Of a stretch of 64,000 bases of DNA, positions 1-64,000 are shown in pieces. Made by a program: the position numbers and the translations under genes. Below the pieces are notes generated by a model, which worked only from the letters and a program-made list of their open reading frames with translations, ran no database searches and was not told the origin of the DNA. Where the stretch lies: the NCBI GenBank assembly GCA_963664295.1, contig OY760935.1:512001-576000 (forward strand), read 5' to 3'. Origin of the DNA: Candidatus Altimarinota bacterium. Lineage in GTDB: Bacteria > Patescibacteriota > Gracilibacteria > CAIRYL01 > GCA-016699755. How positions within the stretch are numbered: position 1 is the first letter of the stretch; the number at the start of each line of letters is the position of its first letter.

Positions 1-1490
1 ATTTCCACTAATTCACCATCTGGAGATGTGCCAGAAATAATAAATCCATTTTTTTCCAAACAATCACGATATTTATTATTAAATTCATATCTATGACGAT
101 GGCGTTCGTCAATTTTTTTCTTTTTATATGCTTTATAAGCAAGAGTACCTGGCTTTAATACACAAGGCCAAGAGCCAAGTCGCAAAGTACCACCTTTTGC
201 TCGTTTTTCACTTTGCCCAGGTAAAAAATGAACAATTTTATCTTTTGCTCGCTTCTTAAACTCCTCTGAATCTGCGTCTTTTAGTCCGCAAACATTGCGA
301 GCAAATTCAATAGCCATAATTTGCGAACCCAAACAAAGACCAAAAAATGGTTTTTTGTTTATTCTGCAATATTCTGCGACTTTTATCTTACCTAATGTTC
401 CCCTCTTTCCAAAACCTCCAGGAACTATTACTCCTGCACAATTTTTAATCTTTTCTACTACTTTTTTCTCTGTAGATTTTTTTTCTAATTTTTCTGTATC
501 AATCCATTCAATTTCTGCCTTATGTCCATTTGCAAAAGAAGCGCTTTTTATCGCCTCTATTACGGAAATATAGGCATCATCTAAGTCAGTATATTTTCCA
601 GCAAGGGCTATCTTAATTGGTTTTTTTGCAGAATGAATATTTTTAACCATTTTTTGCCAATCGCCAAGATCAATTTTTGGCTTTTTAATATTCATTTTTT
701 CTGAAATTACCTCTGTTATTTTTGATTTGTGAAATCTAAGAGGAATTTCATAAATAGAAGGCAAAGTTGGCGCAGGAATAACTGCTTTTTTCTCAACCCC
801 GCAAAATTTAGCTACTTTTTCTAAAATATCTTTTGGAATTTCAGCATCAGCACGAGCCACAATAAGATCAGGACTAATACCAGCACGACGAAGTTCGCGA
901 ACAGAAAGCTGAGTTGGCTTAGTTTTTAACTCTTTTGATGCTGCCAAATAAGGCAAAAGAGTAAGATGAATAAAAATTACATTTTCACTTCCTTTTTCCA
1001 TTCTTAATTGACGAATGGCCTCTAAAAAAGGCTCTCCTTCAATATCCCCTACTGTTCCACCAATCTCACCAATTAAAATTTCTGCTTTGGCTGTTTTTAC
1101 TGCTTCTTCAACACGATTTTTAATAGCATTGGTAATATGGGGCACAACCTGAATAGTGCCACCCAAAAAATCGCCTCTGCGTTCTTTTTGTAAAACTTCA
1201 GTATAGATCTTACCAGTAGTAATATTGGAATACTGATTTAAATTTTCATCAATAAAACGCTCATAATGACCAAGGTCAAGGTCTGTTTCAGCGCCATCGT
1301 TAGTCACAAAAACTTCTCCATGCTGAAAAGGACTCATTGTCCCCGGATCTACATTTAAATAAGGGTCAAGTTTTTGGATAGTGACCTTAAAACCGGCATT
1401 TTTAAGCAACATGCCGACGGAGGCGGCAACAATTCCCTTTCCAAGGGAGCTACATACACCACCAGTTATAAATACATACTTCTTAGGCAT
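1..1490 (-). CDS. pyrG: CTP synthase (3' end runs off the window; absent from the ORF track)
   Basis: Manual translation from ATG at 1490 gives MPKKYVFITGGVCSSLGKGI, KLDPYLNVDPGTMSPFQHGEVFVT and GGTVGDIEG, plus the GATase motif GLCLG. Confidence 0.97.
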   Translation of the reverse strand, partial: MPKKYVFITGGVCSSLGKGIVAASVGMLLKNAGFKVTIQKLDPYLNVDPGTMSPFQHGEVFVTNDGAETDLDLGHYERFIDENLNQYSNITTGKIYTEVLQKERRGDFLGGTIQVVPHITNAIKNRVEEAVKTAKAEILIGEIGGTVGDIEGEPFLEAIRQLRMEKGSENVIFIHLTLLPYLAASKELKTKPTQLSVRELRRAGISPDLIVARADAEIPKDILEKVAKFCGVEKKAVIPAPTLPSIYEIPLRFHKSKITEVISEKMNIKKPKIDLGDWQKMVKNIHSAKKPIKIALAGKYTDLDDAYISVIEAIKSASFANGHKAEIEWIDTEKLEKKSTEKKVVEKIKNCAGVIVPGGFGKRGTLGKIKVAEYCRINKKPFFGLCLGSQIMAIEFARNVCGLKDADSEEFKKRAKDKIVHFLPGQSEKRAKGGTLRLGSWPCVLKPGTLAYKAYKKKKIDERHRHRYEFNNKYRDCLEKNGFIISGTSPDGELVE

Positions 1491-1534
1491 ATATAAATTT
1501 TACACAAATATTTTTTAAAAACAATAAAATCTTA

Positions 1535-1945
1535 TTAACGAATTAAAAACGGATAATAAAGAGCTTTTAGTGGTTTTTTTACTGATCTAAAAATATTGTT
1601 AATGAAATAATTTTGCTTATTTTTATTAATTTTATAATTACAAACTTGGTACAAGGTTGCATTATCATAATCAGTAAAAGCAAAAAAATACAAACTTGTA
1701 CTTTCTTCTATGGTAATAGAATTTTCATACATAAAGCCTTCTGCAGGTGAGCCATCAGAATAAATAGTCCAAAAAATTTTTGCTTGTGGATTATTTGAAT
1801 GCAGTTTAATTTCAACTTTTTCATCAAAATTACCACCACAAATATCTGCCCAAACATCTAGATCAAGGCTTTTTACTTGAACCACATTACATCCTAAAAT
1901 AAAAATCGCAATCAGAGGAAATAAAATTATTTGCTTTAAAGTCAT
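1535..1945 (-). CDS. Exported or lipoprotein-like small protein with a possible Fn3-associated/chitobiase C-terminal-like beta domain
   Basis: Likely start is MTLKQ. The hydrophobic N-terminus ends in ILGC. The segment AKIFWT..DGSP..YENSITIEESTSLYFFA resembles that domain family. Confidence 0.5.
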   Translation of the reverse strand: MTLKQIILFPLIAIFILGCNVVQVKSLDLDVWADICGGNFDEKVEIKLHSNNPQAKIFWTIYSDGSPAEGFMYENSITIEESTSLYFFAFTDYDNATLYQVCNYKINKNKQNYFINNIFRSVKKPLKALYYPFLIR

Positions 1946-2123
1946 TAAAATTATGAAATTTTGTGTTAAGAACATTTTTTCAAAAAACACAAAAAAATGA
2001 AAGATTTTTTATTAAATTTTTATGGTAATTTTTAAAAAAATTTGATTTAATACTCAAGCATCATATTTATCTTGAATTTATCAAGTATTTATGAGATAAT
2101 ATTAAGATAATTATCAAACAAAA

Positions 2124-2960
2124 ATGACAAATGACAATCAACAAAATCCTACACAAGGAGATCAAAATGTAAATCCTCAGGCTGGTAGTGGAACACCTGC
2201 TTCTGCAAACACAGGTGGAACACAGGCTAGTGATCCACAAGCAAGTGCTCAACAACAAATGCCACCTCAAGGACAAGATAATCAACAATTTCCACAAGGT
2301 CAACAAATGCCTCCGCAGGGTATGCCACAACAAGGAGGTCAAATGCCTCCGCAGGGTCAATGGGGCTATCCTCCTCAAGGTCAAATGCCTCCGCAGGGTA
2401 TGCCACAGCAAGGACAATGGGGTCAAATGCCTCCGCAGGGTCAATGGGGCTATCCTCCTCAAGGTCAAATGCCTCCGCAGGGTATGCCACAGCAAGGACA
2501 ATGGGGCCAAATGCCTCCGCAGGGTATGCCACAGCAACCGCAAACTCCTGTTGAAAGAATAGGATCTTTTGGTCGAGATAATGCTTTTCAAACAAGTATT
2601 AAACTTCCTAAACACAACCTAAGTTTCGATGAAAATAATTTTCTCAGATTGCTTGCAGGTTCAATCTCTCTTACAAAAGATGAAAAAAGAAGAGTTATTG
2701 AGGCTGTTCCTCGTTTAACACAAGCCCAAGTTGATGAACTAATTAAAATTCTTGACGAAGAAAAGAAAAAATTCTCTGAACTTGATGTAAAACATAAAGA
2801 TCAATTAAGAATGCTTGAAAATCAGCATAAAGTTGAATGGGAAGCACTAGAAGCAGAGCTAATGAGCGAAGAAACTGCTGTAGAAGAAAAAAGTCAAGCA
2901 GAAGAAATTCGCAAAAGCCTTGGCGTAAAAGATGAAGGTGAAAAAAAAGAAGAAAAATAG
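2124..2960 (+). CDS. Hypothetical protein with a Q/P/G/M-rich repetitive N-half and a helical C-terminal domain
   Basis: 278-aa ORF with GQMPPQG repeats and a charged helical C-terminus, followed by a terminator. Confidence 0.85.
   Translation: MTNDNQQNPTQGDQNVNPQAGSGTPASANTGGTQASDPQASAQQQMPPQGQDNQQFPQGQQMPPQGMPQQGGQMPPQGQWGYPPQGQMPPQGMPQQGQWGQMPPQGQWGYPPQGQMPPQGMPQQGQWGQMPPQGMPQQPQTPVERIGSFGRDNAFQTSIKLPKHNLSFDENNFLRLLAGSISLTKDEKRRVIEAVPRLTQAQVDELIKILDEEKKKFSELDVKHKDQLRMLENQHKVEWEALEAELMSEETAVEEKSQAEEIRKSLGVKDEGEKKEEK
2337..2504 (+). repeat. Perfect 2 x 84-bp tandem duplication inside a shorter caaatgcctccgcagggt repeat tract
   Basis: Units start at 2337 and 2421 and encode GQMPPQGQWGYPPQGQMPPQGMPQQGQW. 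Confidence 0.9.
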
Positions 2961-2984
2961 ATAAATATTAACTAAATTGACATT

Positions 2985-3014
2985 AAGCCACTTTTAAAAA
3001 AGTGGCTTTTTTTT
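2985..3014 (+). terminator. Intrinsic terminator
   Basis: aagccactttt/aaaagtggctt hairpin followed by a T run, 25 nt after the stop codon. Confidence 0.75.
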
Positions 3015-3109
3015 AATTAATTTTTATTTTTTTTAAAAATTGAACAAAAAATTTATACACAAACATAAAAAATCCTTTATTTAATAAGGTAAAATAAATA
3101 TTAAAAAAG

Positions 3110-3137
3110 TGTATTACTGTACCGGTACAGTAATACA
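3110..3137 (-). terminator. 28-bp perfect palindrome, probable terminator of the lemA operon
   Basis: tgtattactgtacc|ggtacagtaataca, with a T tract following on the minus strand. Confidence 0.6.
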
Positions 3138-3155
3138 AAAATAAATTAATTCTTC

Positions 3156-4034
3156 TTACCAACCACCAGAAAAACCACCGCCGCCAGAAAAACCACCGCC
3201 AAATCCACCAAAACTACTACTACCCAAAGAAGAACTACTGCTCCATGAAGAACCGCTACTAGAGCTCCAACCACTACCACTACTTCCTCCACTTCCTCCA
3301 GATAACCCACCAGAAATAATTGCTTTTATAAAAAGCAAAACCATCCACATAACCACATAAACTATCGCAACATCAAGACCACCAAGAAATAAAGACAACA
3401 TGCCACCAAAACCTTGTCCATAATAATTCCAAGGTTTATCAATAATAAAAACAAAAATAATAAGCCAAAAAGCAAGTGCTACCAAAAATCCAGCTGCAAG
3501 CTCACTTGTTGCATAAGAAGGTTCATATTGTGCAACTATACTTTCATCACCACGCAAAATAGCACCAAACTCTTCACAAACCTTAATTACACCTGTGTCA
3601 TAATCGTTATTACGAAAATTAGGCGGAAAATATTCTTCAGCAATTCTTGCAACCAAAGCATCTGGCAAAGTTCCTTCTGCTCCCAATCCTGTTTCTATTC
3701 TATACTTACGATCATTAACTGAAATTAAAATCAATAATCCATTATTGTTTTCTTTTTTGCCAATCCCCCATTCTTTAAAAATATCTACCGCAAAAGTTTC
3801 AATTGTGTGAGTTTCTGGCAATTGATCTATTGTAATTACAGCTATTTCTGCTGTGGTATCTTTTTCTATTTGATCTATTATTTGTTCAATTTGCTCATCT
3901 TTACTTAAAACATTTGCAAAATCACTCACATATCCTGTTGGTGTGTGATTTGCAATCTCTGCATATTCTATTGCAAAAACAGGAGCAATAAACAAGAAAA
4001 AAGCCGTAAATAAAGCAAAAAACTTTTTAATCAC
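3156..4034 (-). CDS. TPM-domain (YgcG-like) membrane protein
   Basis: Signal peptide, YVSDFANVLS, WGIGKKENNNGLLILIS..DRKYRIETG, TM helices and a Gly/Ser tail GGGFSGGG. Confidence 0.9.
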   Translation of the reverse strand: MIKKFFALFTAFFLFIAPVFAIEYAEIANHTPTGYVSDFANVLSKDEQIEQIIDQIEKDTTAEIAVITIDQLPETHTIETFAVDIFKEWGIGKKENNNGLLILISVNDRKYRIETGLGAEGTLPDALVARIAEEYFPPNFRNNDYDTGVIKVCEEFGAILRGDESIVAQYEPSYATSELAAGFLVALAFWLIIFVFIIDKPWNYYGQGFGGMLSLFLGGLDVAIVYVVMWMVLLFIKAIISGGLSGGSGGSSGSGWSSSSGSSWSSSSSLGSSSFGGFGGGFSGGGGFSGGW

Positions 4035-4540
4035 TATTTTTTATCAACAATTTTTTCAATTTTTTCTAAAATTTCCAAAAGAACTTCTATTTTCTTCTCA
4101 TCAAGAAAATTGTCAAAAACACTGCTCACACTCTGCTGGTCTATTTCTTTAATATTAAGATATTCAAGACCATAAACAAGACCCGTTAAGGTCACTACAA
4201 TATCTTCTGTGTCTAAGGAGATTTTTTTAAAATAAGCCTGTCTAGCAGAAGCCAATAAACGACGAACTTCTGTTTCTAATGCTCGTCTTAAATCCTCCTT
4301 GTTTATTTCTATATTTAAAACAGTGTCCTCCCCTTCTAAAAGTTTGTACTCATTACGCATAACGAGGAAATCTAAAGCAAAAACATCAGCGCCTTTCTTG
4401 AAATCATCTTCTTCAAGAAAAATTGGAAAAGCATTTTCTGTTTTAATTTTTACCTCTTTTAATTTTGAGGAAGTCCAATTTTTTGCGACCAAAACCTCAA
4501 AGACTCTTGGTCCTTTTTTAAAAGTAAATCTAGAAATCAT
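4034..4540 (-). CDS. Hypothetical protein, probably a truncated LemA-associated nucleotidyltransferase-like protein
   Basis: Lies between lemA and the TPM gene. DVFALDFLVMRNEYKLLEGED..I.I..EDLRRALETEVR pattern, with no N-terminal GS..DxD motif. Confidence 0.45.
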   Translation of the reverse strand: MISRFTFKKGPRVFEVLVAKNWTSSKLKEVKIKTENAFPIFLEEDDFKKGADVFALDFLVMRNEYKLLEGEDTVLNIEINKEDLRRALETEVRRLLASARQAYFKKISLDTEDIVVTLTGLVYGLEYLNIKEIDQQSVSSVFDNFLDEKKIEVLLEILEKIEKIVDKK

Positions 4541-4546
4541 AATTTA

Positions 4547-5104
4547 TTAAGAAAAATCTACTTCCGGAGCAGTTTCTGCACCTTCTGATGCTTCAAAAAG
4601 CTCATGGCGTTCAAAACCAAAAATCATAGCTAAGAAATTTTTTGGAAAACTACGAAAAGCTTTATTTGCAGTTGTTGCAACAGCATTATAATTTTTCCTT
4701 GCCACAGCTATACGATTTTCTGTGCCTTCTAATTGCACTTGTAAATCCTTGAAATTTTGAGTTGCTTTTAAATCAGGATAATTCTCCACAGTCACTAACA
4801 ATCTTGATAAAGCTGAGTCCATTTGATTTGAAGCTTCAAATTTTTCACCAGGAGTTTGAGCCTTTGCCCAAGCACTTCTCGCTTCAGTCACTTCTGTAAA
4901 AGTGCCTTTTTCAAAGTCTGCTGCACCTTTTACAGTAGCCACAAGATTATCAATTAAATCAAAACGGCGCTGAAGAGTTGTTTCAACATCTGAATAAGCT
5001 TGATTAGCTTGTTCATCTACATCAACTAATTGATTGTAACTTGAGCTAATCCAAGCGACTAAAAGAAGTGCTACAGCACCAATTATTAATAAAGTTTTTT
5101 TCAT
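4547..5104 (-). CDS. lemA: LemA family protein
   Basis: N-terminal TM, SYNQLV, LQRRFDLI, ENYPDLKA, LEGTENRIAVAR, FPKN. Confidence 0.95.
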   Translation of the reverse strand: MKKTLLIIGAVALLLVAWISSSYNQLVDVDEQANQAYSDVETTLQRRFDLIDNLVATVKGAADFEKGTFTEVTEARSAWAKAQTPGEKFEASNQMDSALSRLLVTVENYPDLKATQNFKDLQVQLEGTENRIAVARKNYNAVATTANKAFRSFPKNFLAMIFGFERHELFEASEGAETAPEVDFS

Positions 5105-5289
5105 TTAATTTTTTAAAAAAATTTAAAACAATAAAAAATTACCTGAAATCATTCTTTTTGTAAAATTTTGACTTAATTTTTTGAACAAAAAATTTATACA
5201 AAAATACTATATTTACCTTATTTATGAAGTCTTCATGAAACTATTGACTTTATATTGTTTTAGTGTTAAATTACTAATCCTTCAAATCA

Positions 5290-6045
5290 ATGAAAAAACT
5301 AATTATAATTCTCATTGGCCTAATTACAATCTCCCTTACAACAGAAGCAAAAGCTCCCTGTGAATATGTTTTATATCCTTCTGCTAAAGAAGAGCTTGCT
5401 ATTAAAGACAAAGAAGAAATTGAAGAAAAAACTTGTAAAATTGAAGCAGATTTGTCAATTCTACCAACTAAGCAAGAAATTGTTTTTAAAGAAGTTATAG
5501 AAATTTATGGTTGTGAAAAAATTCAATCTTTAAAAACTTTAGAAATTTATGACAATGAAGACTTGCCACGAGCTTTAGCAGGCGCTAGCATTGTTAAGCT
5601 CAGAGAGGATATTTTCAAAAAAGATGAATTTAAAAATATTCTTATTCACGAACTAGCTCATGTTGTTGATTTAGGTTATTTTCGAGGATCACCTGCAAAA
5701 GGTGAAAGTGATTTCGTAGATGGCTCTTTGCCTATTTTTAAAGGTGATTTAAGTTTAGATTTTTATAAAATCTCTTGGGTAAATAGCGAAGAACTAAGAG
5801 AAGATGCTAATGAACTGGATTTTGTCACAGGTTATGCAATGACTGACCCTTTTGAGGACTTCGCAGAAAGCACTCTTTATTACATAAGTCATAATCGAGA
5901 ATTTAGAATCCTGACTAACAACAATAAAGCACTTGAAAAAAAGTATAACTTTATTCGTTTGTATGTTTTTGAAGGAAAAATTTTTAACACTGGCAATAAC
6001 TTTGTTGATATCAACAATCGAGAGTGGGATGCCACTAAGATTTAA
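5290..6045 (+). CDS. Secreted zincin-like metallopeptidase
   Basis: Signal peptide, HELAH (HExxH) and GYAMTDPFEDFAES. Confidence 0.75.
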   Translation: MKKLIIILIGLITISLTTEAKAPCEYVLYPSAKEELAIKDKEEIEEKTCKIEADLSILPTKQEIVFKEVIEIYGCEKIQSLKTLEIYDNEDLPRALAGASIVKLREDIFKKDEFKNILIHELAHVVDLGYFRGSPAKGESDFVDGSLPIFKGDLSLDFYKISWVNSEELREDANELDFVTGYAMTDPFEDFAESTLYYISHNREFRILTNNNKALEKKYNFIRLYVFEGKIFNTGNNFVDINNREWDATKI

Positions 6046-6067
6046 ATAAGATTTATTTTACTATATG

Positions 6068-6505
6068 TGTCATTGCGGACTACGACCCATTTTTCGCCCT
6101 TACCGGGCTTCAAGGGGCAAGTCCGCAATCTCCGCTCAAGACCTGTCTTAAGTGTTCCCCTGCTGTCATTCTGAGCGGAGCGAAGAATCTCCTTGTCCAT
6201 TGGCTCAAGTCCTGTCTTGGGCAATTCAACAGTAATGACAACGGGAGATCCTGAATCGAGTTCAGGATGACAGAAAAAAGAGACAGGAGGTGGTCATTGC
6301 GGACTTGATCCGCAATCTCCTTATCCATGTGCTCAAGTCCTGTCTTAGGTGGTTCAACAGTAAAGATCCTTCGCTTCGCTATGCTCACTCAGGATGAAAA
6401 ATAAAGGAGCTCACTCAAGATGACAAAAAAAGAGGGTGATAAAAAAAGGGCAGAACGACAAAATACAAATTACTTCGTCGTCCGCCTTTGGCGAACTTCT
6501 AATGA
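6068..6505. repeat. Cluster of REP-like palindromic elements
   Basis: GTCAT-hairpin-ATCTC and GAGAT-hairpin-ATGAC units, plus three copies of gctcaagWcctgtctt. Confidence 0.75.
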
Positions 6506-6526
6506 TAATAAAATCAAAAACATAAC

Positions 6527-6555
6527 AAAAAGACAGGCTCGAAAACCTGTCTTTT
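6527..6555. terminator. Bidirectional-type intrinsic terminator downstream of hppA
   Basis: aaaagacagg-ctcgaaaa-cctgtctttt. Confidence 0.7.
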
Positions 6556-6580
6556 ATTTTTACTAAATTTAAACAATCTC

Positions 6581-8572
6581 TTAACTAATAACTAAAGATC
6601 CAGCAATAATCACTGCAATAGTATTTATAACTTTAATCAAAGCATTGATAGCAGGACCTGCAGTGTCTTTAAATGGATCACCAACAGTATCACCAACTAC
6701 AGCGGCCTTGTGAGCATCTGAACCTTTTCCGCCGTGATTACCATCTTCAATATATTTCTTAGCATTATCCCAAGTAGCACCACCATTTGCCATTTGAATA
6801 GCAACAAGTAAACCAGAAACAATAACACCAACTAATAATCCACCAAGAGCGTAAGGCCCAATAAGGAAACCAACTAAAAGCGGAGCAACAACTGCTAAAA
6901 GACCAGGCATAATCATTTCTTTTAATGCAGCGCCAGTGACTATAGAAACAGCATTACCATATTCAGGCTTGCCTTTTCCTTCCATAATTCCTGGAATTTC
7001 TTTGAACTGTCTGCGAACCTCTTGTACAACTTTGTGAGCAGCGCGACCAACAGCTTTCATACACATAGCAGAAAACAAGAAAGGAAGCAAAGCTCCAATC
7101 AATAATCCAACTAATACTTTTGGATCAGAAAGTTCAAATGTTAACTCAGCACCTAAAGCATAAGTATAGTCTTGGAATAATACCAAAGCAGCCAAAACAG
7201 CAGAACCAATAGCATAACCTTTTGTCACTGCTTTTGTTGTATTACCAACTGCATCAAGTGCATCTGTGTTTTTGCGAACATTTTCAGGCAATCCGCTCAT
7301 TTCTGCAATACCACCAGCATTGTCTGTAATAGGACCATAAGAATCCATGGCAATAATAATACCAGTAGTAGAAAGCAAAGAAACCGCAGAAATAGCAATT
7401 CCATATAAACCACCAAGAGCATGGGCTCCTAAAATAGCACCAACTAAAACCAAAACAATTGGGAAAGTGCTTTCCAAACCAACAGCAAGACCAATAATAA
7501 CATTAGTTCCTGCACCGGTTTCAGATGCCTTAGCTGTATCGCGAACAGGTTTATACTCTGTTGAAGTATAATATTCAGTAATCATAATAATAAGAGCAGT
7601 AGCACCAATACCAACAAGAGATGCATAAAACAAATTCATGTCAACTTCCATATAACGAGTGACAGCATAAAAACCACCAATTGCAAGAACAGCAGTGGCG
7701 ATCAAGCCTTTATACAAAGCAGCCATAATATTGCCACTTTTACCAAGGCGAACAAAATAAACACCAATAATAGAAGCAATAATAGCAACTGAACCAAGAA
7801 CAAGCGGATACATAATCAAGCATTCAGATAATCCAGTCACTGAGGCTAGCATCATTGATGCAATCAAAGTGACAGCATAAGTCTCGAAAAGATCAGCACC
7901 CATACCAGCACAATCTCCAACATTATCACCAACATTGTCAGCAATAACAGCAGGGTTGCGTGGGTCATCTTCTGGAATACCGGCTTCTACTTTACCAACA
8001 AGGTCAGCACCCACATCAGCAGCTTTTGTAAAAATACCACCACCAACACGAGCAAAAAGAGAAACCAAGCTAGCACCAAAGCCAAATCCAACCAATTCAT
8101 GAGGAATATCAACAAGCTCAAGCCCCATTTTGTTGAAAATTAAAAAAGTACCAGCAATACCAAGAACAGAAAGACCAACAACAGCCAATCCTGTCACACT
8201 TCCTCCACGAAAAGCAATATTTAATGCTTTTGAAAGAGAGTCCTTGGCAGCCTCTGCAGTACGCACATTAGCACGAACAGAAACTTTCATGCCGATAATA
8301 CCCGCAAGAGCGGAAAGTATAGCGCCTGCCAAAAACCCTGAAGCCATGTAGAAATTAATACCAAATCCAATGGCAAAAAAGAGTAATACAGCAAAAACGC
8401 CGATCACAGAAAATTGACGGAGCATGTAAGCATCCGCACCCTCAGAAATAGCACCGGCAATTTCTTTCATCTTGTCATCACCTGCACTTTTTTTGAGTAT
8501 ACTTACGGTGAAAAAGATCGCAAAAAGCAATGCGAGAGCTCCAACACCGATTGCAACAACTACGTTTTCCAT
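6581..8572 (-). CDS. hppA: Membrane-bound H+-translocating pyrophosphatase, K+-independent type
   Basis: [36 protein letters not shown] and [16 protein letters not shown] has Lys at the K+-dependence determinant. Confidence 0.96.
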
Positions 8573-8689
8573 AGAAAAACAAAAAAATCAGCAGTAAGTT
8601 TGCCATAATTTTGCATATCTGCAAAGGCTTTAATATTGAGAAGAGCTAAAAATGTGCTAAAATATGCGCACTCTAACCTTTGAACATAA

Positions 8690-9229
8690 ATGAAAGAATG
8701 TAAGAACCTTTTTCACCTTGTCTCTCCTGGAGATAATGCACCAAAAGAAATTAATGTTTTAATTGAAATTTCCCGTGGTAGCAGGACGAAATATGAATAC
8801 AATAAAGATTTTGGAATAATTGAAGTTGATCGCATTTTGCACACACCAATTCCCTACCCTTTTTCTTATGGACTTATTCCGCAAACCTGGAATGATTACG
8901 ACCATGATCCTCTTGATGTTATTGTGGTTTGTAGTGAGCCTTTAATGCCTGAGGCTATGGTCAAGTGTCGTGTTATTGGTATGATTTCTGTTGATGATAA
9001 CGGCGAGCGTGATGACAAAATACTTACTGTTGTTTCCAGCGATCCTTACCATGAACATGTTGAGTGTTTTAATGACTTAACTATTAAAGAACGCGAAGAT
9101 ATGGTTTATTTTATGGAGCATTATAAAGATCTTGAAGAAAAAGAAGTAAAAATTCTTGGCTGGGAAAACAGCAAAAAAGCTCAAGAGTTTATTAACGAAT
9201 GTCTTGAAGTTTATAAGAAAAAATTTTAA
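8690..9229 (+). CDS. ppa: Soluble family I inorganic pyrophosphatase
   Basis: IEI..GS..KYE, VDR, YPFSYGLIPQT, DHDPLDV, DDKI and YKDLE. Confidence 0.95.
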   Translation: MKECKNLFHLVSPGDNAPKEINVLIEISRGSRTKYEYNKDFGIIEVDRILHTPIPYPFSYGLIPQTWNDYDHDPLDVIVVCSEPLMPEAMVKCRVIGMISVDDNGERDDKILTVVSSDPYHEHVECFNDLTIKEREDMVYFMEHYKDLEEKEVKILGWENSKKAQEFINECLEVYKKKF

Positions 9230-9241
9230 AAAAAATTGTTT

Positions 9242-9841
9242 CTATTCCCAAGGATCCCAATCTTGATTAATAATTCTCTCGTCCTCAACAATAGGATGAT
9301 CTCCTTTTTTAACCATTTCCAAAAGTCGTTCAACCAATTTTTCTGGATTATCGTCAAAAATAATCCTATTTCCAAGTTCACGATGACAAAGTTCAACAAT
9401 ATGTGGGATATTATCAGAAATACCATCAGTTCCAGTTAAAACCCCAATATATTTTCCTTCATCAAAAGCTACAGTAAACTCATTAAGTGTGCCAATTCCG
9501 CCACCAACTGTAATAATCGCATCAGATGAGCGAATATTAACAATATCACGCTCCATCAAGCCCATACCAGTATATAAAATAATGTCATAATTTTTAACTG
9601 GAGAAAGAAATTTCTCTACATGCTCACGAACAGAAAAAGCAGGAGAAATACCCAAAACAAAACCACCTGATTGCCTTGCTCCCCTAGCCGCATCATCTGG
9701 CAAACCAGGACAAGCACCATTAACAAGAATGCAATTATTTTTTGCAATTGCAATACCAAGTTTTTCTGCTTTTTTAATGTTTTCCTGTGCCATAATCGCC
9801 GGCCCTTGAGCAGAGCCCATAACCCCAATTTTTATTTTCAT
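9242..9841 (-). CDS. LOG/SLOG family protein (TIGR00725-like)
   Basis: IGVMGS, GACPGL, GISP and SSDAIITVGGGIGTLNE. Confidence 0.85.
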   Translation of the reverse strand: MKIKIGVMGSAQGPAIMAQENIKKAEKLGIAIAKNNCILVNGACPGLPDDAARGARQSGGFVLGISPAFSVREHVEKFLSPVKNYDIILYTGMGLMERDIVNIRSSDAIITVGGGIGTLNEFTVAFDEGKYIGVLTGTDGISDNIPHIVELCHRELGNRIIFDDNPEKLVERLLEMVKKGDHPIVEDERIINQDWDPWE

Positions 9842-9895
9842 TATTTATTTTATAACTCTATATATTTTGACATAAAATAAGCTAAATCTCAAGTC

Positions 9896-10453
9896 TTATT
9901 CTTCTTCAAAATTCTCAGCTGTAAATTTTTTCACATCTAATTCGCCAAAACGCCAAAAATTACCCTCAAAACCTGCTTTTAAACATAATTCTGTTAAAAA
10001 ATTTTCTTTTTTAGGAATTTTTTCCCAAACTTGTGGCAAAAAAACTGCTCTATAAGGACCACTTTCAATAATAATTCCCATTGTAGAGTTAATTTTTTTC
10101 AAAAGATCTTCTGCGTCCTCATAAGGTAATCTTTCCGGCTTAGATAACAAAGAAATTTCTATTTTTATTTCTGATAATTCTTTTTTTTCAAGTGGTTTAA
10201 AGCGAGGATCTTTAAAGCCAGCAGAAACAGCGTTTTCAACTACATCAAAATACATTTCTTGCACTGGTAATATATGTCCTATGCAACCTCTAAGTCGCCC
10301 ATTTTTTGTCAAAGTCACAAAAACAGCCCTATGTTCCTTAAAAATTGGATCTTCAACTTTTATATCAGTAATATTTTCTGTTTTATAAAGAACAGTTTTA
10401 ATTGATTCTCTGGCGAGATTTAAAAGAAATTTTTGCTGTTTTTTATTAAGCAT
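9896..10453 (-). CDS. amrA: AmmeMemoRadiSam protein A (AMMECR1 domain)
   Basis: FVTL..LRGCIG, DPRF, EISLLS, FLPQV and LCLKAG. Start placed at MLNKK. Confidence 0.93.
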   Translation of the reverse strand: MLNKKQQKFLLNLARESIKTVLYKTENITDIKVEDPIFKEHRAVFVTLTKNGRLRGCIGHILPVQEMYFDVVENAVSAGFKDPRFKPLEKKELSEIKIEISLLSKPERLPYEDAEDLLKKINSTMGIIIESGPYRAVFLPQVWEKIPKKENFLTELCLKAGFEGNFWRFGELDVKKFTAENFEEE

Positions 10454-10463
10454 ATATAGTGAA

Positions 10464-11219
10464 TTAAAATACTGCAAAACTAGCATAACCAACAACTGAG
10501 CTCATGTCTCCTCCTGTTTGTCCTGAATGCTTATAATCAAGTAATTTTATTGATTTTGCAAGTCGCATTGCTGTTTTTATTGGCACATGCCCACAAGCAT
10601 CAATAATATTTTCATTTTGTAAATCACGACCTAATATTACCTCTATTGTGTCTCTGTCTACTATTTCTGCTTCTTCTGCTGGCAAAAAATGAGACAAATC
10701 AGTAGAAAAAACAAATAAACATTCCTCATTCTCAAAATAGGGCTTGAGTATTTCTTTTAAATAATCAGGGCTTATGCTTCCGCACAAAATTGGAACTATC
10801 TTAAAACTTTTTAAAACTTGTTGCAAAAATGGAAGTTGCACCTCAATAGAATGCTCTTTTTCATGTGCTTCTAATACAAATTCAAAAGGTAATTTTTTGA
10901 TAACTTCTAAATCCACTGGCACATCGCCTAAAGGACTTTCATAAAAATCATAAGCACCAACAGAAACAGATATTGGATATCTATGGGCTGGAGCAAGCAA
11001 GAAAACTGTTTTTTTTTGACCTGCAAATTGCTCAAATTGCTTAAATCCCTTCATTGCAACTTTTCCAGAATATCTATAACCTGCATGAGGCACTATAATT
11101 CCTCTAATTTTCTTAAATTGACAATCTTTTGCTGTTGCGAGTAAACCTTGAGTATAATCATCAAGATCTTCGTATTCTGCTGGATAAAATGCGCCTTTTA
11201 CAGCTGATTTTCTTTTCAT
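10464..11219 (-). CDS. amrB: AmmeMemoRadiSam protein B (MEMO1 family)
   Basis: GAFYP, PHAGYRYSG, EHSIEVQLPFLQ, STDLSH, ACG and VVGY. Confidence 0.93.
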   Translation of the reverse strand: MKRKSAVKGAFYPAEYEDLDDYTQGLLATAKDCQFKKIRGIIVPHAGYRYSGKVAMKGFKQFEQFAGQKKTVFLLAPAHRYPISVSVGAYDFYESPLGDVPVDLEVIKKLPFEFVLEAHEKEHSIEVQLPFLQQVLKSFKIVPILCGSISPDYLKEILKPYFENEECLFVFSTDLSHFLPAEEAEIVDRDTIEVILGRDLQNENIIDACGHVPIKTAMRLAKSIKLLDYKHSGQTGGDMSSVVGYASFAVF

Positions 11220-11224
11220 AAAAA

Positions 11225-12250
11225 TTAAAAAACACCTGTTAAAATTTGTTCACAATAAGGGCATTTGTTTTTATCTTTTAGTTTATTTTTAATAATATAA
11301 CGCTCTCTTTCGATTATAATTTTCCCACAATTTGTACAATAAGTGCTTTCTTTGTGATAATTATCAACATTTCCTAAATAAACATAGTTTAATCCTGCTT
11401 TTTTTCCTATTTGATAAGCTTTTTCAAGAGTTTTAAGTGGAGTTGGAGGTGCATTATAAAAATAATTTGGAAAATAACGAGAAATATGCCAAGGAATATT
11501 TTTATCAATTGAGGCAATAAACTCTGCTATATTTTTTATTTCTTTTTCAGAATCATTTGTTTCTGTAATTAGCAATGTTGTTATTTCTAACCAAACTTTG
11601 CTTTTCGCTAATAATTTTATATTTTTTTTAACTGGCTCCAAACTTCCTCCGCAAAATTCTTGATAAAATTCTTCTGTAAAACCTTTAAGATCAATATTAG
11701 CTCCGTCAAGATATGGTTCCCATTTTTCCAAAACCTCTTCGCTCATATAACCATTTGAAACAATTACATTTTTTATGCCTGCTTTATGAGCCAATTTGCA
11801 GGTATCATAAGCATATTCAAAAAAAATACTTGGTTCATTGTAAGTATAAGCAATTATCTGAATATTATTTTCTTTGCAAAATTTTATAATTTTCTCTGGA
11901 GACCAATCTTGACCAATAGGATTACTGTTTCTCATTTTATACTGAGAAATATCCCAATTTTGACAAAATTTACACCTAAAATTACAAGCAATAGTGCCAA
12001 AAGAAAAAACTCTTTCCTGAGGATAAAAATGAAAAAATGGCTTTTTTTCTATTGGGTCTATATGAACAGCAATTGCTTTGCCATAAATTGCTAATTTTAA
12101 ATCCCCTTTTTTGTTTCTGCGCACACTACAAAAACCCACTCCGCCTTCTGGTATCTTGCAAAAATGATTACAAACTCGGCACTCAACTACATTATCATTG
12201 AGTTTTTTTGACATCCAAGCCTTATTAGTTGGCTCTTTTTGTAAGGTCAA
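11225..12250 (-). CDS. amrS: AmmeMemoRadiSam radical SAM enzyme
   Basis: CRVCNHFC, DPIEKKP, CNFRCKFCQNWDISQ, YTYNEP, NIDLKG and a C-terminal Cys cluster. Confidence 0.93.
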   Translation of the reverse strand: MTLQKEPTNKAWMSKKLNDNVVECRVCNHFCKIPEGGVGFCSVRRNKKGDLKLAIYGKAIAVHIDPIEKKPFFHFYPQERVFSFGTIACNFRCKFCQNWDISQYKMRNSNPIGQDWSPEKIIKFCKENNIQIIAYTYNEPSIFFEYAYDTCKLAHKAGIKNVIVSNGYMSEEVLEKWEPYLDGANIDLKGFTEEFYQEFCGGSLEPVKKNIKLLAKSKVWLEITTLLITETNDSEKEIKNIAEFIASIDKNIPWHISRYFPNYFYNAPPTPLKTLEKAYQIGKKAGLNYVYLGNVDNYHKESTYCTNCGKIIIERERYIIKNKLKDKNKCPYCEQILTGVF

Positions 12251-13055
12251 TTTCTCCAGAAAAGACTATTTTAGCTTCACCTAGCATTTTAAAGGAATTT
12301 TTATTTTTATCCCAATAAATTTTTAAATCACCACCTTTTAGGTGAACAATAATCCATTCATTTGATAAAACATGATTATTTTTTATAGCTCCAGCAACAG
12401 AAGCAGTAGCACCAGTACCACAGGCTAAGGTCTCCCCTGCTCCCCTTTCCCAAACACGCATTTTAATTTCTTTATTAGAAACAATTTCAACAAACTCAGT
12501 ATTTATACGATTAGGAAAAATAGATAAATTTTCAATCATAGAGCCATATTTTTTAATAGGAAATTCATCAAGATTATCAACAAAAATAACTGCATGAGGA
12601 TTTCCCACGCTCACACAAGTTATTTTTAATTTTTTATCAATAATTTCTATTTCACGATCTATAAAATCATCAGGAAAGTCAGCAATGTCTCTAAAATAAG
12701 CGCCTCCCATGTCAATTTGTACAAAGTTTTCTTTTACAATTTCTGCTTTTTTAATGCTAGCAAGAGTTTCTATTGAATGAATATTTTCTTTTTTTACACC
12801 TTGATCTTGAGCAAAAACAGCAATAGCACGAGCACCATTGCCACACATCTCAACCTCACTACCATCAGAATTTAAAATACGCATAAAATAATCTGCTTTT
12901 TCACTTGGTTCTAATATAAGAATTTGATCAGCACCAATTCCAAAATTCCTATCACAAAGAAAAATTGCTTGCTCCTTGGTAATTTTAATTTTTTTATCTA
13001 AATTATTAATAACAACAAAATCATTACCAAGTCCCTGCATTTTCCAGAACTTCAT
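12225..13055 (-). CDS. dapF: Diaminopimelate epimerase
   Basis: KMQGLGNDF, NSDGSEVEMCGNG, GNPH and WERGAGETLACGTG. Confidence 0.96.
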   Translation of the reverse strand: MKFWKMQGLGNDFVVINNLDKKIKITKEQAIFLCDRNFGIGADQILILEPSEKADYFMRILNSDGSEVEMCGNGARAIAVFAQDQGVKKENIHSIETLASIKKAEIVKENFVQIDMGGAYFRDIADFPDDFIDREIEIIDKKLKITCVSVGNPHAVIFVDNLDEFPIKKYGSMIENLSIFPNRINTEFVEIVSNKEIKMRVWERGAGETLACGTGATASVAGAIKNNHVLSNEWIIVHLKGGDLKIYWDKNKNSFKMLGEAKIVFSGEIDLTKRAN

Positions 13056-13073
13056 ATTAAAAAAAATAAATTT

Positions 13074-14105
13074 TTATTTAACTTTTCCTTTTGCAGAAAG
13101 AATTATCGCAATTGGACGAGTGGAATTAAACTTTGCCAAAATAATATTGATAATCACCATAATAGGCACACACAAAAACATGCCCAAGATACCCCAAATC
13201 TTTCCCCAAAGAGCAAGTGAAAGAATAATTACCAATGGGCTCAAATTAAGCGATTTACCCATCAAGCGCGGATCAAGAATACTGCCAACTCCAATTTGAA
13301 TTGCTGTTAAAAAAACCAACAAAATTATAAATGGATAAATAGTGTCAAATTGCACCAATGAAAGGGTGACTGGAAAAAGCACAGCAACAATCGAGCCAAT
13401 AGTTGGGATATAATTAAGAAAAAATATTAACAAACCCCAAAAAGGCGCAAAATCAACACCCACAATAAGTAAAACAATATAACTAAGCATTGCTGTTAAA
13501 AAACTAACAAATGTTTTTATTTTTACATAAGTTTTAATGTCTTGATTAACATTTTCAATTGTTTTTTGCACACGATTATAACTTGTTTTGTTTGGCAACA
13601 ATGCTCTTAATTTATTTTCAAAAGTATGAGATTCGAGCAAAATTAAAATCAAATACACTGTAATCATTGCTGTTAAGCCAGCAATAGAGGAAATAGTTGA
13701 TGCTAAAGATGACAAAGTAGAAGTAAAATCAATTGAAGATAAAACCTCTCTTAATTGAGGAACTTCGGGAATATTAAACTTTTCACAAAATCCAAGAATA
13801 ATATTTTGTAATTTAACCTGATAAAAAGGAGCTTCTTGAATCAATTTATTAATATTGCTATCAATAATCATTATTAAAAACCAAATCACAAGTCCCATTG
13901 TGATAAACGAAAAAAACATTGCCACCGCCCAAGGTGTATTTTTTCCAAATATTTTCAAGCGAGCATATTCTGTGGCAATTGTTTTAACCAAGTACCAAAT
14001 TACAATACTAATAATAATTGGCACAAAAAAAGCTTTGCCAATTGCTAAGACATAAAAAGATATGACCAGCAAAGCAGATACTAGCGTTATATTTAATAAT
14101 TTCAT
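13074..14105 (-). CDS. AI-2E family transporter
   Basis: Multi-TM protein with FFLNYIPTIGS, PRLMGKSLNLSP and WGKIWGILGMFLCVP. Confidence 0.9.
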   Translation of the reverse strand: MKLLNITLVSALLVISFYVLAIGKAFFVPIIISIVIWYLVKTIATEYARLKIFGKNTPWAVAMFFSFITMGLVIWFLIMIIDSNINKLIQEAPFYQVKLQNIILGFCEKFNIPEVPQLREVLSSIDFTSTLSSLASTISSIAGLTAMITVYLILILLESHTFENKLRALLPNKTSYNRVQKTIENVNQDIKTYVKIKTFVSFLTAMLSYIVLLIVGVDFAPFWGLLIFFLNYIPTIGSIVAVLFPVTLSLVQFDTIYPFIILLVFLTAIQIGVGSILDPRLMGKSLNLSPLVIILSLALWGKIWGILGMFLCVPIMVIINIILAKFNSTRPIAIILSAKGKVK

Positions 14106-14172
14106 ATAAATAATAATAAGCGTAGTATTAATTTAACTTTTTATTATTATAGGGTCAATAAATTGACAACTA

Positions 14173-16104
14173 TTATTTTTTTACTCGTTTTTTTACAGAT
14201 AGCTGATGGGCAACAAGCGAGGTAATTACTGCAACTTTATTTTTCATTTGTTGATCAATTAAGCTGTTGGGATGAGTAAAAATTTCACTATCTAATTCTC
14301 CTGAGGCTGGCAGTGGTGCCATAACATGAATATTGTTTTTTTCTACTGTTGGTGCAGATAAATGATAATCAACTACTTTTTTGCCTGCTCCTTTACCGCC
14401 ATCACCTGATGTTCCTTCTGGATTTGAAATATAGATAAAATCAGCATCAGAGCTTATGTTTTGCACATGCTCCTGGTCTAGTAATTGATCATCTTCAATT
14501 ACTGTCAGGCCTTCGATTTGAGGATTATACGACTCACCTTCACTAGCATTAGGATGAAGTGGGACATAATTAACAACTTCAAATCCTGGCAAATGCTTAA
14601 GTATAAATTTAATCAAAGCTTTGTCAGCTCTTTTGTTTTTTGTGTGTCCCATGAAAATAATTTTTGGCTTTAATTCTGCTGTTTTTTCACGCAATTCTGC
14701 CACGGTTTTGCAGCCATAAATATCCATAAAAGCTAATATTTCACCTAATGTTTGAGTGGGATGATGAATATCGCCACCTAGTGATATCCTTGATGGTTTT
14801 GAGCTTAAATCATTGGCTTTTTTTAATTCCTCTGCGTCAGTTTCAAATGATTTTGACCTTGCCAAAACAACATCAAAATCATGAGCAGAAAAAGCTGCAT
14901 CTTCACTAACAAGAGATTCTCCTTTTGCCTGAGAACTTGCGCCAGAAAGAGCAGTTTGCACGTTCATACCCAATGCTTCGAGAGCTTGTTTTGATGCAGT
15001 TATGGTTCTAGTAGAAGGTTGTGCCATATTAACTAAACCATTTTTACCTTTAAATTCAGAATAAACAACACCAAATTGACCAGCACTGGTTTTGTTGTCA
15101 TCAGTAATTTGTAAGGATTTACCCCAGGCTTGTTTAGCAAAATTTGCTACACTTAAAACACTATCTATTTGTTCCTCAGTCATATCATCAAGCCCTGAAA
15201 GAATATCTGGAAAATTATTTATTTTTTCATTTTCACAAAAATCAACTAACTTTCTTTTTATTGCAATATGTAGTCCCAATCTACGAATAGCCTCTCTGTC
15301 AGCCTCATTTGCTTGTGTTTTTGCTACTTTTTGTAAGGCACGAACAACATCTTTGATATTTTCAGGGTCAATAAATTTTTGAGCAAAAACAGGCATACCA
15401 ACAACATTTTCAATCCCCTCTCCTGTTGGATTGCTATCGTATTTTTTCAGGTTTTCACCTTGCCCATAATCACAATAGTCAACTTCTCCTGTTTCTTGAT
15501 TTTCAATAGCAACCATGAACTTAAGATAGGTTTTTTTATCTGTACCTTCCGGCAAGGTAGGCATTTCGCCTTTTGAGACAATGCCTCTAAGCCCTTCCCA
15601 TGTGTATTGAGCTAGGGCAATTTTTGCTTTATTTGCTGTGTTTTTTAAAACCGTTTCATTTAATATTGTTGCTATAATTAAATTTTTTAGAGTACTATTT
15701 AAGCCTTCCAATCCTCTTTCAGGGTGCATTAGTAAATCACAATAAAGCTCTGATGCTTCCGAAAAATCCTCTCCACTTTCAGCTTGTTTTTTAAATCTAT
15801 CAATAATATCTTCTATAAAAACTGGTTTATATGGAGTGTTTAATAATTCTAATACTTTTGTATGAGTCAATGCTTGGATTGCCTGAGCTTCAGCCGTAAA
15901 ATCAAGCGTATCAAGTTGATGCAAGACAGCAGAAAACAACAAGGGGCGAAGCTCAGGGTCTGGCATTATACTACTTAATGTTTCTGGGTTTATAATTTTC
16001 GCTAATTGATCAAATTTTTCTTGATAGCCCTCTTTTTCTGGGTGATCACTTAAAACACCATGATCTTCAGCTATTTGAGCATAGGATAATAATTTTTTGT
16101 CCAT
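14173..16104 (-). CDS. Divergent aspartate/ornithine carbamoyltransferase-fold protein with a ~300-aa N-terminal extension
   Basis: The C-half has PSTRT, SSQAKGES, HPTQ and MAPLP. Start moved to MDKKLL because a TTGACA-17-TATGTT promoter overlaps the longer start. Confidence 0.75.
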   Translation of the reverse strand: MDKKLLSYAQIAEDHGVLSDHPEKEGYQEKFDQLAKIINPETLSSIMPDPELRPLLFSAVLHQLDTLDFTAEAQAIQALTHTKVLELLNTPYKPVFIEDIIDRFKKQAESGEDFSEASELYCDLLMHPERGLEGLNSTLKNLIIATILNETVLKNTANKAKIALAQYTWEGLRGIVSKGEMPTLPEGTDKKTYLKFMVAIENQETGEVDYCDYGQGENLKKYDSNPTGEGIENVVGMPVFAQKFIDPENIKDVVRALQKVAKTQANEADREAIRRLGLHIAIKRKLVDFCENEKINNFPDILSGLDDMTEEQIDSVLSVANFAKQAWGKSLQITDDNKTSAGQFGVVYSEFKGKNGLVNMAQPSTRTITASKQALEALGMNVQTALSGASSQAKGESLVSEDAAFSAHDFDVVLARSKSFETDAEELKKANDLSSKPSRISLGGDIHHPTQTLGEILAFMDIYGCKTVAELREKTAELKPKIIFMGHTKNKRADKALIKFILKHLPGFEVVNYVPLHPNASEGESYNPQIEGLTVIEDDQLLDQEHVQNISSDADFIYISNPEGTSGDGGKGAGKKVVDYHLSAPTVEKNNIHVMAPLPASGELDSEIFTHPNSLIDQQMKNKVAVITSLVAHQLSVKKRVKK

Positions 16105-16173
16105 ATTTAAAAAATAATGTGTTTCAACATACAATATAATATAATTCTTGTCAAGAAAAACTAAATCAAATTT

Positions 16174-17259
16174 TTATTGATGCACAAAAACTCTCGACCC
16201 ATCAGAGTTAAACAAATATTTAAATCTTAGAAAACGATCGTCACCTTCATTGTAGGCACTAAGAACTTCAAACAAAGCATAATTTTCATCAGAAGTTTTT
16301 AGACAATAAACTTGCCCTGAACTAGCATTGATCGGATCACCAAAGCCTTCTTCATTAACATTTGTAACACTAGCATAGCCATCTTCTGGGCATTCTGTAA
16401 TGTCTTCAAAATCACCTTCCATTGGTACAACCATCCAATCCATGCCACGCGTCCAAGTGCCACTGAAAAATATTCCACTAAACATAATATCCACATTAAC
16501 ATCTTTGTTTGTTCTTAGTCCTGTTTCAAAATCAAACATACCAGAGCCATTATCTGGATCTGAGTCATCCAATGTCACTTCCCTAACCTCATTTTCTGCT
16601 ACATTATCATCAGAAATTGTTGTTTGTGGGTTGTCTATAGAACGATAAATCTCTCCATCATAAATTGAATAAAATTGAGTATATGGCTTGTCTTTTATTT
16701 TTTCTTTATAGCGATAAATAATTTCTGCCATTTCACCACGAGTAATATCTTTATCAATTGCATCTAAGCTTTGTGGAGTAGTTCGCAAATCTTCTAGGAT
16801 AGCAATGTATGGCTCATACCAATACTGAGCATTTTCTGCGCCAACTATCTCAATATCAAAAGTTTTGACAATAATCTTGGCTGCTTCTGCAAAAATAATG
16901 TTTTTCTTTGGCTGAAATGTGCCATCAGCATAACCATTTATAATATTATTATTACTAGCAATACAAACATAAGGCGCAAACCATTCACTTGCAGGTACAT
17001 CAGAAAAAGTTTTTTCAGATTCGCAACTATTAATTTCCTCTTCACTAAACTGCGCTCCTATTACTATTTTTGTAAACTCTGCTCGATTTATTTTTTGATC
17101 AGGTTTAAATGTGCCATCTTTGTATCCATTTACAATTCCTTCAGATTGCACATAATTAATAGCATCAAAATTGTCATGGTCCTCGCTGACATCATTAAAA
17201 TCAGCTTGAACAACTGCAATGACTAAAGCTAGACTTAAAATAGTAATAAATTTTTTCAT
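16174..17259 (-). CDS. S-layer homology (SLH) domain protein
   Basis: Signal peptide and SLH motifs FNDV..GIVNGYKDGTFKPDQKINRAE, FSDV..GYADGTFQP and ITRGEMA. Confidence 0.9.
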   Translation of the reverse strand: MKKFITILSLALVIAVVQADFNDVSEDHDNFDAINYVQSEGIVNGYKDGTFKPDQKINRAEFTKIVIGAQFSEEEINSCESEKTFSDVPASEWFAPYVCIASNNNIINGYADGTFQPKKNIIFAEAAKIIVKTFDIEIVGAENAQYWYEPYIAILEDLRTTPQSLDAIDKDITRGEMAEIIYRYKEKIKDKPYTQFYSIYDGEIYRSIDNPQTTISDDNVAENEVREVTLDDSDPDNGSGMFDFETGLRTNKDVNVDIMFSGIFFSGTWTRGMDWMVVPMEGDFEDITECPEDGYASVTNVNEEGFGDPINASSGQVYCLKTSDENYALFEVLSAYNEGDDRFLRFKYLFNSDGSRVFVHQ

Positions 17260-17361
17260 TTAAACAAAATAAAATACAAAAATACAATAACATTATTATT
17301 ACTAAACAATAAATTATCCACTTTACAAAAAATTATCTTAAAAACTATTTTATTATTAATT

Positions 17362-20300
17362 TTACAGCTTCCCTCTAAGTTTTTTCATCAAATCTTCACA
17401 TGCAAGGTGTTGAGATATTGTGTCGTTATCTTTTCCTTTTTGTTTAAGTTCCTCATATTTTGCAAAATGAGGGTCATCTTTCATTTGTTCTGGATTTTTA
17501 ATTTTTTGTGAATATTCTGTGTATTTATCATACAAAGGTCTTAAGTAAGTATCATCTCTCCAATAGTCTTTATTTCCTGCGTATGCTTTTGACCATACAA
17601 ATTGATAGGCTGTGATGAAATCTATTTCTGAAGATATTTCATATTTCTGCCTAAATGATTCATATAAATCACGATAGATTTCAAAGTTGTCTCTATTTTG
17701 TGGCATTTGGAATGCACGCATTAAATCTACGATACTGGCGTATAAAGTTGCTTCTTTTCCTTTTGTTTTATCTGGTTCTTCTTTGTTTAATTCATATTCA
17801 TCATGATCTCTTATGTTTCCTTCTTTAAAGTCCCTTTTCCATTGATCAACATCATAGTTTGCATATAAATAATCTCCTACTTCTTTCATTGCCATTAAGA
17901 CCAAAGCTCTATCAGAAGCACGCATAAATCTAGCATTAAAACTTAAATCTAAATTTAACACTGGCATCATTTGACCATTAATTTCCATGAAATCATTTTG
18001 ATTACCATAAAAATCTGTTCTTATTCTAAGTAAATCTTGATTTCTATCATCATTTTCGTGATGCCAACCTTGAACATTATATCTATTCGCACTCTCATCA
18101 ACACCCAGATTTACAAATGGAAAAAATACTTCTCTTGTTCTATCAACCACATTCAAAATATCTAAAGGTCTGTGCCCCGGTTGCTCATTAGAATTGGGCA
18201 AAGTAGGGTCACATGTTTCCTCTGATCTAAAACGAGAAATAATCAAGTTATGTGCATTATCTCGACTATCTGGTATGCCATCGCCATCGCTATCAATAAC
18301 ATCTAATATTTTTGGATCATTAGGAAGCACATAGTTACTTGAAGTTATGCCTCTGGTTTTTTTAGGCAATGTCCATCTGCCATTTTTCTTGATAAAAGGA
18401 CTTGGTCTTTTTCTCATTTCTTCAGCAATTTGATCCCAGTTTTGATCTCGCAAAACACCATCAAGAATAACTTCAAAAACATTCTGACCTTCAACAATAT
18501 TGCTTATATCTTTTGTTCCTATGTATTGAGCATAAGGAAACACTCTTTTAATATGTGGCGCATAACTCTTAAAGCTCCAACAAGCTTGACCAACAAATAT
18601 TTTTGATTGATCTGATTCTTTAATAGCATATTTTTTATAAGCACTTTGAATCGCACTAGAAAGTTGATTTCTACCTCCTGCGTGTCCAACATATTGAACA
18701 TAATCCACATTTGGGTCATTCATTTTTTCAAAAACCTTTTCATTGTTACTACCAAATGTTTTAGGAATGTGTACTTCTATGGGTATATTCTTGCCATCTT
18801 TATCTGTTTTTGCTCCATGCATGATGTACACCATTTCTTCTTTTCTGTCTTCTCTTTTCCAGCCATATTCAGGACGCTCAAATAAATCTGCCTCCCAAGA
18901 CCTAAAAAACTCTTCCTGTCCAAAATAAATATAAGAAACAAATTTTCCATCAGCCAAAATCTCTTTTCGTGGTGGAGCATCAGGTAATAAGTTCTGAGAT
19001 TGTTTTAATTTTTCTATTCTTTCTGCATATTTCCGATATTTAAAACTCCCTCGTCTTAAGCCAATGCTTAAATTTGTTGTCAAAAATCTAGCAATTTTAT
19101 TTTTATCAGACTCTGCATAGGTTAAAATCTTATCAAATTGCTCAGGTGTGCCTTTTTTAAGAAAAAGGAAGCCAATTGCAGAATAAATTTTATTCAAAGC
19201 TTCTATGTCTGTAATTGGAAGCTCTTTTCCTTCAAACAAAATATCTTCAAAAAGCTTGCTGATATCAGCAATGCTAGAGCTATTCGGAAAGTTATCAACA
19301 AAGCGCATTAAAAGCCTAAAAGACATCATTGTTTTTTTTGTTTTATCTATATTTACATCTTTTTCAACATTAAGATTATTAATGTTCCAAAAAATAAATT
19401 CTGCGCTAAAATTTTCTACAAGAGGAATAAAATCAATTTTTTCCACTTTAAGCAAACCTAAAAACAAATGTTGTTTTTCAGCCTGAGTGAACTGATTTGT
19501 TTTTTCTAAAAAACTTACACAAGATTTTTTAGAAAAGTTTTTAACAACATTTAATCCATCACAAAAAGCTTCTATTATCAAAAGATTATTGTTTTCATTG
19601 TTTTTAATTAAAAACTCTGACACATCTTCGCCGTTTATAAATGCAACTAATGCATTAAAATAATTTTCATTATTTATTTTTTCTGGCTTAAAAAACTGAT
19701 AAAATCCTTCAGTCCTAAGCTTAAGGTTAATTTTATTTAATTGAACAATTTTTTTAGCATACTCACCATTCACGCCCTCCTCAAGTGGTAATTCATCAAT
19801 AAATGATGCACGTTCAAAACTGCAAATATTTAAATTAGTAAAAAAGATTATTAAGGCATCAACATAATCTTTGTTAACACCTTTTTCTAAAACAAAATTA
19901 CTAATAAATCCGTCATCAAGTTTTATGCCTGCCAAACCCAACCTAATTAAAGATTTAACATAATCTTCATTAACTGCTTTTTCAATACTAAACACTCTCA
20001 CAAAAGAACCATCAACGTCAAAACCTGCTTGGGCAAGCTTTATTAATATTTTTACATAATCCTTGTTTTCTGCCTTTTCTATACTAAGGCTGTCAACAAA
20101 AAATCCATCAACATCAAAACCTGCTTGGGCAAGCTTTATTAATTTATCGATATAATTTTTGTTTTCTGCTTTTTCAAAACTAAAGCTGTAAACAAAAGAA
20201 CCATCAACATCAAAACCTGCTTGGGCAAGCTTTATTAATATTTTTACATAATCCTTGTTTTCTGCCTTTTCTATTGAAAAATATTTCAATAAATACTCTC

Positions 20301-22791
20301 TAATTCTAGAACCTGTTTTATAAAGACTGATTAATGCATCAATATATTCTACGGTAGTGGCTTTTTTAATTGTAAGATTTAGCACTAATTCATGTTTAAT
20401 TTCTATATCTCCCTGATGAAGCTTAATTAATGCATTAACATAATCTGTGTTCGTAAATTTTTCTCTCGGAAAATCTTTCAAGCAGTAATAAAGCTCTATT
20501 CCCGCTTGATCAAGTTTAATAAAATTATTAACACAAACCGAATCAAGAGTGTTTTCCGGACAATATTCAAGAACACCGTAAAAATTTATACCAACACTAC
20601 TTAAGACGATTAAAGCATTAACATAATTCTCATCACTTGCCTTCTCTAGGGTTAAACATTCAATTAAAGAATCTGTTATTTTAATGCCAAATTTTTGAAG
20701 CTTAATTAAAACATCAACATAATATTTATTTTTTAGTTTTTCTGGAGTCAAAACTTTTATTAAATCACTTTCTTCGCGCAAAGAACAAAACTTCACAATA
20801 TTATCCATATAAACTTTATCTCCTACTTCTGCAGATTCCAGCAATTTAACTAAATTTACATCAAAACTTGCTCCTAGTTTTTGTAAAATAAATAATCGCT
20901 CAACACAAGCCTTGTCTTTTATTCTTGCAAAAGTCAAATAGGAAAGTAGGCTAGAAGTTATTGTTAAACCTAATTTGCATAAAGCAAATAATTCTTGAAC
21001 ATAAATTTTGTCTTTAGCTTTTTCCAAAGTAAAATTTTCTATAAATTTACCATCAATTTCTATGCCTGCTTGATGAAGCTTAACTAAGGTGTCAATATAA
21101 TTTTTATCTTTGGATTTTTGAACAGAAAGACTAAAGCTAATTATTCCTATTTTATTATATAATTCAACTACTACATCAACATAAGCCTGATTCATTTTTT
21201 CAGACCCAAGACTTTGTATCAAATATTCATCATAACATCTTACGCCTATTTTCCGCAAATCATCAAAAATTTCAATATTATCTTTAACAAGGCTAGCACT
21301 ATTTTTACACCAAAAATAATCATTAAACAAATTATTATCAACCTTAAATCCTGCCTGATGAAGCTCTATAAAAAAATCCAACTTGTTAATGGTAAATTCA
21401 TTAAAATTACGACACAAAGGTTCAACTTCTATGCCTGCTTGATGCATTTTAAGTATAGCGTTTATATATTGTTCTTGTTTAAATTCTTCAACCGAAAAAC
21501 CATCAATCAACCTACTATCAACTTTTATGCCTGCTTGATGAAGCATGATTAAGGTTTTAATATAATTTTCATCTTTGCCTTTATCTGTATATAACTCTTT
21601 AACTAATTCGCCATTAATTTCTATGCCTGCTTTATGCAGAGCTATTAAATTTTTGAGATAAATTTCATCCTTTACCCTTCTTGAGTCCAATGCTTTTATT
21701 AAGCTTCTATTAATTTTTATGCCTTCTTTTTGTAAGCTCATCAAAACATCAACATAACCTTCCTCTTTAAATTTCCTAGGATAAAAATATGCAATTAGCT
21801 CACTATCAATCTCTTCTGACTGCCTCATTTTAATCATTGCATTGACATATCCTGCTTTTGTAGCTTGTTGTATAAAAAAATTTTTAACTAATTTGCCATC
21901 AACTTTTATACCTGCTTGATGAAACTTGATTAAAGCATCAATATAATCTTGATTTTGAGATCTTGCCAAATCAAAATGCCACAAAAAACTTCCATCAATA
22001 TCTATCTCTGCTTTGTGCAATTTTATTAAAGCATCAATATATTCTTTGTCCCAACTCTTTAAACTGTCTAAGGAAAAATTATCTATGTCTACAGCCTGTT
22101 TGAAGGTGATTAAAGTGTTAACATTGTCTTCATTTTTCAACATTCTTACAACATTGTTTCGAAAAAAATTGGAATCAATAACTATACCTAATTTCTGAAG
22201 TTTTACTAATGTGTCTATAAAGTGTTCATTATTTAGTTCAACACCGCTCAGTGCTCCAATAAAAAAGAAATCTATCTTTGCTCCCAATTCATGAAACATT
22301 ATCAAAGTATCAACATATTTTTCATGGTTTACTTTAATACAAGACAAAAATCTAATTGTTTCACTATCAATCCTTATACCTGCTTCACTTAATTTTATTA
22401 AAGCTTCAGAATATTTTTTATTATATACTTTTTCTAAGGTAAATCTTTTAACAAATTCACTGTCAACTATCACGCCTGCCTGATGAAAACTTAATAATAA
22501 ATCTGCATCCAAGTGTCCCTTGATTTGATTTAAGTAAGCATTTAATAAATCAGGATTACTATCTAATATAACAAATAATGCATCTTCAAGATTATACACT
22601 GGAGCAATATTTTCAATTCTTGTGTACTGCTTAAAATCATTAATATCCTTTTTAATGTCAATTATTTTTTGAACAAGCTCTTTTTGTAGTTTTTCAATAT
22701 CAATATCTGACTTTTCTAAATCTTCTCTAAGTCCTTGAATATCAATTTTAACTGCCTCAAATTTCTGAGAAAAAGACTCATTATTGCTCAT
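17362..22791 (-). CDS. 1809-aa protein with 32-aa helical repeats and a C-terminal putative clan-CD cysteine protease domain
   Basis: Repeat consensus Y(I/V)DALIKLHQAGI.(I/V)D..(L/F)V..(L/F)T.EK. C-terminal YVGHAG and GQACWS, followed by DSDGDGIPD. Confidence 0.8.
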   Translation of the reverse strand: MSNNESFSQKFEAVKIDIQGLREDLEKSDIDIEKLQKELVQKIIDIKKDINDFKQYTRIENIAPVYNLEDALFVILDSNPDLLNAYLNQIKGHLDADLLLSFHQAGVIVDSEFVKRFTLEKVYNKKYSEALIKLSEAGIRIDSETIRFLSCIKVNHEKYVDTLIMFHELGAKIDFFFIGALSGVELNNEHFIDTLVKLQKLGIVIDSNFFRNNVVRMLKNEDNVNTLITFKQAVDIDNFSLDSLKSWDKEYIDALIKLHKAEIDIDGSFLWHFDLARSQNQDYIDALIKFHQAGIKVDGKLVKNFFIQQATKAGYVNAMIKMRQSEEIDSELIAYFYPRKFKEEGYVDVLMSLQKEGIKINRSLIKALDSRRVKDEIYLKNLIALHKAGIEINGELVKELYTDKGKDENYIKTLIMLHQAGIKVDSRLIDGFSVEEFKQEQYINAILKMHQAGIEVEPLCRNFNEFTINKLDFFIELHQAGFKVDNNLFNDYFWCKNSASLVKDNIEIFDDLRKIGVRCYDEYLIQSLGSEKMNQAYVDVVVELYNKIGIISFSLSVQKSKDKNYIDTLVKLHQAGIEIDGKFIENFTLEKAKDKIYVQELFALCKLGLTITSSLLSYLTFARIKDKACVERLFILQKLGASFDVNLVKLLESAEVGDKVYMDNIVKFCSLREESDLIKVLTPEKLKNKYYVDVLIKLQKFGIKITDSLIECLTLEKASDENYVNALIVLSSVGINFYGVLEYCPENTLDSVCVNNFIKLDQAGIELYYCLKDFPREKFTNTDYVNALIKLHQGDIEIKHELVLNLTIKKATTVEYIDALISLYKTGSRIREYLLKYFSIEKAENKDYVKILIKLAQAGFDVDGSFVYSFSFEKAENKNYIDKLIKLAQAGFDVDGFFVDSLSIEKAENKDYVKILIKLAQAGFDVDGSFVRVFSIEKAVNEDYVKSLIRLGLAGIKLDDGFISNFVLEKGVNKDYVDALIIFFTNLNICSFERASFIDELPLEEGVNGEYAKKIVQLNKINLKLRTEGFYQFFKPEKINNENYFNALVAFINGEDVSEFLIKNNENNNLLIIEAFCDGLNVVKNFSKKSCVSFLEKTNQFTQAEKQHLFLGLLKVEKIDFIPLVENFSAEFIFWNINNLNVEKDVNIDKTKKTMMSFRLLMRFVDNFPNSSSIADISKLFEDILFEGKELPITDIEALNKIYSAIGFLFLKKGTPEQFDKILTYAESDKNKIARFLTTNLSIGLRRGSFKYRKYAERIEKLKQSQNLLPDAPPRKEILADGKFVSYIYFGQEEFFRSWEADLFERPEYGWKREDRKEEMVYIMHGAKTDKDGKNIPIEVHIPKTFGSNNEKVFEKMNDPNVDYVQYVGHAGGRNQLSSAIQSAYKKYAIKESDQSKIFVGQACWSFKSYAPHIKRVFPYAQYIGTKDISNIVEGQNVFEVILDGVLRDQNWDQIAEEMRKRPSPFIKKNGRWTLPKKTRGITSSNYVLPNDPKILDVIDSDGDGIPDSRDNAHNLIISRFRSEETCDPTLPNSNEQPGHRPLDILNVVDRTREVFFPFVNLGVDESANRYNVQGWHHENDDRNQDLLRIRTDFYGNQNDFMEINGQMMPVLNLDLSFNARFMRASDRALVLMAMKEVGDYLYANYDVDQWKRDFKEGNIRDHDEYELNKEEPDKTKGKEATLYASIVDLMRAFQMPQNRDNFEIYRDLYESFRQKYEISSEIDFITAYQFVWSKAYAGNKDYWRDDTYLRPLYDKYTEYSQKIKNPEQMKDDPHFAKYEELKQKGKDNDTISQHLACEDLMKKLRGKL
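19990..20275 (-). repeat. About 3 near-identical 96-bp tandem units (recent repeat expansion)
   Basis: aaacctgcttgggcaagctttattaat at 20021, 20117 and 20213. Confidence 0.9.
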
Positions 22792-22948
22792 TTTTTTTAG
22801 ATAAATTTATTGATCTTAGCTCTTGCTCTATTAATTCTAAGTCTTTCAAAGCTTTATTTAACCTTACTTTCTTAATTTTATTTCTTTTTAACTTACCTTC
22901 TATTAAACAAGCTTCTTTTTCTGCCTGCTTATTGCTTTCATCTGACAT
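22781..22948 (-). CDS. 55-aa helical peptide, partner of the repeat protein (not in the ORF track)
   Basis: MSDESNKQAEKEACLIEGKLKRNKIKKVRLNKALKDLELIEQELRSINLSKKNEQ. It overlaps the downstream start and has a paralogue at 35529-35675. Confidence 0.8.
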   Translation of the reverse strand: MSDESNKQAEKEACLIEGKLKRNKIKKVRLNKALKDLELIEQELRSINLSKKNEQ

Positions 22949-22958
22949 AGATTAATTT

Positions 22959-23001
22959 TAATAATTCTTATTATTATATAATATTTTGCTTAAAAAAGCA
23001 A
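22959..23001 (-). promoter_or_regulatory. Sigma70-type promoter of module copy 1
   Basis: TTGCTT-17-TATAAT. 20 bp are identical to 35684-35703. Confidence 0.7.
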
Positions 23002-23105
23002 ATTATATACTAATTATTGCAAATAATACACACTGAAATATTAGAGCTCTAAATTGGTCAATGTTCAAAAAATTTTTATTTTAAGTCAATAAAGTCACAA
23101 CTACA

Positions 23106-24812
23106 TTAAAATTTTCTTTTTCTGTTTCTTTTTTTAGAAAATGACTTTTTAAAGCTAGTTTTTTTTCTTTTTGGTGAACCTAATTTTCTTTTTACAGGTA
23201 AATTTTTTGATTCAAATCCACTTATTTTTTTAATTTCAATTACTGTTCCTTTAAATTTTGCTTTTTGAAAAACTTTTAATAAAGTTTCTGTAAATTCAGC
23301 ATCAATCTCAAAAAAGGATTCGCTTTGTCTAATGTCAATTTGCCCTATTTCAACATACTTTAAAGCTGATTTTTTGATCAAAGTTTCTATTAAACGCTTT
23401 GGTCCAAAGTTGTTATTTTTACCTAAATTAATCTTAAACTTAGCAAATTGAATATTTTTCTTCCTTGTAATTTTATCACCTCCTTTTGTAGCAACATTTA
23501 AATCCGGCGCGTTCTTGTAAAAAGATAAAAAACGATTAAATTCCATAGAAATAATTTGCGCAATTAAGTCTTTTTTGCTTAATGTTTCAAATTTTTTACA
23601 CAAAGGATCAAGATAGGGTTCAATCTCTTTTTTGTCAATTTCTACATCAGCAATCTTGTTCATTAACTGAAAAAGTTGAGCTTCACAAATTTCTTTACCA
23701 AGAGGAATTTGTTTTTGCTGAAAATCTTTACCTATTTTTTTCTCTAAAAAGCGTATTTTTTGTATTTCTTTCATATGAACAATAACTATCGAAATACCGC
23801 TTTTTTTAGCTCTTCCAGTGCGCCCACTACGATGAATATAAGTTTCCAAGCTATCTGGTAAATTATAGCTAATTATATGTGTCAAATCATTCACATCTAA
23901 TCCACGCGCTGCGATATCTGTTGCTACCAAAAGCTGAACTTGCTTATTTCGAAAGCGATTCATAGTTGCACTACGCTGTTCCTGTGACATATCTCCATGT
24001 AAAGCTTCAGCAGAATAATGATCACGAATTAATTTATCAGCAACCTCTTGAGTCTCTCTCCTTGTTCGACAAAAAATAATACCATAAATATCAGGATTTA
24101 CATCGGCAATACGCCTTAAAACTTTATAGCGATCTTTTGCATGAGCCACATAATAAAAATGTTCAATTTTAGTGAGACTGGCGTTTTTTTTATGTATTTC
24201 TATTTCTTCTGCCTCACGCATGTATTTTTGTGCAATTTTTTTCACATTACTTGGCATAGTTGCTGAAAAAAGCAAAGTTTGCTTTTTCTGAGGAGTTTCT
24301 GCCAAAATAGCATCTAAATCTTCCTTGAAGCCCATATTTAAAATCTCATCAGCTTCATCAATAACTAACCATTGAATATTATTAATTTTTAACTTTTTCT
24401 TACGAATTAAATCCAAAACTCGCCCTGGAGTTCCAACTACAATACTCTTTTCTTTTTTAAGTTCTCTTATTTGAACATCAATACGCGCCCCTCCATAAAT
24501 AGGAACAACCGAGATATTTGGTAGATATTTAATAAAATTATTTATATCTTTAGTAATTTGTACACAAAGCTCACGCGTTGGGCAAATAATAATTGCCTGA
24601 ACATGCTTGGATTTTGGATCTATTTGTTCAATAATCGGCAAACCAAAAGCAGCTGTTTTGCCAGTTCCAGTCTGAGCAAGAGCTATAAGATCTTTTTTTG
24701 AACTCAAGATATAAGGAATACTTTTTTCTTGAATTTCTGTAGGCTTATCAAAACCAAGATCCTGAATAGCATCAAGAATTTCTTTTTTTAAGCCAAGATT
24801 TTTAAAATTCAT
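23106..24812 (-). CDS. DEAD-box RNA helicase (DeaD/CshA-like, with DbpA-type C-terminal domain)
   Basis: Q motif, AQTGTGKT, PTREL, TPGR, DEAD, SAT, ARGLD and HRSGRTGR. Confidence 0.93.
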   Translation of the reverse strand: MNFKNLGLKKEILDAIQDLGFDKPTEIQEKSIPYILSSKKDLIALAQTGTGKTAAFGLPIIEQIDPKSKHVQAIIICPTRELCVQITKDINNFIKYLPNISVVPIYGGARIDVQIRELKKEKSIVVGTPGRVLDLIRKKKLKINNIQWLVIDEADEILNMGFKEDLDAILAETPQKKQTLLFSATMPSNVKKIAQKYMREAEEIEIHKKNASLTKIEHFYYVAHAKDRYKVLRRIADVNPDIYGIIFCRTRRETQEVADKLIRDHYSAEALHGDMSQEQRSATMNRFRNKQVQLLVATDIAARGLDVNDLTHIISYNLPDSLETYIHRSGRTGRAKKSGISIVIVHMKEIQKIRFLEKKIGKDFQQKQIPLGKEICEAQLFQLMNKIADVEIDKKEIEPYLDPLCKKFETLSKKDLIAQIISMEFNRFLSFYKNAPDLNVATKGGDKITRKKNIQFAKFKINLGKNNNFGPKRLIETLIKKSALKYVEIGQIDIRQSESFFEIDAEFTETLLKVFQKAKFKGTVIEIKKISGFESKNLPVKRKLGSPKRKKTSFKKSFSKKRNRKRKF

Positions 24813-24855
24813 CAATATAATTTAAAGAGCTGTAAAAATATACTCAATTTATTTT

Positions 24856-26649
24856 TTATTTTGAGCGCTTTCTGTCAATTTCTTTTAGGTATTTTTTTCG
24901 TAAACGAATTCGAGTAGGAGTAATTTCTGCGTATTCGTCGTCTTTAATATACTCTATTGCTTTCTCTAATGTAATAGGAATTATAGGAGTCAGAGTAAGA
25001 GCATCATCAGAACCAGAAGCTCGCACATTAGTTAACTTCTTGTTTTTAGTTGGATTAACATTAATATCAGTTCCTTGATTGTGTTCACCAATAATCATTC
25101 CTTCATAAATTTCTGTAGCTGGTTTTATAAACATTGGTCCACGCTCTTGAAGTTTCCATAGTGAATAAGCCATGGCAACACCTGTTTCTGCGGAAATCAT
25201 AGACCCAACACTACGCTTTTCAATATGTCCAAGGTGAGGAGCAAAATGGTCAAATGAATGATAAAAAGTACCTTCCCCGCGAGTAAGAAGCAAAAATAAA
25301 GACTGAAAACCAAGTAGTCCTCTAGTTGGAACAGTAAATTCCAAAAGAGTATTTCCATTATCTGATTGCATATTGGTCATAACTCCCTTTCTTTTTCCTA
25401 AAGCTTCAATAACTGAGCCACTCATAGCATCAGGAACATTAATAACTACATTTTCAATGGGCTCATGTTTTTTGCCATCAATATTTTTCATAATAACTTC
25501 TGGCTGAGAAATCTGTAGCTCAAATCCTTCGCGTCGCATAGTTTCAATTAAAACTGCTATATGCATTTCTCCACGACCATAAACCTTAATTGCATCACTA
25601 TTATCTTGAGGCTCAATTCTTAATCCAACATTAGTTTCTAGCTCTTTTTCTAAGCGATCTTTAATATGCCTACTAGTGACAAACTTCCCTTCACGACCTG
25701 CAAAAGGAGAATCATTCACCATAAATTCAATAGCTAATGAAGGAGGATCTACTTTAATGCTTGGCAAAGCTTCTGCGCTTGCATCAGTACTAATTGTTTC
25801 ACCCACATAAATATCTGGCAAACCAGCAATAGCGACTATGTCACCTGCTTCAACTTTAGAAACCTCTTTTCTCTCCATACCTTGAAAAGTAAAAAGTTTT
25901 GCTACTCTTCCGTTACGTTTTTTATTATTACTTCCGGTTATTATTACGCTTTGATTATTTTCTAAAACACCTTCATAAACACGCCCAATAGCAATTCGTC
26001 CTAAAAAATTATCATAACTCAAAGTTGCTGGTTGCATTCGAAAAGGCACATCCATATTGCCTGGTGCGGGCTCTACATGTTCCAAAATAAAGCTTATCAA
26101 TGGCTGAATATTTTCTCCTTTATCTTCTAGTTTAGCAATGGCAATACCCTCCTTGGCATTAGCATAAATATATGGAAAATCTAATTGTTCTTCAGTTGCT
26201 CCCAATGTAGCAAAAAGATCAAAAGTTAAATCCAAAACCTTATCTGGACGAGCCATAGGTTTGTCAATTTTATTAATCACTACTAATATTTTATGACCTA
26301 ATTCAAGGGATTTTTTTAATACAAATTTAGTCTGTGGCATAGGTCCTTCATAAGCATCCACTACCAATAAAACAGCATCAACTGTTTTAAGAACACGCTC
26401 TACTTCTGACCCAAAATCAGCATGCCCAGGAGTATCTACGATGTTAATCTTTTTCCCTTGATAATTAATAGATGCATTTTTCGCATAAATAGTAATACCA
26501 CGTTCTTTCTCTTGATCATTGCTATCCATAGCTCTTTCCTCAAGCCCTTTATGAGTGTCAAAATTCTCACTAGATTTTAAAAGTGAATCAATAAGAGTAG
26601 TTTTTCCATGATCAACATGGGCCACAACAGCAATATTATAAATTTCCAT
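24856..26649 (-). CDS. typA: Translational GTPase TypA/BipA
   Basis: [33 protein letters not shown] and [12 protein letters not shown]. Confidence 0.97.
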
Positions 26650-26875
26650 CAATTTTTACTAAGAATAATCAAAATGTCCGATAGAATTTACACTAAAATT
26701 TATAGCTCGTCAAGTGTCATATTTTTGAATTAAAAAAAATCAATAGAAATAAAAGCTCAAAAAGTAAACATGGCTATACTTAAAACTTTATGATATTGTT
26801 AGCTTTGAATAGAAAAATTTTAAAAAAATATATTTGCAAGTGCAATATTGTTTTTTGTTACTTTAAAACAAACTT

Positions 26876-28243
26876 ATGAACAGCAAAATTCCAATTAGAT
26901 CTAAAGACGATATTCTAAAATTCTTTTATAGTGCCTCTGTCCCGAAAAAAGAATTACTAATTGGACTAGAAGTAGAAAGAAGTGGTGTTTTAGATATAGA
27001 CTTAAGTCCTGTTTCCTATTCAGGGAAGTCTGGTTATTTAGCAATATTAAAAAAACTTGTAAAAGAGGTTGGCTGGAAAATATCGAACCAAGATGATAAC
27101 GGCAATATTACCTCACTAAAAAGAGGTGGAAGCGAAATACACATAGAAGATGATGGTCGACTAGAATTAGTCAGCAAACCCAGAAAAGGACTTATTAATC
27201 TCTGCCGAGAATATGAAATGCATGCTCACGAAATTGATGAAATTTCTAAAGAGTTTGGCATACGTTGGACATCTATGGGTTGGCAACCTTTTGCAAAAAA
27301 AAGTGAAATAAGATATGCCTTTCCAGAACAAAATGCTATATCAAGCAAACATTACAAAAATCACTATCCCGATTGGCAAGAAAAATTATTTGCAGGATGG
27401 GAAAAGAAAAATAACGGAGTTCATGTAAACTTTGGCTACACATCTGAAGAAGACGCAATTAATAAATTTCAAACTGTATTAAAAATATCACCAATTTTAA
27501 TGGCAATGTTTGCCAATTCTCCACTTACAACTAGTAAATATTCAGGTTTTTTAGCAAAACGTAATCAAACAACATTTATGTGTTGCCCACATCGCACCCA
27601 AATACAAAAAGCTTTCTTTGAAAAAAATTTCAATTTTGATAAATGGGTTGAATACCTTTTAGACTTGCCTATGCGTCGAATTAGTCGTAAAAATAAACAA
27701 ATATTTGTTCCATTATCTTTTAGAAATTACCTAAAAAATGGCTACAAAAATTATCGTCCCCGAATTCAAGATTTATATTTGCATATAAAATCAGTTTGGA
27801 ATGAAGCAAGAATTAAACACTACCTTGAATACAGAGCATTTGATACAGTACCTCCTCACCTTATTCCATCAATTCCAGCAATCATCTGTGGTCTAACTTT
27901 AAATTTAGAAACCATGAAAGAATGCCAAAAATTAGTTAAAAATTGGACATTTAGTGATTATTTAGAAATGCGAAAAAAAGCATTTAAGTATGGATTGCAG
28001 GCAAAAACGCCTAATGGAGAAAAACTACTTCACCTTGCAAAAAAACTTATTAATATTTCCTCCAATTCTTTAAAAATAATGCATAAAAACAAAGTCGAAA
28101 GAATCGATGTGTCTCGCTTCTTGTGGCCAATTAAAGAATATATTTTTGTTCGCGAACAATCTCCAGCTGAATATGTTATGGAAATGTGGCGAGGAGATTG
28201 GCATAAAAATCCACGAAAATTACTTGAATGGTCAGAAAAATAA
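26876..28243 (+). CDS. Glutamate-cysteine ligase family protein (GCS2/EgtA-like)
   Basis: IGLEVE, IEDDGRLEL, GVHVN, AMFANSP and YLEYRAFD. Confidence 0.8.
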   Translation: MNSKIPIRSKDDILKFFYSASVPKKELLIGLEVERSGVLDIDLSPVSYSGKSGYLAILKKLVKEVGWKISNQDDNGNITSLKRGGSEIHIEDDGRLELVSKPRKGLINLCREYEMHAHEIDEISKEFGIRWTSMGWQPFAKKSEIRYAFPEQNAISSKHYKNHYPDWQEKLFAGWEKKNNGVHVNFGYTSEEDAINKFQTVLKISPILMAMFANSPLTTSKYSGFLAKRNQTTFMCCPHRTQIQKAFFEKNFNFDKWVEYLLDLPMRRISRKNKQIFVPLSFRNYLKNGYKNYRPRIQDLYLHIKSVWNEARIKHYLEYRAFDTVPPHLIPSIPAIICGLTLNLETMKECQKLVKNWTFSDYLEMRKKAFKYGLQAKTPNGEKLLHLAKKLINISSNSLKIMHKNKVERIDVSRFLWPIKEYIFVREQSPAEYVMEMWRGDWHKNPRKLLEWSEK

Positions 28244-28375
28244 TTCAAACTCTTTTTTGTCAAATTTACTAATTTATTTTCTTTAATAGCATCAACTTCC
28301 ACGTTAACACCGAAAAAAATCAATTTCCATTTATAGAAAATTACTAAATTATTTTAAAAAATCAATTTTTACCCA

Positions 28376-28468
28376 GACTGCGTCGTCAACGAACCCGAGG
28401 CTTCGAGGTAGCCATTTCCTGCTTCACAATGAAATAACCTTTGGCTTCGCCACAAAAACATTGCATTG
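28376..28468. repeat. ~94-bp dispersed GC-rich repeat, copy A
   Basis: Near-identical to 33293-33386. Confidence 0.9.
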
Positions 28469-28507
28469 AAGTTCCATATTGAATGATGTACGAAAAATTT
28501 TAACTAC

Positions 28508-28537
28508 AAAAAAAGCCAGTTTGAACTGGCTTTTTTT
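28508..28537. terminator. Bidirectional intrinsic terminator
   Basis: aaaaaaagccagtt-tg-aactggcttttttt between convergent genes. Confidence 0.8.
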
Positions 28538-28557
28538 AAGTCATTAAGTTCTATTTT

Positions 28558-30390
28558 TTATTTTATTAGCTGATAAATAGCTACTGCTGTTTCCCATCTT
28601 GTCAAAACTTTATTTGGTTCAAGATAATTTCCTTTTTCTGGAAATAAATCATATTTTTGCGCTACACCAGCGTACTGATAATACCAATCAGCTAAACTAA
28701 CGTCATAATATGAAACTGATAAATTTTGCTGAAGATTGTGCGCTTCTGTAAGCATTTTAAGAAACTCAGCAGTGGTCACCGTTTGTGCTGGACGAAATTT
28801 GCCATCAGCATATCCGTGAACTAAGCCTTTTTCTTTTGCCTTTTGAACATATTTTGCATACCAAGCATCAGCAGAAACATCTGGAAAAGGAGAAGTATTA
28901 ATATCTTCAACAGAGCCATAAGCAGACAAAACAATAAACTTACATACTTCAGCACGATTTAAGGTTCGATAGCCTTTAAATTTAACCTCTAAAGTTTCTC
29001 TGTTTAGATAACCCTTAATAATATTTTTATGAGAAAGATAAATAGCAGCACGACCTCTAAGTGTTTCTGCAACACTACTATTTATATCTGCATATGGATT
29101 AGATAACTCTTCTTCCTCTTGCACCTCTTGCTCATAGTCATCTTCATCGACAATAGAGATATTTGTGTTTTCATCTACACAAAGACCATTTTCACAATAA
29201 CCTGAACAAGTAACAAGCTTGTAAGTATATTCACTACCATCAAAATAATATTCTTTTAAGATTTTGTCTGACAAACAAACATCTTCATCAACAAAATTAC
29301 TTTTATCAATAAATAATGTGTAAATCCTACTTTCTAAAGGAAAATTGGCATCAATTTCCACTGCATCACCTGTATCTAAAGACTCTGCATCTATATAGCT
29401 ACTATTTGGAATTGATAAATATATATTTGAGTCAACTTCTCCATCAAAATCTACTTTTATATCAAAAATTTCTTTTTTTCCTGCCTCTATTTCAAAATTT
29501 AAATTATCAAAATAAGCATAGCCATTGTTCAAAAATCCTGTCTCTAATAAAACAGATCCATGATAAAGATTAATTTCATCTACTTCTTCTTCATAATCTA
29601 TAGATCCATTAATTCTAAGCTTAATTTCCTCTATTGCAATATCGCTATTTTGACTTTCATTCGTGAAATAAATATCTAAAGCATTAAATTTTTCAAAATT
29701 ATAATCAACATTTTGATTAAAAGGAGAGCTTACTTCTATTTTTAAAACTTCATCATCTAATAAATTATCATCATTTTGGCTATTATTAGTGTCATCGCCA
29801 TAAACTTCATCATAACTAACATCATAACTAACAGAAGAAATTACGTATATATTACCCCTTATAGGAAAATCACCATGAATATCTCCTGTAGTAAGATCAT
29901 CTCCTGATGATAAATCTTCTATTTCTATGTTATTTGCACTATTAAGTTCAATAGAAAAATAATCACCTGCAATAGCATCATCATCAATATCAAATTTGAG
30001 AGTTAATTCCAACTCTTGATCCTCCTGCAACATAAGATTTAGATTGTAAAATCTTAGCTCCCCATCATTGTTTAAGTCTGCAAAATCTAAAACAGTATTA
30101 CCTTGTAATAATTTTATGTCATCAAATGACTCTTGATGATATAAACCATACATTTTAAAAACAAGGTCTTTCAGTACAAGATCACAATTATCTGCACGAA
30201 CATTAAAAACAAGGACTTCAAAATCTTCAATATCCTTAGGGACAACCTGAGCAGGTTGATTTGATGAAGATAAGGATACATATAATTGCGGTGAACCAAC
30301 AGCCTGAGCAGTGTTAACACCTTGAGAGCTTAAAAAAAATAAACTCATTACAGTAAATAAAATACTGATTTTTCTTATTAAAATTTTCAT
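28558..30390 (-). CDS. Secreted surface protein with two Ig-like repeats and C-terminal SLH domains
   Basis: Signal peptide, a duplicated beta-rich unit (F.NLN..I/L) and FPDVSADAWY..GYADGKFRP. Confidence 0.85.
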   Translation of the reverse strand: MKILIRKISILFTVMSLFFLSSQGVNTAQAVGSPQLYVSLSSSNQPAQVVPKDIEDFEVLVFNVRADNCDLVLKDLVFKMYGLYHQESFDDIKLLQGNTVLDFADLNNDGELRFYNLNLMLQEDQELELTLKFDIDDDAIAGDYFSIELNSANNIEIEDLSSGDDLTTGDIHGDFPIRGNIYVISSVSYDVSYDEVYGDDTNNSQNDDNLLDDEVLKIEVSSPFNQNVDYNFEKFNALDIYFTNESQNSDIAIEEIKLRINGSIDYEEEVDEINLYHGSVLLETGFLNNGYAYFDNLNFEIEAGKKEIFDIKVDFDGEVDSNIYLSIPNSSYIDAESLDTGDAVEIDANFPLESRIYTLFIDKSNFVDEDVCLSDKILKEYYFDGSEYTYKLVTCSGYCENGLCVDENTNISIVDEDDYEQEVQEEEELSNPYADINSSVAETLRGRAAIYLSHKNIIKGYLNRETLEVKFKGYRTLNRAEVCKFIVLSAYGSVEDINTSPFPDVSADAWYAKYVQKAKEKGLVHGYADGKFRPAQTVTTAEFLKMLTEAHNLQQNLSVSYYDVSLADWYYQYAGVAQKYDLFPEKGNYLEPNKVLTRWETAVAIYQLIK

Positions 30391-30425
30391 GATTAAAAAT
30401 AAAAAGTTAAATGTTTAATTATTAA

Positions 30426-30452
30426 AACGAAAGTGAAGATAAAAATCTTACA
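30426..30452 (-). promoter_or_regulatory. Putative ECF-sigma promoter upstream of the SLH gene
   Basis: TGTAAGATTTTT-N11-CGTT, the same as at 32846-32872. Confidence 0.7.
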
Positions 30453-30468
30453 CTTTTTTTGTAATTTT

Positions 30469-32256
30469 TTATAATTCCTGCTCAAAATCATCTAAATTAA
30501 CATCAGAAGGTAAAGGCAAAAGGCATTTTCCATTCTCGCAAGTCCTATCTGAACCACATTGCAGAGCAACATTCCAACTTAAATATGGCTCTGCATTCCA
30601 ATAGTCACACTCATACACAGCATTATCTACACATTTTTTTTGACCTTGATAAAAACATTCATCAGCATGACTCACTATGCACTGTCCTTGCTGACAAGTG
30701 GTTCCACTAGCACAATTTTCATATTTCCATTCAGTATAACCATCATTATTTAAGTCAGTGCAAACTCGCACTTTACCATCAATACATTCTCTTGCGCCTC
30801 TTGTGCACTGATTTGTTATTTTTTTTTCACAAATTCCTAGACTACATTGTTCACTGGAGTCACATGTGTTTATTGTTTGCCAAATTAAACAGCCACTATT
30901 ATTGACCCTGCAAACTTGCACTTTATTGCCTGAACAAATTTGTCTACCAATAGTTGAACACTGATTTTCGCAAGACTGAATACACTCTCCGTCATCACAA
31001 AAATAACCATCACCACAACTTGTTGTATTTTCAAAGCTTAAATAACCTTGGTTATGCCAATTGTTACATTCTAAAATATAATCACCATTACACTTTCTTA
31101 GTCCTTGATACTCACACTCATCTGGCCTTTCTGCCTCTTTAACACTAATAATAAAACTATTTTTATTATTATTTTCATTAATTTCATCAATTAATTTTGT
31201 TGAATCTAATACAACTTTGACATCATATTGATCAATTCTTTCGTAATAATGAAAAAAATTAATTTCCAATGCCTCTTGAGGCAATAAAGAATTAACTAAG
31301 CTTCTGTTTACAATTCCATCTCCCCAATCTATTTCCACAAAAAATTCATTTGCATCAATTTCGCCTAAGTTATTTATTTTAATATACACATTGCTTATTT
31401 TGCCAAGCTTAAAATCATCTAAATCAACTCCAGTTATTACTAAATCGCTAAGTTGAACTTTTTTGTCAGAATTTTGAGTTGTTGTTTGTTCAATTTCTTT
31501 AATTGTTTCTGTAAATAATTCTGTTTCACTAATAATTTCTTCTGACCTGCTAATTTCACCAGAAACAGAAACTAATTCCTTGCTATCTAATCTAACAACT
31601 TCACTCGACAACGATACTGGCTCGATAATCTTTATTTCTTGTTTTTTCTCTATTGTTTCAACAACCTTTAATAATGTTTCTTTTTGGTTTTTTGCAGAAT
31701 CAGTGATTAGATTTTCCATTTCCTTTTCTAGTACAGGATCTTCGATTTGATCAACAATCTCAATCGCCTCATTAATATTAGCGCTAATTTCATTCAAAGA
31801 AGCTTTATCAACAACACCGCCGTCTGCAAGAACTACAACCTCTTCTAATCTTCTTTCAGCAAATTTTATATTTTTTTTAACTTTTCCTTCATCAGAAAAA
31901 GTAAGATCGTATTCAATTTCTTCAACAAATCTTTTTAAAAAATACAAATTACTCTCTCTGTTAACATTAGGTGATATATAAGCATAACCTGTTGTTATGC
32001 CCATTGACACAGTCAAAATTACCAAAGACAAAAGAAAACTAAAACTACGCATTCCCAAAAACACACTCCTAAAAAACAAAACAAAAAATCCTTTTTCATG
32101 TTTACCTTTATCCTGTTTATGTAAATATTTATTTACAAGCCTAGTAAACAAAATATCTCTAAAAATAGGATTGGGCTTATTCTTATTAAATTCTTTTAAA
32201 AGAGCCTTTTTCATTATTTCTTTTTCTGCCTTTAATGATTGTTTTTTATTGCTCAT
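30469..32256 (-). CDS. Putative anti-sigma factor: TM, DUF5667-like helical domain, CARDB/Ig domain and Cys-rich repeats
   Basis: Overlaps the ECF sigma stop. LYFLKR..E..L..AERRLEE, SDLVI..NLG..IDEINENNN and four Cys-rich units. Confidence 0.7.
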   Translation of the reverse strand: MSNKKQSLKAEKEIMKKALLKEFNKNKPNPIFRDILFTRLVNKYLHKQDKGKHEKGFFVLFFRSVFLGMRSFSFLLSLVILTVSMGITTGYAYISPNVNRESNLYFLKRFVEEIEYDLTFSDEGKVKKNIKFAERRLEEVVVLADGGVVDKASLNEISANINEAIEIVDQIEDPVLEKEMENLITDSAKNQKETLLKVVETIEKKQEIKIIEPVSLSSEVVRLDSKELVSVSGEISRSEEIISETELFTETIKEIEQTTTQNSDKKVQLSDLVITGVDLDDFKLGKISNVYIKINNLGEIDANEFFVEIDWGDGIVNRSLVNSLLPQEALEINFFHYYERIDQYDVKVVLDSTKLIDEINENNNKNSFIISVKEAERPDECEYQGLRKCNGDYILECNNWHNQGYLSFENTTSCGDGYFCDDGECIQSCENQCSTIGRQICSGNKVQVCRVNNSGCLIWQTINTCDSSEQCSLGICEKKITNQCTRGARECIDGKVRVCTDLNNDGYTEWKYENCASGTTCQQGQCIVSHADECFYQGQKKCVDNAVYECDYWNAEPYLSWNVALQCGSDRTCENGKCLLPLPSDVNLDDFEQEL

Positions 32257-32809
32257 TAACCAAGTAAGCTAATTGTTTTTTTAAAGTACTAATAGAACGA
32301 TGGATCATAACATTTATATTTGCCTCAGTAGTATTTAATGTCTTTGCAATTTCTTTATGAGACAAGTCTTCTGTTAATTTTAATGCCCACATTGCTTGTT
32401 GTTTTTTTGGCAAAACTTTAATTGCTTTATTTAAATGTTGTTGAATTATTTTTTGGTCTATTGATTTTAAATCAAAATCCTTTTTTGGTTCTTCTGCTGG
32501 CAATAAATCTTCAAATGAACTTGTTTTTTTATTCTTTTGTTTTCTGTAGTAATCAATCAGCTTATTATGTGCCACTGTGTATATCCAAGAAGAAAACGAA
32601 CCTTGTGAATCATCAAATTTATCAAGAGATTGAAATATTTTTTCAAAAGTATCTGATGTCAAATCCTCTGCCTCTTCTCTTGCTTGCAAACGAAAATAAA
32701 AAAACTTATAAACCTTGTCAAAAAATCTATTAAATAATGCTGAAAAATAATTCAAATCCTTTTTTGCCAAATTTACTAATTCATTATCTTCAATATCGTC
32801 AATTTCCAC
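32246..32809 (-). CDS. ECF RNA polymerase sigma factor
   Basis: AEDLTSDTF, FSSWIYTVAHNKLIDYYR and LSHKEIAKTL. The GTG start at 32809 is preferred because it lies downstream of the putative promoter. Confidence 0.92.
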   Translation of the reverse strand: MEIDDIEDNELVNLAKKDLNYFSALFNRFFDKVYKFFYFRLQAREEAEDLTSDTFEKIFQSLDKFDDSQGSFSSWIYTVAHNKLIDYYRKQKNKKTSSFEDLLPAEEPKKDFDLKSIDQKIIQQHLNKAIKVLPKKQQAMWALKLTEDLSHKEIAKTLNTTEANINVMIHRSISTLKKQLAYLVNEQ

Positions 32810-32845
32810 ATTAGCGCCGAAAAAAATCGATCTCCATTTATCAAG

Positions 32846-32872
32846 AACGATTTCTAAATCAAAAATCTTACA
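32846..32872 (-). promoter_or_regulatory. Putative autoregulatory ECF promoter
   Basis: TGTAAGATTTTT-N11-CGTT. Confidence 0.7.
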
Positions 32873-33202
32873 TATTTTTTTAAGCCAATGTGCAAAAAAA
32901 CCTGCAACAAACATTAAAATAGAATTCTTATATATAAATTGTACAACACACTACCTTAATTTACTTATTTATGCAATATTTTTTTTATAAGTCAAATTAT
33001 AATACATAAAACTATAAAAAGTAGTCTTACGACTTAGCTATAAAAACATTTTAACCACTTAGAAAACTACTAAATTATTTTAAAAAATCGATTTTTACTG
33101 TGTGTAAAAGATCACGATTTTATTATAAATAATTTCCCCTCCACTCCGCGCCCTCGTTATTCACTCGGTCGCTCCGTTGCGGGTCGTAATTCTCGCTAAG
33201 CA

Positions 33203-33221
33203 ATTGGAGCGGGTAACGGGA
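33203..33221 (-). repeat. Duplicated 3' end of tRNA-Gly
   Basis: attggagcgggtaacggga, also at 33383-33401. Confidence 0.85.
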
Positions 33222-33292
33222 GCTTTTTTGCTTCGCAAAAAACTTCCTCCTCGTCCTCGGAAAGTTCAAAATAAATTTTTCACTTTCACTCG

Positions 33293-33386
33293 GACTGCGT
33301 CGTCAACGAACCCGAGGCTTCGAGGTAGCCATTTCCTGCTTAACAATGAAATAACCTTGTGGCTTCGCCACAAGAACATTTCATTG
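33293..33386. repeat. ~94-bp dispersed repeat, copy B, abutting the tRNA-Gly CCA end
   Basis: Near-identical to 28376-28468. Confidence 0.9.
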
Positions 33387-33460
33387 GAGCGGGTAACGGG
33401 ACTCGAACCCGTGCCGCCGGCTTGGAAGGCCGGAGCTCTAGCCAACTGAGCTATACCCGC
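33385..33460 (-). tRNA. tRNA-Gly(TCC)
   Basis: GCGGGTA/TACCCGC acceptor stem, anticodon arm CCGGC-CTTCCAA-GCCGG, GTTCGAG T-loop and encoded CCA. Confidence 0.95.
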
Positions 33461-33556
33461 TTACTTAAGTCAGCAAGCCATATTTTACCTTTTGAAATAA
33501 AATTTGCAAGCTTTTTTTAGCTTACAATAAATCATTGCAATTCAATTCTTGACCAA

Positions 33557-35524
33557 CTAATCTTTAAGCATTTTTATTAGTTCATCAATAGTTTTATTTT
33601 GAGCATCTTCTCTTCTTAATTTGCGCAATAAATTTCCATTAATTATCACTCCTCTATCACCTAAATCGGATAAAACATCTATATATTGCTCATCTTTTGC
33701 TTTTTCTAGTGTAAGTTCTCTCACTAAATAACCATCAATTTCTATGCCTACATCACGAAGTTCTTTTAAGGCATCCAAATAAACTTGATCATTTGCTTTT
33801 TCTTGTGTAAGTTCGCTCACTAAATAGCCATCAGTTTCTATGCCTACATCACGAAGTTCTTTTAAGGCATCCAAATAAACTTGATCATTTGCTTTTTCTG
33901 TTAATTCTTCTGTGGATAAACTTAATACGTTAATATCAACACTTACTCCTCCTGCTTGCAATTGCCTTAAGGCATCTAGATATTCTTTATTACTAACTGT
34001 TTCTCTATTAAGCCTGCCTACAAAAAGACCATTAATTCTTATGCCTGCTTCGTTAAGATCTTTTAAGGCATTCACATAGCGTTCATCACTAAGCTTTTCC
34101 AGGGTTAAATAATTTAATAACAATTTAGCAGAAGAATTAATAGCTATGCCTGATTTATGTAAGTCTATTAAAGCATCAACATAAACCGTATTTTTAACAT
34201 TTTTTGGTATTAAATTCATAAAATTATACCCACTAACAACAACTCCTCCTTCTCGAAGTCTTATTAGTCCATCAATATATTCTTGATCCTCGGCAGTCTC
34301 TTGTGTCAATTCAGAAGCAACAACACCATCAACATTCACCCCTGCTCTTTGCAAAGAAACTAAAGCCTCTACAAAGGTGGGTATACTAGCTTTTTTTGGT
34401 GTCAAATTACTTATTAAATATCCACTAATATATAAATTAGCGTTTTGAAGCTCAATTAAAGTTTGTATGTAATCAATATTTTGACCTTTTTCTAAAGATA
34501 ATTCATCTACTAAATTGAAATTAATGTCCACTCCGGCATTTTTAAGTGCTATTAAAGCTTTTATATAATCACTATTTTTGCCTTTTTCTGGAATTAATTT
34601 TTCTATTAAACGCTCATCAATGTCTATCTTTGCTAAAGATAATTCTCTTAACATGTTTAAATAAGTCTCATCTTCAAAAATTTTACTTGTTTTTAAATAA
34701 GACATAAGCTCATCACTAAACTCACTAGGATCTATTCCTGCTTGGTAAAGATTTTTAAGTAATTTAATATAATCCTTATCTCTCACTAGCTCTAGCGACA
34801 AACGATCTATAAAAAAACTATTAACCAATGCTCCTGCTTGAATTAGGTCCTCTAAGACAATCATGTAAATTTTATCTTTGGCTTTTTCTAGTGTTAAGGC
34901 CTCTATTAAAAATCCATCAATTTTCACTCCTGCTTTTTGTAGCTTAATTAAAACTCTTATATAAACATTGTCTTTGGCTTTTTCTAGTGTTAAAGAGCTT
35001 ATAAAAAAAGCATTAATATCTATTCCTAGTTTATGAAAACTTTTTAAGATTTTAATATAAGTATTATCTTTGAATTTTTCTAAAGTTAAAGCATCAATAA
35101 AAAAATAAGTAATTTTTACACCTAATTTAGAAAACTCCATTAAAGCATTGATATAAGCATTATTTTTGGCTTTTTCTGGAGTTAAAGCATATATAATATC
35201 ATCATTAATTTCTATTCCCGCTTGATTAAACCTTACTAAAACATCAATGTATTTTTCATTGGCTCTTTTTGGAAAATTTTTTGTTAAAAATTTTCTATAA
35301 TAAGAAACAAATAAATCAGGATTATCTTTTAAGATTTTATTAAAAATAAGCAAAAATTTATCTTGAGCATCATAATCTTCTACTTGGTCAATTTGCTCAC
35401 GAACCTTAAACATTTTTTGAGAAATTTTTTCCTGCAAAACTTCATTGGTTTTTTCAGATTTTTCTAATTCTTGCTTAACTTGAGCAATTTTTTCTTCAAC
35501 GCCTTTAAAGCTTTCATTTACCAC
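33557..35524 (-). CDS. 655-aa 32-aa-repeat protein, paralogue of 17362-22791 without the C-terminal domain
   Basis: Same repeat consensus and a homologous N-terminus (LEKS, IL..NPDL..Y). A 96-bp near-perfect duplication lies around 33720-33900. Confidence 0.85.
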   Translation of the reverse strand: MVNESFKGVEEKIAQVKQELEKSEKTNEVLQEKISQKMFKVREQIDQVEDYDAQDKFLLIFNKILKDNPDLFVSYYRKFLTKNFPKRANEKYIDVLVRFNQAGIEINDDIIYALTPEKAKNNAYINALMEFSKLGVKITYFFIDALTLEKFKDNTYIKILKSFHKLGIDINAFFISSLTLEKAKDNVYIRVLIKLQKAGVKIDGFLIEALTLEKAKDKIYMIVLEDLIQAGALVNSFFIDRLSLELVRDKDYIKLLKNLYQAGIDPSEFSDELMSYLKTSKIFEDETYLNMLRELSLAKIDIDERLIEKLIPEKGKNSDYIKALIALKNAGVDINFNLVDELSLEKGQNIDYIQTLIELQNANLYISGYLISNLTPKKASIPTFVEALVSLQRAGVNVDGVVASELTQETAEDQEYIDGLIRLREGGVVVSGYNFMNLIPKNVKNTVYVDALIDLHKSGIAINSSAKLLLNYLTLEKLSDERYVNALKDLNEAGIRINGLFVGRLNRETVSNKEYLDALRQLQAGGVSVDINVLSLSTEELTEKANDQVYLDALKELRDVGIETDGYLVSELTQEKANDQVYLDALKELRDVGIEIDGYLVRELTLEKAKDEQYIDVLSDLGDRGVIINGNLLRKLRREDAQNKTIDELIKMLKD

Positions 35525-35528
35525 TTTT

Positions 35529-35675
35529 TTAATTCAAATTTGTTAATTTTAATTTTTGTTCTAATAGCTCCAAATCGTGCAAAGCCTTGGTTAATCTTTG
35601 GTGTTTTATTTTATTTCTCTGAGTTTTATTTTTTATTGCACAAATTTCCTGTTCTTCTTTTTTGTTATCTGTCAT
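35529..35675 (-). CDS. 48-aa helical peptide, paralogue of 22781-22948 (not in the ORF track)
   Basis: MTDNKKEEQEICAIKNKTQRNKIKHQRLTKALHDLELLEQKLKLTNLN. Confidence 0.8.
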   Translation of the reverse strand: MTDNKKEEQEICAIKNKTQRNKIKHQRLTKALHDLELLEQKLKLTNLN

Positions 35676-35683
35676 TATTTATA

Positions 35684-35726
35684 TAATAATTCTTATTATT
35701 ATAACATAAAAAGATAAAATATGCAA
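35684..35726 (-). promoter_or_regulatory. Sigma70-type promoter of module copy 2
   Basis: TTGCAT-17-TATAAT, with 20 bp shared with 22959-22978. Confidence 0.7.
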
Positions 35727-36014
35727 AAACCTATGAAAAAAAATAAATACCCACAACAAATTGAGGCCGAGCTTGATTTACATGGCTTAACCAAGGAAGA
35801 ATCTAAAAACAAAACCCTTACTTTTCTTGTTAGTTGCAAGAAAAATAAATTCAAAACTGTGCAAATAATTACTGGCAAAGGTATTCATTCTAAAAATGGC
35901 AGTATTTTAAAACCATTTATCGAAAATTTACTTAAAAAAGAGGGTTATTTTTTTGAAACAGCAAAAATAAACGAAGGTGGCTCTGGAGCTATTAAAATTA
36001 AACTCAATTATTGA
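35721..36014 (+). CDS. Stand-alone Smr domain protein
   Basis: LDLHGLT, IITGKGIHS and GGSGA. Confidence 0.9.
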   Translation: MQKPMKKNKYPQQIEAELDLHGLTKEESKNKTLTFLVSCKKNKFKTVQIITGKGIHSKNGSILKPFIENLLKKEGYFFETAKINEGGSGAIKIKLNY

Positions 36015-38632
36015 ATTATTCCTAGCCTATCTTCTATTTCCTGATCTACAAATATTCTTTTTCTACCATTTTTCATGCGGGAATATTTTTTTACTATTTC
36101 TGCTATTTTTTCGTTTTTTCCTGTTTCGTCCCAAATTGTTTCAAGCGAAAATGGTCTTGAAGTTGTATTGTCTATATTTAGTTTTATATACGCTTTGTAA
36201 TTAGCTATTCCGAGAATATCTTGTTCTGATAATACTGGTGCATATTCTTTTGCTAGGTATTCTGCATCTTCGGCACCAACTTTGAAGCTCATTATTGAGC
36301 CCACATTACCAAACACTGCATCTCGCAATTTTGATTGTTTTTCATAATTTTGAGTTGTTTGAAGCTGAGCTATATACTGATGAGCCATTATCAAGGACAA
36401 ATGATATTTTCTAGCCTCTGAGAGTATGTCTGCAAAGGCATCTGTGGCAAAATTTTGAAACTCATCTACATAAAGGAAAAAATCTCGTCTTTCTTTTTCT
36501 GGCATATCTGCCCTACTCATGGCTGCCATTGATATTTTATTTACAAAAATCAAACCGAGCAATTGCGCGTTAATATCACCAATCATACCTTTTGAAAGGT
36601 TTACTAATAATATTTTTCCTTCGTCCATTATTTTTCTGATATCAAATGCACTTTTTGGTTGTCCAATAATATTACGCATTGTTGTATTTGTTATGAATGG
36701 ACCGAATTTACTTGAAAAATAAGGTATCATTTCTTCTTTTTCTCTGGCTCCGGTTTTTGCCATTTCATTATCCCAAAACTGACGTACTACTGTGTTTTTA
36801 CACTTTGAAACTTTGTATTTTTGAAACGCATCATCAACAAAAAGTCTTGGCAAATCAATTAAGGTTGCTCCCTCTTCTTCGTCGTCCATCAGAGTTAAAC
36901 AACCATTGCGAAAATAGTGCTGAATTCTTGGTCCAAATATCTCATTGCCAAATAATTTAATAAAAATATTCATAGCATCAAGACTAGCTCTGTCTTTTTG
37001 CTCGTCTGATTTTGCTTCCAACAAATTAAGTCCCATTGGTCTTTCTGTATCCGCTGGATTAAACACTATTACGTCTTTTGCTCTTTCTTTTGGTACATAA
37101 CAAAGAATATCTTCAATTAGGTCACCATGAGGATCAACCACACAAACGCCTTCTCCATTTTGAATATCCTGACGAGCCATGTATGACAACAGTGCGGACT
37201 TACCAGCACCAGATTTACCAACTATGTAATGATGACGTGAGCGATCTTTTTTCTTCATGCACACTTTTTTCTCAACAGCTCTGTATCTATTAATACCTAA
37301 AACAATCCCCTCTTCTGGTAAATCTATTGGCGGTGGAAGAACTTTATACTTAAGCCATTTTATGATTGGAATTCTATTATAACGAGAATCTGGAAAATGA
37401 AATATTGTAGCCAGTTCTTCAGGCACCATAAGTGATGGTTTTTTCTGAAAAAAGTACCAGCTCAATCTCCTTGTAAAGGCGTGCTTAATAAGTGGAGCAT
37501 TAAGAACATTTAAAGGTATATGCCTACGATTTTCAAAATAATTAGCAGCATCATCACGCACAGAACCGAAAGCAGCCACAAGATTGTTTAAAATATGCTC
37601 TACTCGAATTGCAGTTTTTGAGCTAGCAACAACGCGAATAATAGTATCAAAACCAACTTGAGTTGATTTTTCACCAATTCTTTTTGCAACCTCTTCTCTG
37701 GTTTGCAACATACGAATATATGAGTCACCACCTGATGCACCAGGCTGATTTGTGCTTGCGCCTATTGCGCCTGCCTTATCAGGCCCAAAGATTAAAGTAG
37801 CAAATCCAGACCAAATCCAGCCAAAAATAGGAATATTTTGAAAAAATCCTGTTTTTTGCCTTTTAAACATGGCAGTACCAAATTTTTCTGCTTTTTTTTG
37901 CCAACCTTTTGGTCGAGGATTTATTATGATCTGAATTGCTGCTTTTTCATCTTCTTCTAGCTTTGAAAGTGCATTTGTAAGATCATTAAGGGGATCATTT
38001 TCTATGTTCTTATAAGTTTTTATTGGAAACCAATTTTTTTCTTTTAAATAAAGATAAAATCCATTAAAAAAATATTTCTTTGGTCGAATTTGATATTGTT
38101 TTTCTATTGTTATTTCTGCGTCGGGATAAAAACTGGTTATTTGTTTTTCAACTATGTTTTGGTAATACCTATCTGTGACAACATAGAAATAAAGCTCGTT
38201 ATTTTCCAAAAACATTTCAAAAGAAATTTTATCATTTTGAAAAATAGCTGTTTTGATTGTATTCCAAAGGTTTAATTCACTTATTTCATAAACCGCACGA
38301 AAAAATTGCTCTGCTATTGCTAATTTTTCCTTAAAGTCTTTTTCTGTGCGTTTTTCTTGGTCTATTTTTGAGTCACTACGAGGCAGGGTCACTTTCATAT
38401 AAACCATATTTTTTGCTTCATGTTCGGCATAAAAAAGCCGACCAAGCAAGATAGTCATTTCAAAAACAAAGAAGACTGTAAGAATATTAAGCACAAAAGC
38501 CAATGGATCTGCTTTTATATGACCCCAAACTAATAAAAAATGTTCAAGCTGAAAAAGCCAACCTAAAAACGCCCAAATAGTTGTTGCTATTGCGAGTAAT
38601 AACCAGCGAAGGCGAAAGGCAATTTTAATCAT
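36008..38632 (-). CDS. VirD4/TraG/HerA-like ATPase with N-terminal TMs (type widespread in CPR)
   Basis: Walker A GKSGAGKS, VDPHGD, Walker B LYVDEFQNF, EARKY, AHQY and FGNVG. Confidence 0.88.
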   Translation of the reverse strand: MIKIAFRLRWLLLAIATTIWAFLGWLFQLEHFLLVWGHIKADPLAFVLNILTVFFVFEMTILLGRLFYAEHEAKNMVYMKVTLPRSDSKIDQEKRTEKDFKEKLAIAEQFFRAVYEISELNLWNTIKTAIFQNDKISFEMFLENNELYFYVVTDRYYQNIVEKQITSFYPDAEITIEKQYQIRPKKYFFNGFYLYLKEKNWFPIKTYKNIENDPLNDLTNALSKLEEDEKAAIQIIINPRPKGWQKKAEKFGTAMFKRQKTGFFQNIPIFGWIWSGFATLIFGPDKAGAIGASTNQPGASGGDSYIRMLQTREEVAKRIGEKSTQVGFDTIIRVVASSKTAIRVEHILNNLVAAFGSVRDDAANYFENRRHIPLNVLNAPLIKHAFTRRLSWYFFQKKPSLMVPEELATIFHFPDSRYNRIPIIKWLKYKVLPPPIDLPEEGIVLGINRYRAVEKKVCMKKKDRSRHHYIVGKSGAGKSALLSYMARQDIQNGEGVCVVDPHGDLIEDILCYVPKERAKDVIVFNPADTERPMGLNLLEAKSDEQKDRASLDAMNIFIKLFGNEIFGPRIQHYFRNGCLTLMDDEEEGATLIDLPRLFVDDAFQKYKVSKCKNTVVRQFWDNEMAKTGAREKEEMIPYFSSKFGPFITNTTMRNIIGQPKSAFDIRKIMDEGKILLVNLSKGMIGDINAQLLGLIFVNKISMAAMSRADMPEKERRDFFLYVDEFQNFATDAFADILSEARKYHLSLIMAHQYIAQLQTTQNYEKQSKLRDAVFGNVGSIMSFKVGAEDAEYLAKEYAPVLSEQDILGIANYKAYIKLNIDNTTSRPFSLETIWDETGKNEKIAEIVKKYSRMKNGRKRIFVDQEIEDRLGIIQ

Positions 38633-38764
38633 TTTTTATTTTTGTTTCCAAATAAACACAATTTATTCATTAAATTATATCATTTTCAATATAAAAAATA
38701 AAGCTATTTATGCTTATTTATTACTTATTTTCTTACTGTTTATTGAACAAATTTTTTATACAAA

Positions 38765-39103
38765 TTAAGCTAAATCAGGAACAGCAAAGTTCATAAACAA
38801 AACAGTTAAAAACAAAATAAAAGAAATAATGATTAAAACAGCATCAACCATTGGAGCTTCAACTAGTTCGTCCTTTTTTTTCTGATCAAAAGAAGAAAGT
38901 TGCTCATTAACAGAAATCCTTAAAGAAGTAAGAGCAAAAAGAATTCCAACTAGTGCAAATGGAATATCAGCAAGACGCAAAAAAATCTCTGAAGAATAAG
39001 AATAAAAATTATTTTTATAAAAAAGATAAGCAATAAGCATTGCTGAGCCTATTATAAAAAATAATAATTCCGACGCCGTATGTAAATTTCGTAAAAATTT
39101 CAT
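38765..39103 (-). CDS. Small 3-TM membrane protein
   Basis: Three hydrophobic segments, start at MKFLRN. Confidence 0.65.
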   Translation of the reverse strand: MKFLRNLHTASELLFFIIGSAMLIAYLFYKNNFYSYSSEIFLRLADIPFALVGILFALTSLRISVNEQLSSFDQKKKDELVEAPMVDAVLIIISFILFLTVLFMNFAVPDLA

Positions 39104-39189
39104 CTGTATAAAATTCTCACACAAAATATTTTATTTGAAAAGACAAGTTTACCTTGAAAAACAAAAGGCTTTTATGGCAAAATCAGTAT

Positions 39190-39474
39190 ATGTTATCAGA
39201 AAAAGAAATACGGCATATTGCCCACCTCGCCCGCCTTGGGCTCACTGACAAAGAGGTAAAAAAATACACCCAAGAGCTTAGTGATATATTGGGTTATTTA
39301 GAAAAATTAAATGAACTTGATGTTTCACAGGTTGAACAAATTGGTCAAATTACTGATCTGAAAAATGTAACCAGAGAAGACAATGTTGAACCTTCTGATT
39401 TTGCAAAAGATCTTTTGAATTCAAGTTCAAACGAAATTCAAGATTCGCACATTAAAGTAAAAAACGTATTTTAA
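39190..39474 (+). CDS. gatC: Asp/Glu-tRNA amidotransferase subunit C
   Basis: HIAHLARL, LNELD and REDNV, directly upstream of gatA. Confidence 0.92.
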   Translation: MLSEKEIRHIAHLARLGLTDKEVKKYTQELSDILGYLEKLNELDVSQVEQIGQITDLKNVTREDNVEPSDFAKDLLNSSSNEIQDSHIKVKNVF

Positions 39475-39478
39475 AAAA

Positions 39479-40924
39479 ATGGAAAACTTAACAATAAAAC
39501 AAGCTAAAGAATTATTACAAAGTGGTAAAATAACCGCTGTTGAATTAACTAAACATTATCTTGATCGCATTGAAAAAACTGAACCAAAAGTTGATGCTTT
39601 TTTGACTATTACAAAAGAAGAAGCCTTAAGAAAAGCTGAAGAAATAGACAAAAAAGGTGATTTTTCAGCTCCTTTGGCTGGCATTCCTATTGCCCTAAAA
39701 GATGTTATTTCCACTAAAAACATTCGCACAACTGCGGCTAGTAAAATATTAGAAAATTATATTCCACCTTTTTCTGCTGTTGTTTGGCAAAGACTGGAAG
39801 AGGCTGGAGCTATTCTGCTTGGCAAAGTAAATACTGATGAATTTACCATGGGGTCTTCTTGTGAAAATTCTGCTTTCAAACCTACAAAAAATCCTTGGGA
39901 CGAAAACAGAGTTCCTGGAGGTAGCTCAGGTGGCTCTGCGGCTTCTGTTGTTGCTGATGAGTGTGTATTTGCTATTGGAACTGACACTGGTGGTTCTATT
40001 CGCCAACCTGCTAATTTTTGTGGCTGTGTTGGACTAAAACCAACTTATGGACGCGTGCCTCGCTATGGTGTTATGTCTTATGCTTCTAGTTTTGATACTA
40101 TTGGCCCTCTTACAAAAACCGTAGAAGATACTGCTATTGTTATGGAGATTATCGCTGGTCATTCCGAAAAAGACGCCACTACTCCAAAAAAAGAAGTTCC
40201 AAAATATTCAGAAAATCTACAAAATAGCTTAAAAGGTAAAAAAATTGGCATACCAAAAGAATACTTTGAAGAAAAAGGCTTAGATGAAAAAATAAAAACT
40301 CAATTATTGGAAACAATTAACAAATTTGCAAAAGAACAAGGCGCAGAGATAAAAGAAATTTCACTCCCACTCACTGAATATGCTATCCCTACTTATTACA
40401 TTCTTGTTAAATCCGAAGCTTCGACCAATTTAGCTCGTTATGATGGCGTTCGTTTTGGCTACAAAACTGACGATGCTCATGATCTAAAAGAATTTTACGA
40501 AAAAACTCGCGAAGAAGGTTTTGGCCCAGAAGTAAAAAGAGCAATTATGATGGGTACTTTTACTCTTTCTGCTGGTTATTTTGATGCTTATTACAAAAAA
40601 GCAGCCCGCGTGCGCAACCTGATTAAGCAAAATTTTGATAAAGCTTTTGAAGAAGTTGATGTGCTTTTTGCTCCTGTTTCTCCTTTTCAGGCTTTTAAAA
40701 TTGGCGAAAAAAAAGACGATCCTCTTCAGATGTATCTAGCAGATATTTTTACTGTCACTGTTAATCTGGCTGGTATACCTGGACTAGCTGTACCAACTGG
40801 CCTAATTGACGGCTTACCTACTGGTTTGCAAATTTTAGGCAAACAATTTGCAGAAGAAACCGTACTTAATTTTGGTTGGCACTTGGAAAAAATGGTTAAC
40901 TTTCAAGAAAAACCTAACTTATAA
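39479..40924 (+). CDS. gatA: Asp/Glu-tRNA amidotransferase subunit A
   Basis: Amidase signature PGGSSGGS, GTDTGGSIRQPA and SFDTIGP, plus NLARYDG. Confidence 0.96.
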   Translation: MENLTIKQAKELLQSGKITAVELTKHYLDRIEKTEPKVDAFLTITKEEALRKAEEIDKKGDFSAPLAGIPIALKDVISTKNIRTTAASKILENYIPPFSAVVWQRLEEAGAILLGKVNTDEFTMGSSCENSAFKPTKNPWDENRVPGGSSGGSAASVVADECVFAIGTDTGGSIRQPANFCGCVGLKPTYGRVPRYGVMSYASSFDTIGPLTKTVEDTAIVMEIIAGHSEKDATTPKKEVPKYSENLQNSLKGKKIGIPKEYFEEKGLDEKIKTQLLETINKFAKEQGAEIKEISLPLTEYAIPTYYILVKSEASTNLARYDGVRFGYKTDDAHDLKEFYEKTREEGFGPEVKRAIMMGTFTLSAGYFDAYYKKAARVRNLIKQNFDKAFEEVDVLFAPVSPFQAFKIGEKKDDPLQMYLADIFTVTVNLAGIPGLAVPTGLIDGLPTGLQILGKQFAEETVLNFGWHLEKMVNFQEKPNL

Positions 40925-40926
40925 AA

Positions 40927-41355
40927 TTATTCTGATTCCCAAATACCATGTATATTGCAATGCTGATAAGCTTTTAGGTCTTTAGAATATTCAATATCTT
41001 CAAAAATAGCCTCTGGAGCTGAGTCTGGCAACAACTCTACTCTTTTTAAGCGTGGACCTTTTGGATCAATGCGTAAATCCACCCACTCAATATAATGCTC
41101 TGGTGTCATTGGGTGTGCCACTAAGCCTATTTTTACTTTTACTCCTTTTTGTGCTTTTTCAATTACTGGCACATGCTTTTCTTGCGCTTCTCCGCCAGTT
41201 TGTTCTTCACCTTTTTCATGAATTACTTCAAATGAACTCTTTGGCGCACCGCAAACAGGACAAACCCAGTCTTCAGGTAAATTATTAAAACCAACTCCAC
41301 CTTCCTGGGCAGGATTGTAAACAAAACCACAACCAAGGCAATAATATTTTTTCAT
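40927..41355 (-). CDS. Rubredoxin-superoxide reductase fusion
   Basis: [25 protein letters not shown], then EKHVP..HPM..EHYI..CNIHG. Confidence 0.9.
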
Positions 41356-41412
41356 AATTTACTTTTAAAAAACTATTAAAAATTTACATTCTCAATTTAA
41401 AAAAGCAAGAAA

Positions 41413-41895
41413 TTAAATAATTTTAATAAAATTAAAATCATTATTGCTCCACTTCAAAAACTTCTTAAAATCGTTAATACTCAATAAAACAGAGGCTTCA
41501 TTTGTGTTTGGGTGAATACAAATTTGTTCATAATCAATTATATCTTCATCAATTAAAACTTTTACCTGATTTTCTTGATCATTTATTAGTCCCAAAGGTG
41601 AAACACTGCCAGGTGTTAATCCTAAAAATTGTTTTAGTCTATCTGCGGACGCAAAACTTAATTTTGTTTCATTTAAAAATTCTTGAATTTCTTTTAAATT
41701 AGCTCTTTTTTCTTGCAAAATAACTATTAGATAATGCTGATTACCTTTTTTGTTGCGCAAAAAAAGATTTTTTACATGCGCACCAGGAATTTGCGAACAA
41801 TATTGATCTGCTTCTTCACAAGTGAACACCGCAGGATGACTATATTTTTTGTATTTTATCTCCAAGTTGCCCAAAATTTTATAAATATCAAACAT
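41413..41895 (-). CDS. YbaK/ProX-family aminoacyl-tRNA deacylase
   Basis: HPAVFT, KNLFLR, LSFAS, PGSVSPLG and HPN. Confidence 0.9.
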   Translation of the reverse strand: MFDIYKILGNLEIKYKKYSHPAVFTCEEADQYCSQIPGAHVKNLFLRNKKGNQHYLIVILQEKRANLKEIQEFLNETKLSFASADRLKQFLGLTPGSVSPLGLINDQENQVKVLIDEDIIDYEQICIHPNTNEASVLLSINDFKKFLKWSNNDFNFIKII

Positions 41896-41964
41896 TTATT
41901 TATGTAAATTTTTTTAAACTATAACACTTTACTTAATTTTAGTAGCCTAAATTATATATTTTAA

Positions 41965-42080
41965 TAAAAAGAAGCAAGCAATATAAGAAAATTTATTTTT
42001 GAGACGAAAAAAGCGCACATTATAGTGCGCGTTTGAGCGAAAAAATAAAATTGACGCAATAGTGCAAAGCTTATTTTTTT
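41965..42080. repeat. Long nested imperfect hairpin element
   Basis: Arms aaaagaagc/gcttatttt, gcaatat/atagtgc, aatttattttt/aaaaataaaatt and gcgcac/gtgcgc. Confidence 0.55.
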
Positions 42081-42085
42081 TAAAA

Positions 42086-44065
42086 TTAGATATCAAGATT
42101 TTTCACATTCTTAGCATGAGTCTGAATGAATTTTTTACGAGGCGGAACCTCAGGCCCCATCAAAGTTTCAAAAGTTTGATCAGCTCTTTCTGCATCTTCA
42201 ATAGCCACTTTCATTAATGTTCTTGTCTCTGGGTTCATTGTGGTTTCCCATAATTGATCTGGGTTCATTTCACCAAGACCTTTGTAGCGCTGAAGAGAGT
42301 ATTTTTTCTTTTTTGATTTATTTGCAACTTCTTCGTCTCCTTCTTCTGTTTCTGCAATATCTTCAACTTCATCTTCATCAACTCCAAATTCAGTCAAAAT
42401 TCTTTCTTTTTCTTCATTATTAAAAGCATATTTACTTTTTGCACCAACAGTAATTTTATACAAAGGAGGACAGGCAATGTACACATTACCTTTTTCAATC
42501 AAATCTTTAAAATAACGATAAAACAAAGTCAAAAGCAAAGTGCGAATATGCGCACCATCAACATCCGCATCAGTCATGATAATAATCTTGCCATAGCGTA
42601 ATTTTTCATAATCAAAAGTTTCCCCAATGCTAGTACCAAAGGCAACCACCATTGATTTTATTTCTGCATTTTTAAACATTTTATCAATACGCGCTTGCTC
42701 TGTATTTAAAATTTTACCTCTTAATGGAAGAATGGCCTGAATATGCCTATCTCTTCCTTGCTTTGCGCTACCACCAGCAGAATCGCCCTCAACAATAAAA
42801 ATTTCTGATTCATCTGGATTTTTACTAGAACAATCTGCTAATTTGCCAGGAAGAGTCAAACCTTCGAGTGCGCCTTTGCGGATAATAGTATCTCTGGCTG
42901 CACGAGCAGCAACTCTAGCTCTAGCCGCAAGAGCACACTTTCCAAAAATATTACGAGCTTCAGAAGGAAATTCTTCCAAGAAAATATTAAATCCTTCAGC
43001 AAAAGCACTTTCCACAGCTTGTCTAATTTCTGCATTGCCCAACTTTCCTTTTGTCTGACCTTCAAACTGAGGTTCAGCAAGACGAACAGAGATAACAGCA
43101 ACTAGTCCTTCACGCACATCCTCAGCAGTTAAATTATCGTCTTTTTCTTTTAATAAAGTTTTTTCACGAGCATAGGCATTGATAGTACGAGTTAAAGCAG
43201 AACGAAAACCAGTTAAATGAGTTCCTCCTTCGGGAGTGTGAATATTATTTGCAAAAGAAACAATATTTTCAGAAAAACTTTCTGTATATTGCAAAGCAAT
43301 TTCTATATCACACTCAGGCAAGCTTTTTTCAACAAGAAAAACTTCAGAAAGAGAATTTTTATTTTCAGATAAATGTTGAACATAGCTCTTTACGCCACCT
43401 TCAAAATAAAATCTATACTTTTTTGGATTTTCTTCGCGTTCATCAGTAAGAGAAATTTGAACACCTTTTGTTAAGTAAGATTGTTGGCGAAAACGAGTAA
43501 GTACAGTGTCAAACTCAATCACAGCATCACCAAAAACCTCTTTATCTGGATAAAAAGTAATTTCTGTGCCTGTTTTTGAAATATCACCAACAGGAGCAAT
43601 GTCGCCTAATACTTTTCCTCTGGAATAAGATTGTTGCCAAATTTTGCCATCACGATAAACTTTTGCTTCTGTTTTTTCAGAAAGAGCATTAACCACACTA
43701 GCACCAACACCATGCAAACCACCAGAAACCTTATATCCCCCACCATCACCAAATTTACCACCAGCATGAAGAATAGTCATAACAGTTTCCAAAGCGCTTT
43801 TGCCAGTTTTTGTGTGCACATCAACAGGAATACCACGACCATTATCAAGCACTCTCACTCCCCCGTCAGCCTGCAAAACAACGTCAATTTCTGTACAATG
43901 GCCAGCCATTGCCTCATCTATTGCATTATCAACAATCTCCCATAGGAGATGATGAAGACCTCTTTCGTCCGTTGAGCCAATATACATTCCCGGGCGTTTA
44001 CGAACAGCTTCCAAGCCTTCTAAAACTTGTATATTATCCGCTGAATAATTCTGATTATCTGCCAT
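42086..44065 (-). CDS. gyrB: DNA gyrase subunit B
   Basis: [44 protein letters not shown] and RYKGLGEM. Confidence 0.97.
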
Positions 44066-44136
44066 TTTTTTGCATAATTAAATTTCCTGATTATTGTACA
44101 GGATTGAGCGCAAAAAACAAGGAAGAAAAAGGTATT

Positions 44137-44466
44137 TTAAGTAAATTTTTTAAACATTTTTAAAATCTCTTTTTCCAAATCCACAAAATACACCTCTAAA
44201 ACTTTTTCCGAACCAAAAATAACCGCATCAACAGGCGGACAATCTGCAATATTAAGCCTAATTGCCTCCGCCAATCTACGCTTAATTCTATTTCTTATTA
44301 CTGCTTTTTTGGAAATTTTCTTAGAAACAACAATAGAAAAACGTGACCCACCTTCTTCTTTTTTAAAAAATTTACACAAAAAACAAGGTGAAAAATATTT
44401 TTCACCTTTACTAAAAAGGGCGCGAATAACTGGCTTATCCCTTAATCTATTTTCGCGCTTAAGCAT
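44137..44466 (-). CDS. rnpA: RNase P protein component
   Basis: VSKK.SKKAVIRNRIKRRL, downstream of rpmH. Confidence 0.92.
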   Translation of the reverse strand: MLKRENRLRDKPVIRALFSKGEKYFSPCFLCKFFKKEEGGSRFSIVVSKKISKKAVIRNRIKRRLAEAIRLNIADCPPVDAVIFGSEKVLEVYFVDLEKEILKMFKKFT

Positions 44467-44479
44467 GTTGATTATTTAT

Positions 44480-44608
44480 TTAAACACTAAGAACTTTTCT
44501 ACCTTTTGCTCTTCTTCTTTTAATAACTCTTCTGCCACCAGGTGTGCGCATGCGGGCAATAAAGCCATGTCTTCTTTTTCTGCGTCTGTTGTTTCTCTTT
44601 GAAAGCAT
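44480..44608 (-). CDS. rpmH: 50S ribosomal protein L34 (not in the ORF track)
   Basis: [42 protein letters not shown]. Confidence 0.95.
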
Positions 44609-44732
44609 ATTTCTCTTTAAAATAAGTGCCAAAGTATTTTCTATGAAAAGAGCTTTTCTGTCAAATCTTTTTCATTTATTTGATTTTTTTGTTATTTTGA
44701 CTTAAATTACCCTTAAAGTAACAAGAAAATAA

Positions 44733-45302
44733 ATGGAAATAAATTTAAGCTGGGATTTGTTCGTTGTCGTATTTTTCACCATTATAGTCGCCTATAGCTA
44801 TGTTATAGGAAAATATCAAACTCTAAAGATCATTCTTAGTTCTTATATGGCAATATTAGCTGCAGATGGAGTTGGCAACTTGGTACAAAGATATATGATT
44901 GGTGAAGACCCTATTTTAAACATATTTGTAGGTCAAAACAGCATAAAAGCACTTATTTTCTTAAAAATATTTATTTTTGTAATTTTGACCATCATCTTAG
45001 CAACAAGAGGAAAATTTGGAATTGTTGTTTCAAAAGAAAAAAATCAATTTATTGGTTTTATAACCACTGTTTTATATGGTGTGCTTTCCGCAGGACTAAT
45101 TGTTTCCACTATTTTAGTTTATATTTCCGGCTCATCGCTGGTGGAAAATAATTCACTTTTTGCAGAAAATCCACTTTTGCCCATTGCACAACAATCTGAA
45201 ATTGTTGGACTAATGATTGGACATTATAGTGCTTGGTTTTCTTTGCCTGCAATTGTGTTTATTATCTCTAGCATTTTTGGTGATGACACCGAAAGCGCAT
45301 AA
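44733..45302 (+). CDS. Membrane protein, possibly CvpA-like
   Basis: About 5 TM segments, starting WDLF. Confidence 0.6.
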   Translation: MEINLSWDLFVVVFFTIIVAYSYVIGKYQTLKIILSSYMAILAADGVGNLVQRYMIGEDPILNIFVGQNSIKALIFLKIFIFVILTIILATRGKFGIVVSKEKNQFIGFITTVLYGVLSAGLIVSTILVYISGSSLVENNSLFAENPLLPIAQQSEIVGLMIGHYSAWFSLPAIVFIISSIFGDDTESA

Positions 45303-45368
45303 AAAACAAAAAGTTTTTATTGACTTAAGCGCTATTTTATATAAAATAGCTGAGTGCTTTGACAATTT

Positions 45369-45443
45369 GGGTGAGTAGCTCAGTGGTAGAGCAGTAGCCT
45401 TTTAAGCTATTGGCCGTGGGTTCGATCCCCACCTCACCCACCA
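45369..45443 (+). tRNA. tRNA-Lys(TTT)
   Basis: GGGTGAG/CTCACCC acceptor stem, loop CTTTTAA, GTTCGAT and CCA. Confidence 0.95.
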
Positions 45444-45577
45444 TTAAAAAAACAGTCCTGCAAAGCAGGAGTGGTCTTTTAATTATGAGTTGGGAGCGAG
45501 CACACAGCCATCTAATTAGCCCGTGGGTGCGGTCTGCAGTGGAGGGCTTTTGCGAAGCAAAACCCGAAACAAAAGAC

Positions 45578-45601
45578 TCGATCCCCACCTCACCCACCAT
45601 T
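45578..45601 (+). repeat. Duplicated 3' end of tRNA-Lys
   Basis: tcgatccccacctcacccaccatt, identical to 45422-45445. Confidence 0.9.
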
Positions 45602-45690
45602 TGAAATGTTCTCATGCGAAACATGAGGTTTTAATATTGACAAAAATAAGAAAATAATTAATACTATCTACCTTTTTCGCCTTATCTTAA

Positions 45691-46209
45691 ATGAGCAATA
45701 AACCGAATAAATTAGATATAAATCAATATAGAGACGCTATTATTGCTTCAAAAATAACAGATGTGGGAGAAATCTTCCGGCTAATCACAGCAATAGAAAG
45801 CGACAAAGAGCCAATATTAGATAATCCTGACACATTTCCCCTTATTGTGTTTTTACGATCACAAATAGCAACAGTGGACAGCAGTTTATTGCTCAATGCT
45901 TTAATTGAAATTTTACCAGAAGCAAAAGGACTTATTGAAAAAGAAAAAGTAATAGACAATCTTGTGTCTCTAAATAAAATAAGTATAGAGGGTGATTTTC
46001 AATTAAATGAAAAACAAATAAGACAAATTATGAACATAGCTGTCGACAGACTAGCTCTAGTAGAAACAAATCAACTAGATAATATAACTTACGCAACTAT
46101 TATAATTAAAAATGATAGAATAAAAGTTGCAATATATTATCCAAATTGTTCTGCGTTTGAAGCAGAAGCTAAAACATTTGGAATTAATCCTGAAAACTTA
46201 AAACAATAA
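45691..46209 (+). CDS. Hypothetical protein
   Basis: 172-aa ORF with an upstream TTGACA-containing promoter-like sequence. Confidence 0.65.
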   Translation: MSNKPNKLDINQYRDAIIASKITDVGEIFRLITAIESDKEPILDNPDTFPLIVFLRSQIATVDSSLLLNALIEILPEAKGLIEKEKVIDNLVSLNKISIEGDFQLNEKQIRQIMNIAVDRLALVETNQLDNITYATIIIKNDRIKVAIYYPNCSAFEAEAKTFGINPENLKQ

Positions 46210-46226
46210 ATAAATAAATAAATTAT

Positions 46227-47036
46227 TTATTTCTTCTCAAGGTAAACTGCAACTGGATGACCTGTTAATCTTTCTTGTGGTATATTTCCTGCTTCAATTT
46301 GAACATTTTGCCCATTCCACTCTTCTGTAAAATTAGGATTATCAGTATTACCAACATGATAAACAAGTGGCGTAAAATCACCAGTCTCTTTGTTGATATT
46401 AGCAAGAGCTTGTGTTGCTGAAAAACCACTAACACCAGGTGGTTCAAAACTAATACCGTCAATCATTATTACCTTTGGCTTCACTATTTTATGTAAAAAT
46501 TCAGCACCTTCTGGCAAAAATCCAGGCCTATTTTTTTGTGATTTTGGCAACTGATCATAATCAGGATTACCTTTATCATCCGTGATTTCCAAAACATCTT
46601 TCATAAGTTTTGTGCGACAAAGCACAATGCAGTCCTCAATAGACCGTTCTGAATCTGTTTCAATTCCAATTTTTTTTAATAATGTCTCCATCTCTTTTCT
46701 TCCGTATTGAACACCTTGCTCTAAATCTAAAACAAGTAACTCTCCTTGCAATTTTGATCTAGGAACTGTATCCATATTTAAATCACCACACGTTTTATCA
46801 AATGCAGATGGTGTTAACATAGCTGTTCCATTAAAAGCAAAGCTACTAATCAAAGCGCTACGTTCATATGTTTCCTCTCCTGTATTAGGATTTACAAAAC
46901 AAATTTTTGGCAATCTTAACACTCTATCATTTCCGTCAAAAAACCGTGGCGACACTTTTGTTGGCACAGAATCCATAGAAAACACATTTGGTGGAATAGT
47001 AAGATTTTTTTCAGATAAACTTTTGACTGAATTCAT
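46227..47036 (-). CDS. Degenerate cyclase/kynurenine formamidase-fold protein
   Basis: FNGTAMLTPSAF aligns to HxGTHxDxPxHF. Also VLCRT, PGFLPEGAEFL and MIDGISFE. Confidence 0.6.
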   Translation of the reverse strand: MNSVKSLSEKNLTIPPNVFSMDSVPTKVSPRFFDGNDRVLRLPKICFVNPNTGEETYERSALISSFAFNGTAMLTPSAFDKTCGDLNMDTVPRSKLQGELLVLDLEQGVQYGRKEMETLLKKIGIETDSERSIEDCIVLCRTKLMKDVLEITDDKGNPDYDQLPKSQKNRPGFLPEGAEFLHKIVKPKVIMIDGISFEPPGVSGFSATQALANINKETGDFTPLVYHVGNTDNPNFTEEWNGQNVQIEAGNIPQERLTGHPVAVYLEKK

Positions 47037-47161
47037 AGTTTATTATTAAAAGGATATTTATTTTACAAAAAATAATCACTTTGTCAAATATTTTCCTAAG
47101 ATATTAAATCTTGACTATCTAACTTAAAATAACCTAAAATCTTTCTGTTTGACTTGTGTGT

Positions 47162-47236
47162 GGCCCGTTCGTCTAGTGGTTAGGACGCCGCCCTCTCACG
47201 GCAGAAACAGGGGTTCGATTCCCCTACGGGCTACCA
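47162..47236 (+). tRNA. tRNA-Glu(CTC)
   Basis: GGCCCGT/ACGGGCT acceptor stem, loop CTCTCAC, GTTCGAT and CCA. The anticodon stem has one C-A mismatch. Confidence 0.9.
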
Positions 47237-47476
47237 TTGCTTTTAAAGGCGTCCGTGATAATTAGTCGCTGCCCTTGAACCCAGAAACAGGGGTTCGATT
47301 CCCCTACGGGCTACCATTGCTTTTAAAGGCGTCCGTGATAATTAGTCGCTGCCCTTGAACCCAGAAACAGGGGTTCGATTCCCCTACGGGCTACCATTGC
47401 TTTTAAAGGCGTCCGTGATAATTAGTCGCTGCCCTTGAACCCAGAAACAGGGGTTCGATTCCCCTACGGGCTACCA
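47202..47476 (+). repeat. Perfect 80-bp tandem array of the tRNA-Glu 3' 35 nt plus a 45-nt spacer
   Basis: cagaaacaggggttcgattcccctacgggctacca at 47202, 47282, 47362 and 47442, with identical spacers. Confidence 0.95.
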
Positions 47477-47498
47477 AGAAATGGCGAGAATTACGACC

Positions 47499-49634
47499 TT
47501 ACTCCCCCACTTTCCTCAAAGGTGCAACTGAGGCGGCTAGTCTTTTTGTGCCACCTTTATTAAAACTAACTGTAAGAATATCGCCTTCCACCCTATCTAT
47601 TCTGCCATCACCAAAAACAGGATGAGAAACAGAGTCACCTTCAAAAAACTCAGCGATATAATCTGGAAAATCATCATAAATTGGAGTCATGCTAATGCCA
47701 TCTGCATCGCCTTCTGTTGCAATAGGCTCATTCAAAAAATCCGGTTTTATTTCTGATAAAAATCTTGATGGCTGGTTATATGTTATGTCTCCAAAGAGCA
47801 TTCTGCTTTTTGCATGAGTCAGATAGAGCTTTTCCATTGCCCTAGTCATACCCACATACATCAATCTACGCTCTTCTTCAATTTGATCTGGTGCAAACAT
47901 GCAATTTGCATGAGGAAAAATATTTTCCTCCATACCACCAACAAAAACTACTGGGAACTCCAGCCCTTTTGCATTGTGCAAAGTCATAAGAACTAATCTG
48001 TCTTTTTTTTCGTCTAATCGATCCATATCGGATATTAACGCCACTTCTTCTAAAAATAAATCTAGAGAATTTTCCACTCCGTCAAATTTGCGTGCTACTG
48101 AAACTAGCTCGCGAATGTTTTCCCACCTTACTTCACCTTCCTCTGTGCCGTCTCGAAAATAATTTTCTATACCAAATTTTTCAATTACTTCTAAAATCAT
48201 ATCTGCGACTGACATGGTGTTTTTTTCTTTTTGTAGAGCTAATATTTTTTTATTAAAACTTGTTAGTGCTTCTTTTGCCCTTGGTGCTATGCCCTCTGCA
48301 AATTCCACATGATTTAACACGCTAAATAAATCCATGCCTTTTTCTTGAGCAAAACTTTCTAAACGCTGGATTGTCACTTTGCCTATTTTGCGTGCTGGCA
48401 CATTGATTATTCTTAAAAGTGAAACTGTGTCACTACTATTGGCAACAACTCTTAAGTATGCGAGTACATCTTTGATTTCTCTGCGGGCATAAAATTTCAC
48501 TCCACCTACTATTTGATAAGGAATTCCATATTTTAATGCTGCTTCTTCAAAAATACGAGATTGTGCATTGGTGCGATATAAAATTGCAAAATCTGTATAT
48601 GGCCTGTTGTCCAGCACTCTAAGATCGGAAATTTCACGCATTATTGCTTCTGCTTCTTCTCTGCCATCTTGATATTCAAAAACATTGATTTTTTCTCCCT
48701 CACCATTAGCTGTGAACATTTTTTTTGGCACACGAGAAGAGTTGTTTTCAATTACGCTATCTGCTCCGCCAAGTATGTTTCCTGTTGAGCGATAATTTTG
48801 CTCCAATTTTACTATTTTTGCTTCTGGAAAATTCTTGGAAAAATCGAGAATATTTTGAATAGTTGCTCCACGAAAGGAATAAATTGCCTGATCTGAATCA
48901 CCAATTGCGCAAAGATTTTGATGATTTTCTGCTAATAAGTCTGAAAAAAGTGACTGAACTGGATTTGTATCCTGAAACTCGTCAATCATTATGTACTTCC
49001 AGCGTTCTTGAAACTTTGCCAATATTTCTGGATAATTTTGAAAAATCTTTACCGGTAAAACCAAAAGATCATCAAAATCAAGCCCGTTCATGCGCACAAG
49101 CTCTTTTTCATATATATTAAAAACTTCACTTACCTTGCGATCAAACTCACTAGCTATATTAAGAGAAAACTCATCAGCAGTCATTAAGGTATTTTTTGCT
49201 CCGGAAATGCGATTTTGGATTGCTTTTGGATGAATTTCGTCTTTTGGCAAGCCAATATCTTTGCATATTTGCCTAACCAAAGCCTTTACATCATCTGAAT
49301 CCATGATTGTAAATGATTTTTTGCGATTTAGTGCCTCAATTTCTTGTCTTAATATGCGCACGCCAATGGAATGAAATGTGCCAATTAAAGGACGAGCATA
49401 CATTTTTCCTTGCAATAAGCCATCAACACGAGTTTGCATTTCTTCTGCTGCTTTGTTGGTAAAAGTCACTGCCAAAATATTAGCTGGATGCACTCCTTGG
49501 TTTATTAAGTTTGCTACCCTGCGAGTGAGTACTAATGTTTTTCCACTACCTGCTCCTGCAATAACCAAAAGAGGGCCTTCTTTGTGGCTTACTGCTTGCT
49601 TTTGTCGTTCGTTTAAATTCTCAAAAATATCCAT
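47499..49634 (-). CDS. pcrA: PcrA/UvrD helicase
   Basis: AGAGSGKT, TFTNKAA, DEFQDTN, QNYRS, TLHNAKGLEF and EEERRLMYVGMTRA. Confidence 0.93.
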   Translation of the reverse strand: MDIFENLNERQKQAVSHKEGPLLVIAGAGSGKTLVLTRRVANLINQGVHPANILAVTFTNKAAEEMQTRVDGLLQGKMYARPLIGTFHSIGVRILRQEIEALNRKKSFTIMDSDDVKALVRQICKDIGLPKDEIHPKAIQNRISGAKNTLMTADEFSLNIASEFDRKVSEVFNIYEKELVRMNGLDFDDLLVLPVKIFQNYPEILAKFQERWKYIMIDEFQDTNPVQSLFSDLLAENHQNLCAIGDSDQAIYSFRGATIQNILDFSKNFPEAKIVKLEQNYRSTGNILGGADSVIENNSSRVPKKMFTANGEGEKINVFEYQDGREEAEAIMREISDLRVLDNRPYTDFAILYRTNAQSRIFEEAALKYGIPYQIVGGVKFYARREIKDVLAYLRVVANSSDTVSLLRIINVPARKIGKVTIQRLESFAQEKGMDLFSVLNHVEFAEGIAPRAKEALTSFNKKILALQKEKNTMSVADMILEVIEKFGIENYFRDGTEEGEVRWENIRELVSVARKFDGVENSLDLFLEEVALISDMDRLDEKKDRLVLMTLHNAKGLEFPVVFVGGMEENIFPHANCMFAPDQIEEERRLMYVGMTRAMEKLYLTHAKSRMLFGDITYNQPSRFLSEIKPDFLNEPIATEGDADGISMTPIYDDFPDYIAEFFEGDSVSHPVFGDGRIDRVEGDILTVSFNKGGTKRLAASVAPLRKVGE

Positions 49635-49720
49635 ATTTTTATTATTTTATGTAATTAACTGAGTATTTATTTTGCTGTAAAAATTAAAAAATTAAAAGGC
49701 AAATAAAATAAAAATTACCC

Positions 49721-49750
49721 TTGACAAATAATTGTTTTCTTGAATAGAAT
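49721..49750 (+). promoter_or_regulatory. Sigma70-type promoter for the small-ORF cluster
   Basis: TTGACA-18-TAGAAT. Confidence 0.6.
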
Positions 49751-49789
49751 ACTGCAAACAATTTTTTATTCCACTTTTTCCCCAAAATT

Positions 49790-49972
49790 ATGACAACACC
49801 AAGCACACCTTCTAGTGGACCAGAACTACCAAGCGGAATTGAAAGCTATTTGAAACGTGAAGATCCTTGGCATCCTGAAGGAAAAGCAAGAATGGATAAA
49901 ATTGCTGAACAAATAGCAAAAAAAGCAGCAGATGCCACAAAGGCAGATGAAAACTGGGGCAAAGAAGTTTAA
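49790..49972 (+). CDS. Small hypothetical protein
   Basis: 60-aa ATG ORF after the promoter. Confidence 0.6.
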   Translation: MTTPSTPSSGPELPSGIESYLKREDPWHPEGKARMDKIAEQIAKKAADATKADENWGKEV

Positions 49973-50023
49973 TAGTCTATAAATAATCATAATTAACCAC
50001 TAGGCTTAACCATCCCCCTAATC

Positions 50024-50218
50024 ATGGTGTATAAACCAAAAATCACAGTATTTGACCCAAAAAATCCTGACAAATATGAGGATAGTGAGCAATTGCGTGA
50101 GTTAGATCGCTTTCCAGGGGCTCTCTTGAGCGCACGTGATATCAATCTTTTATCTGTTCAATATTTAAGATTGACTCAAAAAGCAATGATCTTTAAAGTG
50201 CTAAAAAACACACAATGA
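50024..50218 (+). CDS. Small hypothetical protein
   Basis: 64-aa ATG ORF, co-oriented with its neighbours. Confidence 0.55.
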   Translation: MVYKPKITVFDPKNPDKYEDSEQLRELDRFPGALLSARDINLLSVQYLRLTQKAMIFKVLKNTQ

Positions 50219-50247
50219 ATATTATTTAAATTTCCCCTAATTATATC

Positions 50248-50520
50248 ATGAAAAAAATCGATAATGTTGCAATGAGTATGCTAAAAAGAGATAAAGAAAA
50301 AGATGGTCAACGCGACAACACCTTGCCTCCTGTTTCATTCAGACTGCGCAAAAAAATAAAAAGAGTAATCAATAATGAACCAGGAAAAATACTCGATCTT
50401 AAAGATAAATCAAACCTTGTGCCTCTTAATAGAGATGATCTTGGTGCACTTATGATGAATTTTGCAGGCAACTTAAGCACAAAACCTAATGTTTTAAATG
50501 GCATCAAAAAGGAGCACTGA
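50248..50520 (+). CDS. Small hypothetical protein
   Basis: 90-aa ATG ORF followed by a terminator. Confidence 0.55.
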   Translation: MKKIDNVAMSMLKRDKEKDGQRDNTLPPVSFRLRKKIKRVINNEPGKILDLKDKSNLVPLNRDDLGALMMNFAGNLSTKPNVLNGIKKEH

Positions 50521-50537
50521 TTTTCAACTCAACAAAC

Positions 50538-50572
50538 AAAAAAACTCACAATAAATTATTGTGAGTTTTTTT
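50538..50572. terminator. Bidirectional intrinsic terminator
   Basis: aaaaaaactcacaataa-a-ttattgtgagttttttt between convergent genes. Confidence 0.8.
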
Positions 50573-50587
50573 AAATAAATACTAAAT

Positions 50588-53470
50588 TTACTTCAAAACA
50601 TTTTTCAAAAACTGCCCTGTATAACTTTTAGTGTTTTTGGCAACCTCTTCTGGTGTACCCTCTGCTACAATTTCCCCTCCTCCATCACCACCATCAGGAC
50701 CAAGATCAACCAAATAATCGCAATTTTTAATAACATCAAGGTTGTGCTCAATAACAAGCACTGTATTTCCTGTTTCCACAAGAGCATTAAGCACAGTGAG
50801 TAACCTTTCAATATCTTGAAAATGAAGACCTGTTGTAGGTTCATCTAAAATATACATTGTTTTACCTGTTGAGCGCTTGGAAAGCTCCGTAGAAAGCTTA
50901 ATTCTTTGTGCTTCACCACCAGAAAGAGTGACTGCACTCTGACCTAAGTGAATATAACCTAAGCCAACTTTTTCCAAAGTTTGTAATTTTTCTTTAATTT
51001 TTGGAACCTTGGAAAAAAACTCAAGTGCTTCATTGACAGTCATATCCAAAACATCAGCAATATTTTTACCTCTCCAGGTAATTTCTAATGTTTCTGCATT
51101 AAAACGCTTTCCTTTACATACTTCACAAGGCACAAAAATATCAGGCAAAAAATGCATTTCTATTTTTGTTAAGCCATCTCCAGCACAATGTTCACAACGA
51201 CCTCCTTTAACATTAAAAGAAAATCTGCCTGCTTTATAGCCTCTCAACTTTGCCTCTGGAGACTGCGCAAACAATTCACGAATATCTGTAAATACACCTG
51301 TATAAGTTGCTGGATTAGAACGAGGAGTTCTGCCAATTGGACTTTGGTCAATTACAATAACTTTATCTAATTTATCTGTGCCAATAACCTGATCATGTTC
51401 ACCAGCACTAGCATTCGCCCTATTTAATCTTTCTGCCAAAATCGGAGCAAGGATTTCATTTACCAATGTTGACTTACCACTGCCAGAAACACCAGTCACT
51501 CCAACAAAAACACCTAAAGGCACTTTTACATTTATGTTTTTTAAATTATGCTCACGAGCACCAACAATTTCTAAAAAATTACCATTACCTTTTTTGCGAG
51601 ATTTTGGAATAATAATTTGCTTTTCACCACTTAAAAACTGACCGGTGACAGATTTTTTTGTAGCCATTAACTCTTTTGGCGTTCCTGTAGCAACAACCTC
51701 ACCGCCATGCTTACCAGCACCAGGACCAATTTCCAAAAGATAATCTGCTTCACGCATCATATCTTCATCATGTTCAACAACAATCACAGTATTACCAATA
51801 CTCTGTAGCTCTCTAAGAGTTTTAATCAATTTTTCATTATCTTTTTGATGAAGACCAATAGATGGCTCATCTAAGACATAAATCACGCCTTGCAATTTTG
51901 ATCCTATCTGCGTAGCAAGACGAATTCTTTGCGCCTCACCACCAGACAATGTATTTGCTGCTCTGTCTAAAGTTAAAAAACCAAGACCAACTTGCTCCAA
52001 AAAAGACAAGCGACCTTTAACCTCTTGCACAATTAAGCGTGCAATTTCATTTTCTCTTTCTGATAAATTTTTAGGCAATTGATCAAAAAATTTATTCAAA
52101 GATATTATTGACATAGAGGCAATATCAACAATATTGATATCAGCTATTTTCACACTCAAAACTTCAGGTCTAAGCCTAGCGCCATTACAAGAAGAACAAA
52201 GTTCTGTTTCCATAAATTTTTCAATTTGCTTGCGAGCAAATTCACTATCAGTTTCTTTATATCTACGCTCTAAATTTGGCACAACTCCTTCAAATTTGGT
52301 CATAAAATCACCAGAAAATTTATCAGAGTCCATTTGCACAGAATACTCTTCATCACCAGTACCATACAAAATAATGCCTCTTTGCTTGTCAGTTAATTTG
52401 CCAATAGGAGTATTAACATCAAAACCATGTCTTTTAGCAACTGCTTTTAATATACGATAATTCCAGCTTTCACGAGAAAGCATATTAGCCCAAGGCAAAA
52501 TAGCACCCTCTGCAAGAGTAAGGCGTGGATTTGGCATCACTAATTCTTCTTTTACCATCAACTTACTACCCAGTCCATGACAAGCAGGACAAGCGCCAAA
52601 AGGAGAATTAAAAGAAAAATTACGAGGTTCAAGCTCAGAAATAACATTACCATGCTCTGGACAAGCAAAATTTTCAGAAAAAATCTCTTCTTCGCCGGTT
52701 TCAGCATCAAGAACAATTAATTTGCCTTTACCATGCTTCAAAGTAAGCTCAACTGAATCAGCCAAACGACTGCGTTCCGGGTTTGGTTCTTCAATTTTTT
52801 CACCAGTAGAAAGTTCTTTAAACTTTCTCTTAAAATTCTTCACCACCAAACGATCAATCACAATTTCAATAGTGTGCTTTTTCTTAGGATCAAGCTCAAT
52901 TTCCTCAGCCACAGACATAACATCACCATCAATACGCATACGAACAAAGCCCTCTCTGCGAATATTTTCAAGAATTTTTGCATGTTCACCTTTTTTGCCT
53001 TCAACAACAGGTGCTAATAAAATAGTTTTTTTACCCTCAGGAAAATCAGCGATAAAATCTACAATTTGCGAAGCAGTTTGTTTTTGTACCAATTTTCCAC
53101 ATTCAGGACAATAAACACGACCCGCCTTAGCAAAAAGAAGACGCAAATAATCACTAATTTCCGTCACAGTACCAACAGTAGAACGCGGGTTTCTGTGAGC
53201 CACTTTTTGATCAATAGAAATCGCAGGAGAAAGCCCAGAAATATTATCAACATCAGGTTTTTCCATCATACCCAAAAACTGGCGAGCAAAAGTAGACAAA
53301 CTTTCCACAAATCTGCGCTGACCCTCAGCAAAAATAGTATCAAACGCCAAAGAAGATTTACCACTACCAGAAAGACCAGTAATAACAACTAATTTATCTC
53401 GGGGAATTTTAACATCAATATTTTTAAGATTGTGAACACGAGCACCTTTGACGCGGATAAAATTACTCAT
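50588..53470 (-). CDS. uvrA: Excinuclease ABC subunit A
   Basis: GARVHNLKN, two Walker A motifs ([16 protein letters not shown]), LSGGEAQRI twice and zinc fingers. Confidence 0.97.
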
Positions 53471-53553
53471 TTTTGCTTATTAAAAAATTGTTCAATATCA
53501 AATTGACACTGAATTGCACACTAGCACGAAATTTTTAATAAAGCAAGGGTTTA

Positions 53554-54699
53554 TTAAGGAGTAGAAGGATTTACTCTTGAACGATTTATCAAACCAGTAA
53601 ATTGTTGTTTTATACTAAGCATTAACGAAAACAAGCCATCATGAGCCATTTTTACAAACTCATCTCTAAAAAAATTCTGCGTTAATAAATCAGCATTCTT
53701 AAAATCATCTTTTCCCTCTTTTCCTGTTCGAAAATTATACTTTTTTGCCAATTTATCAAACACATAAGCAAAATAAACTTTATTAAACTCATAGCTCTCA
53801 ACTCTTATATCAAGATTTTTAACATAATGATCAACTGTCTCAATAAAATCATCATTATCCAAAACAGAAAGTTCTGTAACCACAGAAAGAGCATCATCAA
53901 ATTGCGCAAGAGTGTACATACGACCCTCATAACCAAGTTTATAGTCTCTAAAGTCAGATATTTGAGCAATCTCTTCTTTAAAAAAATTATAAAAAAGCAA
54001 ATGACCAGACTCATTAGCAAGAATTTGCCCTTGCTTTTCCTTAATAGCCTCTGGCGAAGCATTGTTTGCTTTCATTTCCTTTTTTATTAAGCCAGCAAAA
54101 ATGATCACCCTGTTATCAGTTGGCTCTGACATACCATAAGGCCTGATATATGCATTTCCAACCCGAGTAGTCCGATACAAACTATCTGTTAAATCTTCAT
54201 CCAAAAACAAAACATCAATCGGAGGACATTGGGACAAAATAGTGTTATCTGGAAAATATTTGTTAATTCCATGCTTCTTTTTCGCTAATATCGGACAACA
54301 ACAAATATCAAACAAAAAAGCCCTTTCTTTTTTCTTGTTAAGCAAAGGAGTTATGTGCACATCAAAATAATAACCCCAAGAAAGCATTAACTCCTTTAAG
54401 CGACTTTTAAATTGAGATTTTGGCGTATTTTCAAAATATTTTTTTAAATGCGGATGATTTTTAAACTCCACCATGAGATTATTAAAAGGCTCTTGATAAT
54501 CACGCTCAAGCTCTTTTATGTCTGTAGTGAAGGCTTTTCCAGAAGCAATAAAATCATTGGTAATTTTTATAATAGTATCTATTACAAATTGCTTAGTTTT
54601 CTCTGTGTCTTCCTTTAAATGAAGTTTTTTTTGCTCTATTTCAGGATTTTGTAATCTTTTTTCTGGAATTTTTGGGGAATTTTCTGGGGTTTTTGCCAT
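53554..54699 (-). CDS. Hypothetical protein, weak zincin-like motif
   Basis: 381-aa ORF. ILANESGH resembles HExGH with His replaced by Asn. Confidence 0.6.
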   Translation of the reverse strand: MAKTPENSPKIPEKRLQNPEIEQKKLHLKEDTEKTKQFVIDTIIKITNDFIASGKAFTTDIKELERDYQEPFNNLMVEFKNHPHLKKYFENTPKSQFKSRLKELMLSWGYYFDVHITPLLNKKKERAFLFDICCCPILAKKKHGINKYFPDNTILSQCPPIDVLFLDEDLTDSLYRTTRVGNAYIRPYGMSEPTDNRVIIFAGLIKKEMKANNASPEAIKEKQGQILANESGHLLFYNFFKEEIAQISDFRDYKLGYEGRMYTLAQFDDALSVVTELSVLDNDDFIETVDHYVKNLDIRVESYEFNKVYFAYVFDKLAKKYNFRTGKEGKDDFKNADLLTQNFFRDEFVKMAHDGLFSLMLSIKQQFTGLINRSRVNPSTP

Positions 54700-54758
54700 T
54701 TTATTTTTATATATTGTATTATTTTAACATAAAAAATATAGTTTGGCAAAAAGGAAAT

Positions 54759-56513
54759 TTAACCAGGTTTATTCGTTCTTTCAATTTTATCAATAAGCCC
54801 ACCTAAATGATAAACATATCTTTCTGCCCGTTTTTTGTCTCTTTTGTCTTTAGCTTTATCTTTTAATATTTTTAACTCATCCCTGTCTGCTTTAAATTTT
54901 TCTAAGTTATGACAACCTAAATTAAACAAAATAATAAATAACTCATAAGCACCTTCTTGTTGTTGTTGCATAAAACCTTGCATTTGATCGCTTCCTTCAA
55001 TATAATCAAACACTACAATATGACTAATATAGCCAAACGTTTTTTGTGTTTTTATAAGCAATTCTAAATCATTTCGCAAAAACATATAATATATTAAGCT
55101 TGATAAAGTTATAGGATCTGCTTCTGGAAAAATGTCGCTAAACACTGAGTCTAAATGGCTATCATAATCTTCTGTATTTTTTGTTACTATTTGTTTTTTT
55201 AAATTGCTATTTATATGATCAAGAATAGATTCTTTTGCAATTAATACGATATATCGAATTTTTTCATCTTTATTACTTATATTGCCTACTGTTATTTTCC
55301 ATTCTCTAGGAAAATCAATATCATTAATTAATGTGCCAGCTTTCAAGTTATTATTTTTATAAATAACATTTAAAAAACTATTAAACAAAGATTTAAAATG
55401 GTATTCTTTTCTTTTTAGTTCAATATCGATGTCAATTACTTCTCTTTTTAGTTCCTCAATTTCACTAACTTTTTCACTTACATACTCTTTGAAAATTTTA
55501 TAAAAATAATAACTTGCACCAACGCCTTGATGAACCAACATTTCTTCAGTTAATGTTTCAAGAAAATCTTTAAAAACATCCCATTCGTAAAATTCCATAT
55601 AAGGACTTTCTCTTTTCTGATTTATTAATCTATGGTGCACTTTCTGCATCTCGTAAAGTCTATCATGCCACTCTAAAACTTTTAGTAAAACATTTCTTCC
55701 GAAAATATTAACCCTTTGCTCTCTAATATTGTCAAAATAAGTTCTTGCTAAACTTACAGCAAAAACAATATTTTTGTTTTCTATGGCACTATCCACTTGC
55801 CTAATGAGTTCATTAAAAAAATCTTTTTTAAGATATTCATTTTGACTAAAATTTTTCCAATATTCTTGCCAATATCCTTCTATATGTTTGTTGTCCTGAT
55901 TTATTTTAAAATTTCTAATTTTTAAATATTCTAATATAAAATCATTTCTTTCGCCTTTTACATATTTAATTATGTCAAAAAATGCATTTTTAATAGGCAA
56001 AACGCCAATTAAAAAAATCAATAAAGATATAAATCTTATTTTTACATCCATTATCAAATTAGAATTATAAAAAAAAGAAAGCAATAAAAGGCTAACTACA
56101 GAACAACAAAAAAGCCTCCTCGTCTTAAACACATGTTCAATTAAAACATGTATATCAAAAGTATTATCTTGCTTGAAATTACTTTCTGCACATTCTTTAT
56201 CTTTTTTTTCTTTTTTTCTTATTTCACCTTGCAAAAGAGCAATCATAAAAGGAATCAGTATTGTTAAGCCACCTAAAATAACTGTTTGAAAAAGAGAAGG
56301 ATCAAGATATGTAAACAAAAAATCAATTAAATTAACAAACTTCAAATGTAATATGTTCCACTCCCATAAAAATTTATTCTGATAATCACTAAAAATTTCA
56401 ATTAAATAAGGGGTAAAAAACGTAAAACAAAACAAAATAGATAAGAATAAAATAAGGTATTTATCTTTGATAGATTTTGCAACACTTGTTGCTGTCTTTT
56501 GTATATTTTTCAT
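54759..56513 (-). CDS. Hypothetical protein with N-terminal TM segments and a helical cytoplasmic region
   Basis: 584-aa ORF with about 4 hydrophobic segments in the first 180 aa. Confidence 0.7.
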   Translation of the reverse strand: MKNIQKTATSVAKSIKDKYLILFLSILFCFTFFTPYLIEIFSDYQNKFLWEWNILHLKFVNLIDFLFTYLDPSLFQTVILGGLTILIPFMIALLQGEIRKKEKKDKECAESNFKQDNTFDIHVLIEHVFKTRRLFCCSVVSLLLLSFFYNSNLIMDVKIRFISLLIFLIGVLPIKNAFFDIIKYVKGERNDFILEYLKIRNFKINQDNKHIEGYWQEYWKNFSQNEYLKKDFFNELIRQVDSAIENKNIVFAVSLARTYFDNIREQRVNIFGRNVLLKVLEWHDRLYEMQKVHHRLINQKRESPYMEFYEWDVFKDFLETLTEEMLVHQGVGASYYFYKIFKEYVSEKVSEIEELKREVIDIDIELKRKEYHFKSLFNSFLNVIYKNNNLKAGTLINDIDFPREWKITVGNISNKDEKIRYIVLIAKESILDHINSNLKKQIVTKNTEDYDSHLDSVFSDIFPEADPITLSSLIYYMFLRNDLELLIKTQKTFGYISHIVVFDYIEGSDQMQGFMQQQQEGAYELFIILFNLGCHNLEKFKADRDELKILKDKAKDKRDKKRAERYVYHLGGLIDKIERTNKPG

Positions 56514-56657
56514 AAGAATTTATTTTACATAAAAAACAACAAAATACAAAAATTGTTTCATAAGAATTTTCCCAAATAACAAAAAAGTTCCCAACACAAA
56601 CGACATAAGAACAAAAAATTTCAATCTCCGATGTGTAAAAACATCAGTAATCCCTTT

Positions 56658-58160
<1,503 letters not shown>

Positions 58161-58356
58161 AACTATATAATTTCGCATAAGCGAAATTGATTTCAAAAGA
58201 ATGATCACTCTTCTGCTTAAAAGCAGAAGGGCTTTCGACTTAATTAGCGAGATTCTTTTTCAATATTTTTCTTGGGCAAAAGATCTCCAAAACCCAAGTC
58301 GTCTTATGCCGTTAGTGTTAAAGAACTTTCCTACGCTCCCCATGAGCGCGAAGCAC

Positions 58357-58385
58357 ATTTTCTCTTGTTAATTTATTTTTGTCAA
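58357..58385 (-). promoter_or_regulatory. Putative 16S rRNA promoter
   Basis: TTGACA-17-GAAAAT about 200 nt upstream of the 16S gene. Confidence 0.55.
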
Positions 58386-58476
58386 TATTTTTTTAAGCTT
58401 TTTTTTATAAAAACTAACTTATCAATTTACTTTTGCTACTTTTTTAGTTATAATTATATTAAATTTAGTAATAAAA

Positions 58477-59028
58477 ATGTCTGATCCATTTTCACGAGAA
58501 GCTGATTATTTAGACAGAAAACTGCGCAAATTTAGAAATAGTTTATTTCCTTTTTTCTTTTTTGCTATTCCTTTTGTTTTATTTTTTATTTTCACTGCCT
58601 TTGTTGGAGCTGTAATTTTAGTTTCTTATGTAGATTTTTATATCCTTGGTCACGAATATCCTAACTTATACATACCAATTCTTTCACACGAAAATCAAAC
58701 AGGTGTTGAGCAAATCCCTGAAATGTACAAAATAAGTTTAATAATTATTCCTATTATTCTTTACATTTTTGTTGGCGGTATTATTAAAAAATTCTTTGGC
58801 TTAATTGGACACTTTTTTAATAGTTTTTCTCTTACATTAGATAGTGAAGAGCGTCAAAAAGCTGTAAATATATTAAAGGCAACTCCGCTTACATTAAAAG
58901 AGGCTAGAAAATTTACTGATTCCAATAGAGAATTTAATAAAATTATTTCTGTTTTAAAATTCGCAGAAATGATCTGGATAAAACAAGGCTATGTTTACCA
59001 AATTGGTGCTATTTTAGCTGGTTTTTAA
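58477..59028 (+). CDS. Hypothetical membrane protein
   Basis: 183-aa ORF with two long hydrophobic segments. Confidence 0.65.
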   Translation: MSDPFSREADYLDRKLRKFRNSLFPFFFFAIPFVLFFIFTAFVGAVILVSYVDFYILGHEYPNLYIPILSHENQTGVEQIPEMYKISLIIIPIILYIFVGGIIKKFFGLIGHFFNSFSLTLDSEERQKAVNILKATPLTLKEARKFTDSNREFNKIISVLKFAEMIWIKQGYVYQIGAILAGF

Positions 59029-59035
59029 TTAAAAA

Positions 59036-59077
59036 TTGACCAAAAACAGGTTTAAGCCTAAAATAAAACCTGTTTTT
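59036..59077 (+). promoter_or_regulatory. comM promoter overlapped by a 12-bp inverted repeat
   Basis: TTGACC-17-TAAAAT and aaaaacaggttt-N12-aaacctgttttt. Confidence 0.55.
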
Positions 59078-59092
59078 AATTATTAGCCAAAA

Positions 59093-60628
59093 GTGCTAGC
59101 CAAAGTTTATTCAATGACAACCGTAGGCTTAATCCCCGAAATAATTGAAGTTGAGGTTGATTTAGCCAATGGATTGCCATCTTTTACTATTGTTGGACTT
59201 GGCGACACTGCAGTACAAGAGTCAAAAGAAAGAATTAGAAGTGCAATTAAAAATAGCAATCTTGTTTTTCCGCTAAAGAGAATAACAGCCAACCTTGCTC
59301 CTGCAGATATTCGCAAAACAGGTCCTAGTTTTGATTTGCCCATGGCTGTGGGCATGCTTTTGGCCTCCGGACAAATAGAAAATACTGACCTAGAAGATAG
59401 TGTTTTTGTTGGCGAACTCGCTCTCGAAGGCAAACTCCGTCACACAAACGGAATTTTGCCCATTGCCACTGAGGCAAAGAAAAAAGGCTTTAAAAAGATA
59501 TTTTTACCAAGCATAAATGCCAAAGAAGCAGCTTTGATAAAAGACTTAGAAGTATATGCAATAGACAATCTCGAAGACTTATTTTCTCACTTTAACAACG
59601 AAAAAAAACTCTCTAAATTTCCTGAAATAAGTTTTGAAGAAATATTCGAAGAAGATAATTACGAAGAAGATTTTACTTATATAAAAGGGCAAGAACACGC
59701 CAAAAGGGCAATGGAAATAGCTGCCGCTGGTGCACATAATTTATTGATGAATGGAGCGCCCGGAGCTGGAAAAACCCTGATGGCAAAAGCATTTCGCACA
59801 ATCCTGCCAAAAATAACCCAAGAAGAAGCTTTTGAGGTTAGTAAAATATTTTCAATAGCAAACTTGTTGCCAGAAAACACACCATTAATAACAACAAGGC
59901 CATTTAGAACAGTTCATCACACAGCTTCTGATGTTTCTATTGTTGGCGGAGGAAAAGTCCCCCGCCCTGGAGAGATTTCCCTTGCCCATAAAGGAGTCTT
60001 ATTTCTTGATGAGCTTTCTGAGTTTCCCGGACAAGTTTTGGAGGTTTTGCGTCAACCATTAGAAGACCGCAAAATAACAATCTCCCGTGCTCAAGGATCA
60101 GTCAGTTTTCCTGCTCATTTCAGCCTAATTGCTGCCATGAACCCTTGTCCATGTGGCTATTTTGGCGTACCAGATACAAACAAAGAATGCACTTGCTCTT
60201 CTGGACAAATTTCTCGTTATCGCAAAAAAATCTCCGGCCCGCTTCTAGACAGAATTGATTTATTCATAGACATTTCCCCTGTTAAATTTGAAAAACTAAA
60301 AAGCAGAGAATCATATGGAGAAGGCTCAAAATCAATCAGGAAAAGAGTACAAAAAGCCCGTGATATTCAGGAAAATCGCTTTGCAAATGAAAATATTTTC
60401 ACTAATTCAGAAATGAATGTGAAACAAGTAGAAAAATATTGCCTTATTCCTGAAGAAGCTGAGGATTTAATGCGCAATGCCATGCGCCAATTCAATCTTT
60501 CCGCTCGTGGTTATCATCGTGTATTAAAACTAGCCCGCACTATTGCCGACCTAGAAGGCGAAGAAAATATTTCCCTACAACACATTGCCGAAGCTTTGCA
60601 ATTTCGACCTAAATTGGAGGAGTTATAG
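59093..60628 (+). CDS. comM: ComM/YifB Mg-chelatase-like AAA+ ATPase
   Basis: VGLGDTAVQESKER, NLAPAD, GAPGAGKT, PGEISLAHKGVLFLDE, AAMNPCPCG and SGPLLDRID. Confidence 0.93.
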   Translation: MLAKVYSMTTVGLIPEIIEVEVDLANGLPSFTIVGLGDTAVQESKERIRSAIKNSNLVFPLKRITANLAPADIRKTGPSFDLPMAVGMLLASGQIENTDLEDSVFVGELALEGKLRHTNGILPIATEAKKKGFKKIFLPSINAKEAALIKDLEVYAIDNLEDLFSHFNNEKKLSKFPEISFEEIFEEDNYEEDFTYIKGQEHAKRAMEIAAAGAHNLLMNGAPGAGKTLMAKAFRTILPKITQEEAFEVSKIFSIANLLPENTPLITTRPFRTVHHTASDVSIVGGGKVPRPGEISLAHKGVLFLDELSEFPGQVLEVLRQPLEDRKITISRAQGSVSFPAHFSLIAAMNPCPCGYFGVPDTNKECTCSSGQISRYRKKISGPLLDRIDLFIDISPVKFEKLKSRESYGEGSKSIRKRVQKARDIQENRFANENIFTNSEMNVKQVEKYCLIPEEAEDLMRNAMRQFNLSARGYHRVLKLARTIADLEGEENISLQHIAEALQFRPKLEEL

Positions 60629-60630
60629 AA

Positions 60631-60830
60631 ATGCCATTGAAAAAAGAAATGCCATTGAAAAAAGAAGCGTCATTGCAAAAACAACGCCAAAGGCGGAGGA
60701 CATGACAATTTATAAGAAAGTGTTATTCTGAGTAAACTCATTCATTCTGTCATTATCGGGCTTGACCCGATAATCCAGTGGAGATCTTAGGCGGTTTTCT
60801 GAATTGCCTGATCAAGTCAGGTAATAACAA
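60631..60830. repeat. Second, decayed REP-like palindrome cluster
   Basis: 18-bp tandem atgccattgaaaaaagaa, gtcattatcgggcttgacccgataatcc and ttgcctgatcaagtcaggtaataac. Confidence 0.6.
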
Positions 60831-60931
60831 AAACAAACACAACAAAAAAGCGAGTAAGAAACTCACTCACAAAAAAAACTCGGTAAGGGGTGGCAAAGCC
60901 ACCCCAATACCGTATCCCATCTCGTTTGCGA

Positions 60932-61876
60932 TTACTTCTTCTCGAGGATCACAATCCTCTCGAAGTCTTTCAGAGCCTCTTCGTTACAAGTGCCCTCGTA
61001 AATTTTAACAGAGGAAAGACCTCTAGAATGCAACAGCGTGTCAAGCGTCTCCGGAAGGAAGTCGCCACTTTCAATGGCAACCTCTTCATTCGGAAAGCTG
61101 TCGGCAATTGCAGCGGCTATGTTGCCGCTGATATAGGGAATTCGCATCTTCAAACTGCCAGGAAACCTTTTTAGTTCCCGAATGGTAGCTGCCGCTTCCC
61201 AGCCGATGGTGCAAGTCATCTTGCTGACTTGAAAGTCGCAAAGCTGCCTTGCTGTCTCGATATTGAGACACCCCCCCTCCAGGTCAAGTGCGAGGCCGTC
61301 AAATTTGGCCAATGATGCCAGATTCTGGCCAGGACCACAGGCAATTGCCAGCTTTTGACCGCCGAATTTCGCCAGCTGATCAAAAACATCAGCAGGCACA
61401 ACAATGTTGCCGTCAAAGGCAACCCGCAGCTTAGAGCCACGAAAACTCGCCAGCTCCCTAGCCATCTCAACACTAGGAGAGGTGGCAAAGGTAACTTCAA
61501 GGGTACTGCCCTTGAAATTAGCAACTCGAGAAACAATCCTCGAGTCAGCTTTTTCCGTAAAGGAGACCTTTAAACAGTCACCACGAAAACGGGATATCGC
61601 CCATGCCTGCCAAATACTCAGGCCTTTGTCTTGCTTGTAGGTGTACAACACCTCGCCTACAGCAAAATCGAAAGCTCTTTCATAGTACTTTGAGGGCTCC
61701 ACAGTCAAGATAACAAACTTTTGGGGAATGTTCTTAATTGCCCCAAAGGAAATCTTACGCCCATAAGGGTAAGCGGTTGCTGAAGCATTATGCCCGTTGG
61801 CTAGCGCAGAACTTGCGGTAAGGGTGAACATGAGAACAACAGCGGTTGCCAAAAGGACCATACTTCGAGTATTCAT
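60932..61876 (-). CDS. Secreted LRR-like repeat protein with atypically high GC
   Basis: Signal peptide ending ALA, repeated A..LA.F.G..L units and a canonical SD (AGGAAGGAG). Confidence 0.7.
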   Translation of the reverse strand: MNTRSMVLLATAVVLMFTLTASSALANGHNASATAYPYGRKISFGAIKNIPQKFVILTVEPSKYYERAFDFAVGEVLYTYKQDKGLSIWQAWAISRFRGDCLKVSFTEKADSRIVSRVANFKGSTLEVTFATSPSVEMARELASFRGSKLRVAFDGNIVVPADVFDQLAKFGGQKLAIACGPGQNLASLAKFDGLALDLEGGCLNIETARQLCDFQVSKMTCTIGWEAAATIRELKRFPGSLKMRIPYISGNIAAAIADSFPNEEVAIESGDFLPETLDTLLHSRGLSSVKIYEGTCNEEALKDFERIVILEKK

Positions 61877-62182
61877 AGCAAATCTCCTTCCTAATACTAA
61901 GGGGATAATAATGTTTCAATCTGAGGGTTAATATTTACTAGAAGTCTCCTATGGACTCCTAGTGCCTAATGTGAATCTACTGCAATCTAAAGGGTTAAAC
62001 TCCAAACTGCCGGGTCCTTTATATCTGCTTAGACAACCTCCTTACTTCCTGTGGATAGATGTTAATAAAAATCGCAAAGAGTTGGACTACCAACTTTTGC
62101 GATTACGCACACACAAGGTGTGGTTATTGTTGAAAGTTAATAGTCCACTCTTCACAGCCAAGTTGTTAAAGAACAGTCGTGT

Positions 62183-62210
62183 ATTATACATCTTTTTTTA
62201 TTATTGTCAA
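62183..62210 (-). promoter_or_regulatory. Consensus sigma70 promoter
   Basis: TTGACA-16-TATAAT, about 300 nt upstream of the LRR-like gene. Confidence 0.65.
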
Positions 62211-62271
62211 GGGTAAAGTAATTTTATCCACAATAGGCAAACAACTAAAATCCTGCTAAAATCAGGCAAGA

Positions 62272-63453
62272 ATGAAAAAAGCACAAAACAGCAAAGGAAA
62301 ATTACTAATAGTGAAATTTCCTCTTGAATCAGCCTGGGGAGGAGAAGAGGAAATCCACCTACTTCTTGCAAAAGAATTGCGAACCAAAAACTACGAAATA
62401 GGGCTTTTAACCTCCTGTCCTCACTTATCCAAAGCTTTTATTGAACAAAATTTTTATACAAAAAAACTTATTTATTTTCCAGACCCGGTTAGTAAAAAAT
62501 CCTTAATAATTTTTCCAATAACTGCGATTTATTTTTTCTTTTTGGGTTTGTTTTTTCTTGGATTTTTTCGAGCAAAAGGCTATAAAAAAGTGCTTTTTTT
62601 GCGCTTGGGAGAAAAAATTATCTGGACTCCATTGGCAAAATTATTTGGATTTCAGGTTTTTTGGGGTGAACATATTGAATTTGGCAAATGGATGCACAAA
62701 AATCCACTTTTACCTTTATGGAAATTTTGGAGTAAAAAAGCTGTTTTCGTCACTCCATCAAACACACTAAAAAAACAAATAAATAAATTAACCAATGCTC
62801 CTGTGCAAGTTTTACCCAATGCCCTTGCTCCATCAAAAGATTTATCATCAAAAAAACCTTCAAAACAAGCTTTAATACAATTCTTGAATAAAAAATTTAT
62901 ACAAAAATTTAAAAATACTGATATTTTTATAGGTTATGCTGGCAGATTATCCCGAGAAAAAGGCTTAGAAATGCTAATCGAAATTGCAGAAAAAGTGGTT
63001 AATAAAAACAAAAATGTCTATTTTGTGCTCGCTGGCGGTGGCTCAGAAAAAGAAAAACTAATGCGCATGATTAAAGGTAGAGATTTAGAAAATAAAATTT
63101 ATCTCTTGGGCTTTCTTGAAAAACAGCAATTAGCTGATTTTTATCTTGGCTTAGATATTTTTTGCCTTTTTTCCGACACAGAATCTTTTGGAATATCACT
63201 TCTTGATGCCATGAGCGCGCGCTTGCCTCTTGTTGGCAGAAACAGAGGCGCAATTCCTGAGGTAATTCAAGAAAACAAAACTGGTCTAATCATAGAAACT
63301 AAGCAAGAAGCAGTGGAGGCAATCGAAAAACTAATTAAAAACCCAAAATTGCGCGAAAAAATGGCTAAAAATTCACGCAGTTTTTACAAAAAACATTTTA
63401 CTGCTAAAGTTTTTGCGGATAACGCAGAAAAAATTTTTTTCTTGAATAAATGA
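62272..63453 (+). CDS. Glycosyltransferase family 4
   Basis: GGEE, AGRLSREKG and ESFGISLLDAMSARLP..GAIPEV. Confidence 0.9.
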   Translation: MKKAQNSKGKLLIVKFPLESAWGGEEEIHLLLAKELRTKNYEIGLLTSCPHLSKAFIEQNFYTKKLIYFPDPVSKKSLIIFPITAIYFFFLGLFFLGFFRAKGYKKVLFLRLGEKIIWTPLAKLFGFQVFWGEHIEFGKWMHKNPLLPLWKFWSKKAVFVTPSNTLKKQINKLTNAPVQVLPNALAPSKDLSSKKPSKQALIQFLNKKFIQKFKNTDIFIGYAGRLSREKGLEMLIEIAEKVVNKNKNVYFVLAGGGSEKEKLMRMIKGRDLENKIYLLGFLEKQQLADFYLGLDIFCLFSDTESFGISLLDAMSARLPLVGRNRGAIPEVIQENKTGLIIETKQEAVEAIEKLIKNPKLREKMAKNSRSFYKKHFTAKVFADNAEKIFFLNK

Positions 63454-64000
63454 AAATTTGCTTTGTTGTGCCAGTCGATTTCATAGGAGGAGCTGAGGTT
63501 TTTGCTCTAGAGCTTATGCGCACTGCAAAAGAAAAAGCAGAAATAATAATAATTCATTCAGAAAATCCAGAGTTTAAAGAGAAATTACCTCTTAGCGCTC
63601 AATCTATTGAAATGGAATTTCCAAGGCTAAAAAAAGTATCTTTAAAATCTTTATGGAACTATTTTAAAACAACAAAAAAACTCAAAGAAAAAATAGAAAA
63701 AATAAACCCAGACATTGTATTAACTAATTCAATTAGGGCTCATATTCTTGCCACAAAAGCATTAAAAAAACTTAATTATCCTCTTGCATTTTTTGTTCAT
63801 GATTTCACCTTTCCTAAGCGTTTTTTTCAAATTGCTCAAAAAAGAGCAAATCAAATCTTCACTTGTTCTGAAGCAGTAAAACAAGACCTTTTAATCAAGG
63901 GTGGGCAAGAAGAAAAAATACAAATTGCTTACAACGGGGTTGATATTGGCAACTTCCCTTTTAAAAAACGGGAAAATATTAAAAAAATTGGCATAATGGG
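63450..64000 (+). CDS. Glycosyltransferase family 4 (partial, runs off the window)
   Basis: ATGA overlap with the previous gene. Translation gives MKICFVVPVDFIGGAEV..PDIV..HD..SEAV..YNGVD. Confidence 0.85.
   Translation, partial: MKICFVVPVDFIGGAEVFALELMRTAKEKAEIIIIHSENPEFKEKLPLSAQSIEMEFPRLKKVSLKSLWNYFKTTKKLKEKIEKINPDIVLTNSIRAHILATKALKKLNYPLAFFVHDFTFPKRFFQIAQKRANQIFTCSEAVKQDLLIKGGQEEKIQIAYNGVDIGNFPFKKRENIKKIGIM

Follow-up and report, generated by a model that had tools for sequence, protein, structure and literature searches.

The window analysed here is a stretch of 64,000 nucleotides, positions 512001-576000 of contig C1 in genome G000, which is a single contig of 1,215,430 bases with 33.5% G+C and uses genetic code 11. 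The small genome, its type IV secretion parts and the source label of a near homologue (P0009) point to Patescibacteria. Its reverse strand carries two large genes, LA and LB, both of which contain a repeat of 32 residues. Each is directly preceded by a small gene, pA and pB respectively. The features are collected in Table 1.

Table 1. Features of the two gene pairs and one neighbouring gene, with positions counted in the window.
Feature	Position	Strand	Description
LA, 1809 aa	17362..22791	-	N-terminal helical domain, 32-aa repeats, helical region, His-Cys domain, DxDxDG motif, helical tail
DxDxDGxxDxxD motif of LA	18259..18294	-	aa 1500-1511; predicted calcium-binding; 86-98% conserved in family
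Predicted cysteine-protease domain of LA	18322..18954	-	about aa 1280-1490; His1370 at 18682-18684; Cys1404 at 18580-18582
LA repeat region	19639..22503	-	aa 97-1051; 24 matches of 32-aa unit; net charge -17
LA N-terminal helical domain	22537..22791	-	about aa 1-85; acidic; homologous to LB N-terminus; putative peptide-binding part
pA	22781..22948	-	55 aa; basic, pI 9.4; likely helical; stop overlaps LA start by 11 nt
Promoter A, predicted sigma-70	22959..23001	-	-35 box TTGCTT 23001-22996; 17-nt spacer; shared 20-bp stretch 22978-22959
LB, 655 aa	33557..35524	-	predicted three-helix bundle aa 1-84, then 17 repeats; GTG start
pB	35529..35675	-	48 aa; basic, pI 9.5; likely helical; 4-nt gap to LB
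Promoter B, predicted sigma-70	35684..35726	-	-35 box TTGCAT 35726-35721; 17-nt spacer; shared 20-bp stretch 35703-35684
VirD4-like type IV coupling protein	36008..38632	-	neighbour, outside the module

The original prediction described the small frames ahead of both repeat genes as homologous, and this is borne out. pA and pB are 58% identical (E about 3e-12 by tblastn against the 1.2-Mb genome), and both are already gene calls in the public protein set (P0004 and P0005). Of the 48 codons in their alignment, 20 encode a different residue; the other 28 conserve it, half of them (14) through an identical codon and half (14) through a synonymous one. The resulting values of pS (0.75) and pN (0.24) indicate that both genes are coding, with purifying selection acting on the protein. 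The silent sites are saturated, and the duplication is therefore old. Similarity at the DNA level runs continuously from the promoter via the peptide into the large gene. The short overlap in one pair and the short gap in the other fit translational coupling.

As predicted, neither large protein has a hydrophobic signal peptide, LA carries a protease-like domain and LB is without one. Both also lack a membrane segment, and LB has no catalytic domain. Beyond its repeats and helical region, LA has a C-terminal part of 600 residues. It contains 17 cysteines in all and could be a cytoplasmic protein. The N-termini of LA and LB, previously described as coiled-coil-like, are indeed homologous (z 10.7, 0/2000 shuffles). 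The description of the fold can be refined: the LB model (mean pLDDT 68) predicts a three-helix bundle and not a long coiled coil.

Promoters of the two pairs

The identical 20-bp stretch reported ahead of both pairs, with a -35 box at 17 nt, was found, and it occurs exactly twice in the genome. It consists of the -10 box and the next 14 bases, with TTG 23 bases upstream, and the -10 box lies 24 nt (A) or 22 nt (B) from the start codon. Both -35 boxes are weak, with 3/6 consensus bases. A consensus promoter scanner returned no site for A, and its sole site for B has an 18-nt spacer. Promoter B lies within the 45-bp gap to a divergent Smr gene. This gap (window 35676-35726) is near-palindromic, with -10 boxes on both strands.

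A scan of the genome gave 85 TTG/-10 sites ahead of genes, and just downstream of the -10 box the same letters are favoured genome-wide. The 20-bp identity is thus best regarded as an ordinary sigma-70-type promoter and not as a private element, and the class to which it belongs is near the consensus of the whole genome, which reaches 45-65% at its best positions. Compared with A and B over the nine bases following the -10 box, six sites match at 9/9 and seven at 8/9 (13 of the 85, in a class defined post hoc), and these best 13 include the gene for PrgI and two type IV pilin genes. The products scanned came from nine genes picked by eye, seven or eight from the 11 other genes of the 8-9/9 class and one or two from 7/9; they are PrgI, the two type IV pilins and six of nine without an informative family. 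The likeness to the promoters of secretion genes is a post hoc hint that regulation may be shared. Written as AATAWGAAT after the -10 box, the class heads the genes for PrgI and the two type IV pilins as well as orphan genes. Genes named by eye as dnaK-, tuf- and gap-like have low scores in it.

The 32-residue repeat and the His-Cys domain

The 32-residue repeat is real. A profile built from nine LB units gave, at a permissive threshold, 17 matches in LB and 24 in LA. The repeat regions are acidic, with net charges of -17, -20 and -51. Three of 300 genomes of the class had matches; in one of them (G149) the match of 50 residues does not amount to a clear repeat gene, and it was excluded from the counts. 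No repeat was found in 40 related genomes, nor any match in phages. The repeat is present in proteins P0001-P0003 too. In P0001 it is fused to a zinc-peptidase-like segment that scores below the Pfam cut-off, and in P0003 to a sister of the LA His-Cys domain, described below.

The original prediction called for a test of whether the peptide always precedes this repeat family, and named repeat genes that generally lack it as a refutation. The peptide precedes LA and LB, but none (0/3) of the other readable repeat genes, which partly refutes the prediction. The first of these, LD (G000:190685-194713), encodes a protein of 1342 residues with 16 repeat matches and, judged by eye, a lipoprotein-type N-terminus; it has its own promoter, but neither the bundle nor an upstream peptide. 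The second (G296:C27) encodes a lipoprotein-type protein of 145 residues, again by eye, and in the third (G057:C60) the repeat lies ahead of a sister His-Cys domain; the upstream peptide is absent from both. The peptide therefore does not track the repeats. Nor does it track the protease, since LB has a peptide and no protease. LD also has acidic DxDGDG segments.

No sequence match to a solved structure was found, and fold searches with the repeats were generic, with no clear match among the matches listed. The repeat is without a convincing named family. A lead on its origin comes from the N-terminal region of FloA/YqfA (PF12127), where residues 350-425 of LA align with profile positions 24-99, a segment of equal length. 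The whole-protein score of 45.2 bits (cut-off 34) is summed over repeats, and the score in the genome search is 20.7 bits. The alignment covers 76/314 positions, about a quarter of the model, and the NCBIfam score is 43.8 against a cut-off of 393. A full-length flotillin-like FloA was rejected on this coverage and on the absence of a membrane segment. The match is a lead suggested by sequence likeness and does not make LA a member of that family.

The His-Cys domain belongs to a wide unnamed family. A profile of the C-termini of LA and of LC, a gene described below, found 125 cluster representatives among 1.84 billion proteins, with lengths of up to 7587 residues. Among the sequences covering both columns (of 126 aligned), the His is present in 118/119, the Cys in 114/119 and both in 113/119. 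In the model of LA (pLDDT 49, predicted from 2 sequences) a β-strand precedes the His and another the Cys. This resembles the CHAT domain (PF12770) and clan CD in general, where the His follows a hydrophobic strand and a second strand leads up to the Cys about 34 residues on. When the profile is aligned with six of the seven matched CHAT sequences, the His and the Cys each fall on their CHAT counterpart, in an alignment of 91 columns. The score is 26.7, compared with 8-12 in 16 controls (1 reversed, 15 shuffled), with E 0.0017 and an HH probability of 15%. The LA family differs from CHAT in having Gly-His-Ala/Ser in place of His-Gly, and in the DxDxDG motif that comes afterwards.

None of 59 family members was above the curated cut-off of the Pfam families CHAT, Peptidase_C14, Peptidase_C25 or DUF4347, and none of the 59 had a Pfam match for this domain. 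Searches of the genome itself for these four families gave no match at LA-type genes; a C25 match at G000:290624 is located in an unrelated protein and was discarded. Fold searches with the poor protease model gave generic α/β results (best Z 7.7), with no caspase-type fold among the matches listed. We consider the LA domain to be with good probability a clan CD cysteine protease, its activity being predicted, and its putative caspase/CHAT-type fold is likely.

A second His-Cys family, with the motifs HRGHSY and LGSCGG, is found in Patescibacteria and Bacteroidota and includes P0003. It is homologous to the LA domain (HH probability 98%, E 2.6e-13, 108 sequences), the probability being 93% from two sequences alone. 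Here also the domain is fused behind helical repeats, and once behind the 32-residue repeat (P0003, G057). It is however a distinct subfamily, for which no upstream peptide was found and which has no Pfam name; its Atlas neighbours are unnamed Bacteroidota proteins. At two loci (L022 and L025) a sister-family protease gene lies directly 5' of an acidic open reading frame of 76-83 residues, unlike the basic peptide, which lies upstream.

The LA protease domain was found in 0/300 genomes of the class and 0/400 of the phylum, and a word-indexed search returned LA alone. Its close metagenomic relatives are P0133 (1714 aa) and P0134 (1990 aa), which have 69% and 51% C-terminal identity and were reached through P0008 and P0009. 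Their C-termini are alike but their bodies are different, which shows domain swapping; the N-terminus of P0133 matches that of LC. Metagenome scans for the DNA around these two found nothing. Three LC-like fragments (P0010, P0018/P0135 and P0025), each on a contig with a listed length of 94,373, suggest a broken copy in another genome.

The DxDxDG motif is predicted to bind calcium, by analogy with thrombospondin type 3 repeats. Peptidase domains together with thrombospondin type 3 repeats have been described in large extracellular proteins of predatory Omnitrophota (10.1101/2023.11.21.568195); the word caspase does not appear in the part of that paper considered here.

A probable third pair and the range of the peptide

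A third large gene, LC (G000:459853-464883, 1676 aa), has a helical N-terminus and the His-Cys domain, without the repeats. A basic open reading frame of 49 residues, pC, lies 12 nt upstream and has its own promoter, with the same spacing as A and B; the pair spans G000:C1:459853-465045 (L032). pC aligns with pA at z 3.6 and with pB at z 2.4. These scores exceed those of 112/112 K/E/L-rich control windows, coiled-coil composition being a feature that inflates peptide alignment scores. Under a pA/pB profile pC ranks 12th of 7905 small open reading frames (E 4.5). The N-terminus of LC aligns with that of LB (z 3.8-4.1), while its alignment with LA is not significant (z 1.7-1.8). LC is thus probably a third peptide-led gene. 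The N-terminal helical domain then appears to be the single part that the peptide-led genes, namely LA, LB and probably LC, all have in common. The net charges of the three peptides are +4, +4 and +2, and those of the N-termini -9, -2 and -1.

A further small-gene pair, at G000:19434-20985, was considered as a fourth and excluded, as its z values are below 1 against pA, pB and pC. It consists of a promoter, a very basic open reading frame of 51 residues and an overlapping 470-residue orphan with a helical N-terminus (L067, on contig C1).

Outside these pairs the peptide has a very limited range. In 40 related genomes there were four weak matches (E 0.002-0.09), all inside longer frames, which were dismissed as chance. 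A profile search of a word-indexed protein database (7 candidates) returned pA and pB alone, and neither peptide matched a sequence family in Pfam, NCBIfam or PADLOC. The one further occurrence is in run X4, a seawater metagenome from another study, which contains a close strain that keeps the two large genes and the junction of pB with LB. A single contig of 187 bases links the 3' portion of pB to the start of LB; the one change listed in pB is silent, and the LB start is changed from GTG to ATG. pA is outside the coverage of the contigs, whose depths are under 5. Within the databases searched, the peptide is therefore found in one genome and one close strain. Of 28 changed codons in LB of run X4, 17 are synonymous, 10 alter the residue and one is the start codon, compared with 17/19 silent changes in a helicase gene (among the matches listed). 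LB is therefore constrained, but less so than a housekeeping gene. The literature on the peptide, the repeat and the His-Cys domain, mainly open-access papers with supplements aside, yielded nothing; supplements could list these proteins.

Possible functions of the pairs and neighbouring genes

Pairs of a small chaperone or partner and a secreted cargo are found in type III, type VI and type VII secretion. The pairs described here resemble them in several ways. The small gene is directly upstream and likely co-translated, the large protein is modular and lacks a Sec signal, and a shared N-terminal helical domain is joined to C-terminal domains that are swapped. They differ in that pA and pB are much shorter and are basic. 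A small partner gene, an N-terminal domain and exchangeable payloads together have the look of a chaperone-effector pair.

We tentatively favour, at somewhat less than even probability, a lineage-restricted operon of a partner and its cargo, in which the cargo would be exported without a signal peptide, possibly by type IV secretion. Peptide and cargo would be made together from one promoter and co-translated. The basic peptide would pack onto the acidic three-helix bundle at the cargo N-terminus, and would act as a dedicated chaperone or export partner of the large protein. The cargo, a predicted extracellular or host-directed solenoid, would leave without a Sec signal, possibly via the type IV secretion parts of the genome, and the target bound by its repeats would lie on a surface or in the host. 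The His-Cys domain of LA may cut a host or surface protein, or LA itself, and LB would be a binding-only version.

In support of this proposal, the peptide-led genes share the helical N-terminus, whereas LD, which has a signal, lacks both bundle and peptide. Where the repeats carry a Sec-type signal, bundle and peptide are both missing, which suggests that the two together replace the signal. The opposite charges of peptides and N-termini, the promoter and above-control scores of pC, the alignment of LB and LC at their N-termini, and the retention of the two large genes and of the pB-LB junction in the close strain point the same way. Further points in favour are the repeat in two lipoprotein-type proteins, its fusion to peptidase-like and sister His-Cys parts, and the DxDxDG motif conserved after the protease domain. 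Against these stand the weak rank of pC, the non-significant LA-LC alignment, the post hoc promoter class, the unstable position of the coupling-protein neighbour, the failure to match a caspase-type fold, and a possible cytoplasmic location of LA. The original prediction named a chaperone, an inhibitor or an export partner as the role of the peptide. Chaperone or export partner appears the best reading, and inhibitor fits badly, as LB has no protease. Nothing was found in favour of the large protein as a sensor with the short copy as a decoy.

Type IV secretion is essential in one species of Patescibacteria, bacteria that depend on host cells, and its cargo is left open and unnamed in the parts considered of the papers concerned (PMC10633639, PMC12102498, PMC12857230). 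G000 has VirD4-like, VirB4-like, PrgI and pilin genes, and the promoter class includes PrgI and pilins, which would fit export by this route. The link itself comes from two things, the promoter likeness and the missing signal peptide, and the same parts of these papers name no effector, signal or chaperone resembling the genes described here. A small partner gene of this kind would give a handle on protein export towards the host in bacteria with small genomes.

The same observations allow a bolder hypothesis, which we regard as doubtful. Peptide and bundle may form a two-part export tag of Patescibacteria that hands interchangeable cargoes to the type IV coupling protein for delivery to the host. 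The basic helix of 50 residues would complete a bundle with the cargo N-terminus, and the cargoes would be a repeat-only binder, a repeat-protease and a protease with another body. If true, the cargoes would be candidates for the first effectors of the type IV system, and the peptides for the chaperones that go with them.

The peptide could instead be a real but independent small gene, itself secreted or acting as a translational coupler, that was copied along and makes no contact with the large protein. The continuous similarity from promoter to large gene is what a single duplication would give, the pair has turned up in a single genome and one close strain, and small frames before large genes are common (29 cases in 579 large open reading frames, by a loose rule). 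Nevertheless, the duplication is old, yet selection has preserved both peptides, and they have kept their position at two unrelated loci, probably three. As regards adjacency, the small gene is kept with a putative cargo gene at two loci, probably three, in one genome, and at one junction in run X4, and was not found elsewhere in the searches made. This alternative is unlikely.

Much the same can be said of a pair that stays inside the cell, with the peptide as a structural or regulatory subunit and ligand binding by the repeats switching the protease on, as in a sensor or defence-type system. The absence of a signal peptide and a membrane segment would suit it, as would the weak CHAT alignment; TPR-CHAT proteins have this layout of repeat and caspase-like protease in the cytoplasm. 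However, PADLOC anti-phage defence profiles matched 0/5 proteins tested, no NTPase or effector gene adjoins either pair, and both the repeat in lipoprotein-type proteins and the DxDxDG motif speak against it. We consider it improbable.

An inhibitor or immunity protein for the protease is a poorer candidate still. The His-Cys domain is present in two of the three genes led by a peptide, but LB, with no protease, keeps its 58%-identical peptide under selection, and by eye no such basic peptide accompanies eight sister-family protease genes of other genomes (among the matches listed). It is very unlikely that the repeats read DNA or RNA like TALE, mTERF or PPR proteins, with the peptide as accessory factor. 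The helical unit of 32 residues would be suitable, and there are weak structural matches to PPR (E about 1e-3, TM 0.14 or less) and one mTERF-rich cluster below the Atlas bar, a further fold search having little bearing on the repeat part; however, the repeats are acidic and occur in lipoprotein-type proteins, and there is no Pfam match to TALE, mTERF or PPR. Finally, each large gene is in the +1 frame relative to its peptide, and A-runs occur where the two meet, but a single protein made by +1 frameshifting there is scarcely credible: ahead of their start codons the large frames stay open for just 5 and 3 codons, the shift in B would be needed at the stop codon itself, the B start changes from GTG to ATG in run X4, and in the third pair peptide and large gene share a frame, separated by a stop.

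Returning to the operon of partner and cargo, the module is real, uncharacterised and narrowly distributed, and is a plausible variant of known partner-plus-cargo arrangements rather than a demonstrated new system, its peptide being limited to one genome and one close strain. The analysis has in addition defined two unnamed families, the 32-residue helical repeat and the His-Cys domain of 125 representatives, for which Pfam has no model.

An E-x-R/K-L/I-I/V-F-like motif occurs in the first 35 residues of several large signal-less proteins and is a possible export signal. The sites are G000:C1:382221, 464883, 665207 and 769392, P0133, P0134 and L047:6587. The G000 examples are three genes with their own promoter and the LC operon, all scoring at least 6/9 in the promoter class. 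A loose form of the pattern was found in 9/705 N-termini compared with 4 in a control window, and enrichment was not demonstrated.

The gene order around the coupling-protein gene and around typA differs in the genomes of the same family that were compared (5 and 2, respectively). Elsewhere in the window, positions 14173-16134 encode a carbamoyltransferase-like protein of 653 residues with an unassigned N-terminal extension of 300 residues. A tRNA-Gly gene lies just downstream of LB (33161-33460), with a partial repeat of the 3' part of the tRNA ahead of it, visible as a repeated stretch in translations of the open reading frames. Between 30469 and 32914 an ECF-sigma-like gene, identified by eye, is followed by a gene for a DUF5667/CARDB membrane protein with cysteine-rich repeats, and the two are likely to be a sigma/anti-sigma pair.
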